DNA of 64,000 nucleotides from Candidatus Hydrogenedentota bacterium. GTDB lineage: Bacteria; Hydrogenedentota; Hydrogenedentia; Hydrogenedentales; SLHB01. Shown here one piece after another: positions 1 through 64,000 of the stretch. Every line of letters begins with the position of its first letter. Position 1 is the stretch's first letter. Location of the stretch: positions 96,001 to 160,000 of the forward strand of contig CAXXTH010000019.1 of assembly GCA_963668025.2 (NCBI GenBank). Reading direction: 5' to 3'. Under the pieces are notes generated by a model. That model had not been told where the DNA came from. It worked only from the letters and a program-made list of their open reading frames with translations, and made no database searches. The position numbers and the translations under genes are program-made.

Positions 1-1
1 C

Positions 2-244
2 ATGAATAGCGGAACGCTTCCCGGCGAGGGGCCGGAAAAACTGCGCGCCCTGGAACAAGCCAGAAACCGCTGCACCGCCCCCATGGCGGTGGCCCGGCTC
101 AACATCGAGATCGCCAATTATTATCTCCACGAGATGAACAATGTCGATAAAGCGCGCGATTTGGGCACTCAGGCCTTGAATAGCGACGACCCCACCGCCA
201 TCGCATTGGCGCGGAATTTCTTGGATGGATTGCATGAACCCTGA
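2..244 (+). CDS. C-terminal part of a helical-repeat (TPR-like) protein, 5' end probably outside the window
   Basis: Amphipathic helical pattern (ARLNIEIANYYLHEMNNVDKARDLGTQAL); ORF begins at the window edge. Confidence 0.4.
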   Translation: MNSGTLPGEGPEKLRALEQARNRCTAPMAVARLNIEIANYYLHEMNNVDKARDLGTQALNSDDPTAIALARNFLDGLHEP

Positions 245-312
245 GATCGGCCACAAGAGGCACGGATCTTTCACCACGAAGGGCGCGAAGAACACGAAGT
301 TATTTTTTGTAA

Positions 313-1635
313 ATGCGGCCACGACACGATGAGTGGGATGCTGTTTTTGGGATGTGGCATTTGCTAGAACACCAAATGAAGACGACTGAAAAGAGACTTG
401 CGCGGCTGAGTCCCTCCGGTGGAGGAAGGGGGGGTGGTGTCCTTGCTCTGAGGACTCGTCCCCTCGCACGCGTGTTTGTGGTGCTCGTAGTGCTTATCGT
501 TATGCTGGCGCTAACCGGGGAGGGTGAAGGATCCGAGACGGTTCCGCGCCCGCTTCCGCCGAGCAAACGATTTGAGGTTTTTTCTCTCCTGCTGGATCGC
601 GAGGCCAAGATTCGGAACTTGTTCATCTCGTATGTTTGGACGGAAACAGGCATGGATAGGCCTCCCACACAGACCAAGATTGAATGGGCTATGTGCGGCG
701 AGAAGCGCTACCGAAAGTCCTGGTGGTCAACACCTGTCGGCGAGCCGCTGCCGGAACGTTGGAGTACGGCTGTCTGGAATGGTAAGCTGTTGAAGGCATA
801 CGACTCGGGGACGGACAATGGGTCGGTCAGGGCAGAGTTCGACCCTCTCAATCAGATCGAGGACACTCCCCATACTTGGGAAAACTATGGACATATGCTT
901 GGCAGCCCCCAGAGGGGATCACTTGGCCACTTGATTGCCGCCACGCCTGAGGAGAAGTGGCTGATGGAATGGGCCGATGCCGACACCAGGCAGAGCGTCA
1001 TTCTTTCCACGCAGACCTTAAAGGGCAAATACACGGAGGGTAAACGCTACGAGTGGATCGTGGATATCGAGAAGGGAGGGATGATAACCGCCGCTACGGT
1101 GTATATTCATCCGCCAGCCAGTATACCGACCGATGACAAATGGTTTGAGTTCGTGCACTACACCGCAACTGAATCGCGAGAAGTCAAGCCCGGGCTGTGG
1201 TTCGCAACCAAGGCTGACGGCTCATTGCGATATAATGACGAGGCGGGAGCCCTGGTCGTCATAAATGATCATACAGAGATCAACGACATTCAGGTCAACC
1301 AACCCGAGGAAGCAATTCGCAACCTCTTTGAGTTCGAATTTCCCAAAGGCTCAATGTATTACGATTTCGTCTTGGACTCGTCCATGGTTGCCGGAATGCG
1401 GGATCGTTCGGACGTAGTAAAAGAGATCGAGGCTAAGGTGTTCGAATTGCGTGATCACCTCCCTCCTCCGCCATCGATCGGCTCCGAAAACACTCTGGCC
1501 CCCGAGACGCCTGTTGCCCGTCACCCCGAACCGGGGAGAGGCGGAAGCATGTGGCTACTCGCCGCTGGTGTCTTTGCCGCGCTAGCTCTCACGATTCTGG
1601 GCTGGCGCCTATGGAGTAGAAATAGAAAGGTCTAA
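313..1635 (+). CDS. Exported hypothetical protein with N-terminal hydrophobic segment and C-terminal membrane anchor (true start probably downstream of 313)
   Basis: 440-aa ORF; VFVVLVVLIVMLAL segment; Pro-rich linker, TM helix and basic tail (WRLWSRNRKV). Confidence 0.65.
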   Translation: MRPRHDEWDAVFGMWHLLEHQMKTTEKRLARLSPSGGGRGGGVLALRTRPLARVFVVLVVLIVMLALTGEGEGSETVPRPLPPSKRFEVFSLLLDREAKIRNLFISYVWTETGMDRPPTQTKIEWAMCGEKRYRKSWWSTPVGEPLPERWSTAVWNGKLLKAYDSGTDNGSVRAEFDPLNQIEDTPHTWENYGHMLGSPQRGSLGHLIAATPEEKWLMEWADADTRQSVILSTQTLKGKYTEGKRYEWIVDIEKGGMITAATVYIHPPASIPTDDKWFEFVHYTATESREVKPGLWFATKADGSLRYNDEAGALVVINDHTEINDIQVNQPEEAIRNLFEFEFPKGSMYYDFVLDSSMVAGMRDRSDVVKEIEAKVFELRDHLPPPPSIGSENTLAPETPVARHPEPGRGGSMWLLAAGVFAALALTILGWRLWSRNRKV

Positions 1636-1640
1636 TCGCA

Positions 1641-2006
1641 GTGAAAGTGAAGTGGCTTCATGCCAGCCCGATGATTATCTTCGCCAGCATCGTAGCAGTG
1701 GTTTTCGGCGTTTCCGCGGAAGAGAAGGATTTCACCACTGGCGATGCGGCGGCGAAGCCAGCAGATCAGTCTGCATGGCGTTCGGAGTGCGCTGATGCCT
1801 CGTGTGGTGCCGACTCGCTGTACTTCTTATGCATGTGCTATGGGTTCCCGATCAGCCACGAGGACTTGGTCTTCATGCTGTCACCCGATGACCTCGGCGT
1901 GTCCATGCGTTCGATCAAAGAAGTGGCGGAACAGATTGGGTTCTCGGCTCACGTCTACGAAGTAACCATAAGAAACGCCCTGGATCCCCGCTTTCGGGCC
2001 TGTTGA
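1641..2006 (+). pseudogene. Truncated C39-peptidase-like protein with signal peptide
   Basis: SCGADSLY and GVSMRSIKEVAEQIGF match the N-half of C39-like domains; the frame runs into a REP/MITE at ~1972 before a catalytic His is reached. Confidence 0.55.
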
Positions 2007-2150
2007 TTTAATGTATTAATATAATAGTGATTGTGAGAACCCGGCTTCGGAGAATGCTCCAGATTGCATGATCTCTACATCGGCAAGGTGGTGTTTCGAT
2101 GACCAAAAAACGACGTTGGATCTGGCTTTCTGGACTTAATCGACAGGCCC
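1996..2150. mobile_element. 155-bp MITE inserted into a REP-like palindrome
   Basis: TIRs GGGCCTGTTGATT / AATCGACAGGCCC; TTTC duplicated at 1992-1995 and 2151-2154; the flanks rejoin into the REP seen intact at 16213-16255. Confidence 0.75.
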
Positions 2151-2271
2151 TTTCGAGGGAATGACACAGTGGGTGATATTTCCTTGGTCCGCCAGGAGGG
2201 TTTGAAGCCCTCGGGAGCATATGTTAAGATATTGATATTGCAAAAGTTGTGACACTTCAGGAGCTAAATTC

Positions 2272-3987
2272 GTGCTAGGACAACGCGCATTCGAGAAACA
2301 CTTGGTCCGGGAAGGCATTGTGGATGAAGACCGCTTGGCGAAGGCCAAGGCGGAAGCGGCGCGCATCGACGCCAAGCTAGTGGATGTCATGCTGCAGATC
2401 GGCCTTGCCACTGCGGAAACCTTGTATAAGGCGCTCGCCGCTTTTTGTGAACTGCGGTATGTCACCCCATCCAAAATGGAGATTGCGGCGGACTTGAGCG
2501 AGAAAGTGCCCGCCCGGTTCGCCTCCCACTATCAATTCGTGCCCATCGAGGAACGCAATGGCACCCTCGTGGTGGCGGTGAGCGATCCACTGAACAACCA
2601 GCTCCTGGATGACATACGCCTCGTCCTCAAGCGGCGCATCGAGGCCGTCGTCACCACGCCCCAGGAAATTGCCAATACCCTCAAGACCATTTATGGCGTG
2701 GGCGCGGATACGGTCGAACGCATTCTGGTCGAATCGGAGCAATCGGGCGAGATTCTCAACCTCGACCGGGCCGTCAAAGAGGCTGATCTTGATGAAGAGA
2801 ACATGGAAGCCTCGATCATCAAGTTCGTGAACGAATTGTTCTCGGAGGCTATTCGGGCCGACGCCACGGACGTACATATCGAACCTTTCGAAGACCTGCT
2901 CCGCGTGCGGTTCCGCATAGACGGCGTCCTCCACGCCATCCCGGTGCCGCCATCAATCCGGGGATTCCACACGGCCATCGTATCGCGCGTGAAAATTATG
3001 GCCAATCTGAACATCGCCGAGCGACGCCTGCCTCAAGACGGCAAAATCCGCGCCTCGCTGGGCGAAGAACAGTTCGACCTGCGCGTATCCATTCTGCCCA
3101 CGCCGTATGGCGAGACGGTGAACCTGCGTATCTTGAACCGCGCCTCGATGTTCATGACGATGGACCAGCTCGGGTTCATGAAGGAAGACCTCGAATTATT
3201 CAACACCTTTATTCGCCGGCCTTATGGCATGATCCTCGTGACGGGCCCCACCGGCAGCGGTAAAACCACCACGCTATACGCCGCATTGAGCAAATTGAAC
3301 GGCCTTGAACATAAAATCATCACCATTGAAGATCCCATTGAATACCAGCTCAAAGGCGTCACGCAGATGCAGGTGATGCCGCAGATCGGATTCGACTTCG
3401 CGGCGGCCTTGCGCTCGATGCTGCGCCATGACCCCGATATCATGCTTGTAGGCGAAATCCGCGACCAAGAGACCGCCGAAATGGCCGTCCGTTCGAGCTT
3501 GACCGGCCACTTGGTGTTCAGCACGCTCCACACTAACGACGCCGCCGGGGCCGTGACCCGCTTAACGGACTTGGGCCTCGAACCGTTCCTCATCGCGAGC
3601 ACCATGATCGCCTCGATCGCCCAGCGCCTCGTGCGCCGCGTGTGCCGCCATTGCGCCGAGGAATTTGTACCGGATGAGCGGCTGCTGCGGGAGTTTGGCG
3701 TAGACCCATCAGAAGCCCAGGGCGCGACGTTCCGCAGGGGCGTGGGATGCGACCATTGCCTGCATACGGGCTACCATGGCCGGGTGGCGATTTACGAGAT
3801 GCTCTCGTTTACCCGCGCCATCCGCGATCTGCTCGCCGAGCGGGCGTCCGGCGACCTGATCAAGCAAAAAGCCCTCGAGGAGGGCATGCGCACCTTGCGT
3901 GATTCGGGCTGGTATCGTATCCGGACGGGCCAGACCACCTTCGAGGAAGTGATGCGCGCCACCTCTGAGTCTGATATCCGGAAATAA
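2272..3987 (+). CDS. gspE: Type II secretion ATPase GspE/PulE (PilB family)
   Basis: Walker A GPTGSGKT, TIEDPIEY, LRHDPDIMLVGEIRD, TGHLVFSTLHTN, CxxC...CxxC. Confidence 0.97.
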   Translation: MLGQRAFEKHLVREGIVDEDRLAKAKAEAARIDAKLVDVMLQIGLATAETLYKALAAFCELRYVTPSKMEIAADLSEKVPARFASHYQFVPIEERNGTLVVAVSDPLNNQLLDDIRLVLKRRIEAVVTTPQEIANTLKTIYGVGADTVERILVESEQSGEILNLDRAVKEADLDEENMEASIIKFVNELFSEAIRADATDVHIEPFEDLLRVRFRIDGVLHAIPVPPSIRGFHTAIVSRVKIMANLNIAERRLPQDGKIRASLGEEQFDLRVSILPTPYGETVNLRILNRASMFMTMDQLGFMKEDLELFNTFIRRPYGMILVTGPTGSGKTTTLYAALSKLNGLEHKIITIEDPIEYQLKGVTQMQVMPQIGFDFAAALRSMLRHDPDIMLVGEIRDQETAEMAVRSSLTGHLVFSTLHTNDAAGAVTRLTDLGLEPFLIASTMIASIAQRLVRRVCRHCAEEFVPDERLLREFGVDPSEAQGATFRRGVGCDHCLHTGYHGRVAIYEMLSFTRAIRDLLAERASGDLIKQKALEEGMRTLRDSGWYRIRTGQTTFEEVMRATSESDIRK

Positions 3988-4003
3988 GTAGGAAGGCAAA
4001 CCC

Positions 4004-5215
4004 ATGCCGCAATACCGCTACCAAGTGAAAAAAGGCCCCGGCCAGCCTGTTTCAGGCATGCTCGAAGCCGAAAACCAGCGCGCCGCCGTGGCCCGCCTGC
4101 GCGACATGGGGTATGTGCCCATCCATATTGAAGAATACGCTGAGGAGAACAAGAAAGAGTCATTGCGCCATGCCTTTGTGCGCGTGCGCCTCAAAGACCG
4201 CAACGTCTTCTTCCGGCAACTTGCCAACCTATTCGAATCGGGCATGGTCCTCACGCGCGCCCTCTCGACCATTATTCAGCAAACGCAGAACGCAAAACTG
4301 GTCAAAGTCGTTGAACAGCTCCGCGAAGATGTGCAGAAAGGCAGCACCTTCGCGGAAGCCATGGAACACCACCCGAAGGTGTTTCCCCCGATGTTTTGCA
4401 GCCTGGTGCGCGCGGGTGAAGCGGGCGGCATGCTCGATGAAGTGTTCTGGCGCATGGTGGCCTTTGGCGAACAAGAAGAAGAACTGCGAGGCAAAGCCAT
4501 CACGGCCGCGGTCTATCCCATTTTTCTCTTCATCATGGGTTTCTCGGCGGTGTTTATTTTAATTACGTTCGTGTTTCCAAAATTCACCAAAGTGTTCGAG
4601 GATTTTAACGCCAGCCTGCCCTGGCCCACCGTGGTGGTCATGGGCCTTTGCGACTTTATGTCCCACTATTGGTGGCTGGTGCTGATGGTGCTCTTCGGGT
4701 TCGTGATGGGCTTCATTACATGGGTGCGCACCGAAAAAGGCCGGGTCATTTTCGACACGAATATTCTAAAAGTGCCCGTAGTGGGGACGGTGGTGCAGAA
4801 ATACCAGATGTCCCAGTTCTCGCGCGTCCTCGGGACGCTACTCGATAATGGCGTGCCGGTGCTGTCGGGATTGCGCATCACCGTGGACACGCTGACCAAC
4901 AAAGCCATCGCAGCGGAACTGGCGGTCGCACAAGAACGCGTGGCGGAGGGCGACAGCATCAGCTCAAGCCTCGAACACACCAAGCATTTCCCGCCGGTGG
5001 TCATTAGCATGTTCGCCGTGGGCGAGGAAAGCGGGCGCTTGGGCGCGGTGACAAAACGCATGGCCGACGCCTATGATATCGAAGTGGACCGGGCCGTGAA
5101 AGCCATGACGGCCTTGCTCGAACCGGTCATGATTGTAATTATGGGCGGCATCATCGGATTCCTGGTGATCGCCATGCTGCTGCCCATGCTGACTTTGAGC
5201 GCGAATGTGGGATAA
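4004..5215 (+). CDS. gspF: Type II secretion inner-membrane platform protein GspF/PilC
   Basis: FFRQLANLFESG, AGEAGGML, VGEESGRL, LLEPVMI motifs; three TM segments. Confidence 0.96.
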   Translation: MPQYRYQVKKGPGQPVSGMLEAENQRAAVARLRDMGYVPIHIEEYAEENKKESLRHAFVRVRLKDRNVFFRQLANLFESGMVLTRALSTIIQQTQNAKLVKVVEQLREDVQKGSTFAEAMEHHPKVFPPMFCSLVRAGEAGGMLDEVFWRMVAFGEQEEELRGKAITAAVYPIFLFIMGFSAVFILITFVFPKFTKVFEDFNASLPWPTVVVMGLCDFMSHYWWLVLMVLFGFVMGFITWVRTEKGRVIFDTNILKVPVVGTVVQKYQMSQFSRVLGTLLDNGVPVLSGLRITVDTLTNKAIAAELAVAQERVAEGDSISSSLEHTKHFPPVVISMFAVGEESGRLGAVTKRMADAYDIEVDRAVKAMTALLEPVMIVIMGGIIGFLVIAMLLPMLTLSANVG

Positions 5216-5309
5216 TTAATGGGCAATATTTTACAACAAACAGATGGATTTGGCTGCAACGCTTGCGGTTAATCCATGACTCCCCGTTCGGAAAACAGGA
5301 GCATTGAGC

Positions 5310-5525
5310 ATGCACCACGAGTTTCACGCCATTCTCGAACAAGATGGGGAATGGTATATCGCATACTGTCCGGAGGTGCCCGGAGCCAATGGACAGGGGC
5401 GGACAATTGAAGAATGTAAGCAGAACCTGTCGGAAGCGATTTCGCTTATTTTGGAATTTCGCTTGGAAGAAGCATTGCGCGGAGTGCCTGCTGACGCCGT
5501 GCAAGACGTTGTCACCATAGAATGA
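5310..5525 (+). CDS. hicB: Short HicB-family antitoxin
   Basis: WYIAYCPEVPGANGQGRTIEECKQNLSEAI matches the HicB partial RNase H fold signature; overlaps the next gene (ATGA). Confidence 0.9.
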   Translation: MHHEFHAILEQDGEWYIAYCPEVPGANGQGRTIEECKQNLSEAISLILEFRLEEALRGVPADAVQDVVTIE

Positions 5526-5716
5526 AGCGTGAAGCGCTACTCAAGCATCTCAGGCGCTTTGGTTGTCGGCTGGCGAGGGAAGGCGCATCACACTCCATTT
5601 GGTGTAATCCCGGCACGGGAGAGATACAAGCCATTCCCCGGCATGTAGAGATTGCTGAAAAGCTGGCTTTAAGCATATGCCGCAGATTATCGATACCATG
5701 CGCGGGAAAGCACTGA
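5522..5716 (+). CDS. hicA: HicA-family mRNA interferase toxin
   Basis: MKREALLKHLRRFGCRLAREGASHSIW...IPRHVEI, with the conserved GxxH. Confidence 0.9.
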   Translation: MKREALLKHLRRFGCRLAREGASHSIWCNPGTGEIQAIPRHVEIAEKLALSICRRLSIPCAGKH

Positions 5717-5730
5717 GTACATATAAAAAC

Positions 5731-5753
5731 TGGCGGGGCAAGCCCCACCCTAC
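5731..5753. repeat. GTAG-type REP-like palindrome
   Basis: Minus strand reads GTAGGGTGGGGCTTGCCCCGCCA, immediately after hicA. Confidence 0.5.
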
Positions 5754-5770
5754 GGAGGAGAAGGAAAACG

Positions 5771-6175
5771 ATGCGAGGCAATCAAGGTGGTTTCACATTA
5801 ATCGAGCTGATCCTGGTGATGGTCATCATTGGCATCCTTGCGGGAGCGGTGTCGCTCAACCTTTCTGGGCGCGTTACGGACGCCAACAAGGCGCGCGTGC
5901 AAAACGACTTGAAAATATTCGAGACGGCCATTGACATGTACGCGCTCGAACACAATGACAAATATCCCAAGACGCTCGAGGATCTCGTGAATGGTGACCG
6001 GCAATATGTAAAAGAAATGAAGAACGATCCCTGGGGCCATCCGTACAATTTTAAGGTGCCCGGCCAAAACAGACGGCCATATGACCTCTACTCGAATGGC
6101 GCGGATGAACAGCCCGGCACGGCCGATGATATCTCGATTTATGGCACAACAGGAAGCAATTCCGAAGAATCCTGA
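5771..6175 (+). CDS. gspG: Major pseudopilin GspG
   Basis: Prepilin site G|FTLIE; DPWGHPY and LYSNGADEQPGTADDI motifs. Confidence 0.95.
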   Translation: MRGNQGGFTLIELILVMVIIGILAGAVSLNLSGRVTDANKARVQNDLKIFETAIDMYALEHNDKYPKTLEDLVNGDRQYVKEMKNDPWGHPYNFKVPGQNRRPYDLYSNGADEQPGTADDISIYGTTGSNSEES

Positions 6176-6216
6176 TGTCTACAATGTATTCTACATGGCG
6201 CATTTGAGAATGCGCG

Positions 6217-6753
6217 TTGAACAGGAAGCGTATGCCTGGCGCAAGCAAACAACAGGGCTGGGAAGCCGAGGCTGGTTTCACGCTCATCGAGCTGATCGTT
6301 GTCGTGGTCATCATCATCATGATGACCGCTGCGGTAACACCCATGTTCGGGAGTTCGCTTCTCAGGGCGCGCAGTGACCGCACCACGCGCGACTTGCTCG
6401 CTTCCGCACGCCATGCCGGTGAAGAAGCGGTGCTCGAAGGAGTGGAGTTCCGCCTTTATCTCGACACAAACAAGCATACCTATTGGCTGGCGCGCTTTGA
6501 AGGCGAAAAAGAAGGCAAGGAAGTCTTCGCGCAGGTTGCCGGAAGCGAAGGTGAAGTACAAGAATTGCCGGAAAGTCTGCGCTTCGAGCGCCCTAAGGCC
6601 AAGCGGGGGGATAAGCAGGAAATCTATTACATCAGTTTTTATCCAGGCGGCTCATGTGATTACGCCGAAATTCGCATGGAAAAAAATAACCGGGATCGAG
6701 TCGAGATTGAAATCAAAGGCACGCCCAGCCGCATTAAGGTGAACGAGCGATGA
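6217..6753 (+). CDS. gspH: Minor pseudopilin GspH/FimT-like
   Basis: AG|FTLIELIVVVVII; ISFYPGGS motif; position after gspG. Confidence 0.85.
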   Translation: MNRKRMPGASKQQGWEAEAGFTLIELIVVVVIIIMMTAAVTPMFGSSLLRARSDRTTRDLLASARHAGEEAVLEGVEFRLYLDTNKHTYWLARFEGEKEGKEVFAQVAGSEGEVQELPESLRFERPKAKRGDKQEIYYISFYPGGSCDYAEIRMEKNNRDRVEIEIKGTPSRIKVNER

Positions 6754-7334
6754 ACCGCCGCAGCGCACAGCAGGGATATTTGCTCATCGAGGCCATCGTA
6801 GCCATGGCGGTGCTCAGCGCAGGGGTTGTTGCCATAAACGAATCGCTGCACCGCGCCGTGCTCCTGCGCGCCATTTCGGATGACAATACCCGGGCGGCGT
6901 TCTTTTTGAGCGATATCATGGGGCCTCTCGAAGTGCAATATAACGTGCCCGAAATGACGGTTGAAGGTTCGCTCGCCGAGAAATACGGGAGTAAAAGCAC
7001 TCGTGCGGGAACGGGTGGTTTGGAACGGTTTCGGTATCGAGTCCAAGTAGAAAACTTTGATCTGCCCATGCCCGCGCTTCCGCCGGATCTGCCTCCTGAA
7101 ATGTTCATGGCGCTCGAAGAGGCGGGGAAGAATCAGTTAAGAAAGATCAAAGCCACTATCATGTGGACGCGCGCGAGCCAGAAGTTCGAGTGTACGGCCC
7201 AGACCGTGGTGTTGCAGCAACCGGAATGGACGGATCCCCAACTCGGAACAGCAAAAGACACGGCCAAAGATCAGAAGGCGCAAGACGAGAAAACAGTAAA
7301 AACCAAGCAGAATTCCAAACTCAAAAAACAGTAA
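6750..7334 (+). CDS. gspI: Minor pseudopilin GspI-like
   Basis: QG|YLLIEAIVAMAVL prepilin-like N-terminus; operon order. Confidence 0.75.
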   Translation: MNRRSAQQGYLLIEAIVAMAVLSAGVVAINESLHRAVLLRAISDDNTRAAFFLSDIMGPLEVQYNVPEMTVEGSLAEKYGSKSTRAGTGGLERFRYRVQVENFDLPMPALPPDLPPEMFMALEEAGKNQLRKIKATIMWTRASQKFECTAQTVVLQQPEWTDPQLGTAKDTAKDQKAQDEKTVKTKQNSKLKKQ

Positions 7335-7354
7335 TCCGCAGTATCGAAACCGGC

Positions 7355-8119
7355 ATGAATAATAGGAGCAAAATGGCGAAAGGCCGTAAAAAGGGGTTCA
7401 CTCTTGCCGAGCTATTGGTGGCGTCCACGCTCGTCGCTATCGTTATGGGCTCGGTGTATACGGCTTTCTACTCCTCCATCCGCATTTGGCGCTTGGGCGA
7501 AGAAAACATGAACGCCTACCAAGATGCGCGCATCGCCTCGAATATGGTCCGCAACGACCTGGTCCGCATGATGCCGTATTCCTGGCATCTATTTGAAGGC
7601 GACGATTCCGAATTCGGATTCTACACCATTACGCCGCCCTTAGATGTCGAAACGGGCGTTATCCCACGGATCATGTGGGTGCATTATGAAGTGAAAAAAG
7701 ATGGCGATGGGGCGCTTTTGGAGCGGGATGAACAGCCGGTCGAGGGGCCGCTTCCGCTTCAATATCCCGGCATGGAAGAAGCGCCGGATATCAAGACGAA
7801 AGTCGATCTGGGCGATAAAGAAACCTTCACCGTTTCCACCAACATACTCAAAATGAAGGTCGAGTATATATGGCTTCCCGCCCCGCCAGAGATCCCGGAG
7901 GGTGGGGCCCCCACGGAAAGTGAAGCCGAAGAAGAAGCCGCCACGCTCGCGGAGCCGGTGGTGAAAGATGAACCCATGGAGGACTGGGACAAGCCGCAGG
8001 CCATGCGGATCACGTTCTTGGTCCATGATACGCGCGAAGAAAAGGAAACCACTACTTTTACGGCATATATTCCATTCAACGGCTCGCCGCCGACGCTCAC
8101 AGCGGAGGATATGGAATAA
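7355..8119 (+). CDS. gspJ: Minor pseudopilin GspJ-like (start 7355 or 7373, not 7163)
   Basis: KG|FTLAELLVASTLV; C-terminal PQAMRITF. Confidence 0.82.
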   Translation: MNNRSKMAKGRKKGFTLAELLVASTLVAIVMGSVYTAFYSSIRIWRLGEENMNAYQDARIASNMVRNDLVRMMPYSWHLFEGDDSEFGFYTITPPLDVETGVIPRIMWVHYEVKKDGDGALLERDEQPVEGPLPLQYPGMEEAPDIKTKVDLGDKETFTVSTNILKMKVEYIWLPAPPEIPEGGAPTESEAEEEAATLAEPVVKDEPMEDWDKPQAMRITFLVHDTREEKETTTFTAYIPFNGSPPTLTAEDME

Positions 8120-9168
8120 TGCGCCGCAAAAACGGGTTCGTATTGATTTTCGTGCTGTGGGTGCTGGCGATTTTGACCGTGATGACCCTCGGATTCGGCC
8201 GCCGCGCGCTGCTTGACGCCCGTTCGGCTTCGTATACGCTTGATGAAGTGCAGGCGCGGGCCGAAGCGAAGGGCGCTGTGTTCCGCGCCATCGCGGACAT
8301 GAAACAGCGGCAACTGATGTTCTCGATCCTCGGCGCCGCCATGACCGCCGATCCGCAAAACGCCAATTTAGCGGGCTTCGCCAAACAGCAGGAAAACATC
8401 TTTCTCCCCCATGACGCATCGAATACCTACGCCAGCGCGGAAGCAGGCGGAGGCAATGCGCCCGCAAGCGCCGCCCCTCCCCCCGCACAAGGAGCCGGAG
8501 GCGAAACAGCAGGGTCTTCTGAATCCAAAGACGAATGCGGATATCGCATCGAAGATGAAGAACGCCGCTTCAACATCAATACCGTGCCGGAGCAAATCCT
8601 GGATAATATCGAGATCCTGGATTTCCGTACGGCGGAGGCCATCATCGAGCGCACGCGGAAAAACGATGAAGGCGACGCGGAGCCCTTCATGGCTATCGAG
8701 GAGCTGCTATTCCTTCGAGGCATGGAAGAAGAAACCTTTACAGGCGAAGACGGCCAGCCAGGTTTGCGCGACATTTTTACGGTATATGGCGATGGAAAAG
8801 TGAACATCAACACGGCGTCAAGGGCCGTGTTGATGGGCATTCCGGATATAGATGAGGATTCGGTTGACGCCATTGTGGCGTTTCTAAATGGCATGGATCA
8901 GAAGAGATACACGGCCGATGATCAAATGGTGTCTTCCTTTGATGCGCTTCAATCCGAACTCAAGCTTGATCCAGCCGTCGTGACGCTGCTTAATCAGTAT
9001 TGCAAGACCGAGTCAGAGTTCTATAGAATTATTGGATATTCGACCCGCCGAAACGGACGAGTACGCGCGACATGCACCGCCGTATGCCAGATTAAGGGCT
9101 TGGCTAATCCAAAGGATGAATTTGTGATTTCAATGCTAGACTGGAAGGAGAGTGTCGGTGGCCCGTAA
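8119..9168 (+). CDS. gspK: Minor pseudopilin GspK
   Basis: G|FVLIFVLWVLAIL lacking E5; DEERRFNIN, FMAIEELLFLRG, KVNINTASRAVL. Confidence 0.93.
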   Translation: MRRKNGFVLIFVLWVLAILTVMTLGFGRRALLDARSASYTLDEVQARAEAKGAVFRAIADMKQRQLMFSILGAAMTADPQNANLAGFAKQQENIFLPHDASNTYASAEAGGGNAPASAAPPPAQGAGGETAGSSESKDECGYRIEDEERRFNINTVPEQILDNIEILDFRTAEAIIERTRKNDEGDAEPFMAIEELLFLRGMEEETFTGEDGQPGLRDIFTVYGDGKVNINTASRAVLMGIPDIDEDSVDAIVAFLNGMDQKRYTADDQMVSSFDALQSELKLDPAVVTLLNQYCKTESEFYRIIGYSTRRNGRVRATCTAVCQIKGLANPKDEFVISMLDWKESVGGP

Positions 9169-10624
9169 AAGTGGGCAAATCAGCATATTGCAGGTGGATG
9201 CAAACACGATCAACCGGTTGCGCGTGCGCCCCAGCAGCGCGGGGGTTGAAGTCACCGCGTATGACCAGGAGCGCGGCTCATGGACGGATGAATCCGCCCT
9301 CGCGGATGCGCTCAAGGTGTTCGCCCGCACCCATCGCTTGGCAGAAGACGAACTCTATAGTGTGCTGCCCCGGCACACGATGACCGCGCGCATCCTCGCG
9401 CTTCCATCCAATGATCTGGATGAAATCCGCGGCATGGTGCGCCTCGGGGCCGAAGAATTCGTGCCCTACCCCGCCCATGAATTGGTCATCGACCAATGTG
9501 TGCTGCAGAAACTCCCCGAGGGCATTTCAAACGTGCTGGCTGTTTTTGCCCATCGCGATGTGGTGGATGGCCATGTGCATCTGATGAAAGCCGCCGGGCT
9601 TGAACCCCATAGAATCTTTATCAGCACGGCATGCATCGCTTCTGCCGCTCGGGACGCTTGGAAAGGCGGCAGTGAGCCTTACGCCATCGTCAATCTGGCT
9701 TCGGGGGGAATCGAAGTCCTCATCATGAAAGATGGCTTTCTCGCCTACGGGCGGGGAGTGAGCACCACCCAGAATTGGGACACGCTCGAGGATAACGATA
9801 GTGAAGCCGGAGAAGAGCTGGCCATCGAGGTGAAAGCGTCGTTGTCCGCCTACCGGCGCGAATCCGAAGACGGGCAAAGCGTCGAAAAGGTGTTCATCTG
9901 TTCTGAAGGCGCAAACACCGAGGTGGCTGCGGCCGTTCTCGCCGAACAGACCGGCCTCGAGTGCGCCCCTACGCTGTTTGCCGCCAGCCTTGTCCATGGA
10001 ACCATCGCATCTCCGGCCACATTGCCGCTGGTATCGCTAGGTGCGGCTCTCGCCGCTCAGCAGCGAGAATCCGTCGCCATCGACCTCGTGCCGCAATCGC
10101 TGTTGAATGCGCGCGCCGAGGCATCCAACCGCCGCACGCTTATAGGCTCCGGATTGTTGTTAGGGTGCATTGTCGTGGCGCTGCTCGTCCTATATGGGAT
10201 CGGCACACACCAAAGAAACGCCTATATTACCCAGCTAGACGCCGAGATTGCCCTCGTTGCGGATAAAGCCACGGAAGTGCGGGATATGCAAAGCAAGCTG
10301 ACCCGGCTTAAAGAACAAGTCGATCGTTCAGGAACAGCGCTCGAGCTTATGGCCGATGTGGTGAAATTAATGCCCCCAAAAAATATGGCCATCACCAAGT
10401 TCTCGTTTGCCCGGAATGTAGAAATTACCATCGAGCTTCGAGTGAATGACCCCGCGGAAGCGGAACGCTTCACGAACAGCTTGCGTGAATCCAACGAACT
10501 GTTTAAAGACGCCAGCATGGGTAAAATCGGCACGATCCAGGAACGGGGCCGCACGTTGAACCAGCTCGAAATCAATATCCCATTGCCGGCGCCCGCGTCG
10601 GAAGAAGAAGGGGGCGGCCAGTGA
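9152..10624 (+). CDS. GspL / fused PilM-PilN-like assembly protein
   Basis: Actin-like PilM region (RILALPS..EIRGMVRLGAEEFVPYP), IDLVP motif, TM helix, coiled coil and PilN-like domain. Confidence 0.82.
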   Translation: MSVARKSGQISILQVDANTINRLRVRPSSAGVEVTAYDQERGSWTDESALADALKVFARTHRLAEDELYSVLPRHTMTARILALPSNDLDEIRGMVRLGAEEFVPYPAHELVIDQCVLQKLPEGISNVLAVFAHRDVVDGHVHLMKAAGLEPHRIFISTACIASAARDAWKGGSEPYAIVNLASGGIEVLIMKDGFLAYGRGVSTTQNWDTLEDNDSEAGEELAIEVKASLSAYRRESEDGQSVEKVFICSEGANTEVAAAVLAEQTGLECAPTLFAASLVHGTIASPATLPLVSLGAALAAQQRESVAIDLVPQSLLNARAEASNRRTLIGSGLLLGCIVVALLVLYGIGTHQRNAYITQLDAEIALVADKATEVRDMQSKLTRLKEQVDRSGTALELMADVVKLMPPKNMAITKFSFARNVEITIELRVNDPAEAERFTNSLRESNELFKDASMGKIGTIQERGRTLNQLEINIPLPAPASEEEGGGQ

Positions 10625-11301
10625 GCAGCCGATGGAGCCAAATGTCCCCGCGTGAACGGCGGCTTGCCGCCATCACTACCGTGATTGTCGGCATTATGCT
10701 CGCGTATATAGGCGTATCGCGTACGGTGGGGCATATTAAAAATTTGGATACAACCATCGCCTTGCGGCAAGGCGAACTGCGCGCCGATACGGTGCGCGCC
10801 GCCACGTATGATCGCGTCGTGCAGACATTTAGCGCCGTAGCGGAAGAGCACTCGAGCCAATTAGATGAGGCCAAGATCCGCGACCGCCTGCTTGCGGAGA
10901 TCTTGCGCCTGAGCATGGCGAAAATCCCTCCCGCCAGCAGCGCCGCCACCAGTTACACCGGCCCCAAGCTGGTGAACATCCCTTCTTTTCCCGAGGGCGA
11001 GCTGGAGGATTTAGGAGATGGATACCGGGAATATCGCATCCAACTTCGGACCGACCCGACTCGAATCGACAATATCGCTACTTTTTTACAACGCATCGAG
11101 GAAAGCGAGCAGCTTCTTCGGGTGGATAGCCTGGAACTGAGGCGGCCAAATCCGGAAGAAACAAGCGTGACAGCCAATATTTTGGTGACGCGCACACTCA
11201 TAGATTATTCGGGCATTGGCGATGAAGAACAAGCGCCTGAAACCGCTCCCAGCAGTGAGAATGCTGGCGAAGCGGCTTCTGAAGCGCCTGCGGCTCCATA
11301 A
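10621..11301 (+). CDS. GspM/PilO-like protein
   Basis: WSQMSPRERRL + TM helix; FLQRIEESEQLLRVDSLEL. Confidence 0.8.
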   Translation: MSSRWSQMSPRERRLAAITTVIVGIMLAYIGVSRTVGHIKNLDTTIALRQGELRADTVRAATYDRVVQTFSAVAEEHSSQLDEAKIRDRLLAEILRLSMAKIPPASSAATSYTGPKLVNIPSFPEGELEDLGDGYREYRIQLRTDPTRIDNIATFLQRIEESEQLLRVDSLELRRPNPEETSVTANILVTRTLIDYSGIGDEEQAPETAPSSENAGEAASEAPAAP

Positions 11302-11351
11302 CGGCCTTTAAGCGCCGCGCCAGATGAGGCGCCATTCCCGAAGGAGGGACC

Positions 11352-11873
11352 ATGAATAAACAACGAATCGGCTTCGCATTGGGCATCGCTGTCCTGGCGG
11401 GGCTGTGTGTGATGGCCATACTCAACTTGGTGAAAAACCCGGTCGAGGCGCGCTATGGCGATATCGCCTCGATCATTGAAGCCGATGAAATCTATGAGAT
11501 TAGCATACTCTATGATGGGGATGATGGAGATGGCGGCCAAGACAGCCAAAGCCCCGCGGCGAAAATGCGCAACGAGATCGCCAGCCGGGCCAGCTTATGG
11601 GCTCCCATCGTGGATGTTCCGCCTCCGCCAGCGCCCCCGCCCGATTGGAATAAGCTGCTCAAAGGCATCATACTAACGCGTACATTTATCGGTGAAGGCC
11701 CTGAGCGCAAGGTGAAGATTCTTAAAGATCCCAAAGATACCGTCGGGGAATGGGTCGGTGCGGGCTCGCGCGTCAATGGCCTTTTAGTAAAAGAAGTAAC
11801 AGATACCGCCGTTGTGTTTACTACCTTTGCAAACGGAAAAGAATATGAATACCGCATGTTGTTCCGCCGATGA
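11352..11873 (+). CDS. GspC/PilP-like protein
   Basis: N-terminal TM, Pro-rich linker, beta domain (WVGAGSRVNGLLVKEVTDTAVVF); sits directly before the secretin. Confidence 0.6.
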   Translation: MNKQRIGFALGIAVLAGLCVMAILNLVKNPVEARYGDIASIIEADEIYEISILYDGDDGDGGQDSQSPAAKMRNEIASRASLWAPIVDVPPPPAPPPDWNKLLKGIILTRTFIGEGPERKVKILKDPKDTVGEWVGAGSRVNGLLVKEVTDTAVVFTTFANGKEYEYRMLFRR

Positions 11874-12047
11874 GTTGTGTCAACCCGGCTAGGCGGAGCC
11901 TCGTATACCAAGCGTAGAAGAGATTGCCATTTTCGAGCAAGCGCAAACCCCATGGAGGGAGAAGCGCGGCTAGGGGTCCGGTTTCCGCTCCACATGTTGC
12001 AAAACAGGGGCAGGCCGCAGATAAGGGAAAGAAAGCGCAGGGGTGAG

Positions 12048-14483
12048 ATGAATCATCGGCATGGGATGTGGTGGGTAATCGGTGTAGGAGTTGCGGCCAT
12101 GTGCGCCACACTAATGTCCCCTGCTTTCGGGCAAACAAGCCCAACCGGCTCGGATGGGCCATCGGCCTCTAGTGTCACAACCGACATACCAGGCGGTGAA
12201 CAAGGCCAGGGCGCCGAACAAGGCCAGGGCGGCTCGACCGTACAAACAGGGGAATCTCCGCCAGCGCCTCGCCCGACCGTTAAAGCCGTACGCGCCACGA
12301 GCAGCGGCGCCCGCTCCCAAGGCAAAGAAGGCTTCGACGCCAGTTTGTTCAATCCGATTGAATGGCCTGAGATTCCCGATGAAGGCAAGCGCATGACGTG
12401 GACATCCGCTGGCGCGCCCGTGCCCGTGGTTCAACTCGCCGACGCCATCGCCGTGGCGACCAATTGGAACATCAGCACCTCCAAGGCCCTGGAAGAAGAG
12501 CAGATCCGCGTGTGGGCCACCAATGTGACCCCACGTGAACTGCTTAAAATCATGAAAAATTTCGGCATCTATTATGATTGGGATCCTACCATCAAGCTCC
12601 TGCGCCTGATGACGGTGGAAGAACACCTTAAAGCAAAATATGGCTCCATCTCCGAGGATGTATTCGAGATCAAACACGCCAAAGTCCAGGATATCGAAAA
12701 TATCCTCACCTCTCTTCTCTCGGAAAAAGGAAAGATCGTCGTAGATCCCCGCACCGGGCATGCCATGGTGTGGGATACGCCGGACAACTTGAAAGTCATG
12801 AAAGACACCCTCGAACGGGTAGACAAACCGCTCAAGGAAGCTGTTTTCCACTTGAAGCATATGGATGCGGACAGCGTGGTCGAGAACCTCACGGATGTCA
12901 TGTCCGAGGTCGGATATGCCCATGCGGACCAGCGCTCGAACTCGATTATCGTCGTCGACCTCCCTTCGCGCCAGGAGAAAATCGGCGACATTATCGCGGC
13001 GCTTGACCAGCCGCTCGAAACACGCACCTGGACTCTAAATTATCTGGAGCCTAAAGATGCGCTCGACCGGATCGGCAATCTGGTGCCTGAGGAAATGGGC
13101 CCCTCCTCGACAGACGAAAAAACCCACCAAATCAGCGTAACGGCCATTCCCGCGCGCCTTGAAGAAATCGACAAAATGCTCAAGGATTGGGATGTGGCCC
13201 GCAAGCAAGTGCAGATTCAGGCATATCTCGTCCTGGCGGATTCAAACATTGCCCGGCAGCTTGGCGTCAATTGGAATTACTTTGACGAGAAAAGCGGCTC
13301 GTCCTTCGCGTTACAGAACGGAGCGGCCTCTCCGGATTACTCGGTGCAATCTGGTGAAGGCCAGCGCCTGACCATTGGCACGCTGCCATACCAGGTGCCT
13401 CTCGTGAATTTCTGGACGGGCGAGGCGTTGAAGGATGCGGATGGCAACACCATCCTCGATCCGGAGTTTAAAGGCAACCGCATCAGCGCGGTCATAAAAC
13501 TCCTCGAAGACAACAACGTCGCGAAGGTGCTTTCCAGCCCGCGCGTCACGGTGATGGATGGCGAAGAGGCGAAATTCGAGGATACGCGAGATCGGCCGTA
13601 TCAAACGAGCGGCTACTCGTCTTACAATAATAACAATAATAACAACAACAGTAATTATTACAGCAATGTGATTCCGATGTCTGTTCAATTTGTCAATGTG
13701 GGCACTATCTTGAATGTGACGCCTCGCATCAATGAAGAACAGAACATCGTGATGGAGATCAGCGCGGAAGACAGCGACGCGACGGATGAAACCATTATCG
13801 TGGGCGATCAAGAGAGCACCGTGCCCAGCAAGAGTAAAAAAACTGCCGAAACCATCGTCATGGTGCATGACGGCCAGACGATCGTACTTGGCGGCTTGCG
13901 CACGACTCGCGCGGAAGATGACCTGAACAAGGTGCCGGTTCTCGGCGATGTGCCTCTGCTGAAACACCTCTTCCGCACATCCGACCGTTCGAGCCAGCAG
14001 CGCGATATCATGATCTTCCTCACGCCCACGATTTCGGATGAATTCACCAAACAAGAAGCGGACCGCCTGGCGCAGTTTGATGCGGATTTGGCTAAAAACG
14101 TGCGGCATAAAGAAAAAGACATCAAGGGGCGCGCTGAAGACAAGATTGCAAGCGGGAAAAATGAGATCATGCTCGCGGTCGGCCAATCGGGTGCGATGTA
14201 CTCCGACGGGAAACCGATGGTCATGGCGGATCTGGATGAGCTTCTAGCTGGCCAGGATTCCCCCAAATCGGTGACGCTCGTTATCCGCAGCCACCCGGAA
14301 ACGCCAGCGGAAGTGCTTGATGGCATCCAAACCTTGGCGGATCAATATGGCGTTAAGGTAGAACACGATCAGCGTATATCGGTGTTTGTGCCCTCGCCGC
14401 GCCCGGATAAGTCTGCGGAAGAAGCAGCGCCTGCCGCCGTGGAACAGAACCTGGAGCCGCTGGGCGAATCGCCTGAGTCTTGA
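12048..14483 (+). CDS. gspD: Secretin GspD with C-terminal ExbD/TolR-like extension (probable start ATG 12048)
   Basis: Signal peptide; repeated N-domains; QVQIQAYLV, VLSSPRVTVMDGEEA, VGTILNVTPRI, DGQTIVLGGL, KVPVLGDVPLLKHLFR. Confidence 0.93.
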   Translation: MNHRHGMWWVIGVGVAAMCATLMSPAFGQTSPTGSDGPSASSVTTDIPGGEQGQGAEQGQGGSTVQTGESPPAPRPTVKAVRATSSGARSQGKEGFDASLFNPIEWPEIPDEGKRMTWTSAGAPVPVVQLADAIAVATNWNISTSKALEEEQIRVWATNVTPRELLKIMKNFGIYYDWDPTIKLLRLMTVEEHLKAKYGSISEDVFEIKHAKVQDIENILTSLLSEKGKIVVDPRTGHAMVWDTPDNLKVMKDTLERVDKPLKEAVFHLKHMDADSVVENLTDVMSEVGYAHADQRSNSIIVVDLPSRQEKIGDIIAALDQPLETRTWTLNYLEPKDALDRIGNLVPEEMGPSSTDEKTHQISVTAIPARLEEIDKMLKDWDVARKQVQIQAYLVLADSNIARQLGVNWNYFDEKSGSSFALQNGAASPDYSVQSGEGQRLTIGTLPYQVPLVNFWTGEALKDADGNTILDPEFKGNRISAVIKLLEDNNVAKVLSSPRVTVMDGEEAKFEDTRDRPYQTSGYSSYNNNNNNNNSNYYSNVIPMSVQFVNVGTILNVTPRINEEQNIVMEISAEDSDATDETIIVGDQESTVPSKSKKTAETIVMVHDGQTIVLGGLRTTRAEDDLNKVPVLGDVPLLKHLFRTSDRSSQQRDIMIFLTPTISDEFTKQEADRLAQFDADLAKNVRHKEKDIKGRAEDKIASGKNEIMLAVGQSGAMYSDGKPMVMADLDELLAGQDSPKSVTLVIRSHPETPAEVLDGIQTLADQYGVKVEHDQRISVFVPSPRPDKSAEEAAPAAVEQNLEPLGESPES

Positions 14484-14542
14484 TTTGCACACATTTACTT
14501 GGGATATCTCTCAGGGAAGCCTTTATGGCTTCCCTGAGTGCG

Positions 14543-15646
14543 TTATACCTGTTCCCTGGGAGTTGGGAATTTCGTAGCGCAGGGCGCGGAGCCAAGGGTC
14601 TTGTCCAGCAAGGGCATGCTGGCATGCCCAGGCGCAAACACCGCCAAGATGCGTTCACGCACCAACGGAAGGGAAGCCTCCGGCGCTCCCGGCAACGAGA
14701 TCTGCCCGCCTGCCATGCAATAATGCCCGCCTCCTGTGCCTATCCGGCGCACTACGCGCCGCACCTTGGCCGCGACATTGCCGCGCATATCCAGCGCCCG
14801 CGCGGACAAATGGATCGTCCCCCCGCAATCGCCATAGCAAACGGAGGTGCGCATGCCTTCCAAGCGCAGCATCAATTCCGCCACTTCCGCAAAAATATCC
14901 GGATTCCCAGCCTTGCGCACCAAGGTAATAATCGCCGAACCCGCGACCTCCGCATTCGATAGGCCGCATCGGAGCATGGAAAAATAACTCGGGGGCACGG
15001 GCGCACGGCGAATATGCGCCATGCGCTTGCGGTCCATCAATGGCACGAGCGCCGTAAAGGCTTCTATGTCGGCGGGACAGGTCTCGCGGCCCAATTCCTG
15101 GGTATCCGAACGGATGCCGTAATATAGAGCCGTGGCCAGGCGGGCATCCGGCTCGATGCGCGCCGCCAGCATATACTCATAAAGAATCGTCGAGGTGGCT
15201 CCGTAAAAAGGCCGGATGTCACATAATTCCGCGCTCCAATGCGCTTGCGGGGGCCGGATGTGATGGTCAATCACGACATCCGCCGTACGGCTGGCCTCCA
15301 ACACGTTGTTGCCGGAATACGGCTGGGTGTCCACCAAGCAGATCGTCTTGAAGCCCGAAAGCTCGCCCGGCTCGAACCGGCGCAATTTGATGCCCAATTC
15401 CTCGACCATCGCCCGGTTTTCCGCACGCCCCAGCATGCCGCCGTAGCCGATCTCGACCCGCCGCCCGAGGCATTGGCTGGCGATCTCCCGAATGGCCGCG
15501 GCGCTGGCGATGGCGTCCGGATCGGGGCTGTTCTGCATCAACACCAGCGCCCGCCCACGCCGCCCGCATATAGCGAGCAGCTTCTCCAAATTCGCCGATG
15601 AACGCTCGATATCTAGTCCTTCCGGCATAATTGGCCGCCTCTCCAC
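14543..15646 (-). CDS. DHH/DHHA1-family phosphoesterase
   Basis: PDPDAIAS, LVDT, IDHH, GATSTI, GIRSDT and GGGH motifs. Confidence 0.92.
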   Translation of the reverse strand: MERRPIMPEGLDIERSSANLEKLLAICGRRGRALVLMQNSPDPDAIASAAAIREIASQCLGRRVEIGYGGMLGRAENRAMVEELGIKLRRFEPGELSGFKTICLVDTQPYSGNNVLEASRTADVVIDHHIRPPQAHWSAELCDIRPFYGATSTILYEYMLAARIEPDARLATALYYGIRSDTQELGRETCPADIEAFTALVPLMDRKRMAHIRRAPVPPSYFSMLRCGLSNAEVAGSAIITLVRKAGNPDIFAEVAELMLRLEGMRTSVCYGDCGGTIHLSARALDMRGNVAAKVRRVVRRIGTGGGHYCMAGGQISLPGAPEASLPLVRERILAVFAPGHASMPLLDKTLGSAPCATKFPTPREQV

Positions 15647-16029
15647 TCGCCCAACATGACTTTATGCGCTAAGATTTTTCGCGGCAATCACTTCTAGACC
15701 AGCTTTGGCTACCCGCCACGGATTCTTGATAAACGGATTCAAACCATCGATATGCTCGACAGTTCCATACCTGCATCCTTTCCCGTAACCACACCCAGTA
15801 TACCAGACCATCGGGCGATATGCCCGCCACGAGGACAGCTCGAATCGCCCGGTAAACAGAGACAAACCTATTGTCATCCACTAAAACAGCATATTCACGC
15901 CCAGCCCTAGAGACCTCCTTGTTTCTCAAAATGCCACCCCATAATCATCCTCGCGATAGCGGGGCTCCAAAAATGGACTTGGCAAGCCGAAACAAGCAAA
16001 TACCAGCAAGATGCACCAAAGAGGACAAG

Positions 16030-16114
16030 AAAGCGGTAGCAAGCTACCGCACTCCATACGTGCTCTAAGTTTTTTTGTGTAGCTATTTGGAGTGCGGCAG
16101 CTTGCTGCCGCTTT
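16030..16114. repeat. REP doublet (REPIN-like)
   Basis: AAAGCGGTAGCAAGCTACCGCACTCCA and inverted TGGAGTGCGGCAGCTTGCTGCCGCTTT; second doublet at 41919-42000; degenerate single copy near 38028. Confidence 0.85.
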
Positions 16115-16212
16115 GGGGGTGCGGCTCCCACTTGAATGTCCTTTTTCGGTTTTATGCCGATGCAAATGACACGGAGCGCATTTTTTGGAAGGCCTCGAAA
16201 GCGATGCTCCAA

Positions 16213-16255
16213 TGGAAATGCCCTGGATTCCCGCTTTCGCGGGAATGACACAGTG
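16213..16255. repeat. REP-like palindrome (GGATTCCCGCTTTCGCGGGAATGAC family)
   Basis: Hairpin ATTCCCGC-TTTC-GCGGGAAT; an interrupted copy lies at 1972-2171. Confidence 0.75.
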
Positions 16256-16443
16256 TTAGTACATTGCATTTCCGCCGCACTCTCATGTCCGGCGCTCTGG
16301 GGAGAGGCTGGCTCCACTGGCGCGGCCCCCAGAAGCTTGTTTGGAGCATGTACACCCATCAGTGGAAGGCGGCGGGAAGACGAATCACACTGGGGCATAG
16401 GAATCGCCAACTATGAGTGCCGCCGGAAGCCCTGGAATCCCGC

Positions 16444-16509
16444 TATGGCGAATCAATCTGCAAGGGCGGAAGGCACTCCTCGGTTGGGATGCCTTTTTTG
16501 TGCGTGGTG
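16444..16509. repeat. ~65-bp direct repeat, copy 1, with a terminator-like hairpin on the + strand
   Basis: GCGAATCAATCT..GGGCGGAAGGCACTCCTCGGTTGGGATGCCT followed by a T-run; copy 2 at 17265-17329. Confidence 0.85.
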
Positions 16510-16529
16510 TTCTGCATTTCCGGAATCTT

Positions 16530-17039
16530 CTACCAGAAGAACTGCCTCGGGGGGTACTGTCCTGTGAACAACCTCTCTCCGTAGCAAATGGCGCGTTTGC
16601 AGCGCCAATGATCGTGGGCATCGCAAGACGCTGTCAGGACTTGGTAGGCGCTCTTGGCGTCGTTTTCACCAAGCTTAAACGCAGCCTGCATCAGTAAAAA
16701 CAGAGCTTCGCTGCGAGATGATTGTGGTGTCACTGCTTGGGCTAATGTCAGGGCTTCCGTTAGCGCTTTACGTGCCTCAGAAGCGAGCCCTCTTTCTGCC
16801 AATGCGGAGATCTCCCACGCGCGAACCGCCGACCTCTTGTAATCGTCATCACAATCCGCTGCGGCCTTTCCCGCCTCGACTGCAAACGGGATCGGGTCGG
16901 AATCGGCGTATCTGGCAACCCACGACAGCGCCTGGGCTCGAAACCATGGGTCCGCTATCTCGCGTGCTTGAATCAACGCCTCACGGGGACTCACCTTGGC
17001 GAGATTGCATACCTCGTCGCGTTGTGTCGTCGCGCTCAT
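16530..17039 (-). CDS. Hypothetical alpha-helical repeat protein (cassette-like gene)
   Basis: GGAGG RBS before ATG 17039; repeats such as AREIADPWFRAQAL and AQAVTPQSSRSEAL. Confidence 0.75.
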   Translation of the reverse strand: MSATTQRDEVCNLAKVSPREALIQAREIADPWFRAQALSWVARYADSDPIPFAVEAGKAAADCDDDYKRSAVRAWEISALAERGLASEARKALTEALTLAQAVTPQSSRSEALFLLMQAAFKLGENDAKSAYQVLTASCDAHDHWRCKRAICYGERLFTGQYPPRQFFW

Positions 17040-17127
17040 GCCTTGCCTCCAAAATGACAAACAGGAATCAATACTAGAAACAGCGCCGAAAATAACACGA
17101 CGAGAATGCTTAGGAGTGTATGCATAT

Positions 17128-17186
17128 GGCTAACCTCATGGATCGAGCGCGGCGGTCACACCGTCGCCAGAAGCCGGTTGTTCGAC
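17128..17186 (-). other. Degenerate or hybrid attC-like site
   Basis: Minus strand GTCGAAC...GTTAGCC core sites around a short hairpin; the L boxes pair poorly. Confidence 0.4.
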
Positions 17187-17264
17187 GTCCGTTCCTGGCG
17201 TATAGATCATCAATACTTACCATAAGGCTTCAGTGGCGTTCATCTCACAGAACTCTATCATCGG

Positions 17265-17329
17265 TATAGCGAATCAATCTACAGGGCGGAAGGCACTCCT
17301 CGGTTGGGATGCCTCCTTTGCGCGTGATG
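17265..17329. repeat. ~65-bp direct repeat, copy 2
   Basis: Near-identical to 16444-16509; abuts the GTT core of the attC at 17327. Confidence 0.85.
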
Positions 17330-17407
17330 CAACACCCTTACCTCACGACAGGTGAAGGACGCTATCTGCGTCGGCCTTTACTTGTCTTGTGCAGATGGTT
17401 GTTGGGC
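17327..17407 (-). other. attC-like site at the 3' end of the DUF4145 gene
   Basis: Minus strand GCCCAAC-aaccat-CTGCAC...GTGAG-gtaagggt-GTTGCAT; L''/L' pair with one extra G. Confidence 0.65.
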
Positions 17408-18058
17408 TTCGTCAGTCTTTGCTCTTCGCTTCTGTAATGACTCAAAGCGTTTTGTGAGTGAGAACACGTAGATCAGAATGGCCTCGGTGAAGTCGAGGAC
17501 ATCGCGTGCATCTTCTTTGGTAACCGGGGTATCAATGTCGTGGGCTGCCTCATTCCCAATCAGGCGCACTTGGTGCGCCCAGTTCAATAAACGAGAGTCA
17601 ATATGTCCCTCTTCATGAAGTTTCCCGAGGCGTGCGTTTAGATCTCGGCCCTTGGTGTCGAAAATCTTGCAGATAGCCTCCAAACATTTTCGTGACATCA
17701 GAACACACGGCTCGAACAGGGAGGCATGTAGCGATCGGGCAGCCTGGTCGTACGCTGTCTTGACGCTCTCCGGAAGCTTCTCTGGAAGCAGTTTGGATTC
17801 ACCGGGGTAGAGAACTGTCTCTTCAGTGAAGTTCTCGAATTCACCAGGGATGCCATAGAGGGACTGCCTCACCAAGAAAGGTTGGTTGCAGCGACGACAA
17901 AGACAGACCGAGTAACGCTCCCCGTGGTACTCCGTGTCAACCTCGTCAATTGGGTTGACCGCGTCGCTACGAAACTCGGCGAATCCCTCAGCGATCACCT
18001 TCGCCTCTACAAGGATGTTGCACTGCGGGCAAAAGACGTCGAAACTTGATTCACCCAT
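17378..18058 (-). CDS. DUF4145 (HEPN-like) domain protein with N-terminal Zn ribbon (probable start 18058)
   Basis: CPQC...CRRC; AYDQAARSL, MSRKCLEAIC, LNARLGKL, VRLIGNEAAH (RxxxNxxxH); GAGGAG RBS. Confidence 0.88.
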   Translation of the reverse strand: MGESSFDVFCPQCNILVEAKVIAEGFAEFRSDAVNPIDEVDTEYHGERYSVCLCRRCNQPFLVRQSLYGIPGEFENFTEETVLYPGESKLLPEKLPESVKTAYDQAARSLHASLFEPCVLMSRKCLEAICKIFDTKGRDLNARLGKLHEEGHIDSRLLNWAHQVRLIGNEAAHDIDTPVTKEDARDVLDFTEAILIYVFSLTKRFESLQKRRAKTDEAQQPSAQDK

Positions 18059-18081
18059 CTGGTCATCTCTCCTCTTTCCCT

Positions 18082-18207
18082 TCTCAACGACAATGGTGAG
18101 CGACCACTGCCGACAGGAACAGTGGAGCGCACCAAGCACTCTCGAATGCCAGACCAGTATCGAGCGGAAGCGCTGGGTGGCGATTCCGCTCCACCCGCTG
18201 GTTAACC
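18082..18207 (-). other. Canonical-looking attC site (126 bp)
   Basis: Minus strand GGTTAAC-cagcgg-GTGGAGCG...CGCTCAC-cattgtc-GTTGAGA; extrahelical G in L''; a stop codon lies in R'' and the next ATG follows ~25 bp after R'. Confidence 0.8.
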
Positions 18208-18393
18208 GTTCTGCGCGCGCGTGCGCACATAGACCCGAAGCAAAAGCCCCCACATGACAACAATTGTGAAAACCGATAGGATAATCGCTAACAGGGTCGG
18301 TACGCCGGTAATTAGTCTCGAGTTAATGCTATCCGTTGGGGCTGCCGTCCACGGCGGCCTTACCAGAGTTGCGTTCGATCCAGTTGTTGGCGT

Positions 18394-19257
18394 TTACCAA
18401 TTTCCCGATGTCTTCAGATCATCCCTCATGGTCTCGACCTGGTTCCCGAGCTCGTTCAGCGAGGCAGTAAGCTCAGCATGGTTGTCCTTCGGGCTGTATA
18501 GGATTACTTTCAGGTTCATCGTGTCCTCGACGATACGGATTACATCGGCATGTAGGGAACCCTTCGGGATTACGAGGACATGACTCCGTGACGAAGGGTG
18601 TCGGAAGAATGCGTCCTCGAGCAGCAGAGCAACATCCGGATCGCTCACGCCACACCCGAGGAAGACAAACGTATGAGTCATTGCGAGGGCGTCGAGCACT
18701 TGGTAGAAGAGGCGATACTTATTCCTGGCCTTTGCATACTCCGACCGTGTGAAGATCATACGGTCCGGAGAGTCGATTGATCCGTGGATTTTGAGAACCA
18801 GCCGACCGTCTTCACGTATTGCATCAGTAACATCAGGATCGAAGTGATGTTTCACCACGATCGATGCGTTTGCCGCATGGTTCGCATAGACCTCGTAGAT
18901 TTTGTCGAAGTTCGGCGTAGCAACGATTCGCGAGTCAAGTCGGAAGATGTATTCATGGATCGGCGCGTATTGATAGCCGGGCGTGAGGAATTCGTCGCGC
19001 ACCAACTGTATAAAGTCATCTCTCCTGAGGCGATCTTTGATCACTTCACAGGCCGTCAGATAGTCCTTCTGATTGAGGAGCTTCCGTATGTGGGCGTTGG
19101 GATTCACACTGGCACATGCATCACGCAAGAAGGTCTCCCAGGTCTTCGGTATGCGTCCCATGGTGTTCGTTGAATTGCGTGAGATCCCTGCTCCAAGAAA
19201 GATCACGGATCTGCGGCGAGCGACGTCCTTGATGAGCTGTTGAGGCCAGATGATCAT
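18394..19257 (-). CDS. SIR2-family (SIR2_2) protein, predicted NADase effector
   Basis: IFLGAGIS, TPNFDKIYE, LKIHGS, FVFLGCGVSDPD motifs. Confidence 0.92.
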   Translation of the reverse strand: MIIWPQQLIKDVARRRSVIFLGAGISRNSTNTMGRIPKTWETFLRDACASVNPNAHIRKLLNQKDYLTACEVIKDRLRRDDFIQLVRDEFLTPGYQYAPIHEYIFRLDSRIVATPNFDKIYEVYANHAANASIVVKHHFDPDVTDAIREDGRLVLKIHGSIDSPDRMIFTRSEYAKARNKYRLFYQVLDALAMTHTFVFLGCGVSDPDVALLLEDAFFRHPSSRSHVLVIPKGSLHADVIRIVEDTMNLKVILYSPKDNHAELTASLNELGNQVETMRDDLKTSGNW

Positions 19258-20261
19258 ATGTTTGCCTCCAAATTGGCGGCCAGTTGCTCGGCGATCTTTG
19301 AGTAGATCCGCTCGGTATCTTTCACTTTCGCAAAATGCGCACCCACAACACCATCGGAACCTTTGAGCTTGAAGATTGGAGCGTGCGCCGATTGCGAGAG
19401 GGGAACCACGCTATGTAGGTTTGGAATTTCTCCCAGCTTGTAGAGAGCCGCCGATCCTAAAGACGAGAAATTCTCTATCAATTCCTTCTTGATCAGCGCA
19501 GGACCATTCCGGAGTATCTTGTCATAAGCCGATACAGGTTGGCGAACTCCACGTACACGCTTGGCAGTATATTGCTGTGTGATGTAGCCTATGAACTGAA
19601 GCTGCCAGGAGACGGGTTCGCTTGCAACAGCGTAGGGCTGTCCTTCTTCAGTCTCGTAATCGGCCAGTCCCTTCTCCAGTCCACGGCGCCACTTCTTGAG
19701 CGCAGTGGCGATATTCGATATTGCCATGATGCTGAAAATGTCGGACGACATTGGCATGAGAAAGAAATCAGACGCAATGAGCACCGCGCGGTTGAGTGCA
19801 CCTAAGGATGGACCGACATCAAACAGGACAATGTCGTAACCGATCATTTGTTGAAGTAAACCTTTGAAGACCAATGATGTCTGTAGTCCGCGAGGGTCGC
19901 CTCCAGCGCCACTTGTCCAATCCGAAGCAAGGAGGTCTTCGGATAGGGCAAGCCTTGGATCCCCCGGGACAAGATCGAATCCGAACCGTGGAGTAGTCAC
20001 AGGTGTGTATGTGGTCTCCATGTACCCCTTACCACGGCGTAGTGGATCGAAGAAGGCATCGATCGTTGCGCCTCGCGGAGAGGCGTACAGTTCCTGCACA
20101 TCGCTTTCTGGTAGAGAGTAGACTGTGGCGTTACATTGTGGGTCCGCGTCGACGACCAGGACGCGTTTTCCTAGAACGAGCTTGAAGTAAGCTCCGAGAT
20201 TGCACAGGAACGTAGTCTTCCCGACACCGCCTTTGTTGTTAAATACCACGATACTTTTCAC
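19254..20261 (-). CDS. ParA/MinD-family ATPase
   Basis: Deviant Walker A NNKGGVGKTT, VDADPQCNAT, FDVGPSLGALN; AAGGAGG RBS; stop codon overlaps the SIR2 start (ATGA). Confidence 0.93.
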   Translation of the reverse strand: MKSIVVFNNKGGVGKTTFLCNLGAYFKLVLGKRVLVVDADPQCNATVYSLPESDVQELYASPRGATIDAFFDPLRRGKGYMETTYTPVTTPRFGFDLVPGDPRLALSEDLLASDWTSGAGGDPRGLQTSLVFKGLLQQMIGYDIVLFDVGPSLGALNRAVLIASDFFLMPMSSDIFSIMAISNIATALKKWRRGLEKGLADYETEEGQPYAVASEPVSWQLQFIGYITQQYTAKRVRGVRQPVSAYDKILRNGPALIKKELIENFSSLGSAALYKLGEIPNLHSVVPLSQSAHAPIFKLKGSDGVVGAHFAKVKDTERIYSKIAEQLAANLEANI

Positions 20262-20433
20262 ATATGCCTCCTTGTTCTGCCTCTTGCCAGCAGTGGTTAT
20301 ATAGTTTCGTCATAGCATCTTTAGGTCGCAACATCGCGTCAAAAGATCCCTCCGACCGCGCTGGCATAAAGCCTGTATTTGCAGAGCATTGAATCATGCT
20401 CTGCAATGGACGCAGGGGGGATATATGGTTTCT

Positions 20434-20547
20434 GTGTAACACCCTTTCGTTCTCCGCTCTACAAATTGTCCACGGGACTCCTGACGCCCTTGACGCTATC
20501 GAGAAGTGGTGTGGCGGATGAATGCGGGAGAATAAGTTGTGTTGAAA
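20434..20547 (-). other. attC-like site upstream of the ParA-SIR2 unit
   Basis: Minus strand TTTCAAC-acaactta-TTCTCCCGC...GCGGAGAA-cgaaagggt-GTTACAC; one extra C; spacers longer than canonical; shares AAGGGTGTT with the 17327 site. Confidence 0.5.
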
Positions 20548-20757
20548 CAGGATTGAGATCTTCTCCATAAGGCCGTTCCCCTTGGGCAGCCCGGAGGGCT
20601 GCACTGTATTCTCCGTGTTCCGATGTCGGCATAGTATACCCCTATATGGCACGGAGGCAACAGGCGGGGGTGTTGAAGACAGCCAAACAAGCGCGGCTCC
20701 AGCGCCCTCGCCGGCCACCAGACGAAATGTAATGCTCTAGCGGAATGAAGCAAGAGT

Positions 20758-20912
20758 TTTTTTAGACATGATTTACAAGATTAACAAGATTGGACAAGAT
20801 CGCAACAATTTTTTTATTAAGCAAACCATGAAAAGAGCGAGCATGTTTTTCTTCTTGTAGCGGAATTGCCATCAAAAAATCTTGTCAATCTTGTAAATCA
20901 TGTCTAAAAAAT
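20758..20912. repeat. Long inverted repeat built from ~9-bp tandem units (ACAAGATT)
   Basis: TTTTTTAGACATGATTTACAAGATTAACAAGATT versus AATCTTGTCAATCTTGTAAATCATGTCTAAAAAA; a related unit occurs at ~26510. Confidence 0.8.
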
Positions 20913-21127
20913 CTCCCATAAATGGAAGTTTGCCATGTATTCGCGGTTCAAAAATCGGCCCAAGGCTTTTACTCCAGATGGCTAAATTATTGCGACGAAA
21001 TATAGCGTATCAATACCGTTGCAGCGCAATAAGCAAGGGCAAAAAGACAGCAGATGCTACTTCAGGTGGCTAACGTATTGCCGATATTTTTGCATGCAAA
21101 TCCACTTCGATGCTTTTTTAGGGGATA

Positions 21128-22186
21128 TCACACATTAAACCGGAACAGCACGATGTCCCCATCTTGCATGATATATTCTTTGCCTTCGAGGCGGACATGG
21201 CCCGCTTCGCGCGCCTTGGCCATCGAGCCCGCCGCGATGAAGTCTTTGTAGGCCACGGTTTCCGAGCGGATGAATCCGCGCTGGATGTCGCTGTGGATCA
21301 CGCCTGCCGCCTCGACAGCCTTCATACCCTTGCGGATGGTCCAGGCGCGCACTTCCGGCTCGCCCGCCGTGAGGAAGCTCATCAGGCCCAGCATACTGTA
21401 GGCCGTCTGGAGAAACCGCGTGCGCGATTCTTCGCCCAGGCCCAGTTCCTCCCGAAATGCGGCGCGCTCTTCTTCGGGCAGGCGCGACACTTCCATCTCC
21501 ATTTCGCCGCACAGTGCGATCAGGGCCTGGCCCGACTCCGCCGCATAGGCATCCAGGCCGGAAGGCTCATCGTTACCGATGGACTCTTCGCCGTAGTTTC
21601 CCAAGAGCATCAAGGGCTTTTGAGAGAGGAACTCGAAACCTTTGATCTCCTTCGCTTCTTGGGGGGATAGCTCGAGCGTCCGCAGCGAACGCCCCGCCTC
21701 GATATGCTCGCGGGCGCGAAGCAACACCTCGAATTCCGTGTCCTTCTTGTTTTCCTTCGCCATGCGTTCGAGGCGTTTCTCGATGATGATCAAATCGGCG
21801 ATCTGAAGCTCTTCCTCGAGGGCCTTGCAGTCGCGGACGGGATTCACCTCCCCCACGGGATGCATGACTTCTTCATTCTCGAAGGCGCGCACCACGTGGA
21901 CCAGGGCGTCCACATTCTTGAGCAGCGTCATGGCGGCGGCATCGAGGGCCTTTTCCTGGCCGCCCGATTCGCTCGGGGCCACATCGACGAACTGGAATTC
22001 GGCGTAGGTGATTTTCTTCGGCTTATGGATCTGGGCGAGCCGGTCCACCCGTTCATCCGGCACTTTCAGCACCGCCACATTGGCGTCGCGGCTGCCAAAA
22101 GCGCCCACTTCCGCGTGGGCCCCGGTCAATGCGTTAAACACAGTGGTCTTGCCCGAACGGGCGAATCCGATAATGCCAGCTTTCAT
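21128..22186 (-). CDS. ychF: Ribosome-binding ATPase YchF
   Basis: GIIGFARSGKTTVFN, VPDERVD, LVHVVRAF, FLTAGEPEVRAWTI, IHSDIQRGFIR, EGKEYIMQDGD. Confidence 0.95.
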   Translation of the reverse strand: MKAGIIGFARSGKTTVFNALTGAHAEVGAFGSRDANVAVLKVPDERVDRLAQIHKPKKITYAEFQFVDVAPSESGGQEKALDAAAMTLLKNVDALVHVVRAFENEEVMHPVGEVNPVRDCKALEEELQIADLIIIEKRLERMAKENKKDTEFEVLLRAREHIEAGRSLRTLELSPQEAKEIKGFEFLSQKPLMLLGNYGEESIGNDEPSGLDAYAAESGQALIALCGEMEMEVSRLPEEERAAFREELGLGEESRTRFLQTAYSMLGLMSFLTAGEPEVRAWTIRKGMKAVEAAGVIHSDIQRGFIRSETVAYKDFIAAGSMAKAREAGHVRLEGKEYIMQDGDIVLFRFNV

Positions 22187-22371
22187 GGTTCTTCCTTCCG
22201 CTTTGTAAAAAAAACATGGTAACAGTGGAGGAGCGGAAAGCGCAATACGGCTGCAATTACCCAAATCCGCACGTAACAATTATAATGGCTACAAACACGA
22301 AGCCAGCAGGTGATGTGCAACGCGGCGCACATGAAAAAACGGCATCGTATTGCCCCGGAAACTCGGGCGCG

Positions 22372-23808
22372 CTATTCGTAGCTTTTTCGCATGGTCGTCG
22401 AGAGGATGCCCATGGCTTCACGGTATTTCGTGACCGTTCTCCGGGCGATGTTGATATCTTGCTTCTTGAGCAAATCCGCGATTTTTTGATCGCTCAGCGG
22501 CTTCTGTTTGTTTTCCTCATCCACGAGTTTCTTGATCATGGACTGGACGCTCTTCGAGGATTGCTCTTCTTCTCCGCTATCACGGCGCAAGCCGGGTGAG
22601 AAGAAATATTTCATCTCGAAAAGACCCTGGGGCGTCTGCATATATTTCCCTCGGGTGGTCCGGCTCACGGTGGCTTCGTGGACGCCTACTTTGTCCGCGA
22701 TTTCCTGCAAGGTGAGGGGCTTGATGGCTTCGACGCCCCGCTCGAAGAAATCCTGCTGCACATCCACGATGGCTTGGGCGATGCGCAGAATCGTATGCTG
22801 GCGCTGCTGGATGTTGCGGATGAGCCATTTGGCCGACTCGACCTTTTCGCGGATGTATTGTTTCTCTTCGCGCCCCAGGTTTTTATCACGGGCCATTTGC
22901 TGATACCGGCCATTGATGCGCAGTTCGGGGATCGTTTCATTCGAGAGATAGGCGGCAAATTCGCCGGATTCCTCGTCTTTCTCGACGATCACATCGGGAG
23001 TCACATACTGCGGCGGATCAGAGGAATACTCGAGGCCGGGCCAGGGGTCCAGCGTGGCGAGCATCTTCTGTAATTCCTCGACGCGTTCCGGGGTGATCTG
23101 CATGGCCTTCGCGATTTTGAGGATTTGGCGGCGCTCGAGTTCTTCAAGATGCTCGGACACCAGCACACGCAATTCGTTTTCGTCTGGAAACTCGACATTG
23201 AGCTGGATTAATAAGCACTCGATGATATCCCGCGCGCCCACGCCCGTAGGCTCGAAATGCTGGATGCGGTGCAAGATACGCTCGACCTGCTCCGGCGTAG
23301 CGCCGAGTTCGCCCGCGATTTCATCGATGGAACCCGTGAAATACCCCTTGTCATTGATATCGCCGATAAGGCGTTCGCCAATGGCGTAGCCTTGTTCATC
23401 CATTGACAGCATGCGCAATTGAGTGAGCAGCATGGATGTGAACGATTCTTCCCGCGTAATCGAGTTTTCGTAGTAATCCCGGCGCGCGTCGGCGTCGGGA
23501 TTGCGGCTCAGGTCGCGGCCTTCCTTCGCGTAGTCATTCCATCGCTCATGGTAGTCATCCAAGTCGAAGCCCACATCGTCGAAGGTCTCCGTGTCCTTCG
23601 TCGTGGTGGTCGCCTGCGGCATCTCGCGGGGCGGTTCTGGCTCCTTGGCTTGTTGGTCGAGAAGCGGATTGGTTTCGAGTTCCTGCTGGATATAGTTTTC
23701 AAGCTCCAGCCCGGAGAGCTGCAAGATTTGGATCGCTTGCTGCATCTTCTGGGTCAGCATCAGGCGCTGGGTTTGCGTCTGCGCAAGCCGGTGCTCCATG
23801 TTCATCAT
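22372..23808 (-). CDS. rpoN: RNA polymerase sigma-54 factor
   Basis: Gln/Leu-rich region I, PTGVGAR, HEATVSR and RpoN box ARRTVTKYRE. Confidence 0.98.
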   Translation of the reverse strand: MMNMEHRLAQTQTQRLMLTQKMQQAIQILQLSGLELENYIQQELETNPLLDQQAKEPEPPREMPQATTTTKDTETFDDVGFDLDDYHERWNDYAKEGRDLSRNPDADARRDYYENSITREESFTSMLLTQLRMLSMDEQGYAIGERLIGDINDKGYFTGSIDEIAGELGATPEQVERILHRIQHFEPTGVGARDIIECLLIQLNVEFPDENELRVLVSEHLEELERRQILKIAKAMQITPERVEELQKMLATLDPWPGLEYSSDPPQYVTPDVIVEKDEESGEFAAYLSNETIPELRINGRYQQMARDKNLGREEKQYIREKVESAKWLIRNIQQRQHTILRIAQAIVDVQQDFFERGVEAIKPLTLQEIADKVGVHEATVSRTTRGKYMQTPQGLFEMKYFFSPGLRRDSGEEEQSSKSVQSMIKKLVDEENKQKPLSDQKIADLLKKQDINIARRTVTKYREAMGILSTTMRKSYE

Positions 23809-23826
23809 ATGGTGGAATCTCCCTTT

Positions 23827-23842
23827 AGCAATTCGCGTGCCA
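23827..23842 (-). promoter_or_regulatory. Sigma54 -24/-12 site immediately upstream of rpoN
   Basis: Minus strand TGGCACGCGAATTGCT matches TGGCAC-N5-TTGCW. Confidence 0.8.
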
Positions 23843-23870
23843 TTTTACAGCAGAATACCCCCAAAGTCAA
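23842..23870 (-). promoter_or_regulatory. Sigma70-type promoter for rpoN
   Basis: Minus strand TTGACT-17 bp-TAAAAT. Confidence 0.65.
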
Positions 23871-23899
23871 TTGATAAAACCCAGGAGGCGTGGTATAAT
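23871..23899 (+). promoter_or_regulatory. Divergent sigma70-type promoter
   Basis: TTGATA-17 bp-TATAAT with a TGn extension. Confidence 0.7.
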
Positions 23900-23994
23900 T
23901 GTCCTTGTAGATTCTTTATATGTCATTGATTTTAAATGAGTTATGATGGCCTGGCCTTGCTGTTCCAGCCATGGCCTAACAAGGCCCGAAGGGG

Positions 23995-24774
23995 ATGCAT
24001 ATGCTCCGGTTCAGCCTGCTCGGGAGCGGCAGCAGCGGTAATGCCATTCTCGTCACCTCGCCTGCCGGAAAAATCCTCATTGATTGCGGACTGAGCCTGC
24101 GCAAAATCCAGCTTCGCGCCTCGGAACTCGGCGAATCCCTGGATGGCCTCCAAGCCGTTTTTCTCACCCACGAGCATAGTGATCATTTGTTAGGGCTTGG
24201 CCCGCTGGCGCGGAAATTGGGCACGCCGGTTTTCATGACGAACGGCGCGTTCAACGGCCTGCCCCCCACGGTAGGCAAGCTGCCGGAAGTGCATTGCTTC
24301 GACGCGGGCGAAGCCATCGAGATATCGGATATGCGGGTGCAAAGCTTCAGCGTTTCCCACGACGCAGCGGACCCTGTCAGTTATACCGTGGAATGCGGCG
24401 GGGCTAAAATGGGTCTTGCAGCGGACTTGGGCCACCCCACGGCCTTGGTGCGCACGCGCCTGGCGGGCTCGCACGCCCTCGTGCTCGAATCCAACCATTG
24501 CCCCGACATGCTCCGGCGGGGCAAGTATCCGCCCGCCCTTCAGCAGCGCATTCGCAGCCGCGTCGGGCATTTATCCAACGGCGACATGAGCACCCTGCTC
24601 TCGGAATTACTTCATGAGCGCCTGCAAGTCGTCGTTCTGGTCCATATCAGCGAAGAGAATAACGACCATGATTTGGCCGTATCCATGGCGGCGCGTGTGC
24701 TCGAGGGGCGCAATGTGTCTCTTTGCGCGGCTTATCAAGACCGGCCCACGCCGCTCTTCGAGGTGAGGCCGTGA
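23995..24774 (+). CDS. MBL-fold metallo-hydrolase (YycJ/WalJ-like)
   Basis: SGSSGN, LIDCG, THEHSDH, SHDAADP, LESNH, GHLSN. Confidence 0.92.
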   Translation: MHMLRFSLLGSGSSGNAILVTSPAGKILIDCGLSLRKIQLRASELGESLDGLQAVFLTHEHSDHLLGLGPLARKLGTPVFMTNGAFNGLPPTVGKLPEVHCFDAGEAIEISDMRVQSFSVSHDAADPVSYTVECGGAKMGLAADLGHPTALVRTRLAGSHALVLESNHCPDMLRRGKYPPALQQRIRSRVGHLSNGDMSTLLSELLHERLQVVVLVHISEENNDHDLAVSMAARVLEGRNVSLCAAYQDRPTPLFEVRP

Positions 24775-26069
24775 AGCCGCTCGAATTTTTACACACCGTC
24801 GGCGCCGTGCGGCTCCTCGAACGGGCGTCACGCGCGGCGGCGGCCCCCGTAGCCGTCCATTACATCGAACGAGGCCAGGAAGGACCGCGCATTTTGGGCG
24901 TCGGCCAATGCGCCGCATGCCGCACCGTGGCGGCCTTGCCGGGAGGCTCCGCGGCATGCCGCGCCTCCCGCCTGCAAGCGTCGGCGCGCGCATCGAGGCG
25001 GGATGTGCCCGTGCCTTTCTTATGCCCGATGGGATTCGCATGCGCCGCCATGCGCGCCCTGCCGGGCGAAGCATTTGTTTTTACTATCGGCCCGTATTGC
25101 CCATCGGAAGCGCCCGAGGCCCTCGAGGATGAGGCGCGTGCGGGAATCGAAGCCCTTGATGCGGATTGGACCGGAGATTTGGGTGAATTGCTGGCCGATA
25201 TCCGCCATGTGCCCGCATCAGCCGTGCCCGAGATAGCCCAATGGACGGCCGATAATCTGGCTGCCCTATGGCGCGCCGAACAAGAACGGGAATCCCGCGA
25301 AATCGCCCAGGCCGCTACGCCTGTTCCGCTTGAAGCGGAGAATCCTGCTCCAAACCACTTGCCGCTGCGCATGGATGGCCCGCCTGCCACGCATGCGGGA
25401 GCCGCCGCCATCGCCACGGCCCTGGCGGGAGGTGCGCGCGGGCAGGTGCGGCAATTGGTCGAAGCGGCGCTGGCCGAAGTGGACGCGGGCAAACGGGCCA
25501 CGCTCCCCATGCAACGCGCGCGTGCGGTTTCACTGGCCACATCCGTGCTCGAAGCGGCGGAACGCGCGGAAATGGATACGGCCCCCGCTTGGCGGCTCAT
25601 GCCCGCCTTCATCGAGAAAGCCCAATCAGCCAAGGGAACGCTCCCTTTGCGCGACGCCGCCCTAGAAGTGCTGGGCGAACTGGCGCGGCGCGCGGCGCGC
25701 GGCGCTTTGGCCGACAGCGCCCTCGAAGAATTGCACCGGCTCGTATTGGAGCGAATGCCCGAAAATATCACCCTTGAAGAAGTAGCTACTGCGCTTGGAC
25801 AGCATCCCACTGCCATCACCCACCGCTTGCAGCGGAAATTCGGCCTGTCTTACACCGAATACGTGGCGCAATTGCGCATCGCCCAGGCCAAGGAATTGCT
25901 CCGCCGCACCCGATTGCGGATAAACGACGTGGCGATGCGCGTGGGCATCTCCGATATCAGCAACTTTGGGCGGCTGTTCCGCAAAGTCGAAGGCGTCTCG
26001 CCCGCGCAATACCGTAAACGATTTGCAAATCCCAGCAGCAGCGCGCGCCGCGCCGCCCCTTCGGAATAG
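24771..26069 (+). CDS. AraC-family regulator with PocR-like Cys-containing sensor domain
   Basis: CxxC...C...FLCPMGF N-terminal domain; C-terminal double HTH (LRIAQAKELL...VGISDISNFGRLFRKVEGVSPAQYR). Confidence 0.88.
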   Translation: MKPLEFLHTVGAVRLLERASRAAAAPVAVHYIERGQEGPRILGVGQCAACRTVAALPGGSAACRASRLQASARASRRDVPVPFLCPMGFACAAMRALPGEAFVFTIGPYCPSEAPEALEDEARAGIEALDADWTGDLGELLADIRHVPASAVPEIAQWTADNLAALWRAEQERESREIAQAATPVPLEAENPAPNHLPLRMDGPPATHAGAAAIATALAGGARGQVRQLVEAALAEVDAGKRATLPMQRARAVSLATSVLEAAERAEMDTAPAWRLMPAFIEKAQSAKGTLPLRDAALEVLGELARRAARGALADSALEELHRLVLERMPENITLEEVATALGQHPTAITHRLQRKFGLSYTEYVAQLRIAQAKELLRRTRLRINDVAMRVGISDISNFGRLFRKVEGVSPAQYRKRFANPSSSARRAAPSE

Positions 26070-26093
26070 CCCTGCGGCATTGGAGGCATTGGC

Positions 26094-26240
26094 ATGATGG
26101 AATGGATTCAACAATGGTGGCGGCGGTTTCGCTGTCCCACCGAATTTTTGTGTGATAACTGCAAATACGACTACCCCTCGGCCTGCTCCCACCCCGAGCG
26201 CCCCAACGCCGTCAAATGCCCGGACTACCGCCCCCGGTGA
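26094..26240 (+). CDS. Small 48-aa Cys-rich protein (absent from the ORF track)
   Basis: GGAGG RBS at 26082; MMEWIQQWWRRFRCPTEFLCDNCKYDYPSACSHPERPNAVKCPDYRPR. Confidence 0.65.
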   Translation: MMEWIQQWWRRFRCPTEFLCDNCKYDYPSACSHPERPNAVKCPDYRPR

Positions 26241-26455
26241 GAAATGAAGTTTTTTTCTTGCTTATTTTTAGAATTAGCCACAAAAACGCAAGAATCGAAG
26301 CGCGGCATGGCAGCAACCAAACGGCCAGCTTTTTTGAACCGCGAATGGACGCGAATGGACGCCAATAGATTAGAGTGTCGCTTTGTTAGTACGGAATACA
26401 TTTCTTAGTGTGATGTAGGTAGATCAAGCCCTACACTACAACAACATCAAAATAT

Positions 26456-26581
26456 GTAACACTTTAGCCAACTGAAGCAGGTTTAGCTTTATTAAGAATC
26501 GTTGCGACTTGTCCAATCTTGTAAATCATGTCAATCATGTCAAAAAAAAGCTGCCATTGCTTCAGTCGGCTAAAGTATTAC
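26456..26581. mobile_element. MITE-like element, GTAACACTTTAGCC TIR family
   Basis: GTAACACTTTAGCCAACTGAAGCA / TGCTTCAGTCGGCTAAAGTATTAC, a 24-bp imperfect IR. Confidence 0.7.
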
Positions 26582-26856
26582 CAGAATTGCAGATATTTGG
26601 ATCCACAGATGACACTGATGAGCGATTAATAACAGTGTGACCGAGTCACAAAGTATGTCACTTAATATTTTAGTGTAATTAGAGTATTTCGTGGTCCAAA
26701 ATCCGGTCTTTTGAGGCAGGGATTTCATTTTGTTGCTGCACGATACAAAAATCAAAAAATGCTAAGCAGCCTAGGTGGAGAAAGAAGGCTGAAGTTTTTC
26801 AGCGCGGCCATGATAGAATCATCGGCAAAAGGGCTTGGGCGAAAGGGCGGAGCAGC

Positions 26857-27615
26857 ATGGATTCGATACGGCTGAAGGAATTAATGGAATCGGTGGCGGC
26901 GGGGCAGGTCAGCCCCGGTACGGCGGTCGAGCGCCTGCGCTCGCTGCCTTTCGAGGACTTGGGCTTCGCGAAACTCGATCACCACCGCGCCTTGCGGCAG
27001 GGATTCCCAGAGACCATCTTCGCGCAAGGTAAAACACCGGAACAGGTGGCCGCCATTGTATCGCGCATGCGCGAGCACGGCAGCAATGTCCTTGCGACGC
27101 GGTGCAGCCCCGAGGCCGTGGCCGCCGTGCTGGCCGAACACCCCGACGCGGAGCATCATCCCAGCGCGAGGGCCATCCGTATTTTGGTGTCGCCGCCCAC
27201 GCCACAGCACGGATATGTGGCGGTGGCCTGTGCGGGCACGTCCGATATGCCCGTGGCCGACGAAGCGGCGTTTACCTGCGAAACATTTGGCGTGGAAGTG
27301 CGCCGCGTATATGATGTGGGCGTGGCGGGCATTCACCGCCTTTTCGAGCAGCGCGCCGTGCTCGAGCAGGCCCATGTGATCATCGTATGTGCGGGCATGG
27401 AAGGCGCGCTGCCCAGTGTCGTGGCGGGGCTGGTGGATGTGCCGGTTATCGCCGTGCCCACGAGCGTGGGATATGGGGCCAGTTTCGGCGGTGTGACGGC
27501 GCTGCTGGCCATGCTCAATTCATGCGCCACGGGGGTTTCGGTCGTGAATATTGACAACGGCTACGGCGCGGGCGCTTTGGCCGCCCTGATCAATCGTCTT
27601 GCCCAGCCATGCTAG
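26857..27615 (+). CDS. larB: Nickel-pincer cofactor biosynthesis protein LarB
   Basis: DHHRALRQGFPETIF, GTSDMPVA, DVGVAGIHRL, GMEGALPS, PTSVGYG, VVNIDNGYGA. Confidence 0.96.
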   Translation: MDSIRLKELMESVAAGQVSPGTAVERLRSLPFEDLGFAKLDHHRALRQGFPETIFAQGKTPEQVAAIVSRMREHGSNVLATRCSPEAVAAVLAEHPDAEHHPSARAIRILVSPPTPQHGYVAVACAGTSDMPVADEAAFTCETFGVEVRRVYDVGVAGIHRLFEQRAVLEQAHVIIVCAGMEGALPSVVAGLVDVPVIAVPTSVGYGASFGGVTALLAMLNSCATGVSVVNIDNGYGAGALAALINRLAQPC

Positions 27616-27639
27616 GAAGGCAAACGGAGTCCAGCTTCC

Positions 27640-28035
27640 ATGAGCCAGGTATATGTTGTTCTCACTGTTCATAGCGGCGCCCGTGCGCCGGATGAAATCA
27701 GCCGATTGGTCGGGATACAACCAGACTATGCTTGGCTGAAAGGCGAACCGCGCTCGGAAGGAGGCATCGTGGCTAAAGATAACGGCTGGGTGCTCCAATC
27801 GGGATTGGATTCGGAAGAGCCTTTTGATGTCCAATTAAATATACTGCTTGGCCGGGTATCCGTCCGGGCGAAAGAATTCCACACCTTATCGGAAGAAGAC
27901 TCGATCCAGCTTTTCTGCGCTATCTATAGCGATGCGCCCGCCGCGCCTCCTTGCGTGTTGTCGCGCGAACAAGTCGAGACCATCGCGGCATTGGGCGCGG
28001 CATTTGAATTGAATTATTACGACCTCAGTGAATGA
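27640..28035 (+). CDS. DUF4279-like hypothetical protein
   Basis: PDEISRLVGIQP..W.KGE, W.LQS, LSREQVETIAALGA pattern. Confidence 0.65.
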   Translation: MSQVYVVLTVHSGARAPDEISRLVGIQPDYAWLKGEPRSEGGIVAKDNGWVLQSGLDSEEPFDVQLNILLGRVSVRAKEFHTLSEEDSIQLFCAIYSDAPAAPPCVLSREQVETIAALGAAFELNYYDLSE

Positions 28036-28045
28036 AGGGAATGCT

Positions 28046-29233
28046 ATGAAATCCATCTATTTCGACTGCTTCAGCGGAGCCAGCGGGGATATGATTGTGG
28101 GTGCGCTCATAGATGCTGGCGCCGATTTCGAGGCGCTGCGCGCGGCGCTGGCGACACTGGGCGTGCAAGGATATGCGTTGCGCGCCGAAAAAATTATGAA
28201 AAAGGGCATCCGCGCCACGCAGTTTTATGTAGATGTGGACGAGAGCACCCCACAGCCGCACCGGCATTTGCGCCATGTGCTCGAGATCATTCACGCGGGC
28301 GTGTTACCGGAATCCGTTAAAGCCGCCGCCGAACATACCTTCCAGCGCATCGCCGAGGCGGAGGCCTCCGTCCATGGAACCACCATCGAGAAAGTCCATT
28401 TTCATGAAGTGGGAGCCGTGGACTCGATCATGGATGTGGTGGGCGCGCATATGGCGCTGCACTTGCTGGGAGCGGAACGCATAACGGCGTCGCCATTGCC
28501 GCTGGGTTCAGGAACTGTCCGATGCGCCCACGGCGTCATGCCCGTGCCCGTGCCCGCCACCGCACTGCTCGTGCAGGGAGCCCCTACTTACGGGGGGGAC
28601 ACTGAAGGTGAACTTGTTACTCCCACCGGTGCTGCGCTGATCACGGATATCGCCCAATCCTATGGCTCGACGCCCGCTATGCGCATCACCGCCGTGGGCT
28701 ATGGCAGCGGCGCACGGGACTATCCGGACCGCGCGAATGTATTGCGCGTGCTGATTGGCGAAACCGATGCGGCGCTTGAACAGGAAACCATCGCGGTCCT
28801 CGAGGCCAATGTGGACGATATGACTCCAGAGCTGATCGCCCCGTTTTTGGTGGACGCCCTGAAAGCGGGAGCCCGCGATGCATTTACTTCGCCGATCTAT
28901 GGCAAGAAAGGAAGGCCTGGCCATCTGCTGACCGTTCTTTGCAGCGAGGACAGGGTTTCAGATATGGTGTCGCTCATGCTCCACGCCACGACCACGTTTG
29001 GCGTGCGGATTCACATGGAGCAGCGCACATGCCTTCATCGCGAATGGAAAACCGCCCAGACGCCCTGGGGCGAAGTGCGCGTGAAAATTGGATATCTCAA
29101 CGGCGCGCCCATACGGCGCTCGCCGGAATTCGAGGATTGCCGCGCCGTAGCTGAATCCGCAGGCGTGCTGGTGTTGGCGGTATATGAAGCCGCTCTCGCG
29201 TCGGCAATTCGCGGGGAAGTGTACAATGCCTAA
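28046..29233 (+). CDS. larC: Nickel insertion protein LarC
   Basis: YFDCFSGASGDM, VHFHEVGAVDS, CAHGVMPVPVPAT, TPTGAA, NVDDM, KKGRP, PEFEDC. Confidence 0.96.
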   Translation: MKSIYFDCFSGASGDMIVGALIDAGADFEALRAALATLGVQGYALRAEKIMKKGIRATQFYVDVDESTPQPHRHLRHVLEIIHAGVLPESVKAAAEHTFQRIAEAEASVHGTTIEKVHFHEVGAVDSIMDVVGAHMALHLLGAERITASPLPLGSGTVRCAHGVMPVPVPATALLVQGAPTYGGDTEGELVTPTGAALITDIAQSYGSTPAMRITAVGYGSGARDYPDRANVLRVLIGETDAALEQETIAVLEANVDDMTPELIAPFLVDALKAGARDAFTSPIYGKKGRPGHLLTVLCSEDRVSDMVSLMLHATTTFGVRIHMEQRTCLHREWKTAQTPWGEVRVKIGYLNGAPIRRSPEFEDCRAVAESAGVLVLAVYEAALASAIRGEVYNA

Positions 29234-29717
29234 CCGAGTCGCTATCTATCCAGGCAGTTTTGATCCACCGACCTATGGCCACCTTGACCTGATCGAGCGC
29301 GCATCACGCCTCTTCGAACATCTGATTGTCGCCGTGGCGCGCAACAACGAGAAAGCGGCTCTGTTCTCCGTGGACGAGCGCATCGAGATGATCGAAGCCA
29401 TCACCAAAGATCAACCCAAGGTGGAAATCACCTCTTTCGAAGGCCTCACCGCCGAGTATGCCAAGACCCGTAATGTCCATGCCCTCGTACGAGGCCTGCG
29501 CGCGATTTCGGACTTCGAGTATGAGATGAGCATGGCCATCACCAACCAAAAGATCAATCCGAATATCGACACGGTGTGCCTGATGCCCAGTGAAAAATAT
29601 CTCTTTCTCAGTTCGCGTGTCGTGCGCGACATTGCCCGCTATGGCGGCGATCTCAAAGACTTCGTCCCGCCTATCGTGGCTGAACGGTTGCAGAAAAAAC
29701 TGCTGCAAAAGGATTAA
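29226..29717 (+). CDS. coaD: Phosphopantetheine adenylyltransferase
   Basis: IYPGSFDPPTYGH, VRGLRAISDFEYE, LSS. Confidence 0.97.
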   Translation: MPNRVAIYPGSFDPPTYGHLDLIERASRLFEHLIVAVARNNEKAALFSVDERIEMIEAITKDQPKVEITSFEGLTAEYAKTRNVHALVRGLRAISDFEYEMSMAITNQKINPNIDTVCLMPSEKYLFLSSRVVRDIARYGGDLKDFVPPIVAERLQKKLLQKD

Positions 29718-29999
29718 TTGCATTTGATATTTGATGAAACTGAGGCCAAATAGCTTAGTTTTGGACCACTGCATATGCCAAAATTGATTAGATAAAGGAT
29801 GTATGTTGCCAAAAAAACGAGCTCTACTGGCTATGTCGATTGTTTGGGCGCATTCCCTGAATGGTGGGGCAAGCTCCACCCCTGGAGTTTCTACCTTTTT
29901 TGGGCGAGGTGGACACGCTTTTTCTCTTGCCATCGCACAGCTTATCGTCTTTGTCGTAGCTTCCCTTTCGCCGAATAGGCCGGTCATTTAAAATATATA

Positions 30000-30028
30000 T
30001 TGACATACCGACTCGTTTGTGCTACAAT
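30000..30028 (+). promoter_or_regulatory. Sigma70-type promoter of the HTH-transposase unit
   Basis: TTGACA-17 bp-TACAAT followed by an AGGAGG RBS. Confidence 0.7.
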
Positions 30029-30057
30029 CTTGTTGGCTAGGCAGGAGGGCAGCGCCA

Positions 30058-30392
30058 TGAATGACGAATTGCGTGACACGATCCTAGAGGCTATGGAAAA
30101 AGGGCTTGAGGCGCAGCTTCGGGCGGTGCGCCGTCTGCGTAAGGGGGAAGAATCCAGGGAGGAGCCACGACCCAGAACAAGTATGTCGCAAGTAGATATG
30201 GCATATGACATACTCTTGAGGGCCGCTCATCCCCTTCATGTCAATGAGATCCTGAGTCGCATTCATGCGGTCTTCGGCATTACGGTGGACCGGGAAAGCC
30301 TGGTGTCTTCCCTCACCAAAAAGGTGGCTCGGGAAGACCGCTTTGTCCGCGCGGACAAGAACACCTTCGGACTCAAAGGAGGCAAGCGATGA
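30058..30392 (+). CDS. Winged-HTH protein coupled to a transposase
   Basis: AYDILLRAAHPLHVNEIL...DRESLVSSLTK...FVRADKNTFGL; ATGA overlap with the transposase. Confidence 0.75.
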
Positions 30393-30947
30393 GTCTTTTA
30401 CACGAATGGCTCAACGTTACCGAGCGCTGGCGCGATGCTTTTGCCCAAGAGCGCACCACCGTGCGTGCGGTGCGGCAGGGACTTGGGTCACTGGTCTGTT
30501 TGGGGCGGCGCACAATCACGCGGACCCTTTGGGCCTGTGGTCGCGAGAATCTGCAGTGGCAGGCTGAATACCACATGTACGGCCGCGCCAAGTGGGACCC
30601 CCAGCAGCTCTTCGACCCTATTTGGGAAGGAGCCCTGCCCCAGTGTGAAGACCCGCTTGTAGGCGTCGCCGTCGATGATACCAAGCTGCACAAGACCGGC
30701 CGGTGCATTGTCCAGGCTTTTCATCAGCGCGACCCCCTGTCCCCGCCGTTCCACACCAATCTCATTCTGGGCCTGCGTTTCCTGCAGGCCTCCCTTCTCG
30801 TACCGCTTCACCAAGGCGGCGCCTTTAGTTGCCGCGCCTTGCCCGTGCGTTTCGAGGAGCCTTCCCCCGCCAAGAAGCCTGGCAAGCGCGCAAGCGAGGA
30901 GGAGTGGATGGCGTACAAGCAGCGCCGTAAAGAGAAGAACCTTTCAA
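30389..30947 (+). pseudogene. IS701/IS4-superfamily transposase truncated by IS1380
   Basis: VAVDDTKLHKTG first DDE motif; the frame ends at the IS1380 terminus. Confidence 0.8.
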
Positions 30948-32639
30948 CCTAAAAAAGGCAGTAGGAGCTTGCTTTGGGATTTTTCCAGCCCAATTTTGTA
31001 AAGAAATAACTGTCCTGGCCCGCTCTTTACGTTGGCGCCGACAGCAGGTTGGGGGTGGCCAGCGGCCTTCCCTCGAGTATTTTGGCGAAGATCCGGCTGA
31101 GGATCGTCCGCCATCGTTCGTTCCAGTTCAACTGCCGCGCAGTTGCTTTCACCTCCAATAAAAAGGCGTTTACGGATTTCAGAACTTGTTCCATAGCATG
31201 TCCTTGCGCATGCACGGGGGTGATGGTGAGCGTGGTTTGGCCTCCGTGGCGGGTCTGCTGTCCCACACCATACAGCAGCAGAGGGCGGCTTGTGATCGCT
31301 TCGGCGTGGCGCTCCGGAATCGCCAAGCGCACGTACAAAGACCACCAATTGTAAATCAGGGCTATGATTCGCGCCATGATTTGGCAGCGCTTCATATCGT
31401 GGGTGGTATACCCGCCCCACCCCCACTGGTTTTTCTGTTCATCGTAGATGTTTTCCGCATCGCCCCGGTCGCGATAATGCTGGGCCAAGGCCGATAGGGG
31501 GTCTGTCAGCGAAGTGGCCAGCAGCGCGTATTCATACTGCTGCACGGCTCCCGCTTGGATCTCGATGAGCTGTAGTTGGGGGGAGGGGTCAGGCAATAGC
31601 GGCTCCGTTTCCAGAACGATACTCCCTTTGAGCTTGCGCCGCAGAACGATTACCCGGCGTTTGCTCGTCCATCCCATAAGCTCCAGACGGTCTTCCAAAC
31701 CTTCCCAGCCTTGGCCTGCTGGCGTCCAGTCCTTAGAACAAAAGGCCTGCTGGATAAGCCGTTTCACGTTGCTGGTCTGCCGCAATTTGAACAGATAGGG
31801 CACTCCGCGCGCTTCGGCTTCGCTCATGTCGCGTTCGTTGCCGAAGGCGCAGTCGCCGCGAATCATGCCCGGCCAGGCCGCGCGCGGCAAGCCATCGAGA
31901 AAATGCCACAATCCAGGCATGGTGTATTTCGCCGCCGTCTCGTTGCCCGGCCGGACTTCCACGTCCAGCACCAAGCGCGTGTTCGCCATAAAATAGGTAT
32001 GCAGCACATGAGAAGGACGGCCCTGTTTCGCCGGATTGTAGCCCAGCACGGCCCCTTCTTGATGGCCGAACAGGGGCTTCACGCTTGTATCCACGTCCAA
32101 AATCCAAGGCTCATAAAGCAACGGCTCATAACAGCGGCGCAGGTGCTTCTGTAGCCAGCCCGCGCAGGCTTCCCCGTCCGCCAGTATAAATGCCCGCCGC
32201 GCCGAGGAGGCGCTCATGATCTTGCTCATACCCAGCAAGCCCGGGTTCACCGCGTCGTAACGGACCGCGTCAATGTGCGCATAGCGGGTGTGGCCCGCCA
32301 GCACTGATAAAAATAGCGTGCCCAGCACATCCCTCTTGCGCGGCGCATTATTGCTGGCGTACGCCAGCGGACAGTCCTCCACCCACGCTTCAAAAAGCTC
32401 CGCCGTCTTGAGGAAATCGATAAAGAACGCCAACTGGCCAAACGGCGTCGTTGCCGCCTCCCGGTCCCATTCCACATGCACCCGGCCCCCGTAGCTATCT
32501 ACGAAAATCGGCGCCTCCAAAGACAACCATTCCTCCTCTCCCAATGGGGGAGCATCTTGCTGTTGCGATTCTGTTTCCATGTTCTTTATCTTGAACTACT
32601 TCCTGCTCGACACTCAAGATTCAACTGGCGTTTTTAGGG
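30948..32639 (-). mobile_element. IS1380-family element, copy 1 (1692 bp)
   Basis: Ends CCTAAAAAAGGCAGT / AACTGGCGTTTTTAGGG; near-identical to 46032-47723. Confidence 0.9.
31027..32580 (-). CDS. IS1380-family DDE transposase
   Basis: LDVDTS..FGHQEGAVLGYNP, RGDCAFG, YRDRGDAENIYDEQK, ALIYNW. Confidence 0.92.
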   Translation of the reverse strand: METESQQQDAPPLGEEEWLSLEAPIFVDSYGGRVHVEWDREAATTPFGQLAFFIDFLKTAELFEAWVEDCPLAYASNNAPRKRDVLGTLFLSVLAGHTRYAHIDAVRYDAVNPGLLGMSKIMSASSARRAFILADGEACAGWLQKHLRRCYEPLLYEPWILDVDTSVKPLFGHQEGAVLGYNPAKQGRPSHVLHTYFMANTRLVLDVEVRPGNETAAKYTMPGLWHFLDGLPRAAWPGMIRGDCAFGNERDMSEAEARGVPYLFKLRQTSNVKRLIQQAFCSKDWTPAGQGWEGLEDRLELMGWTSKRRVIVLRRKLKGSIVLETEPLLPDPSPQLQLIEIQAGAVQQYEYALLATSLTDPLSALAQHYRDRGDAENIYDEQKNQWGWGGYTTHDMKRCQIMARIIALIYNWWSLYVRLAIPERHAEAITSRPLLLYGVGQQTRHGGQTTLTITPVHAQGHAMEQVLKSVNAFLLEVKATARQLNWNERWRTILSRIFAKILEGRPLATPNLLSAPT

Positions 32640-32711
32640 TGATACATCATTTTGCGTCCAACGACCGGCGCCCTCGCCGGTCATTCTTCACCACTTGGCT
32701 AAAGTGTTGCC
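32640..32711. mobile_element. Partial MITE (GTAACACTTTAGCC family) cut by IS1380
   Basis: Reverse complement matches the left half of 55092-55230. Confidence 0.7.
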
Positions 32712-32717
32712 AAAAAT

Positions 32718-32756
32718 AAAACCGGGGAAGCCTCATTTCTGGGCTTCCCCGGTTTT
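32718..32756 (-). terminator. Intrinsic terminator, probably bidirectional
   Basis: AAAACCGGGGAAGCC...GGCTTCCCCGGTTTT just after the stop at 32776. Confidence 0.8.
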
Positions 32757-32775
32757 TACATATTCGTGGAATGGC

Positions 32776-34482
32776 TTATAGGGAATCGAATACGCGCTGG
32801 CCTTCCGTTTTATCTTCCACCATGGTCTGGTTCTGCGCGAGCACTTGGATCTTGGCCTCGAAATCGGGCACGCGCTGGGAGATGAGCGTTTCCTCGATAC
32901 GCTTCTTGAGTTCGGGGGTCAGGTCTTCCCGGAACTGGTATTGAGGCACGGTATTCGTCGCGACATTCTCATACACGCCGACATGCGCGCCATCGATGGT
33001 GCGGTAATAGACGCTCCAATTGCCGTTCATGACGCACTCGGCCCACATGTCCACCGGGACGTCAAAGCGGTCTTTCGTGGGAATTTTCGCGAAGAAGTAA
33101 TCGCGGGAAGCGGAGATCTCGATTTCTTTCGCGACCAGGTCCGCGTATTCTTGCATGAGCTGCGGGTCCACCCATTGAGCCGCTTTCACTTTAGCGAGCA
33201 GGGCGTCCACCGTCGAAACGCGGGCGTCATGGCTGAATTTCTCGGGGGTCAAGGGAAGGCCGTCACGGATCTGAATCGACAGGACGCTGACCGCATGCTC
33301 CAAGGCGTTCTTGGTGTCCATGCGCCGGACATCGGCTTCTTGAAGTTTGCCGACTTCACCCTCGAGGCGGTCGGTCTCGGAGAGCATGCCATCGCGGCGG
33401 GCCTGCCAGATCGAGGTCTGGTTGAGGAGATCCTCGTAGTCTTTCTCGGCGCGGAGATATTCGTCTTTCTTCGTGGCAAGCTGGCGTTCGACTTCATCCA
33501 AGGCTTCTTTATTGGTGGTGACGTCTTCTTCCAGCTTGGTCTTTTGCGCATTCAGGTCTTGGATCTCTTGCTGCATTTTCGCTATTTGCTCAAGACTGAT
33601 CTGTCCGCCATCAATATCCTTAGGTATTCCCTCATCGATAATCTTCTTTTGCTGCGCGACCGTGGATTCCAGTTGAGCGATCTGGTCGCTCAAGTCCTTG
33701 TTCTCGACCTGCCATGGGTTCATAGGCATGAACCCAAGGCCCCATTCTTTCGTGGCCTTGGGGCCAAGAAGGAGGCCGAGGGCGAGCGCGACGATGACCA
33801 GGACCACGGTGACCAGAATGCTCGAGCCGCCGCCGCCACCACCGCCTCGGGGTGCGCCCGCAGCCATGCCCATCCCCATGCCCATGGGTGAAGGGGTGGC
33901 AGGCTGGGTGGGCACCGCCGTATCTGGAGAGAAATCGGGAACGGGGGTGCCGCCTTCGAAGTTGAAGCCGCCGAAATCTCCGCCGCCGCCAAACGCATCC
34001 CCATCGAATCCGCCGGGTTGCTGCTGGCCGCTGGGCCGCCCTTGATTCGCCCCTCCGAACATAGGTGTCTCCATGGCTTGTGTCGGTGTGGAAGTGCCGA
34101 CTCCCTGGCCTACCCCACTGCCGCCGCCAAAGGCGCTATCGAACAGGGGCGTTTCAAAATCCGAGTTTGGGCCGGGCCCTAACGCGGGGGTTTCTGGGGA
34201 AAAATCGCTATCCGCGGCGGCTCCGGGGAAACTCCCGGCGCCAAAATCCGAGATGGGGGTGTCGAAATCGGATCTACGGGATTCGAGGTTTGATGGAGGG
34301 GGCTTAATGGCGCCGCCAGTGGGTACAGGAACCTCGACATTGATGTCACTGATGGGAGGAAGCCCGCTGATTGGGCCATCCTCTTCGTCCTTTCCGCCGG
34401 ACGTATCGAAATCGCCTAGCGGGGGGAGATTCCCGAAATCGCTATCGTGCGATTCATCCCCCTTTTTTTTCTCACCAGCCAT
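32776..34482 (-). CDS. Membrane-anchored coiled-coil hypothetical protein with a low-complexity N-terminus
   Basis: Gly/Pro/Asp/Phe-rich N-terminal region, one TM helix, long heptad region; probable start MAGEKKK. Confidence 0.75.
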   Translation of the reverse strand: MAGEKKKGDESHDSDFGNLPPLGDFDTSGGKDEEDGPISGLPPISDINVEVPVPTGGAIKPPPSNLESRRSDFDTPISDFGAGSFPGAAADSDFSPETPALGPGPNSDFETPLFDSAFGGGSGVGQGVGTSTPTQAMETPMFGGANQGRPSGQQQPGGFDGDAFGGGGDFGGFNFEGGTPVPDFSPDTAVPTQPATPSPMGMGMGMAAGAPRGGGGGGGSSILVTVVLVIVALALGLLLGPKATKEWGLGFMPMNPWQVENKDLSDQIAQLESTVAQQKKIIDEGIPKDIDGGQISLEQIAKMQQEIQDLNAQKTKLEEDVTTNKEALDEVERQLATKKDEYLRAEKDYEDLLNQTSIWQARRDGMLSETDRLEGEVGKLQEADVRRMDTKNALEHAVSVLSIQIRDGLPLTPEKFSHDARVSTVDALLAKVKAAQWVDPQLMQEYADLVAKEIEISASRDYFFAKIPTKDRFDVPVDMWAECVMNGNWSVYYRTIDGAHVGVYENVATNTVPQYQFREDLTPELKKRIEETLISQRVPDFEAKIQVLAQNQTMVEDKTEGQRVFDSL

Positions 34483-34702
34483 GCGCACAAACCTCCATGC
34501 TTGGATATCAAACAATACAAAGCTTTTCACCCAGTTTAAGTCGCATTCTAGCATGCAACCTGGGCGCAGTCAAGAAAATCCCCAGCCCTTATTCCGCCTC
34601 GCAATCGGGGCGGGAACCGCGTAAATATAGGGTGCAAGCCTTTCTGTTGCAGCGCTATCCGGGCTTGCCCCCTTTGTTTCGAGTGGTGTGTAAAATGCGA
34701 AA

Positions 34703-36379
34703 TCAGCCAACGGCTCCCCCTCGGCCGCGCATGCGGTCCACCTGCGGTTTCAACGCGGGATTCAATTGGACGGCGCGGTCGAGAAGCGGCTGAATGCGGT
34801 TTGTATCGCCCATGGCCCGGTAACAATGGGCCAGCCCCAATGCGGCTTCGGCCAGCATGGCGCTATTGTTTGGGGTGGGCGCTTGTTTTAAGGCTCCTTC
34901 AAACTGGCGTGCAGCCATATCGAATTGTTGTTCTTGGGCGGAGATGCGGCCAAGCGAGAGCAAGGATTCGAGTTCATCGCCGCCCATTTCCTCTGGGGCT
35001 TGCCCCGCCTTGCGTTTTGCTTCATAGAACACCAGCACGCGTTCGTATTCCCGGCGCGCTCCTGGCCGGTTATGCAGGATGTCCTCGTAGGTGACGGCCA
35101 GGTTGAAATGGACGCGCACGGCGTCCGGGCTTTTCGAGAGGGTATCGAGGAAGAGGGTTTCGTTATTCCGCCAATCCTGATTCCGCGCCGCCGTGAATGC
35201 GATGCACGCCACGCAGGCGGCAGCCACCAGCCCTATCGCGATGCCGCTCGTGGACGTGCGGCGGCTGGCGGCGAACCATATGATCTCCGCCAGGGCCCAT
35301 AGGAAGCCGATCATGGGCATGTATAGCCAATGCTCGGCCAGCGGGGCATTGAGCGGGAAAATTCCCGAAATAGGCAGCCAGGCCGCTAAAAACCATCCCA
35401 TGGCGCAGACCAGCCGGTAGCGCCGCGTGCGCCATCCCCAGCCAATGCCGCCCGCGCATGCCAGCAGCAATACGCCTCCGATGGCGGCATGCCATCCGGG
35501 AACGCCTTCGAGCGTCCGCTCCATATGCAGGCCGGTAGGAATAAACAGCAGGCGGATGTAGATGCTAAAGGATTGAAGCGCTTGTACGGCGCGCGCCAGG
35601 AGAGGCGCGGCGTTTGCGGCCCCGCCTTCTCCAAAATGAAGGATAGTCATGCGCAATAAGGCATAGAACGCCGTGGCGGCTACAGCCGCCACCAGCGGTG
35701 CGGCTCTCCGCATTCGGTGAAGCGGAGCCGGTGAGCCGTCATCGCGGTGTGGCGCGGCGGCTAACACGAACAGCAAGAGCACGGGATAAATCAGCGCGGA
35801 TTCTTTACTGAGCAGTGCGGCGATAAAGCACAGCGTGCCGCATAGGAGGCCTGCCAGCCGCTGGCGCGGGCCGTTTTCCCATAAAGCGAACCAAAGGCCC
35901 GCCAGCATAAACGCACCCGCCATCGAATCGCCCCGTCCGCTGATATAGGTGACCGCCTCGGTATGAAGCGGATGGACCGCGAAAAGGAGCGGAGCGGCCA
36001 GGCATGCGAACCGGGGCGCTTGCATGCGCAGTAGCAGGGCCAAAAACAGCAGCGCCGCCGCGATGTGCCAGGCGATGCTGGATACATGGAACACAAGCGG
36101 GCTGGGAGCCGCGTCCGGAGCGGGTCGCGATAGGGCGTAATCCAGCATGAACGAAGCGGCGAGGAGGGGGCGGTAGAAATTCCCCTGGCCGCGGCCATAC
36201 GCATGGAGATCCTCGCGGAAAAGCTGGAAGAATTGCGACGGATCTTGCACATGCTGATGAATCAGGATCGACGACGCGTCATCCCAGACAAACTCGTTGC
36301 GCAAGCTATTGGCATATGCGAGGATGCCAGCCGCTACGATGGCGGTTGCGGCGAACCATCGAAACTGTCGCTCGCTCAT
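34703..36379 (-). CDS. GT-C family (TMTC-like) membrane glycosyltransferase with TPRs
   Basis: EFVWDD, FYRPL, HPLHTEAVTYISGR, LSKESA, AEHWLYMP; C-terminal TPRs. Confidence 0.88.
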   Translation of the reverse strand: MSERQFRWFAATAIVAAGILAYANSLRNEFVWDDASSILIHQHVQDPSQFFQLFREDLHAYGRGQGNFYRPLLAASFMLDYALSRPAPDAAPSPLVFHVSSIAWHIAAALLFLALLLRMQAPRFACLAAPLLFAVHPLHTEAVTYISGRGDSMAGAFMLAGLWFALWENGPRQRLAGLLCGTLCFIAALLSKESALIYPVLLLFVLAAAPHRDDGSPAPLHRMRRAAPLVAAVAATAFYALLRMTILHFGEGGAANAAPLLARAVQALQSFSIYIRLLFIPTGLHMERTLEGVPGWHAAIGGVLLLACAGGIGWGWRTRRYRLVCAMGWFLAAWLPISGIFPLNAPLAEHWLYMPMIGFLWALAEIIWFAASRRTSTSGIAIGLVAAACVACIAFTAARNQDWRNNETLFLDTLSKSPDAVRVHFNLAVTYEDILHNRPGARREYERVLVFYEAKRKAGQAPEEMGGDELESLLSLGRISAQEQQFDMAARQFEGALKQAPTPNNSAMLAEAALGLAHCYRAMGDTNRIQPLLDRAVQLNPALKPQVDRMRGRGGAVG

Positions 36380-36401
36380 GAGCCTCGCGCTTCCTGTTTA
36401 G

Positions 36402-37079
36402 TCATCGCATTACTTGGAAGGTGTCGCCTGTGGCGAGGTAACGCAATCCAACGCCCCGCCGCTTGCCGATGACCTCCTCGAACCGGAGTCCATCAAACTC
36501 ACTCCCTTCCCGTATTTGCTCCCGTTTGGTTTCCCCGGTTTCTGGAATGCGCACTTCGAGCTGGGCGTACGTGATCTCTTTGGGCGGCGTGACGCTATCG
36601 TCTTTTTCCATGTAAAATCCGAGGACACGCACTACCGGCCGGTTATTATGCAGTTTCGCCCATTCGCGGTAGCGATCGATAATGCCTTTATCGGACCCCA
36701 GCACATCGAGCAGATCGGTCGTCAGCAACACCACGGCGGCGTTTTGGGCTTCCCGGGCGGTGCGCATGCGCGTATCCAGGTCTTGCATGACCTTCTCGAT
36801 GGCGGCTTTGCCATTAGGCTCCGCCTCGCTCTTCGTTTTCCAATCTCCTAAATATTTGAGGAGCTGGGCATGGCCTTCCGGCGACACCAAGAATTGCAGC
36901 GGCGTTCCTGGCGGAATGATCTCGAGCAACTGCAAGCTTTGCAGGGCCTCCGAGACCATTTGGTCCACCGATACAGGAGGGGGCGTAGTCTCCGGCGGCT
37001 TTTCCTCTTTTTTCTCTTCTTTACAGCCAGCCACGGTGAGCGCCAACATGATGCACGCCAGAACAAGTCGAGTCCACAT
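36402..37079 (-). CDS. Hypothetical lipoprotein (paralog of the next gene)
   Basis: Lipobox VAGC; shared C-terminus EEVIGKRRGVGLRYLATGDTFQVMR. Confidence 0.8.
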   Translation of the reverse strand: MWTRLVLACIMLALTVAGCKEEKKEEKPPETTPPPVSVDQMVSEALQSLQLLEIIPPGTPLQFLVSPEGHAQLLKYLGDWKTKSEAEPNGKAAIEKVMQDLDTRMRTAREAQNAAVVLLTTDLLDVLGSDKGIIDRYREWAKLHNNRPVVRVLGFYMEKDDSVTPPKEITYAQLEVRIPETGETKREQIREGSEFDGLRFEEVIGKRRGVGLRYLATGDTFQVMR

Positions 37080-37119
37080 AGGGTTGGGCCTTTCGTATAT
37101 GGTGCGAATTTCCGGTTTT

Positions 37120-37770
37120 CTAACGCAAGACGTCAAATTCGTCACCCGTCGGCAAATACCGCAGGCGAATGCCCTTCATTTTACCAATGGTCTCGATATA
37201 CTTGAGCCCAAAGAACTCTTCATTTTCCATAACTTGTTTGCGTTCCGTCCTATCTTCATCGGGCAAATAGACTTCGACAATCACCATCGCTTTATTGGTA
37301 TTTGTATCCGTGGTGAAGCCTTTGATGAAAACTTGTGGCTTGCTCTTCTCCAATTTTGCCCGTTCCCGATAGGATTCAATACGCGTGTCGTCAGGCACAA
37401 ACGCTTCTAGGGCGTCACACATTTTAAGGACGGCATTCCAATCATTGGGCTGGTTAGTGGTTTCCGCAGTGGTTTTGGCGGTTTTCAACAACTCCCGCAC
37501 ATCACTGGTAATCATGGTCTTCGCCGTAGCGCCGTTCGGCTCGGGATTCAATTTAGAGACGATTTCATTGACTTTTTGCTGCACTTCTTCCTTTGTAGCT
37601 GGCACGCCCGGCGTCAAGATGGCCGTTAGCGTGTTCAATGCCTCGCTACGCAATTGTTCCGCGCTGGGCGGAGGAGGCGGCGGAGCCTCGACCGGCTTTG
37701 GGGGTTCTTTTTCTTTGCATGCGGCACATGCCACTGCTAAGATGAAGATGAGAATGGTCGCTCGTTTCAT
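37120..37770 (-). CDS. Hypothetical lipoprotein
   Basis: Lipobox CAAC; C-terminus IETIGKMKGIRLRYLPTGDEFDVLR. Confidence 0.8.
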   Translation of the reverse strand: MKRATILIFILAVACAACKEKEPPKPVEAPPPPPPSAEQLRSEALNTLTAILTPGVPATKEEVQQKVNEIVSKLNPEPNGATAKTMITSDVRELLKTAKTTAETTNQPNDWNAVLKMCDALEAFVPDDTRIESYRERAKLEKSKPQVFIKGFTTDTNTNKAMVIVEVYLPDEDRTERKQVMENEEFFGLKYIETIGKMKGIRLRYLPTGDEFDVLR

Positions 37771-38366
37771 GCTGCTCCCCTCAATATACGCTCATGTATG
37801 CATGATTCCCGCCGCAAAGCCCACTCCGCGGCCTTTTTGTCAACCAATTATAGTCAAAAAAAACGTGTAAGAGCAAGGGAATATCACAAGGTTTTATGGT
37901 AAATCACACCCGCTGTCGAAATAAGGAGGGATTGATGGCTCGTAATCGGCGCTTCCACAAATACCACGCATGTCTTCGCGGATTGCCTGAACAATAGAAA
38001 CAAGAACCCAGACTATTTCCATACACCCAAAGCGGCAGCGGGCTTCCGAACTCCAAACTATTTGACATGAAAAGACTTAGAGCGAATGTTTGGCGAGATC
38101 GATTGCTGCCGCTTTCATGTTCTTTTTCGCACTACTACCTGTCAGGATGTCGTTTTCTTGCGAAGATTCTTCATGCAAATCCAGTCGCATCACATGGGCG
38201 GGACGCCCATGCTACGGGAGATGCAAAAACATTTTAGAGGATATATTGGCGTTCATTCGCGTCCATTCGCGGTTAAAAGCAAGCCGTTTGGTTGCGGCCA
38301 TGCCGCGTTACGTATTTCGCTGTTGTTTCCCGTTTTTGGCTTGCTCGCTCCATTTTCGAAAATCCT

Positions 38367-40737
38367 TTAATGGAGGCGTGTAATCCCCTCGCCGCAGCTT
38401 GGCAGCACTTCCCGGAACTCGGCCGGGCCAAGGGCGAAGACCACAAAACCGCCCACGCCCGCATCGCGCGCGGCGCGCACCTGTTCGACAAGGCGCACGG
38501 CGTCCCCCGGCTCCGGCCATACACTGATGCCAATGCCGGGATACAAAGCGGCCTTGCCCACCCATGCCTTCTGCTTCCGCACCTGCGTGGCGAATTGGGG
38601 CGTATAGGGCGTGTAGTCCATGGGACAGGCGAAATCGAGATATCCCTGTTCACACCAGGCTTTCCAGTCCTGCCCGAGCGTGTCGCGGTCCACGGGCCAA
38701 TTGGTGAACAGGGCGGCGGACACCTGGATGCCGGGGCGGGCCTTGCGCGCACCCTCACTTGCGGCGGCCACGACCTTCGTTATGGCTGCGCGGCGGAATT
38801 CTAGCCATTTTGGGGCCAGCGCCGGATCGGTGCGAACATCTCCGGGCCAATGAGCTACCTTTTTACCGATGCGCTCCTCGAAGCGTTTGCGGCAGCCAGC
38901 ACAGAAGCAGGTGTCGGCGTTTTCGTAGCGGATATAGTCGAAATGGACGCCATCCAGCTCGTATTTCCGGGCGAGTTCGAGCATCACGCCGATCTCGATC
39001 TGCTGGTTCGCGGGATTTGTGGGGCAAAGCCATTGCGATTGGACCGAGCCGTCGTAGCGCACGGCGAGGCGGCCTTCGCGCTTCATGCGTTCGAGGAAGG
39101 AGGCTGGGGCGTCATTGTCCAGCTTCCAGCAGATTTTCCAGGCATGGCATTTGACGCCATACTGTTTGCATGCCGCCACGCAGGCCGCCACTGGATCGCC
39201 CTTGGTCCGCACTTCATCCGATACGGGCAGCACTTCACTCGGATAATACGCCACGCCGCCGGAGGCCATTCGAGGAAACACGGCGTTGAAGCCATTGGCC
39301 GCGAGTACGCGGATGGTCTCATCCCAATCTTTTCCCGGTGCGCCCCAGGCGTCGTTTATCCAAAAACCACGAAACTCACCCGGTTTGGAGGATTGGGCGG
39401 CGCAATAAGCCCGGGCCAAGGCGTCTTGGGCCTGTGCGGCGGCTGTGATGGCATCGGCATATTGCTCTTTCTTCAACATATCTTGCGCGCGCATGCGCTG
39501 TTCGGCGGCTTGGGCGAGATGGGCGGTGGCGCGCTCGTTCGCCTGGGCTTTGATGGCGCTCTGGGCGGCTTCAAAGGAAGTATACGGTCCCACGTTTCCG
39601 ATGCGGCCGACATTCCGTGATGCGGTCTCGCGTATGGCGTTGGGGATAAACTTGCCCAGCATGCCCAGCATGAGCCGTTGCTTGCCCGCCCAGTCGTCGC
39701 GCAAGAGGACATGAGTCATGAAGACGCCTTGGGTGGAGGCCAATATGGCCGCTTGGCCGGAATCGGCGCCCGCGGCGTCATGCCATTCCGCCGCCACTTC
39801 GCTTTTGCCTTTCACCGGCGTGGCGCGGCGGATGTTCCAGGAGGCTTGGCTGAGGGTGTCCGGGGCGCAAGGCAGCCCCGCGCTTGTTTTATGAATTTGG
39901 GCGAACTGCCCCGGCGATTGTTCCGCCATGAATCCGCCCATCTCGAATCCGAGGCGGCTGGCCAGCGATTGGGGTAAATCATAGAACGCCACAATGCCGC
40001 CGCCCGCATCGGCATGGCGGATGAGCGCGGCGGACGCCTGGGCGGGCAAATCGCCGTTGTAGGGCAGAATCACCACGCGGACGCCTTTTAGGCGGGCGGA
40101 TGACAAATCGGATTCCTGTACAATCATGGGAGGCAGCCCCAGCGCATCCAAGGCGGCGTCCACATTCTTCGCGTACTGGAGGGCGCTTGCATCGCCGCTC
40201 AGCGCGAGGACGATATCTGGCCGGGCTGGGCGGGCCTGCATATCCGCGAGATAAAACGAAGTATCGGAATCGATTCCCTTCCACGCCGCGATGCGGATGC
40301 GGTCGATCTTGCCCCAATCAATGACTACATCGGACACGGCCATGTCCATTTTCGAGACGGATACGAACGCCCAATCGCCGCCTTGGTCCGCGATGAGGTT
40401 CGTGAAGTTCGCGGAACGCCATGCGCCCTGGCTGCCGAAATACAAGGTGAATCCGCCGATGGGAGACATGTCAGGGCAATAAAAAGCGAATTGGACGCCG
40501 CGCCCCGTGCGCAAATCGAGCGATACAGGCAGATCCCAAGCGGCGCGGTCGGCGGTCGAGGATGAAAACGTACACGGAAATTGGAGGGCCCTCACGGCCT
40601 TGAATGGTCGCACGCGACACGGCAGGGCTGCCGCCCACCGGCGACCACGCGGCGGGATCATCGCCCAGGGCGTGGGCAAGGCAGGGGCACAAGGATAAGG
40701 CAAGATAAAGAAGGATGCGGGGAATAGCGGTCTGCAT
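38367..40737 (-). pseudogene. Secreted GHL10/UPF0748 (YddW-like) glycoside hydrolase, frameshifted near 40590
   Basis: EFRGFW, GFNAVF, WLCPTNP, DGVHFDYIRY, QDW, CPMDY motifs; the signal peptide MQTAIPRILLYLAL lies in a different frame from the body. Confidence 0.75.
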
Positions 40738-40798
40738 GGCGGCAATTTCCTTCCGTTGTAGTCCGAGCCAGCGTCCAAGCGGATAAGGATATACGGCT

Positions 40799-41359
40799 TC
40801 ACCCGTTTCCAGGCTCGTGATCATCAGTATCAGATTCCGTTGTGTCCGGTTGCCAGTTTCGAAAACCGACAAGTTTCAAATATGGTCTCTCAGTTCCGTC
40901 GGGAAGCACGTGAAGGAATCTCGTCCCTCTCCTGACGTACTCATCGTCACAACATTTGCACCAGTAACGATATTGTCCCCATTTTTCGCGACCATAGATC
41001 CGCCCCACTACCCAAGCATAATCATTTATGCTACAGCATTGTCCTCCTCTGCACGGTGGAAAAGGATAGAAGAGCAGAAGAGGTCCAAGTTTAAGCGCCC
41101 ACACCAGCAACAATACGATGACTATCAGCGATGGAACGCCAATCCATAGGCTAAGGCCGATTTCGTCGTTGAGATGCGAAGCTAGTGCGAGGGAAATACT
41201 GTATAGGAAGATTACGAAAATGAATCTACCAGGCCATCTAATTTGACCAACAAATAGATCAGCCAAAAAGACGGCCCACCCCCATCGCCCAACAATGAGT
41301 CCTTCAAAAAGTGATATTTTCACGCGATCCTCCAATAAAACCAGTCTAGCTACACGCAT
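40799..41359 (-). CDS. Membrane protein with Cys-rich C-terminus, possible immunity protein
   Basis: Several TM segments; PPCRGGQCC..CKCC; lower GC; start overlaps the stop of an upstream toxin-tip-like fragment. Confidence 0.5.
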   Translation of the reverse strand: MRVARLVLLEDRVKISLFEGLIVGRWGWAVFLADLFVGQIRWPGRFIFVIFLYSISLALASHLNDEIGLSLWIGVPSLIVIVLLLVWALKLGPLLLFYPFPPCRGGQCCSINDYAWVVGRIYGREKWGQYRYWCKCCDDEYVRRGTRFLHVLPDGTERPYLKLVGFRNWQPDTTESDTDDHEPGNG

Positions 41360-41830
41360 CTCCGAAACCAACACTGCTGGAGATCACACTTCCCGACGCA
41401 GACAGCACATTGGGTCCAGTCTTCATAGCTGCAGAGATATTCCCACCAATTCCCCCCAACTTAGGGTCGGGCTTCCACACTTGACCCAAATCGCGAAAAG
41501 GATTCCAGGCCGCCCAACCGGGGATAGGCTGATTCTCGGGCAAACTTAAGCGGGAAGCCAATCCATGCGCACAGGTCCAGCAATCGCGGCACTACCGACG
41601 AAGGCACCAATATTATATCTTATGTTTTTCAGGAGAATGATCATTCCTTAAACTCCAGAACATCAAAAACACGCCTGCGGCAGCCGCAACGAATAACCCT
41701 CCAGTAACCACGGCAGCGGGAACCCCGAATACCACAGCACCTGTTGCAGCCCCTACGAAAATGATCGCTCCTGCTGCCCCGTCTAGAGCCCCTCCTGCGA
41801 CCCCCTGCAAATCTCTTTACCCAACACCCG
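41346..41830 (-). pseudogene. Fragments resembling RHS/polymorphic-toxin C-terminal regions
   Basis: Gly/Ala-rich hydrophobic pieces (GVAGGALDGAAGA; NIGAFVGSAAIAG) in broken frames. Confidence 0.35.
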
Positions 41831-41918
41831 ATTTAGAACAAAGCTGAATAGGGAGTTCAGGATGGCTTATACGCCTCACTAAACGTTACACATAATGCTT
41901 AATAAAATCCGCACACCC

Positions 41919-42000
41919 AAAGCGGCAGCAAGCTGCCGCACTCCATATAGCGAAATATACGTTAATACCCATATGGAGTGCGGTAGCTTGCTACCGCTTT
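41919..42000. repeat. REP doublet (REPIN-like), inverted relative to 16030-16114
   Basis: AAAGCGGCAGCAAGCTGCCGCACTCCA ... TGGAGTGCGGTAGCTTGCTACCGCTTT. Confidence 0.85.
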
Positions 42001-42091
42001 TTTGTTCTCTTTCGCATACATCATCTGTTTTTTCATCATCAGGCTTGTTAGCGCTGTTATGTCAAAAAGTTTCTGGAAGGGGGTCCGGGGG

Positions 42092-43437
42092 CATAAGCGC
42101 TAACCTTATTTGATGTCTCCTGACGAATCTTCTATACTGGGTGCATGGAAGCAGCGTGGAATGAGAATTGGCAGTGTTTACAGCGTTTTCTCCCTGCTGG
42201 ATGGGAGGACAAGGCTCGTGAATTGGGCGCGTGGCACCGCAAGCCTCGTTCTATATCGTCGACGGAATCGCTCCTGCGCTTGCTGTTGATCCATTTGGCG
42301 GATGGGTGTTCTCTGCGTGAGGCTGTCGTTCGTGCTCGAGAAGGGAATGTGGCGTCCGTGTCGGATGTGGCACTTCTTAAGCGGTTGCGTGCTTCGGGGG
42401 AATGGCTGCGGTGGATGGCCGTAGAGATACTTCAACGTCGCGCGGGACCGTGCGTTCGGCCTGCATGGCTGGAGTATTACCGTGTTCGCGTCGTGGATGC
42501 GAGCGTTGTCTGCGAACCGGGAAGCACGGGAACGGACTGGCGCGTTCACTACAGCCTATGTTTATACGGTCTTCAATGCGATGAGTTTCATATTACCGGC
42601 CCGAAGGTTGGAGAGAGTTTCGCGCGATTCCGAGTCTCGCCTGGCGACCTATTGCTCGGAGATCGTGCTTATGGGCATCTCAAAGGTTTTCGTTATGTGC
42701 TCGGCCATAACGGGAACTTTCTGACGCGTCTTAAGAATAAAGCCTTCAGTCTTCGGAATGGCGCAGGGAACACCTGTCCACTGGCTGGATTGGTGGCGTC
42801 TCTAGAGGTAGGGGAAGTGGGTGATTGGGCCCTGATTGGCCAGGCAAAGGGGCAGGAGGAGCTGGCGCTACGGATCTGTGCGCTGCGTTTGAGCGAGGAA
42901 GCCGCCGCGCAAAGCATCCGCCGGGCGAAGAAAGAGCTAAGCAAGAAGCAACGGAGTCTGGATCCCGAAACGCTTGTGCTGCATCGCTACGTCATACTGG
43001 CCACATCCTTGCCGGATTCAATATCGCCGCACCAGGTTATCGAGTTGTACCGGGCGCGCTGGCAGGTGGAGTTGGCCTTCAAACGGATGAAGTCGATTAT
43101 GGGATTGGGACACTTGCCAAAGGAAGACGAGGAGTCGGCCAAGGCTTGGCTCCACGGCAAAATGCTTGTCTCCTGCCTTGCCCAGGCCATTGTTGATGAG
43201 GGGCGCTTTTTTTCCCCCTGGGGATATCCACTGTGACGATATCTACCGCGAGGCCTCCTTGTGGCGCGAACTCTCTTTCGCCTTGCACCTCCTTCGCCAA
43301 GCGGTCAATCCGACGCTTGGATTATCCGAATGCATCAGCCAGTGGCGGGAAATCGCGAGAGATCTGGCAGAGCCCCCAAGGAAGCGAATGCAACAGTTGC
43401 GTGGTTTGATGGAGGCAATATAAGGTTAGCGCTTATG
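42092..43437 (+). mobile_element. IS4-family insertion sequence (1346 bp)
   Basis: Perfect 18-bp TIR CATAAGCGCTAACCTTAT; 11-bp target duplication GGGTCCGGGGG at 42081-42091 and 43438-43448. Confidence 0.93.
42145..43236 (+). CDS. IS4-family transposase
   Basis: VVDAS, LGDRAY, YRARWQVELAFKRMKS (YREK motif). Confidence 0.93.
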   Translation: MEAAWNENWQCLQRFLPAGWEDKARELGAWHRKPRSISSTESLLRLLLIHLADGCSLREAVVRAREGNVASVSDVALLKRLRASGEWLRWMAVEILQRRAGPCVRPAWLEYYRVRVVDASVVCEPGSTGTDWRVHYSLCLYGLQCDEFHITGPKVGESFARFRVSPGDLLLGDRAYGHLKGFRYVLGHNGNFLTRLKNKAFSLRNGAGNTCPLAGLVASLEVGEVGDWALIGQAKGQEELALRICALRLSEEAAAQSIRRAKKELSKKQRSLDPETLVLHRYVILATSLPDSISPHQVIELYRARWQVELAFKRMKSIMGLGHLPKEDEESAKAWLHGKMLVSCLAQAIVDEGRFFSPWGYPL

Positions 43438-43486
43438 GGGTCCGGGGGAAACCTCTTTTCAAAGAGGTTTCCCCCGGTATGCACAA

Positions 43487-45883
43487 TCATTCCTTGTCTT
43501 TATTTTTGTCTTTGTCTTTACCGAGCAGTTTTTTGAACCACCCTTTTTTCTCTTCCTTTTGTTTTTCAGGAGCGGCGGCTGGCTCGGCGGGGGGAGCGGG
43601 CTGCGGCTCGGGCGCGGGGGCTGGTTCGACCACGGGCGGCGGCGGCGCGGGCACTTCTTCCTCCTTCACGATGCGGAGGTTTTGGTTGACCTTGATGATA
43701 TCGCCCTTGATGCTATTCCAAGTGCGCAGGTCGGCCACGGCCACTTGATATTTCTTGGCGATATTCGAGAGGGTATCGCCCGATTTGACGATATGTTGAA
43801 TCTCGACCGTTTGCTTGATCATGGCGGGGGGAGCGGGAGGCGTCTGCGCGACGGCCACGGCGGGCGCAGGGACCGGTTGCGGAGCGGGCTGCGCCGCCAG
43901 GGCGGGAGCCGCCGCTGGCGCTTCGGCAGGCGCGGGAGCAGGTTCTGCTGCTTTTTCCGGCTCCACTTGCTCTTCAGCGGGAGCAGGCGCTTCGTTCTTT
44001 TTGTTGTTCCGCTTGGCCATCTGCATGGCGGCAGGCGCTTTCGGGGCGATCTGCAAGACTTCGCCCTTCTCGGCATGCCAAATAGTGGTGTTGCCGCTGG
44101 CGTTCATGGCCGCCGTGCTGGCTTCCGATGCGCCGGGGAAAAGGGCCACGCCTTCCGCGATTTCTGAGGTCTGCCCGCGCTGGGCGGACACGAGCCACGC
44201 ACCTGGGGCGGCCTCGAAGGCCAGCGGGCGCGCCACAAAGTGGCCGCTGGGATGCGTGGCGGCGAGTTGTTTGCGCAGGGCCGCGCCGCATTCGCCTTGC
44301 ACCTCGACGGGGCCGCCGTAGAACAACATGGCGGTCAGGAGGGCGTCATCGAGCTTACCGGCCTTCGCCGCATCGAAGGCCACGGGGCCGCAGGTGACGC
44401 CGTATTCCTCGAAGCGGCTGGTGCTGCTCGAGGCCGCGAGCCACGTGTTGAGGTCGGCGGGCAGCGTGGCGAGGGGCGACGGCAAGACGGGTACGCCGGG
44501 AAACGCTTCGGCCATTAGCAGGAACGCGCAGGCATCGGCCTGGACGCGGGTGGCGTTAAATTGTTTGAGGGCTTCATCGGGCATGCTGGTGGGCGCGACC
44601 ACAAAGAACTCGTAGCCCCATTTGCCCATCTTCTCACGCAACTGCGCGGCCCACGCCTTGCGCCCGGCTTCATTCGTGGGATCGAGCCACGTCTGGCCAT
44701 CGGCCGTTTTTGCTGACCATTCCGGGCTGCCGCCTTGAATCGCCAGCGGGTCAATGCTCAATCCGGGTTTCATGTCCATACCCAAAAGGGACGATGCCAG
44801 GGAGCCCATGTCGTGCGGGTAATTCGGGCGCGAGCCTTCGAGCGAACCGGGCATGCTTTGCCAATTCGGCGGCACGAGGATGCAGTCAATGCCCGAGCCG
44901 GACCAGGAGCCCGCCACGCCCGTCACATCGGTGCTCGATGCCCCGTCGGACGCAGTGGCCCATGCCTCAGGCATGCGCTTGCCGTAGTTCGCCTTAGGCC
45001 GCAGGCTATGGGTCCAGGCGTATAATTGGTCCACATCCGCCGCCTTAGGTACGGAAGTGAGGAGCCACATCGGATCGCTCGAGAGGGATTGCCCCGGTTC
45101 GAGCTTGATGGCAGGAGAGAACACGGAAGACACCACCGCCTGCCATGACGCACCGCTGGGCTGGATGTTCATCGAGAAATCGGCCTGGCGCATGGACAAG
45201 TTGCCCATCGCCAGCGTGAAGCCATGGGCGGCGTCTTGGAACACAGCCATGGTCGCGCCGCCTCCGCCCGCGGGCACGAGGTAGGGGCCGCGCGCTTTAA
45301 GGTTGCGCTGGCCCACGACCGTCGAGGCGCTCAGTCCAGTAATAGTAAACCAGCCCGGATCAATGCGCGCCACCTCGATGGGTGCGGCGGAACGGTTCAC
45401 CACCTCGACACGCAGTAAATAGAAGGGGCGTTCCTTTGGCACATTCAGCGTAAAGCGGAAGGCCAGCCCGTTCATCGGCTCGCTATCGACGGTATAGACC
45501 ATGCCTTCGCCATAGTCTTCGCTGAAGCGTTTCACGAGGCCCGAACCGTGGCGGATATCGTCCGCACTGATCACCGTGCCATCGGCAAGATAGGCCTTGG
45601 CCGTAGCGGTATCCACGACGGTGCCGATGCCTTCGCACTCAAGCCGCCATTCGCCATTATCGGCGGCCATGATTAAGGAGGCCTTGTCGGATGTAATGGT
45701 GTAATGCTCACGGAGCGTCCATGGCAGTCTCCTATTTGGATCCGCATCGGCCTCCTCGTTTGAGGCCTTTGCTTTTGCCTTTTTGGTTGTCTTGCCTGCC
45801 GCCGCGGCGGTATCCACGGGCGCTGCCGCCCAAAGCCCGGCTAAAAAGACGATTAACATCAATCGAAACACGCGTGCGCTCAT
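43487..45883 (-). CDS. Secreted protein with a GH36/GH27-like fold and C-terminal LysM domain
   Basis: Signal peptide; NYPHDMGSLA..MKPGL..LDPTN..WGYEFF pattern; Pro/Ala linker; LysM HIVKSGDTLSNIAKKYQVAVADLRTWN. Confidence 0.8.
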   Translation of the reverse strand: MSARVFRLMLIVFLAGLWAAAPVDTAAAAGKTTKKAKAKASNEEADADPNRRLPWTLREHYTITSDKASLIMAADNGEWRLECEGIGTVVDTATAKAYLADGTVISADDIRHGSGLVKRFSEDYGEGMVYTVDSEPMNGLAFRFTLNVPKERPFYLLRVEVVNRSAAPIEVARIDPGWFTITGLSASTVVGQRNLKARGPYLVPAGGGGATMAVFQDAAHGFTLAMGNLSMRQADFSMNIQPSGASWQAVVSSVFSPAIKLEPGQSLSSDPMWLLTSVPKAADVDQLYAWTHSLRPKANYGKRMPEAWATASDGASSTDVTGVAGSWSGSGIDCILVPPNWQSMPGSLEGSRPNYPHDMGSLASSLLGMDMKPGLSIDPLAIQGGSPEWSAKTADGQTWLDPTNEAGRKAWAAQLREKMGKWGYEFFVVAPTSMPDEALKQFNATRVQADACAFLLMAEAFPGVPVLPSPLATLPADLNTWLAASSSTSRFEEYGVTCGPVAFDAAKAGKLDDALLTAMLFYGGPVEVQGECGAALRKQLAATHPSGHFVARPLAFEAAPGAWLVSAQRGQTSEIAEGVALFPGASEASTAAMNASGNTTIWHAEKGEVLQIAPKAPAAMQMAKRNNKKNEAPAPAEEQVEPEKAAEPAPAPAEAPAAAPALAAQPAPQPVPAPAVAVAQTPPAPPAMIKQTVEIQHIVKSGDTLSNIAKKYQVAVADLRTWNSIKGDIIKVNQNLRIVKEEEVPAPPPPVVEPAPAPEPQPAPPAEPAAAPEKQKEEKKGWFKKLLGKDKDKNKDKE

Positions 45884-46031
45884 CCTTACTCTCCAAACCA
45901 TGTCTCTTATCTCTCCCGGACCACGCCAGCGCGGCCCCCTAAAGCATCAAGGAAGTATAACACGGACGCCCCAAGGGCTTGATAACGCCAAGACTCGGGA
46001 ACGGCGCTTCAAAATAGGGAATATATGTAAA

Positions 46032-47723
46032 CCTAAAAAAGGCAGTAGGAACTTGCTTTGGGATTTTTCCAGCCCAATTTTGTAAAGAAATAACTGTCCT
46101 GTCCCGCTCTTTACGTTGGCGCCGGCAGCAGGTTGGGGGTGGCCAGCGGCCTTCCCTCGAGTATTTTGGCGAAGATCCGGCTGAGGATCGTCCGCCATCG
46201 TTCGTTCCAGTTCAACTGCCGCGCAGTTGCTTTCATCTCCAATAAAAAGGCGTTTACGGATTTCAGAACTTGTTCCATAGCATGTCCTTGCGCATGCACG
46301 GGGGTGATGGTGAGCGTGGTTTGGCCTCCGTGGCGGGTCTGCTGTCCCACGCCGTAGAGCAGCAGAGGGCGGCTCGTGATCGCTTCGGCGTGGCGCTCCG
46401 GAATCGCCAAGCGCACGTACAAAGACCACCAATTGTAAATCAGGGCTATGATTCGCGCCATGATTTGGCAGCGCTTCATATCGTGGGTGGTATACCCGCC
46501 CCACCCCCACTGGTTTTTCTGTTCATCGTAGATGTTTTCCGCATCGCCCCGGTCGCGATAATGCTGGGCCAAGGCCGATAGGGGGTCTGTCAGCGAAGTG
46601 GCCAGCAGCGCGTATTCATACTGCTGCACGGCTCCCGCTTGGATCTCGATGAGCTGTAGTTGGGGGGAGGGGTCAGGCAATAGCGGCTCCGTTTCCAGAA
46701 CGATACTCCCTTTGAGCTTGCGCCGCAGAACGATTACCCGGCGTTTGCTCGTCCATCCCATAAGCTCCAGACGGTCTTCCAAACCTTCCCAGCCTTGGCC
46801 TGCTGGCGTCCAGTCCTTAGAACAAAAGGCCTGCTGGATAAGCCGTTTCACGTTGCTGGTCTGCCGCAATTTGAACAGATAGGGCACTCCGCGCGCTTCG
46901 GCTTCGCTCATGTCGCGTTCGTTGCCGAAGGCGCAGTCGCCGCGAATCATGCCCGGCCAGGCCGCGCGCGGCAAGCCATCGAGAAAATGCCACAATCCAG
47001 GCATGGTGTATTTCGCCGCCGTCTCGTTGCCCGGCCGGACTTCCACGTCCAGCACCAAGCGCGTGTTCGCCATAAAATAGGTATGCAGCACATGAGAAGG
47101 ACGGCCCTGTTTCGCCGGATTGTAGCCCAGCACGGCCCCTTCTTGATGGCCGAACAGGGGCTTCACGCTTGTATCCACGTCCAAAATCCAAGGCTCATAA
47201 AGCAACGGCTCATAACAGCGGCGCAGGTGCTTCTGTAGCCAGCCCGCGCAGGCTTCCCCGTCCGCCAGTATAAATGCCCGCCGCGCCGAGGAGGCGCTCA
47301 TGATCTTGCTCATACCCAGCAAGCCCGGGTTCACCGCGTCGTAACGGACCGCGTCAATGTGCGCATAGCGGGTGTGGCCCGCCAGCACTGATAAAAATAG
47401 CGTGCCCAGCACATCCCTCTTGCGCGGCGCATTATTGCTGGCGTACGCCAGCGGACAGTCCTCCACCCACGCTTCAAAAAGCTCCGCCGTCTTGAGAAAA
47501 TCGATAAAGAACGCCAACTGGCCAAACGGCGTCGTTGCCGCCTCCCGGTCCCATTCCACATGCACCCGGCCCCCGTAGCTATCTACGAAAATCGGCGCCT
47601 CCAAAGACAACCATTCCTCCTCTCCCAATGGGGGAGCATCTTGCTGTTGCGATTCTGTTTCCATGTTCTTTATCTTGAACTACTTCCAGCTCGACACTCA
47701 AGATTCAACTGGCGTTTTTAGGG
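46032..47723 (-). mobile_element. IS1380-family element, copy 2 (1692 bp)
   Basis: Same termini and orientation as copy 1, with a few SNPs. Confidence 0.9.
46111..47664 (-). CDS. IS1380-family DDE transposase
   Basis: 517 aa; differs from copy 1 at two visible residues (EVKA/EMKA, LLSA/LLPA). Confidence 0.92.
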   Translation of the reverse strand: METESQQQDAPPLGEEEWLSLEAPIFVDSYGGRVHVEWDREAATTPFGQLAFFIDFLKTAELFEAWVEDCPLAYASNNAPRKRDVLGTLFLSVLAGHTRYAHIDAVRYDAVNPGLLGMSKIMSASSARRAFILADGEACAGWLQKHLRRCYEPLLYEPWILDVDTSVKPLFGHQEGAVLGYNPAKQGRPSHVLHTYFMANTRLVLDVEVRPGNETAAKYTMPGLWHFLDGLPRAAWPGMIRGDCAFGNERDMSEAEARGVPYLFKLRQTSNVKRLIQQAFCSKDWTPAGQGWEGLEDRLELMGWTSKRRVIVLRRKLKGSIVLETEPLLPDPSPQLQLIEIQAGAVQQYEYALLATSLTDPLSALAQHYRDRGDAENIYDEQKNQWGWGGYTTHDMKRCQIMARIIALIYNWWSLYVRLAIPERHAEAITSRPLLLYGVGQQTRHGGQTTLTITPVHAQGHAMEQVLKSVNAFLLEMKATARQLNWNERWRTILSRIFAKILEGRPLATPNLLPAPT

Positions 47724-47724
47724 T

Positions 47725-48720
47725 CATACATTAGGGAGTTTCATCGGCGAGATATACGAACCATGGGCAGGAACAAACCGGAAAGCGGGACTACATACTG
47801 CCCGCCGTGTTCATGCTGCGTTTGAATCTATTCTCAATCTAGAGCTTGAAACAATAACTCCATGGCATATTGAGAAATGGCGTAGCGCTCGGGCTCAGAA
47901 CAGCGGCCGCCGCTCCCATGGAAACCGAGATCTCGCATGTCTGAAATCCGTGCTCAATAAAGCCAAGGAATGGGGCTATATCAACGAGAATCCAATACGT
48001 GATGTGCGTCTTGCCCGGCAAGACAAGAGCATTGTTGCCAAAATTCGTATCATCAGTACTGAAGAAGAAAACCGATTGTGGGCAGTAATACGCCATCGAG
48101 AAGATGAGATTCGGCGCCATCGCGCATCGCATAATCTTTGGCTTCGTGCCCGTGGATTTGAAGAACGCCAAGATCTAAGTAAATGCGAATTCGCAGACTT
48201 TCTGCGCCCCATGCTGATAATCATCTTGAATTGCGGATTGCGAAGAAGTGAAGCATTTCTAATCGAATGGGGAGACATGGATTTTCAAGTATGTACTTTG
48301 GCTATACGGGGCGAGATAGCCAAAAGTGGACAGACTCGGGTAATACCATTGAACACAGTAGCAATGGAAACCTTCACCGCGTGGCGTACCCAGAGTCCCG
48401 GTGGAGATGATTCTGTTGTATTTCCAAATCCAGAGACAGGACAACCATTCACCACGATCACCAAGACATGGCATCAGATGCGCAAGGCTGCCGGATTGCC
48501 CATGCTTAGGCTTCATGATTTACGTCATACTTTTTGTTCCCGCTTATTGGCTGCCGGTGCGGATTTACAGACCGTTCGAGAGCTTGCCGGACATACGAGC
48601 ATATCTACCACCGCGATATGTTTACACTCCACGCAAGACCGCAAGCGCGTTGCCGTGGAAGCACTAAGCCGCCCATCGAAGATAATCGATTTTGAGGCGC
48701 ACAGGGAAAATCATGCATGA
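47725..48720 (+). pseudogene. Tyrosine integrase, 5'-truncated by IS1380, catalytic Tyr apparently replaced by Cys
   Basis: Frame open from the IS end (HTLGSFIGEIYEPW...); GLRRSE, KSG, HDLRHTF, LAGH, then TTAICLH. Confidence 0.85.
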
Positions 48721-48960
48721 ACGAAATAGCACCCATTGAAAACATCGAAGCGTTATCCAAACCATACGCGGCGCGCGCGCGCTCCTCGATGCGGACCTTG
48801 CCGAATTGTACGGAACGGATACGCGTTCACTCGTGCAAGCTATCAAACGCAATGAGGAACGGTTCCCGAAAGATTTTATGTTTGTCCTTACACGCCAAGA
48901 GGTTACGGCTTTGAGATCACAAACTGTGATCGCAAACGCGGATGAACGAAACGCGAAGGA
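48717..48960 (+). pseudogene. ORF6N-domain protein, frameshifted and truncated
   Basis: IRGARALLDADLAELYG...QAIKRNEERFPKDFMFVLT lies in a different frame from the start MNEIAPIENIE. Confidence 0.8.
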
Positions 48961-48968
48961 GATACACC

Positions 48969-49244
48969 ATGACGAACCGCTTCGAAGGCGAAGAAATCAA
49001 GCCCGACAAACTGTACACACGCTCACAAGTGTGCATGCGCCTCAACATCCGCTACAGCTCCGTCGAATCACTCATCAAATCCGGCGCAATCCGCGAAGTC
49101 CCCTTACCCGGCTACAAAACCACACGCATCACCGGCGTAAGCGTCCTTAAATGGCTCGAAGGCCCACCACAACCCGAAAAACGCATCCCAACCATAGAAG
49201 AAGTTCGCGCCTCGTGGGCGCATCGTTTAGGAGCAAAGCCATGA
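48969..49244 (+). CDS. Excisionase-like HTH protein
   Basis: AAGGAG RBS; LYTRSQVCMRLNI..SVESLIKSGAI...TRITGVSVLKWL. Confidence 0.7.
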   Translation: MTNRFEGEEIKPDKLYTRSQVCMRLNIRYSSVESLIKSGAIREVPLPGYKTTRITGVSVLKWLEGPPQPEKRIPTIEEVRASWAHRLGAKP

Positions 49245-49446
49245 CACGCGAAGAATTCAAACAACTTAGCCGACGGCTGGCTGAAGTTCAGCACACGCCA
49301 TCATAACGGCATGACCCGGCCATCGTGGCCGGTGAAAGCATAAAAGGCCCCTGAGTGTCGTAAGCACCCAGAGGCCGATGCGAGCAGCGGATTTAGAGGC
49401 TCCGCCGTCCGTAGAAGTATACCCGCCTCCGTAAGGAAAACGCACT

Positions 49447-49701
49447 ATGCCTACCAATCAGACCAAACCTGTCCCTACAAATCCGCCCGCCTATGTGCTC
49501 GACTTCTGCCGAATCTGGCTAGATAAGGATGGCTGGGGTCCCGACCAGGAAAACGACGACTTCTACAACCAGCTCTGCCCGTCATGCGGATGCAAGCTGA
49601 CGCCGATGGGAGCGCCGGTACGGTTCTGCTCGTATTGCGGGACAGAACTCGATATCGCGGAAGCCACCCTGCATGACGGTTGTAAAACGGGAAAGGAGTG
49701 A
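49447..49701 (+). CDS. Small Zn-ribbon protein
   Basis: CPSCG...FCSYCG; AAGGA RBS. Confidence 0.6.
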   Translation: MPTNQTKPVPTNPPAYVLDFCRIWLDKDGWGPDQENDDFYNQLCPSCGCKLTPMGAPVRFCSYCGTELDIAEATLHDGCKTGKE

Positions 49702-50138
49702 GTGACATGGCTCCGGTACGAGAAATCAGCCTGGCCGAGAAAGCCTATCTCGCCGCATTGGGCGAGCAGCACCATGGCGACTCACTTCACTTCCTCCGGC
49801 CCGCTATCGAGGCCCGGGCACTCATACAGAAAATTCTGGAAGTCGAGGCAGGACCGCTTATGCTCAAGAAGATCTGGGACGACGGAGAGTTCGTGTACTT
49901 TGAAACACCGGAAGGGATACTCCTGTTTCACGAGAACGGCAAACTAATTGTCCGAGGCGTGAACGGTGAATCCATCGAGGTGGCGCGTCTAGCGGACTTA
50001 GGTGCGTGTATTCCCTTGGCGTTCGCCTTAGAGGCGTCCAAACCCGACCCTGGCTGGGGAGTGGAACCTAAGAAAGACAAAACGCCGCTTAATCTGCGTG
50101 GACGCCAACGCATGAATCGCGTTACACTTCACCCATGA
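49698..50138 (+). CDS. Hypothetical protein
   Basis: AAGGAG RBS; GTGA overlap with the upstream gene. Confidence 0.55.
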   Translation: MSDMAPVREISLAEKAYLAALGEQHHGDSLHFLRPAIEARALIQKILEVEAGPLMLKKIWDDGEFVYFETPEGILLFHENGKLIVRGVNGESIEVARLADLGACIPLAFALEASKPDPGWGVEPKKDKTPLNLRGRQRMNRVTLHP

Positions 50139-50251
50139 CGGGTAGCCGGTAGCCGATTGCAACGGCCCGGCGCACGGGTCGGCCGAAAGTAAGCACCTCG
50201 ATCCTCCGCTGAAATCGGCCGACCCGGCCCATCCCCCAGGAGGATCTGAAT

Positions 50252-50812
50252 ATGACAAAGCGTTGCAAAAATTCCAAACCAACAATCGAAAACGTTCCCG
50301 TTGATGATGCACCTTCGGAAAATGAACTCGACACCGACATTGATTTCAATCCCCTGCGTGATGAACGCTTGTTGAAATCGTGGTGTAGACGCCACCTGTC
50401 TCATACACCTTGGACCGTTGATGAGGTCGCAGCGCTTGCCCTTATGTGTGAAAACCTAAACTCCCAGACTTATGTCTTGATGCTTACCGACAGTTTGAAT
50501 TCGGATGAGTGGGATTTTCGTGAAATTGTTCGAGATGATTTGTATAAAAACCTGGAACGTGATCGCTGTGTTTTTGGCGTTGGGGTGCCGCCTAAAGCTG
50601 TTATCAAGCCATATGACGCACTGGTATTTTTAGGGGAATATGGTACAGATATTCCTGACTGGCTCGACACCCGTTTCCCCGCGCCGCTCCCCGCATCTTC
50701 CATGGAGCAAGTAGTTCCAGCGCAAACGGAACCAGCGCTTTCTGAAGATCAGAAACTCGCCCTTGAGCGTGGCGAGAAAGTCAGAGCAGGTGCAAGTGAG
50801 GGGGTCGTATAA
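50252..50812 (+). CDS. Hypothetical protein (3' end possibly frameshifted)
   Basis: AGGAGG RBS; 186-aa ORF. Confidence 0.55.
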   Translation: MTKRCKNSKPTIENVPVDDAPSENELDTDIDFNPLRDERLLKSWCRRHLSHTPWTVDEVAALALMCENLNSQTYVLMLTDSLNSDEWDFREIVRDDLYKNLERDRCVFGVGVPPKAVIKPYDALVFLGEYGTDIPDWLDTRFPAPLPASSMEQVVPAQTEPALSEDQKLALERGEKVRAGASEGVV

Positions 50813-50971
50813 GAAAGGAGAAAACCGTCAAGACACGCGAAGATATTCAAACGGATGCCGAGATCTTACGTAAAAAAATCCCACCCTTAGTGATCGTGAT
50901 ATTGGGTGAATGCTTTGCAAAAAATACGATTGTTCTGAAAAAACTATTCGGCGCCATATAAAATCTTAGGG

Positions 50972-51056
50972 TGGGACAGATCCCCGGTTTGTCCCACGTA
51001 AACTCTTTCATAATAGCCATTTATACTATTTGGGACACATCCCGCCACTTGTCCCG
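50972..51056. promoter_or_regulatory. Two inverted-repeat operator-like sites
   Basis: GTGGGACA...TGTCCCAC and TGGGACA...TGTCCCG upstream of an HTH gene. Confidence 0.5.
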
Positions 51057-51130
51057 CCATCTTATGTCAAACTCTTGACGTAATCGAGGGGCGCACAAAG
51101 CGCCAGCGAAAAACGTCAGGGGTACGGAAC

Positions 51131-51388
51131 ATGCAAAACGATCAAACGCCTCAACTCGTGGACACAAAAACAGCGGCGAGAATTCTCAACGTTTCTCCGA
51201 ACTATCTACGCAAACGTCGATTTGAAGGTTTTCTGCCTGGCCATTTGAATCTGCCGTATATCGTTGTTGGACGTTCAGTAAAATATCGGCTCGACGATCT
51301 CCGAGATTTCATCGAGTCGAATCGTGTGATGCCCACAGATCCGTGTGAGCAAATTCAAAAACACAGTTGCAAAGGCGGTCGGCGATGA
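51131..51388 (+). CDS. AlpA/Xis-type HTH protein
   Basis: LVDTKTAARILNVSPNYLRKRR...LPYIVVGRSVKYRLDDLRDFIE. Confidence 0.85.
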   Translation: MQNDQTPQLVDTKTAARILNVSPNYLRKRRFEGFLPGHLNLPYIVVGRSVKYRLDDLRDFIESNRVMPTDPCEQIQKHSCKGGRR

Positions 51389-51969
51389 GGACGCGAGCAA
51401 TAAGATATAGACGAATTTCCACTGCGATATGGTCTGACCGGAAATTCAGGACGCTCAGTGATGACGGCAAGTTAGTTCTTCTACACCTCCTAACGCATCC
51501 GGGAATGACCAGTTTAGGCATTATGCGGGCTAACACTCCCGGACTGGCGTATGAAATGGGCTGGCCTCAAGAACGCTACATGGAAGCCTTCGAGGAAGTC
51601 TTACACCAAGGCTTGATTGAAACAGAAGAGGGGCTTTCAATAATTCGTGCACCCAGATTCCTCCGGCACAATCCGCCCGAGAGTCCGAACGTCGTGCGAA
51701 GCTGGACAAAACTCCTACCAGATTTACCCGAAAGCGATTTACTCGAAAGGCATATCGCGGACACGCACACTTTCTTGAAAGACTTCGGGGAAGCCTTCGC
51801 GGAAGTCTTGGCTGAAGCCTTCGGGGATGAAGCGCCCCACCCTTCCCTTAATCCCGATCCCTTTCCCTTACCCGAAAAGGGGAAGGGAAGGAATGTTCGA
51901 GCTTCAAATAAGCCGGTCGTAGCCAAAGGCACAAAACCGTTGATTGTTTTCGACAAGGATGACGACTAG
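51385..51969 (+). CDS. Phage replication-initiator N-terminal-like protein
   Basis: YRRISTAIWSDRKFRTLSDDGKLVLLHLLTHP...LAYEMGW...FLRHNPPESPN. Confidence 0.7.
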   Translation: MRTRAIRYRRISTAIWSDRKFRTLSDDGKLVLLHLLTHPGMTSLGIMRANTPGLAYEMGWPQERYMEAFEEVLHQGLIETEEGLSIIRAPRFLRHNPPESPNVVRSWTKLLPDLPESDLLERHIADTHTFLKDFGEAFAEVLAEAFGDEAPHPSLNPDPFPLPEKGKGRNVRASNKPVVAKGTKPLIVFDKDDD

Positions 51970-52475
51970 TGAACGAGGAAACCAAAACACCATTAGCAGC
52001 CAGCCTCACCCGCGCTATGACGCGATTGAAGGTAGCGATGAACGCCAGGACGCCCGAGGCTAAGAAGGCGGCAGAAGAGAGTTACGCCACGTGGCTCAGG
52101 GAACACGAGGAGCGCGAACGCCGCGCGCTTGAGTGGTATAAAGACAATTTCTCGGACAGCGGCAGGAAAACCAGAAAGCGAGCCGCTCCGCAAGAGAAAA
52201 ACGCTGCAATTGAACTCGCCAGCGAACTGGAAGCGCTCGCAACATCCGGCGACCCGGACCAGGCGGATGCCATAACCGAGACCATTGCGAAAGCTATAAG
52301 GCGGCGGTTTCGACTGCCTGTGGCGACCTTCCACGGATCGATTGTGGCAAAGTGCGTAAACCAAAATGGTCTCTCGGAGACCGCCGAGGCCGCCATGGCA
52401 CTGATCCGCCCAGCGGACGTTTCGAATATCTCTGACCCTTGGGGGCTGATGGAGCACAAGGCTAGGACATACTAG
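51969..52475 (+). CDS. Hypothetical protein
   Basis: Abuts the upstream stop codon; 168 aa, helical. Confidence 0.55.
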   Translation: MNEETKTPLAASLTRAMTRLKVAMNARTPEAKKAAEESYATWLREHEERERRALEWYKDNFSDSGRKTRKRAAPQEKNAAIELASELEALATSGDPDQADAITETIAKAIRRRFRLPVATFHGSIVAKCVNQNGLSETAEAAMALIRPADVSNISDPWGLMEHKARTY

Positions 52476-52802
52476 GACATACGGGGATGCCTAACTTAAA
52501 AAATCCAAACACAATGCCCAAGACTCCGTCCCCCGCGTTCCCACTGCGCGCGCGCGAGGGGCTGGGAGAGCGGGGATTAATCCCATGAATTTTCACGATT
52601 AGTGAATGTAGGAAGGAAAACGAAAATGATACCACCTGAAGAGATTTTAGACGACGTGCGGAAAGAGTGTGCGGAATCCTATGTGGAGGCACTGGCCACG
52701 ATTCAGGTAGGGACTTAGGAGTCGCGTCAAAATAACTTACCGATTTTCTCCCACCACTCGGAAAGAAAGCGGTAATTCCTATCGCCATGAAAATTGCGTT
52801 GA

Positions 52803-53174
52803 ATGCGAAAAAATAGTCAAGTTATTTTGACGCGCCTCCTTAGGGGACGAATATCCCCGGCCCAGGTCGCGGCGGCACAAGCTATTCTGAATTACGCCAC
52901 ACAACCGGTGAGCCAGAAGGAGGAAAAGACCGTACGGGTAACGAAGCAAAAAGGTGAAGCGATTGAACAAGAAATATCTCGGCTACGAGGTCGGAATAAA
53001 GTCGACCGGGAGGTACGCCGAGATGTTTTGCAAATATTGCCCGAGATCACCGACAAGACCGAGTATATGCGCCTCGTGGGTTGCATCATGATGCTTGAAG
53101 AGGAAATATCGAAGCGTAGCGCCACGGTGAGGTTGCTGTCGTTCGAGCGGCAAGAGCAGGAGTGCCGGGCATGA
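52803..53174 (+). CDS. Hypothetical protein
   Basis: Starts a chain of ATGA-coupled ORFs. Confidence 0.5.
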   Translation: MRKNSQVILTRLLRGRISPAQVAAAQAILNYATQPVSQKEEKTVRVTKQKGEAIEQEISRLRGRNKVDREVRRDVLQILPEITDKTEYMRLVGCIMMLEEEISKRSATVRLLSFERQEQECRA

Positions 53175-53377
53175 ATCTGGGATATGAATGTCAGCTTCAA
53201 AAACTCAGCGTCGAATTTGCACATAAGCTCGCTGCCAAAATCGAGAACGAGTGTGCAGGAAGAAGCGATGCGGAGGCCATTACCCGTGTGGCGTTGGCAA
53301 AAAACGAGGCGACAAAGTCGCGGATGCTACTGGAACGGTGTGAGGAACTATGGTTCCGAAAGCAGATGGCGCAATGA
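53171..53377 (+). CDS. Hypothetical protein
   Basis: AGGAG RBS; ATGA overlaps at both ends. Confidence 0.5.
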   Translation: MNLGYECQLQKLSVEFAHKLAAKIENECAGRSDAEAITRVALAKNEATKSRMLLERCEELWFRKQMAQ

Positions 53378-53807
53378 ACCCACGAACTGCACACGTGGCG
53401 CGGTTGTGCTTCGCTGTTCAAAACCGCAACGTTGTGGCGGAAGCGCTCGGTGTTGGCCGGAAGTGGGTGGACGAAATCATGGCCCGCCCCGACGTTCGCG
53501 AATACCTCGCCGTGCTCGAGTCCGGCAAGCGGATGCATCCGCGACGTTTGATGATTTGCTGGCGAGATCCATTCAGATGCTTGAGGGTGTGTTGGATGAC
53601 CCCGATGCGCCGCTTGCTACGAAACTGAAGGCGGCGGAGATGGTGATGGACCGCCATCCGAGCGGTGAGTTTGCGAAGCATTCGAAGCAGGAGCGGAGAA
53701 CCCGCCGAACAGGTGCCTATGTCACGAGCGCGCAGATCGATAAGCTGAGTCATACTGCAGTGAAAAGGATGCTGAAAGGTAGCACTGATGAAAAAACAGC
53801 CGACTGA
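53374..53807 (+). pseudogene. HTH / terminase-small-subunit-like protein with a frameshift near 53530
   Basis: VAEALGVGRKWVDEIMARPDVREYL continues in another frame as ARSIQMLEGVLDDPDAPLATKLKAAEMVMDR. Confidence 0.55.
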
Positions 53808-54117
53808 TAGCAGGGCGGTCGTGAGCCCAAAGCTGAGAATATTGTGCCTGTTTCGCTCCTTGGGCCTGAGCATCCGCGAGGCCGCCGAGGCCGCGCACTA
53901 TGCCAGCGTGCAATCCGCGCACGCCTCGCTCCGGTCCCCCGCAGGCCGCGCCGAGCTGGCCCGGCTGCAAAGCGAGATCGAGGGAAAATACATCAAGATC
54001 GCGGTGATAGGTGACTTGCAGAAGGCCGGTATGCTCCCCCGCCCATGCACTCGCGGCGAAACATGCATGAACTACCGGCCAAAGCCCCAGGACACCCCCG
54101 CCGACCTCGGTGCCTGA
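53788..54117 (+). CDS. Terminase-small-subunit-like HTH protein
   Basis: SIREAAEAAHYASVQSAHASLRSPAGRAELARLQ resembles the TerS N-terminal pattern. Confidence 0.5.
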   Translation: MKKQPTDSRAVVSPKLRILCLFRSLGLSIREAAEAAHYASVQSAHASLRSPAGRAELARLQSEIEGKYIKIAVIGDLQKAGMLPRPCTRGETCMNYRPKPQDTPADLGA

Positions 54118-54255
54118 CATGCCCGCCCTCAGACGGTGCGAATTCGTTTACGTGCTGGCCGCCCTGCTACGATCTGCCATCAAGCCATCCCCCATTCATA
54201 CTGCTAAACCGCCCGCGTTGCTCTACGGGCATCCTGCGAAGCGGAGAGAGGGGCG

Positions 54256-54284
54256 TTGACGAAACTCTAAGCTTACGGTACGCT
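54256..54284 (+). promoter_or_regulatory. Sigma70-type promoter upstream of the rhuM-like gene
   Basis: TTGACG-17 bp-TACGCT. Confidence 0.5.
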
Positions 54285-54349
54285 ACGGCCATCCTCCCAC
54301 GTCCGTTGGAAAACACGAGGCCGCGAATACGATAAATGGAGATAACAAG

Positions 54350-55079
54350 ATGAGCGAACCAGACACCTCCCGCCCCGGCGGCGAAATGATCGTTTACCAG
54401 ACCGAAGACGGCCACAACCGGATTCTCGTCCGGCTGAAAGATGAAACTGTCTGGCTCACACAGAGTGCACTGGCAGACCTGTTTGACACAACCAAACAGA
54501 ACATAAGCCTTCATATTAAAAACATTTACGAAGAAAACGAGTTGCGGGAAGAATCAGTTGTCAAGGAATACTTGACAACTGCCGCCGATGGCAAACAGTA
54601 TCGAGTAAAGCATTATAGCCTCGAAACGGGATGCCGCCACGGCGAAAAACTATCTCGATGCAAAGGAAATCGACACACTCAACCGAATCACGGTCATGTT
54701 CCTCGACCAGGCCGAATTCCGCGCCCAGCGGCGGCAGGATATCCGCATACGCGATTGGGAAATGCTTCTCGACAAGTTTCTGGGCGATACGGAACTGCCG
54801 GTGCTCGACGGCCCAGGCTCCATCAGCCACCAAGCGGCCCAGAAATGGGCGTATCTGCAATACGGCGCTTTCGCGGAACGGCGGAGGCATACGGCGGAAG
54901 ACGAGGCCGAAAAACGGTATCTGGATGATCTGCGGAACTCCGCCAGGGAACTGGAATCGGAACGGAAGAAACCAGCCCCCCAAAAAACTCGGCGCGAAAA
55001 ACGCCGAATATCGCTGAGAATCCACCCTATTTCCACTGGCGGAGTTCATTCACCAGTGTGCGAAGAAACTGCTCGATGA
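54350..55079 (+). pseudogene. RhuM-family protein with an internal deletion/frameshift
   Basis: IVYQTEDG..ETVWLTQ..LADLFDTTKQNISLHIKNIYEENEL..TAADGKQY; resumes out of frame as AKNYLDAKEIDTLNRITVMFLDQAE. Confidence 0.85.
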
Positions 55080-55091
55080 TGCATCTTTTTT

Positions 55092-55230
55092 GTAACACTT
55101 TAGCCAAGTGGTGAAGAATGACCGACGCCCTCGTCGGTCATCAGATGGAAAATGATGTATTAATACCGGTGCAAGGTAATAAATAAGGCTGCCAAATACC
55201 AGATGCTACTTCAGTCGGCTAAAGTGTTAC
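55092..55230. mobile_element. MITE-like element, GTAACACTTTAGCC TIR family
   Basis: Perfect 14-bp TIR GTAACACTTTAGCC / GGCTAAAGTGTTAC; internal hairpin ATGACCGACG..CGTCGGTCAT. Confidence 0.75.
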
Positions 55231-55420
55231 TCTTTTCCGCATTGCGGACCTCTGTGTTCTCCGCGCATCCGCGTTAAAAATAACCGCCTTTATTGGGTTG
55301 TAAAGATACCAAGTATGATACAACAACCTTATCGGGCGATATGGGGCAACCTTGCTGGTTTGCGGCAAAACCGCGTCGTGATATAAGATGCCGCTTTATG
55401 GAAATAGGAGATTATAAGCC

Positions 55421-56356
55421 ATGAACCAGCCATCCATTCTAGTCATCGGCAGCGCGAATGTGGACCTTGTCACGCGCGTATCCCGGTCTCCCCGGCCAGG
55501 CGAGACCATCACCGGTTTGTCTTTCCACATTTATCCTGGCGGCAAAGGGGCCAACCAGGCCGTGGCGGCGGCCCGGCTTGGCGCACGGACCGTTTTCGCC
55601 GGGTGTGTGGGAGCGGATGAATTTGGTGAAATGCAGCGGCATACGCTGGCCGAAGCTGGGGTGGATGTTTCGCACATCAAGACCGATCCTGACGAAGCCA
55701 CCGGCACGGCGTCGATCCTCGTCGCCGATGGAGGCGAGAACACCATCGTGGTGGCTCCTGGCGCGAATGGGCGCATTACGCCCGCCGACATCGAGCGGCT
55801 TGATGGGCTTTTCGCGGCAGCGGATGCCGTGTTATTGCAGCTTGAGATTCCCCTTGAAGCCGTCGAGGCGGCCCTTGACGCGGCCCGAAAACATGGCGCG
55901 CTGTCTATTCTCGATGCCGGGCCCGCCCAGCAGCTCCCGGGCAGCCTGCTCGCCAAGGCGTCCATCGTATCGCCCAATGAGACGGAGGCGCAGGCGCTCA
56001 CCGGCCTTGCCGTCAACACGCTTGATGAGGCGCGCGCCGCCGCGGAGGCCTTGCGCGCACTCGGCGTTCCTGAAGTCGTGCTCAAGCTGGGTTCTCGAGG
56101 TGCGCTCTATGTGGGCGATGAAGTGTTGTATGCGCCCGCGTTTCCCGTTAACGCCATTGACACCGTTGCGGCGGGCGATTCCTTCACGGCTGCATTGGGC
56201 TTTGCCTGGCGCATGGCATCGAGCAAGATGGAAGCCCTCCGCTTCGCCAACGCGGCAGGCGGCCTGGCCACGACCGTCGCAGGCGCACAGCCATCAGCGC
56301 CCACCCGCGACGCCGTCGAGGCGTTTTTACGCAGCCAGCGCACGGATGCCTCTTAG
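55421..56356 (+). CDS. rbsK: Ribokinase
   Basis: GSANVD, PGGKGANQAVAAARLG, LQLEIP, PNETE, DTVAAGDSF. Confidence 0.95.
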   Translation: MNQPSILVIGSANVDLVTRVSRSPRPGETITGLSFHIYPGGKGANQAVAAARLGARTVFAGCVGADEFGEMQRHTLAEAGVDVSHIKTDPDEATGTASILVADGGENTIVVAPGANGRITPADIERLDGLFAAADAVLLQLEIPLEAVEAALDAARKHGALSILDAGPAQQLPGSLLAKASIVSPNETEAQALTGLAVNTLDEARAAAEALRALGVPEVVLKLGSRGALYVGDEVLYAPAFPVNAIDTVAAGDSFTAALGFAWRMASSKMEALRFANAAGGLATTVAGAQPSAPTRDAVEAFLRSQRTDAS

Positions 56357-57012
56357 CGCATCTCGGGGAAATAATGGGCTTCGATAAGCGCACACATGGT
56401 GTGGTACAGCACGAGGTGCGCTTCTTGAATCGTTTTCACGCTATCGCCTGGAGCGCGCAACGCGATATCCGCGAAGGCCGCCATATGCCCGCCATCCGGC
56501 CCCGTGAACGATACGGTTGTAGCGCCCACCGCACGCGCCACGGACAGCGCCATCCGCACGCTGGGCGCGTTGCCGGAAGTGCTGATCCCCACGACGACAT
56601 CGCCTGGACGCGCGAGCGCCGCCAATTCCTGGGCGTAGGCGATATCACGCATGGGCGAATCATTCTCGATGGCGGACTTGAGCGAGCCGTTCAATCCTAA
56701 AGCGATGGCGGGCAGGCCCGCCTCGAGGTGCGCCGCCAGTTCATCGCCGAACGGCAGCCCATCCAGGCGTGTTAAAAAATCCGCAGGCAGCGGGCGTTTG
56801 CGCTCGAAGCTCTTGCACAATTCACCCACGATATGCATGGCGTCGGCGAAACTGCCGCCATTGCCGCATGCCAGCAATTTTCCGCCCTGGTTGTAGCACG
56901 CCACCAACGCGCCATGGAGCGCTAAAAGCTCCTCTACGCACCCCGACAAATCAGGGCGGCGCGTCCGCATGCCATCGAGCACCCCATGTTCTTCCGCGGA
57001 TAATGCGCTCAC
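56353..57012 (-). CDS. SIS-domain sugar-phosphate isomerase (GmhA-like)
   Basis: CGNGGSFADAMHIVGEL, GISTSGN, IQEAH. Confidence 0.88.
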   Translation of the reverse strand: MSALSAEEHGVLDGMRTRRPDLSGCVEELLALHGALVACYNQGGKLLACGNGGSFADAMHIVGELCKSFERKRPLPADFLTRLDGLPFGDELAAHLEAGLPAIALGLNGSLKSAIENDSPMRDIAYAQELAALARPGDVVVGISTSGNAPSVRMALSVARAVGATTVSFTGPDGGHMAAFADIALRAPGDSVKTIQEAHLVLYHTMCALIEAHYFPEMR

Positions 57013-57023
57013 CGCGCCTCCTT

Positions 57024-57653
57024 TCATTCCAGAATGCGCACCTTGCGCCCTTCAACCTGCAACCGGCCCTCCGCGTACAATTGGATCGCACGCGGGTAAA
57101 GCTCCCGCTCCTTGGCCATCACCCGTTCCGCCAGGGTATCCGGCGTGTCCGTATCGAGCACTGGCACGGCTTCCTGGAGAATCACTGGGCCTTTATCATA
57201 TTCTCCATCCACGAAGTGAATGGTCGCGCCAGAGAGTTTCACGCCATATTCGAGCACCGATTCATGCACATGATGCCCATACATGCCCTTGCCGCAGAAC
57301 GAAGGTATTAAAGCAGGGTGTGTATTCATAATCTTGCCATTAAAATCGTTCGGGACATCCAGCAGGCTCATGAAACCGGCAAGCACCACCAACTCGGCCT
57401 CATGCTGGCGTAAAATATCCCAGATTGCCGCACTGAAACCCGCAAGCCCAGCGTCCGACTGGGCGTAATCTTTGCGGCTTACGAGATACGCGGCAATGTC
57501 ATGCTGTTTCGCTCGTTCAAGGCCATACGCGCCCGCGCGCGAACTGATGACGCACGTTACGGATGCATCGAGTTCGCCACGGTCAATGTAGTCGATGATA
57601 TTTTGCAGCGTTGTTCCGCCGCCAGATAGCAACACCCCTAGTTTAACCGCCAT
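57024..57653 (-). CDS. purN: Phosphoribosylglycinamide formyltransferase
   Basis: LSGGGTTLQ, LAGFM, NTHPALIPSF, GATIHFVDGEYDKGP. Confidence 0.96.
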   Translation of the reverse strand: MAVKLGVLLSGGGTTLQNIIDYIDRGELDASVTCVISSRAGAYGLERAKQHDIAAYLVSRKDYAQSDAGLAGFSAAIWDILRQHEAELVVLAGFMSLLDVPNDFNGKIMNTHPALIPSFCGKGMYGHHVHESVLEYGVKLSGATIHFVDGEYDKGPVILQEAVPVLDTDTPDTLAERVMAKERELYPRAIQLYAEGRLQVEGRKVRILE

Positions 57654-57711
57654 AAACACTCCCTTGCTAGGCCATTTTGCCAGAGACCCCTCCCCCTCAG
57701 TCTATCTCAGT

Positions 57712-58245
57712 CTACAGCACTTCGATGGTGAAATGCGTATTGGTGTAGATGCAAATCCCCGCCGCGATGGTCAGAGATTTCCGCACCACCTCTTCCGCAT
57801 TGAGCCCGGGCTGGTCCGATAACGCGCGCGCCGCCGCAAGGGCATAGCATCCACCTGAACCGATGGCCAAAATACCGTCGTCGGGCTCTATGATCTCGCC
57901 GCTGCCTGCGATGAGGAGGGATTTTTCCTCATCACACACAGCCAGCAACGCTTCGAGATTGCGCAGGTATTTATCCGTGCGCCATTCCTTGCCCAGCTCC
58001 ACCGCGGCGCGTACAAGGCTTTTATTGAATTCGTTCAGTTTTGCTTCAAACCGTTCGAATAAAGTGAACGCATCGGCCACGGAGCCCGAGAATCCAGCCA
58101 GCACCCGGCCCTCGGCCAGCCGCCGCACCTTGCTGGCCTTCGTTTTCATGACCGTCGCGCCGAGCGTCACTTGTCCATCGGAGCCAAGGGCCACCTGTCC
58201 ATCGCGCCGGACGCTGATCACCGTTGTTGCATGCCATTCCGTCAT
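57712..58245 (-). CDS. hslV: ATP-dependent protease peptidase subunit HslV
   Basis: HA|[31 protein letters not shown]. Confidence 0.96.
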
Positions 58246-58499
58246 TGGTTCACCTCCTATTCCGTAAGGTTCTATCACACCCGTCCGGCTGGGGCAAGTA
58301 TGACGTGAGATTTGCCCAATCGATATATTCTGCTTTTGTCTCTTGGGCTTGCCTAATACTTCATTTTGTTGAAATGGTATCATGATAGCAGGCTTTCGGA
58401 AGAGCCATTCGTTTGTGGCGCAAGCACAAAGCGCCTATACTTTTTGCGGAATGGATGAGGTAATGCCGTGAGCTTAACCGTCCCAGGGGCATGTAAAAA

Positions 58500-59594
58500 A
58501 TGAAAACACGAATCCGCGCCGCCATACTCGGACTTGGAAGGAGCGGGCGCGATATCCACGGCGCTTGTTTGCGCCAGGATACGCCGCACTATGTGATCGC
58601 CGCTGTAGTGGACCCCCTGCCCGAGCGCCGCGAACGGGCGGCGCGTGAATATGGGTGTGATACGTATGCGGATCATGCGCCTTTATTGCAGCGGACGGAT
58701 CTGGACTTGATTATCAACGCCGCTCCGTCCAAATTTCATGTGCCGTATACGCTCGAATTCTTGAAGGCCGGATTCAACGTGCTCTGCGACAAGCCCTTTG
58801 CATTCCAGGTGAAGGACGCCGACAAAATGCTCGCCGCATCGCAGCAGAGCGGAAAACTGCTCGCGGTTTTCCAGCAGTCACGCTTTGCGCCCGGTTTCCA
58901 GCAAATGCGCAAGGTCATCCATTCCGGCGTGCTGGGCGGCATCATCCAAATTAGCATTTGTTCGAGCAGGTTCTCGCGCCGGTATGATTGGCAGACGCTC
59001 ACGGAAGAAATGGGCGGCAATCTATTGAATTCGGGCCCGCACCTCATAGACCAGGCGCTCCAGTTTTTCGGCACAGACATCATGCCCAAGGTCACGTGCG
59101 TGATGCGCAACGCCGTCAGTTGTGGCGACGCGGATGATCATACCTTGATTATCTTGCAAGGCGAGGGGCGGCCAATCATTGAAATAGAGCTATCCTCGTG
59201 CAGCGCTTATCCGCGCCCCATGTATGTGGTGTATGGCGCGCGCGGCGGCTTGCAAGGCTCCATGCAAGAGCTTCAGTGGAAATATTATGATGTGGAAAAA
59301 GCCCCCAAGCAGACGCTGGTGCGCGAACCGTTGAAAGACGAGAATGGCGAGCCCGCGTATTGCAACGAGGCCCTGGACTGGATGGAGGAATCCTGGACAG
59401 CGCCGCAAAGCGGGCATACTCTTCTCGCGGACGGCGCCGGGCAGTTTTACGCTATGCTGTATAAAACCCTGGCGGAGGGAGCGCCCCTCGAGATCACGCC
59501 ACGGCAAGTCCGCCAGCAAATAGCCGTTATTGAAGAGTGCCTCCGCCAGAATCCGCATATCTTCAGGCGGAAAAGCAAACGAGCCAAGCACTAG
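58500..59594 (+). CDS. Gfo/Idh/MocA oxidoreductase
   Basis: GLGRSG, VLCDKP, FQQSRF, GGNLLNSGPHLIDQ. Confidence 0.92.
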   Translation: MKTRIRAAILGLGRSGRDIHGACLRQDTPHYVIAAVVDPLPERRERAAREYGCDTYADHAPLLQRTDLDLIINAAPSKFHVPYTLEFLKAGFNVLCDKPFAFQVKDADKMLAASQQSGKLLAVFQQSRFAPGFQQMRKVIHSGVLGGIIQISICSSRFSRRYDWQTLTEEMGGNLLNSGPHLIDQALQFFGTDIMPKVTCVMRNAVSCGDADDHTLIILQGEGRPIIEIELSSCSAYPRPMYVVYGARGGLQGSMQELQWKYYDVEKAPKQTLVREPLKDENGEPAYCNEALDWMEESWTAPQSGHTLLADGAGQFYAMLYKTLAEGAPLEITPRQVRQQIAVIEECLRQNPHIFRRKSKRAKH

Positions 59595-59605
59595 AGGAGC
59601 AATTC

Positions 59606-60472
59606 ATGCGTATTGGGATTATCGGAGCGGAGAACAGCCATGCGGCCGCCATCGCGAAGATCATCAATGTGGATAAACTAATCAAAGGCTTTTCGGTGGA
59701 ATATTTGTGGGGCGAAAGCGATGCGCTGGCTCGGGCAGCCGCTAAAGCCGGGCAAATCCCCCAGATTGTGCAGAAGCCGCGCGAAATGCTCGGGCTGGCG
59801 GATGCGATAGTCGTGGATCATCGCCATGCGAAGTATCACCTGCCCGCCGCGAAACCGTTCGCGCACAAGGGCGTACCGATTTTTGTGGACAAGCCTTTCT
59901 GTTACCGTTCAAACGAGGGGGCCGAATTCATCAAACTCTGCCGGCGCGCCGGAGCGCCGCTCACGTCGTTTGGAATCGTGCCGCGCCAAAAGAGTTTCGC
60001 CCGATTCCAGAAGAAGCTTGAGGGAATGGGGCCCGTGCTGGCTGCTTCGACCTACGGCCCTTGCGACTTGGATAATCCGTGGGGCGGCATCTTCTTTTAT
60101 GGCATCCACCAAGTGGAAATCGCACTCATGGCCTTTGGTTATGGCATTCACGAAGTGGAGTTGATCAAAAACGGCGGAAAAAACGCGGCCGCCCAATTGT
60201 TCTACTCGTCGGGATTGATCGTGACAATGAACCTCATTCGGGAAGGATGCTCCGGTTTCGGCGTGCATGCCGTGTGCGCCCAAGGCAGCGTGCAGATGCC
60301 GCTGGCGTTTGACAAGAATCCCTATCTCCCGGGCGTCAAACTCTTCACGCGCATGTTCAAGACAGGTGAATTGCCCCTGGCGGATAAGCAGCTTATCGAG
60401 CCCATCCGCATTCTCGAGGCGCTGGAGCGCTCTGAACAATCCGGCGAGCGGGAAGCGGTTCAAGACAAGTAA
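59606..60472 (+). CDS. Gfo/Idh/MocA-like oxidoreductase
   Basis: IGIIGAENSHA, FVDKPF, FYGIH; GAGGAG RBS. Confidence 0.88.
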   Translation: MRIGIIGAENSHAAAIAKIINVDKLIKGFSVEYLWGESDALARAAAKAGQIPQIVQKPREMLGLADAIVVDHRHAKYHLPAAKPFAHKGVPIFVDKPFCYRSNEGAEFIKLCRRAGAPLTSFGIVPRQKSFARFQKKLEGMGPVLAASTYGPCDLDNPWGGIFFYGIHQVEIALMAFGYGIHEVELIKNGGKNAAAQLFYSSGLIVTMNLIREGCSGFGVHAVCAQGSVQMPLAFDKNPYLPGVKLFTRMFKTGELPLADKQLIEPIRILEALERSEQSGEREAVQDK

Positions 60473-60689
60473 ACCTCGGTTGCTCCCCGAAGCAATCGCA
60501 TTAAAAACAATTTTGAATTGGCCTCAAGAGGCGCAAAAGACGCAAGAAGCGATTTATTTTTTGTGTCTTTTGCGCCTTTTATGGCTCATTCTCCAGAAAT
60601 GTGGGGAGTGGTGTTTCAGATAGGTTTGGACACCACAAAATACTCTGATGAAAGGGAAAAACAGCGCTTTTTTTTGTGATTGCCCTCGG

Positions 60690-61166
60690 TTACTCCCCGA
60701 GCAGCTCTTTCATACGCGGGTGGCCGTGCAGGCCCAGGCGGGGTTCGAGTTCCGCAAGGTGTTTGCGCATGCCGGGATCGAGTTCGAGCGATTTGGATAA
60801 CGACTCGAATGCTTCTTCCGTGCGAGGCGGCTCCATTAAGGATAAAAATACGCCCAAATCAAAATGAGCCAGCGCATTGCGAGGTTCAAAAGCCGTGGCC
60901 ATGCGCAATTCTTTTTCTGCTTCTTCATGGCGTCCGAGATGAAAAAGCACATTCCCCAGCAGCCGGCGGCTGTCGGCCCACATGGGCGCTCGTTTCACCA
61001 CCCGTTTCAGGCGTTCACAAGCCTTCTCGAAATTTCTTTCATTAACCGCCGCGACCGCCTCTTCCCATTGCGCGCGCAGCCGCCGTCCCGTTCCACGTTC
61101 ACGGACGTATAACCATATACATAGGGCGAACACTATTAGTCCGCCCGCCAGCTTGAGCATATCCAT
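60690..61166 (-). CDS. TPR protein with N-terminal TM helix
   Basis: LGNVLFHLGRHEEAEKEL, AHFDLGVFL. Confidence 0.8.
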   Translation of the reverse strand: MDMLKLAGGLIVFALCIWLYVRERGTGRRLRAQWEEAVAAVNERNFEKACERLKRVVKRAPMWADSRRLLGNVLFHLGRHEEAEKELRMATAFEPRNALAHFDLGVFLSLMEPPRTEEAFESLSKSLELDPGMRKHLAELEPRLGLHGHPRMKELLGE

Positions 61167-61194
61167 TCGAAATCAGCCTTTCCCCGGCGCGCCT

Positions 61195-61962
61195 TTATGC
61201 ATCCGCCTCGAGGGGATGCCCCACGCGGGCTTTGACAAACACTTCCACCATCCCAGGGTCAAAATATTTCCCGCTTTCTTCGTGAATGAAATCCATGGCG
61301 TCATCATGGCGGGTATAGCCAGGGCGATAGTGCCGGGGGCTCGTCATGGCGCAATACACATCAATGATTTTCATGGCCCGGGCCAGCAAGGGAATGCCGC
61401 CGCCTGTAAGGCCATTGGGATACCCCGAGCCATCAAAACACTCATGATGGTGGCGCACAATGAGCTCCGTGTCCGCTAACAAATGCAGGCCGCGAACCAC
61501 ATCCGCCCCTAAATTGGCATGCTGCTGGAGCATTCCCCATTCTTCATAAGACAAAACGCTTTTCTTCGTCAACAATTCCGGCTGGATGAACAGATTGCCG
61601 ATATTGCGCACATAAGCGGACTTCTCGAACGCAAACTGGCCGTCCGCATTCAAGCCCAGCGCCGCCGAAAACCGTGTAGCATGTTCACGGAGCCGCCGGG
61701 ACGCGCCTGCGGGATAATACTCCGTGGCGTCAATGGCTGAACCGAGCCATTCGAGCAGCTCTTCCATCCCCTCCGCCATATGGAGCGCCAAGCCAAGCGC
61801 CACGCCGGGATCGCCGCCGCCCAATACTGCTACGGCATTGGCTGGCTGGCGCGCCGCTGGCTCCATATGCAAGATCTCGACGCCTTCATGATCACGCGCG
61901 GTTTCCACCGCGAGGCGCTCCATCGCCTCGTTTTCTTCCAGCATAATGATTCGTTTCAGCAT
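61195..61962 (-). CDS. HD-GYP domain protein with a degenerate HD motif
   Basis: HHHECFDGSGYPNGL, IIDVYCAMTSPRHYR, FDP; HDIG replaced by RNIG. Confidence 0.85.
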   Translation of the reverse strand: MLKRIIMLEENEAMERLAVETARDHEGVEILHMEPAARQPANAVAVLGGGDPGVALGLALHMAEGMEELLEWLGSAIDATEYYPAGASRRLREHATRFSAALGLNADGQFAFEKSAYVRNIGNLFIQPELLTKKSVLSYEEWGMLQQHANLGADVVRGLHLLADTELIVRHHHECFDGSGYPNGLTGGGIPLLARAMKIIDVYCAMTSPRHYRPGYTRHDDAMDFIHEESGKYFDPGMVEVFVKARVGHPLEADA

Positions 61963-62043
61963 GCCCCAGCCTCCTGTATCGCCGCACCATCTTACCAGTA
62001 TGGCATGTGCGCGGCAACTCTTTGATTCAGGACCGCTTGCGCC

Positions 62044-63138
62044 TTAATATGTGCATGCCCGCGCTTCATCCGCGTAGGCTTTAATTAATTCAATGTCCGC
62101 ATCGAAAAAGTGGTCGCTCACGCACAAAATATACCCGCCGCCTTCCCCCGCCTCTTCAAAACAGCGGCGGACTTCCTTGCGGGTTTGTTCCGGCGTGCAG
62201 CCAAGGAAATAGTGGAACTGGTCGAATCCGCCGATCATGCACACCCGATCTCCGATGCGGCGTTTGGCTTCCCGCAGATTCGTATCGCCGCCCATGCCTG
62301 CCGGCGTGAACGTCTCCATGGCGTCTGGCCTCATATCCGCGATACGCTCGAGAAACGGCATCATGCCGCCGCAAGTATGATAAACAATCCGCTGCCCGGC
62401 TTTATGCGCCACACGGATGATCTGGGAATCATAGGGCGCGACAAAATCATCAAAAATGGCGGGGGAAATCACCGTGGAGGAAGCGTCGCCGCCGCCCAAT
62501 TCGAGCACATCGAATTGGGCGCCTTTCAGCGTTTCGGCAAACGCGAGTTTGCGGCGCAGAATGACGCCCAGCAGCTCATGCACCCATTCCGGGTCTTCGA
62601 AAGCCGATACAATCAAGCGCTCGATGCCCACCATGCAGGAAGCATCTTGCCAGCAGCCGGGCTGCCCATAAATCTCCGAACACCAAATATAGGAGCGCGC
62701 GAGGCCTCGCTGGCCAAATTCCGCCACCGCTTTATTGGCGGCGGCGACATCGCACCGCATCGTAGGCGCGTATGCGCCGATCAGCTCGATATCTTTTTTC
62801 TCTTTAATCAGGTGTTCCGTCACCCAGACCGTGTGTTGATTGCTCTGGGTCACCATCGTGAGCGTTCCCTTGGGCGTATCGATATAATGGCGCGTGGTGG
62901 GATACTCGTGCCCAGGAAGCTCCTCCGAACGGAGCCGCCATTCATCGCTGGGAGGGTCCGCTTCAAGAGGAAGGGTGTACAAAATAGGATCAAGGCCGAA
63001 ATAATCCCAAAATTCGCCCATCGAGATGCCATTCATATAGGTATTGAGAAAATACGGCATCACATCATGCGATGTAACAGGCAAACGGTCTGGCGTTCGG
63101 CGTTCGAGTGCGGCGATGAATCGCTCTTTCGAGGTCAT
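62044..63138 (-). CDS. Uroporphyrinogen decarboxylase / MtaA-CmuA family protein
   Basis: MTSKERF..PDRLPV, ISPAIFDDFVAPY, YHTCG, GGYIL. Confidence 0.88.
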   Translation of the reverse strand: MTSKERFIAALERRTPDRLPVTSHDVMPYFLNTYMNGISMGEFWDYFGLDPILYTLPLEADPPSDEWRLRSEELPGHEYPTTRHYIDTPKGTLTMVTQSNQHTVWVTEHLIKEKKDIELIGAYAPTMRCDVAAANKAVAEFGQRGLARSYIWCSEIYGQPGCWQDASCMVGIERLIVSAFEDPEWVHELLGVILRRKLAFAETLKGAQFDVLELGGGDASSTVISPAIFDDFVAPYDSQIIRVAHKAGQRIVYHTCGGMMPFLERIADMRPDAMETFTPAGMGGDTNLREAKRRIGDRVCMIGGFDQFHYFLGCTPEQTRKEVRRCFEEAGEGGGYILCVSDHFFDADIELIKAYADEARACTY

Positions 63139-63256
63139 TGTTCACCTTTCTGGCCTCCCAAGGCGGGGAAGCGTTCTTGACAGTCTTAGGGTTTCGATGC
63201 TACACCCTTCCACAAGGTTGAAAGTATTGTGGCATCTACACACAAGGGGTTCAAGA

Positions 63257-64000
63257 ATGAACGAGCACCTTTCCGGCGTCTTTGGCGCACAGGACACGCT
63301 GGCCCTCGAATCCGTCGTGGCCCGCATCGTGGCGGAGACGCCCGCCACCGATGTGCATACCCACTTGTTCGCTCCGCCATTCGGGGAATTGCTCCTGTAT
63401 GGCGTGGATGAATTGCTCACCTATCATTACCTTGTCGCGGAGGTCATGCGGGTAGCCAGTGTGGGCTATGACGCATTCTGGGCCATGGACAAGCAAGCCC
63501 AAGCGGACCTGATTTGGAAAGAACTGTTCATCGAGCGCGCGCCCATCAGCGAGGCGTGCCGTGGCGTGCTGGCCTCTCTTAAGAGCTTAGGGCTGGATGT
63601 ATCCTCGCGTAATCTCGCGTCATTCCGAGAATATTTCAACGATATCGGCATCGAAAGCCATATCGAGAATGTGTTCCGTCTCGCCCGCATCGAGTCGGTG
63701 GTCATGACAAATGATCCCTTTGATGACGCCGAACGGCCCATTTGGCTCGATGGTTACAAAAGCAGTACATTTTTTCACGCCGCTTTGCGCATCGATCCGC
63801 TCCTGCTCAACTGGCCTTCCACCTGCAGCAGGCTCAAAGGCTGGGGATATGAAACCGACGCCCTCCTTTCCAAAACGACGGTTGAAGAAGTGCGCCGCTT
63901 TCTGGACGATTGGCTGTATCGCACGAAGGCGCTATATATGGCCGCCTCTTTATCGCCCGATTTCACGTATCCGCAGGAATCCGCCAGCGGCACGCTCCTC
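63257..64000 (+). CDS. Uronate isomerase-like amidohydrolase (partial, runs off the window)
   Basis: TDVHTHLF, DELLTYHYLVAE, PISEACRGV, VVMTNDPFD, ALRIDPLL; open to the window end. Confidence 0.8.
   Translation, partial: MNEHLSGVFGAQDTLALESVVARIVAETPATDVHTHLFAPPFGELLLYGVDELLTYHYLVAEVMRVASVGYDAFWAMDKQAQADLIWKELFIERAPISEACRGVLASLKSLGLDVSSRNLASFREYFNDIGIESHIENVFRLARIESVVMTNDPFDDAERPIWLDGYKSSTFFHAALRIDPLLLNWPSTCSRLKGWGYETDALLSKTTVEEVRRFLDDWLYRTKALYMAASLSPDFTYPQESASGTLL

Follow-up and report, generated by a model that had tools for sequence, protein, structure and literature searches.

Organization of the locus

The window analysed here is a stretch of 64,000 nucleotides from a Candidatus Hydrogenedentota bacterium (contig CAXXTH010000019.1, positions 96,001 to 160,000). 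On its minus strand, a gene for a ParA-like ATPase is followed by a gene for a SIR2 protein, and both lie within an insertion between two conserved flanking genes. The features are the following:

15647..21127, no strand: insertion of ~5.5 kb, between a DHH-family gene (14543-15646) and ychF (from 21128)
16030..16114, no strand: palindromic repeat, 85 bp, with 27-nt arms; dispersed repeat (48 BLAST pieces on many contigs)
18394..19257, minus strand: stand-alone SIR2_2 (sirtuin-like) gene, ORF of 287 aa, predicted NAD+-consuming effector
19254..19257, minus strand: ATGA stop/start overlap of 4 nt (TGA of ParA, ATG of SIR2), read from the sequence
19265-19269, minus strand: GGAGG, 7 nt 5′ of the SIR2 ATG
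19254..20261, minus strand: ParA-like (SIMIBI, deviant Walker A) ATPase gene, ORF of 335 aa, GTG start
20267..20273, minus strand: Shine-Dalgarno sequence AAGGAGG, 5 nt 5′ of the ParA GTG start, read from the sequence
20754..20915, no strand: MITE-like element, 162 bp, with 38-nt inverted arms that are 95% complementary; dispersed repeat (146 BLAST pieces on more than 10 contigs)

The initial annotation of this DNA had described a two-gene unit joined by an ATGA overlap, and the two ORFs agree with it. It had also found the pair less GC-rich than its neighbours. This holds, albeit modestly: GC content is 52.2% in the pair and 52.1% in the island, versus 55.4% in the genome, which puts the pair at the 17th percentile of 6545 windows, and GC3 is 0.55 and 0.64 in the two genes, compared to 0.73-0.75 for DHH and ychF on either side.

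The distribution of the pair points to horizontal acquisition. In 6 of 20 relatives (G001, G002, G004, G009, G011 and G012), DHH and ychF share a contig, with 0.1-0.7 kb between them, and none of the matches listed in these six covers the DUF4145, SIR2 or ParA genes. The pair is likewise absent among the matches listed for the 20 relatives, and a search of 135 genomes of the phylum gave the SIR2 protein in 1.

Besides the pair and the dispersed repeats, the insertion contains a DUF4145 gene and, next to the pair, a HEAT-like ORF flanked by a 69-nt direct repeat. The DUF4145 gene was considered as a third component and rejected, as it has a homologue in none of the 19 + 80 loci described below. 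No ParB family was detected in the ORFs called for the island or the window, in keeping with the absence of parB reported initially.

The pair had further been placed on an integron-type cassette, between attC-like sites. Imperfect palindromes are indeed present on both sides of the island genes, and the direct repeat surrounds the HEAT-like ORF, but capture of an attC-bounded gene cassette by an integron integrase is hardly credible: both palindromes belong to repeats dispersed in the genome, and are ruled out as attC sites; a search of both strands for core sites (RYYYAAC ... GTTRRRY, total length 52-151 nt) gave no candidate in 15600-21200, and two in the entire window; no integron integrase gene is found in or beside the island, the sole tyrosine recombinase gene of the window (47950-48720) being ~28 kb away; and a cassette array was seen at none of the 19 SIR2-seeded loci.

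The two proteins

The motifs noted at first sight in both proteins (KGGVGKT in ParA; GAGIS, NFD and HGS in SIR2) are intact. The ParA-like protein has a Walker A NNKGGVGKTT, including K10 and K15 (KGGVGKT being residues 10-16), a sensor D38-x-D40-P-Q42 (D38-A-D40) and a Walker B D143xxxxD148 (D143-IVLF-D148). In Pfam it matches the AAA_31/CbiA families (AAA_31 PF13614, 9.8e-26; PF01656, 1.3e-14). A PDB search gave 3pg5 (E 7.8e-53), over residues 1-312, and the same entry was the top fold (TMq 0.77) for the predicted model (pLDDT 83.7), with Soj/ParA next. The protein also has a C-terminal part which is not present in Soj-type ParA. All partition and MinD equivalog models of NCBIfam stayed below their cut-offs (NF041546 reached 58 bits for a cut-off of 180), and the ESM Atlas yielded generic ParA cluster names only.

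In the SIR2 protein, the motifs are GAGIS at 22-26 (GxGxS, with G22, G24 and S26), NFD at 116-118 and HGS at 158-160, and SIR2_2 (PF13289, 4.3e-22) is the sole Pfam family. PADLOC profiles matched it over the SIR2 domain only (ThsA at 1.3e-18, LmuA, Dsr1). Profile comparison with the PDB gave ThsA (5e-13), DSR2, FAM118B and KomC, and a Foldseek search with the predicted model (pLDDT 86.8) placed BcThsA first (TMq 0.75), followed by DSR2 and EfAvs5. Classical deacetylase sirtuins carry a CxxC zinc module; none is found in this protein sequence. Sequence and predicted fold thus support its placement in the group of defence NADases (ThsA, DSR2, Avs5, KomC), and it is solely from these relatives that we infer a putative NADase activity. 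In a phage collection, a single weak SIR2 match was found, at 23% identity.

Conservation bears on both proteins. K10, K15, D38, D40, D143 and D148 of ParA, and G22, G24, S26, N116, D118 and H158 of SIR2, are each conserved in at least 95% of 69 pairs, and nearly all members of the SIR2 family are 285-293 aa long.

Coupling and spread of the pair

The initial annotation treated the two genes as a unit, and their synteny holds elsewhere. In all 19 loci collected from the SIR2 side (3 on plasmid records, 16 in species genomes; the ParA match is in two pieces in one locus, and both genes are degraded in another), a ParA homologue lies directly upstream, on the same strand. Starting from ParA, 80 metagenome loci were collected, of which 3 had no downstream DNA; SIR2 was directly downstream in 70 of the 77 informative ones. 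The distance between the ParA stop and the SIR2 start ranges from -23 to +9 nt in all 69 complete pairs, and is -4 nt in 27 of them. Pairwise identities of ParA and of SIR2 are correlated (r 0.78), a value that 0 of 1000 permutations matched. These data support a conserved, co-inherited module of coupled genes. Two runs predicting a ParA + SIR2 complex (score 0.00) speak neither for nor against binding.

The pair is one unit that moves between distant microbes. In a quick tree, the nearest relatives of the window's copy are from a Desulfobaccales bacterium, a gammaproteobacterium and a Methanobacteriota archaeon. Close homologues occur in enterobacterial species (Dryocola loci; Klebsiella and Aeromonas names), and a distant DNA search of E. 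coli complete genomes gave no match to the Salmonella-type pair. The contexts read at other loci include, as individual cases and not as a measure of defence-island enrichment, integrases, ICE genes, plasmids, DarTG, restriction-modification, SoFic and QatC/RmrA-like genes.

Effector swapping and methyltransferase variants

The same genome encodes two paralogous ParA proteins (35% and 32% identity), each with its own type of coupled gene: Schlafen AlbA_2/HATPase_c_4 in one case and RelA_SpoT in the other. At two metagenome loci, AlbA_2/HATPase_c_4 genes coupled to ParA were likewise found. A DNA methyltransferase gene is present in the operon at 8 of 100 loci, and one natural SIR2-methyltransferase fusion was found (P0242, 665 aa); the window's copy has no methyltransferase. 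These loci form a sister clade, which points to DNA as the thing sensed, with methylation as a possible self mark in those variants. It hints at a logic similar to that of restriction-modification. Tentatively, ParA-SIR2 might then read the state of DNA, the methyltransferase relatives behaving as restriction-modification systems in which NAD+ destruction takes the place of "restriction", and the form in the window being the same machine devoid of the modification mark; we regard this as possible rather than probable.

A published prediction

The initial annotation took the pairing for an undescribed one. It has in fact been described: it corresponds to the sirtuin variant of the "ParA-effector systems" predicted computationally by Li, Burroughs and Aravind (bioRxiv 10.64898/2026.10.19.760177, 22 Oct 2026), whose main text names ParA + sirtuin as a variant with the sirtuin as effector (ii), and proposes that ParA intercepts invading DNA (section 16). 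Other literature searches returned nothing on a ParA-SIR2 pairing, as judged by titles and passages, and PMC3316620 proved unrelated in the passages checked.

The motifs given in the preprint for the ParA clade are KGGxGK[ST], a Walker B DhhhhD and a sensor DxD (10.64898/2026.10.19.760177, section 10), and all are found in the window's ParA (KGGVGKT, D143-IVLF-D148, D38-A-D40). Those that mark PriB1, an Asn at the N-terminal-most Walker A position and a Gln two after DxD, and that which marks ConB1, a conserved Val within Walker A (section 12 for both), correspond to N9 before K10, Q42 after D38xD40, and V13. All three residues are invariant in our alignment, the assignment being made by motif reading. 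The 4-nt overlap with a PF13289 (sirtuin) gene provides the coupling that characterizes these systems.

Interpretation

We consider that the pair is a horizontally acquired two-gene conflict module (anti-phage/anti-plasmid) of the ParA-effector type, sirtuin variant, with a probability of roughly 60%. Intact genes, translational coupling, joint inheritance, conservation of the catalytic residues and an insertion without counterpart in the relatives argue for it, as do a SIR2 protein akin to defence NADases, effector swapping, the methyltransferase link and the published prediction. In such a module, the ParA-like ATPase would form an ATP-dependent, DNA-binding dimer, as Soj/ParA-class proteins do, and would hold or control its SIR2 partner. 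Foreign DNA, or a disturbance resulting from it, would shift the state of the ATPase, so that the SIR2 enzyme would be released or assembled. By destroying NAD+, it would then make the infected cell stop growing (abortive infection). Gating of the NADase by the ATPase, already proposed in the initial annotation, is a putative mechanism.

Some observations count against a role in defence. Mean column identity across phyla in the near clade is 62% for ParA and 74% for SIR2, which is high for an immune sensor. The C-terminal stretch 281-310 of ParA is conserved and not fast-evolving. The copy in the window also has no methyltransferase with which self could be marked. Finally, at several loci (e.g. 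L012, L014, L016), the neighbourhood has no recognisable defence or mobile genes.

The same components might also work by another logic, with ParA as a first-line effector that coats and sequesters invading DNA, and the sirtuin as a back-up suicide effector used when containment fails. This model of the preprint is proposed in section 16 of 10.64898/2026.10.19.760177 and discussed in section 41, and the ParA fold is closest to DNA-binding Soj/ParA proteins. Stand-alone ParA relatives of similar length, with no effector gene, are moreover found on plasmids and beside integrases; for the distant full-length relatives on Vibrio, Pantoea and Nostoc plasmids, no partner gene is listed in the PLSDB gene tables, which are incomplete. 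However, the effector is obligate in the window's clade, and such a tight translational coupling is more in line with a stoichiometric complex than with a dispensable part. We hold this model to be unlikely.

An addiction module is less plausible still. Here SIR2 would act as toxin, with ParA as antidote or regulator, stabilising mobile elements as a toxin-antitoxin pair does, and playing no part against phages. The pair is mobile across phyla: some copies are carried by plasmids, one lies in a region resembling an ICE, and others have integrases or toxin-antitoxin genes as neighbours; yet many copies are chromosomal, in small islands whose flanks, as read, contain no mobility genes. Besides, the variants with a linked or fused methyltransferase suggest that it is DNA which is discriminated, and the variety of effectors on paralogous ParA genes is defence-like. 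A module may also serve both addiction and defence.

A role in housekeeping or regulation is very improbable. The sirtuin would here be a deacylase or ADP-ribosyltransferase that tunes an orphan partition ATPase, in its activity or in its binding to DNA. Sirtuin domains may have these activities instead of NADase activity (10.64898/2026.10.19.760177, section 16), and ParA-family proteins have many positioning roles, but the pair was found in only one genome of the 135 from the phylum and is absent from the matches listed in the 20 relatives, the partition and MinD equivalog models are all below cut-offs, the CxxC zinc module is lacking in the SIR2 sequence, and the closest folds of the latter are defence NADases.

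Significance of a probable conflict module built on ParA

ParA/MinD ATPases are positioning machines, and their use in immunity is so far only predicted. With two genes in ~1.9 kb, strong conservation and enterobacterial homologues, the pair lends itself to a first experimental test of the predicted ParA-effector class. If the reading akin to restriction-modification is true for the methyltransferase-linked relatives, DNA modification would be coupled in them to metabolic suicide, and not to DNA cleavage. The window itself brings something more modest, one further horizontally acquired member in a phylum whose other genomes have not shown the pair.

Comparison with known systems

The initial annotation did not recognise the pair as a named system, and PADLOC-DB v2.0.0 has no system model for it; NCBIfam gave nothing above cut-offs. 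With SIR2-HerA, the pair shares the organization in two genes, an NTPase and a small SIR2 protein. The partner in SIR2-HerA is the RecA-like HerA ATPase, whereas it is here of the SIMIBI ParA/Soj type (AAA_31/CbiA, Soj-like fold), and PADLOC gave no match to the HerA model.

PADLOC, the PDB profile search and the fold comparison all give Thoeris ThsA and DSR2 as the nearest relatives of the SIR2 domain, in which the Asn/His catalytic pair is kept. ThsA has however a second, signal-binding domain and a TIR partner (ThsB); the present protein, with its 287 aa, has no domain besides SIR2, and the ORFs of the island gave no match to a TIR family. DSR1/DSR2 are single proteins of ~1000 aa or larger, with an N-terminal SIR2 domain and a C-terminal sensor, a size and layout that differ from those of the 287 aa protein.

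On the ParA side, DIP2308 of Corynebacterium diphtheriae (PDB 3pg5) is a full-length relative that includes most of the C-terminal part. It is a structural-genomics entry named "Uncharacterized protein", with no attached function. The deviant Walker A ATPase fold is common to the pair and to Soj/ParA of ParABS, which acts in chromosome and plasmid partition, and whose class forms ATP dimers that bind DNA non-specifically (10.64898/2026.10.19.760177, section 10). Compared to ParABS, the pair has no ParB or other centromere-binding partner, possesses the extra C-terminal part, and does not reach the curated partition models.

Differences also exist with the ParA-effector systems as presented in the main text of the preprint. 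It invokes "rapidly evolving C-terminal extensions", whereas stretch 281-310 of the present ParA is conserved. In a sub-clade, a DNA methyltransferase is encoded within the operon or forms a fusion with the sirtuin, a point that is not in this main text (0 matches). What the pair shares with the sirtuin variant (ConB1) is the coupling of ParA to an effector gene that varies, and the window's genome also holds Schlafen-kinase and RelA-type variants of these systems.

The ParA-SIR2 pair is an intact two-gene unit

As the initial annotation had proposed, two coupled ORFs are present on the minus strand:
19254-20261, minus: ParA-like ATPase, 335 aa, GTG start with AAGGAGG 5 nt ahead
18394-19257, minus: SIR2 protein, 287 aa, joined to the ParA gene by an ATGA overlap

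Pfam assigned AAA_31 (9.8e-26), and also CbiA, to the ParA protein, and SIR2_2 (4.3e-22) to the SIR2 protein. Every motif announced was found: KGGVGKT at ParA residues 10-16, and GAGIS (22-26), NFD (116-118) and HGS (158-160) in the SIR2 protein. The reduced GC content reported for the pair is a modest drop (52.2% versus 55.4% for the genome, 17th percentile among 6545 windows), with GC3 values of 0.55 and 0.64, compared to 0.73-0.75 for the flanking DHH and ychF genes. The reported absence of parB was also observed: neither the island (15647-21127) nor the window yielded a ParB family.

The ParA protein aligned over residues 1-312 with PDB 3pg5 (DIP2308, E 7.8e-53), an uncharacterised structural-genomics entry, and the Soj/ParA partition ATPases came next after 3pg5 for its structural model (pLDDT 83.7). 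None of the curated NCBIfam models was attained. The stretch around residues 290-310, well conserved though modelled with low confidence, is a possible partner- or DNA-binding segment. For the SIR2 model (pLDDT 86.8), the closest fold was BcThsA (TMq 0.75), and DSR2, SeThsA, EfAvs5, human FAM118B and KomC were also recovered, a list with which the sequence profile agrees. The PADLOC matches of this protein (ThsA, LmuA, Dsr1) are confined to its SIR2 domain.

Conservation of the pair

Homologues of both proteins, 55-86% identical, occur across many phyla. Seeding with SIR2 gave nineteen loci, 16 in species genomes and 3 in plasmid records. They come from Alpha- and Gammaproteobacteria, Desulfobaccales, Verrucomicrobiae, Planctomycetota and one Methanobacteriota archaeon. 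In each of the 19, the gene immediately upstream, in the same orientation, is a ParA homologue; the ParA match is split in two pieces in one (L015), and both genes are degraded in another (L019). Among 80 ParA-seeded metagenome loci, 3 stop at the ParA gene, and SIR2 is directly downstream in 70 of the 77 left. The 7 loci devoid of SIR2 harbour the most distant ParAs (∼34% identity). The parA-sir2 synteny that the annotation had suggested looking for is thus conserved.

From ParA stop to SIR2 start, the distance ranges from -23 to +9 nt in all 69 complete pairs, and is -4 nt in 27 of them. Pairwise identities among the ParA proteins correlate with those among their SIR2 partners (r 0.78; none of 1000 permutations attained this value). 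At least 95% of pairs retain, among other residues, K10, K15, D38, D40, D143 and D148 of ParA, and G22, G24, S26, N116, D118 and H158 of SIR2. The SIR2 family is small, with 129 clusters (50% identity) at E ≤ 1e-30 among 1.84 billion representatives, nearly all 285-293 aa long. We conclude that the pair is a conserved unit.

The island is an insertion, but not an integron cassette

DHH and ychF are 0.1-0.7 kb apart on a single contig in 6 of 20 relatives, and among the matches listed, which leave out 82 weaker ones, none in any of the 20 falls on the DUF4145, SIR2 or ParA genes. At E ≤ 1e-30, the SIR2 protein is found in 1 of 135 genomes of the phylum, the window's own. The segment 15647-21127 is an insertion.

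The initial annotation, largely right otherwise, had placed the pair on an integron cassette between attC-like sites. This was rejected: no attC core-site pair was found in 15600-21200 (two across the whole window), the two palindromes near the pair are genome-dispersed repeats (16030-16114 and 20754-20915, matched by 48 and 146 BLAST pieces across many contigs), and the sole tyrosine recombinase gene of the window (47950-48720) is 28 kb from the pair. The palindromes form two MITE/REP-like families; the one at 16030-16114 also has short matches in related genomes.

Another gene of the island is the following:
17378-18058, minus: DUF4145 gene (PF13643, 5.7e-19), 335 nt downstream of the SIR2 stop

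Translation probably starts at the ATG at 18058 rather than the GTG at 18253. The gene hits the PADLOC model for PD-T7-4, a single-gene system (1.9e-12), and was seen beside the pair in no other locus examined, so that the island may carry a second, independent defence gene. Next to it, a 69-nt direct repeat (16441-16509 and 17262-17329, ∼88% identical, the genome's only two copies) brackets a 176-aa HEAT-like ORF (16530-17060); on the plus strand, both copies have a T-rich run after a hairpin.

Upstream of the island, at 313-14483, the window holds a type II secretion/type IV pilus-like cluster (ATPase, platform protein, pseudopilins, PilM-like, secretin). Two direct IS copies encoding a 517-aa DDE transposase (30946-32580 and 46030-47664, 15,084 nt apart) enclose ∼13 kb of mostly unannotated genes, possibly as a composite transposon; the tyrosine recombinase gene follows.

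Neighbours of homologous loci

Genes near the pair at homologous loci:
L001, L002: plasmids
L004: ICE-type genes
L006: integrase, D5-type primase, DarT + ADP-ribosylglycohydrolase, UvrD/GajB-like helicase
L007: integrase adjoining the pair; C5 methylase + MvaI-type endonuclease
L011: QatC- and RmrA-like genes
L017: SoFic-like gene (2.6e-82)
L019: AriA/PtuA-like ATPase; type I methylase

At other loci, nothing recognisable was found around the pair. In L006 (9000-12690, a gammaproteobacterial MAG), the pair adjoins the DarT/ADP-ribosylglycohydrolase pair and the UvrD-type helicase, within an element including the integrase and primase. A PADLOC search of 142 neighbouring ORFs of at least 130 aa gave at least one match (E ≤ 1e-10) at 9 of the 16 genome loci. 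As part of these matches are generic domains (IstB, kinase, ankyrin) and the count is a raw one, we claim no enrichment in defence genes.

An operonic DNA methyltransferase, from two families and in three gene orders, was found in 8 of 100 loci:
L083, L084, L087, L088: PF01555 methyltransferase, directly upstream of ParA
L003 (Salmonella record): second family, upstream
L076, L081, L085: second family, directly downstream of SIR2

In P0242, a database protein of 665 aa, SIR2 and methyltransferase are naturally fused: SIR2 occupies residues 1-290 (49% identity to the window's protein), and the stretch 296-663 shares 53% identity with the L081 methyltransferase. In a quick tree of concatenated proteins, 7 of 7 methyltransferase-linked rows fall inside one 16-row clade, and the window's pair in the other, of 53 rows.

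Proposed mechanism

The pair is intact, coupled, co-inherited and horizontally acquired, and its catalytic residues are conserved. A defence role is plausible: ParA would be an ATP- and DNA-dependent switch controlling the SIR2 enzyme, which would destroy NAD+ and so stop an invaded cell from growing. The relatives with a linked or fused methyltransferase speak for DNA being what is sensed.

Comparison with known systems

The pair has no counterpart among the models of PADLOC-DB v2.0.0, and a ParA-SIR2 pairing was not found in several literature searches. The claim of an undescribed system is nevertheless superseded, as a computational preprint (Li, Burroughs & Aravind, bioRxiv 10.64898/2026.10.19.760177) predicts such "ParA-effector systems". 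It describes a ConB1 clade in which a ParA gene is coupled to a variable effector, the sirtuin being effector (ii), and proposes that C-terminal extensions of ParA intercept invading DNA, the effector being set free once containment by ParA is overcome. Its main text does not contain the words methyltransferase, methylase or MTase; its supplements may include such variants.

Two ParA paralogues of the window's genome, 35% and 32% identical, are paired with other effectors, in an apparent effector swap, at loci L110 and L111 (G000:C10:411564-412523 and G000:C12:14333-15229, G000 being this genome). The start of one is overlapped by an upstream Schlafen AlbA_2/HATPase_c_4 gene; an AlbA_2/HATPase_c_4 gene also overlaps ParA in 2 of the 7 SIR2-less metagenome loci. 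Downstream of the other, after 7 nt, comes a RelA_SpoT-domain gene, and upstream of it a 197-aa ORF of no family. The three ParA pairs of this genome fit the preprint's variants (ii), (iii) and (i), and the window's ParA bears the PriB1/ConB1 signatures: an Asn before KGG, a Val in the Walker A and a Gln after DxD. On these motifs and matching variants, rather than on tree placement, we file the pair under the predicted ParA-effector class, where the ParA-SIR2 pairing already figures as a prediction.
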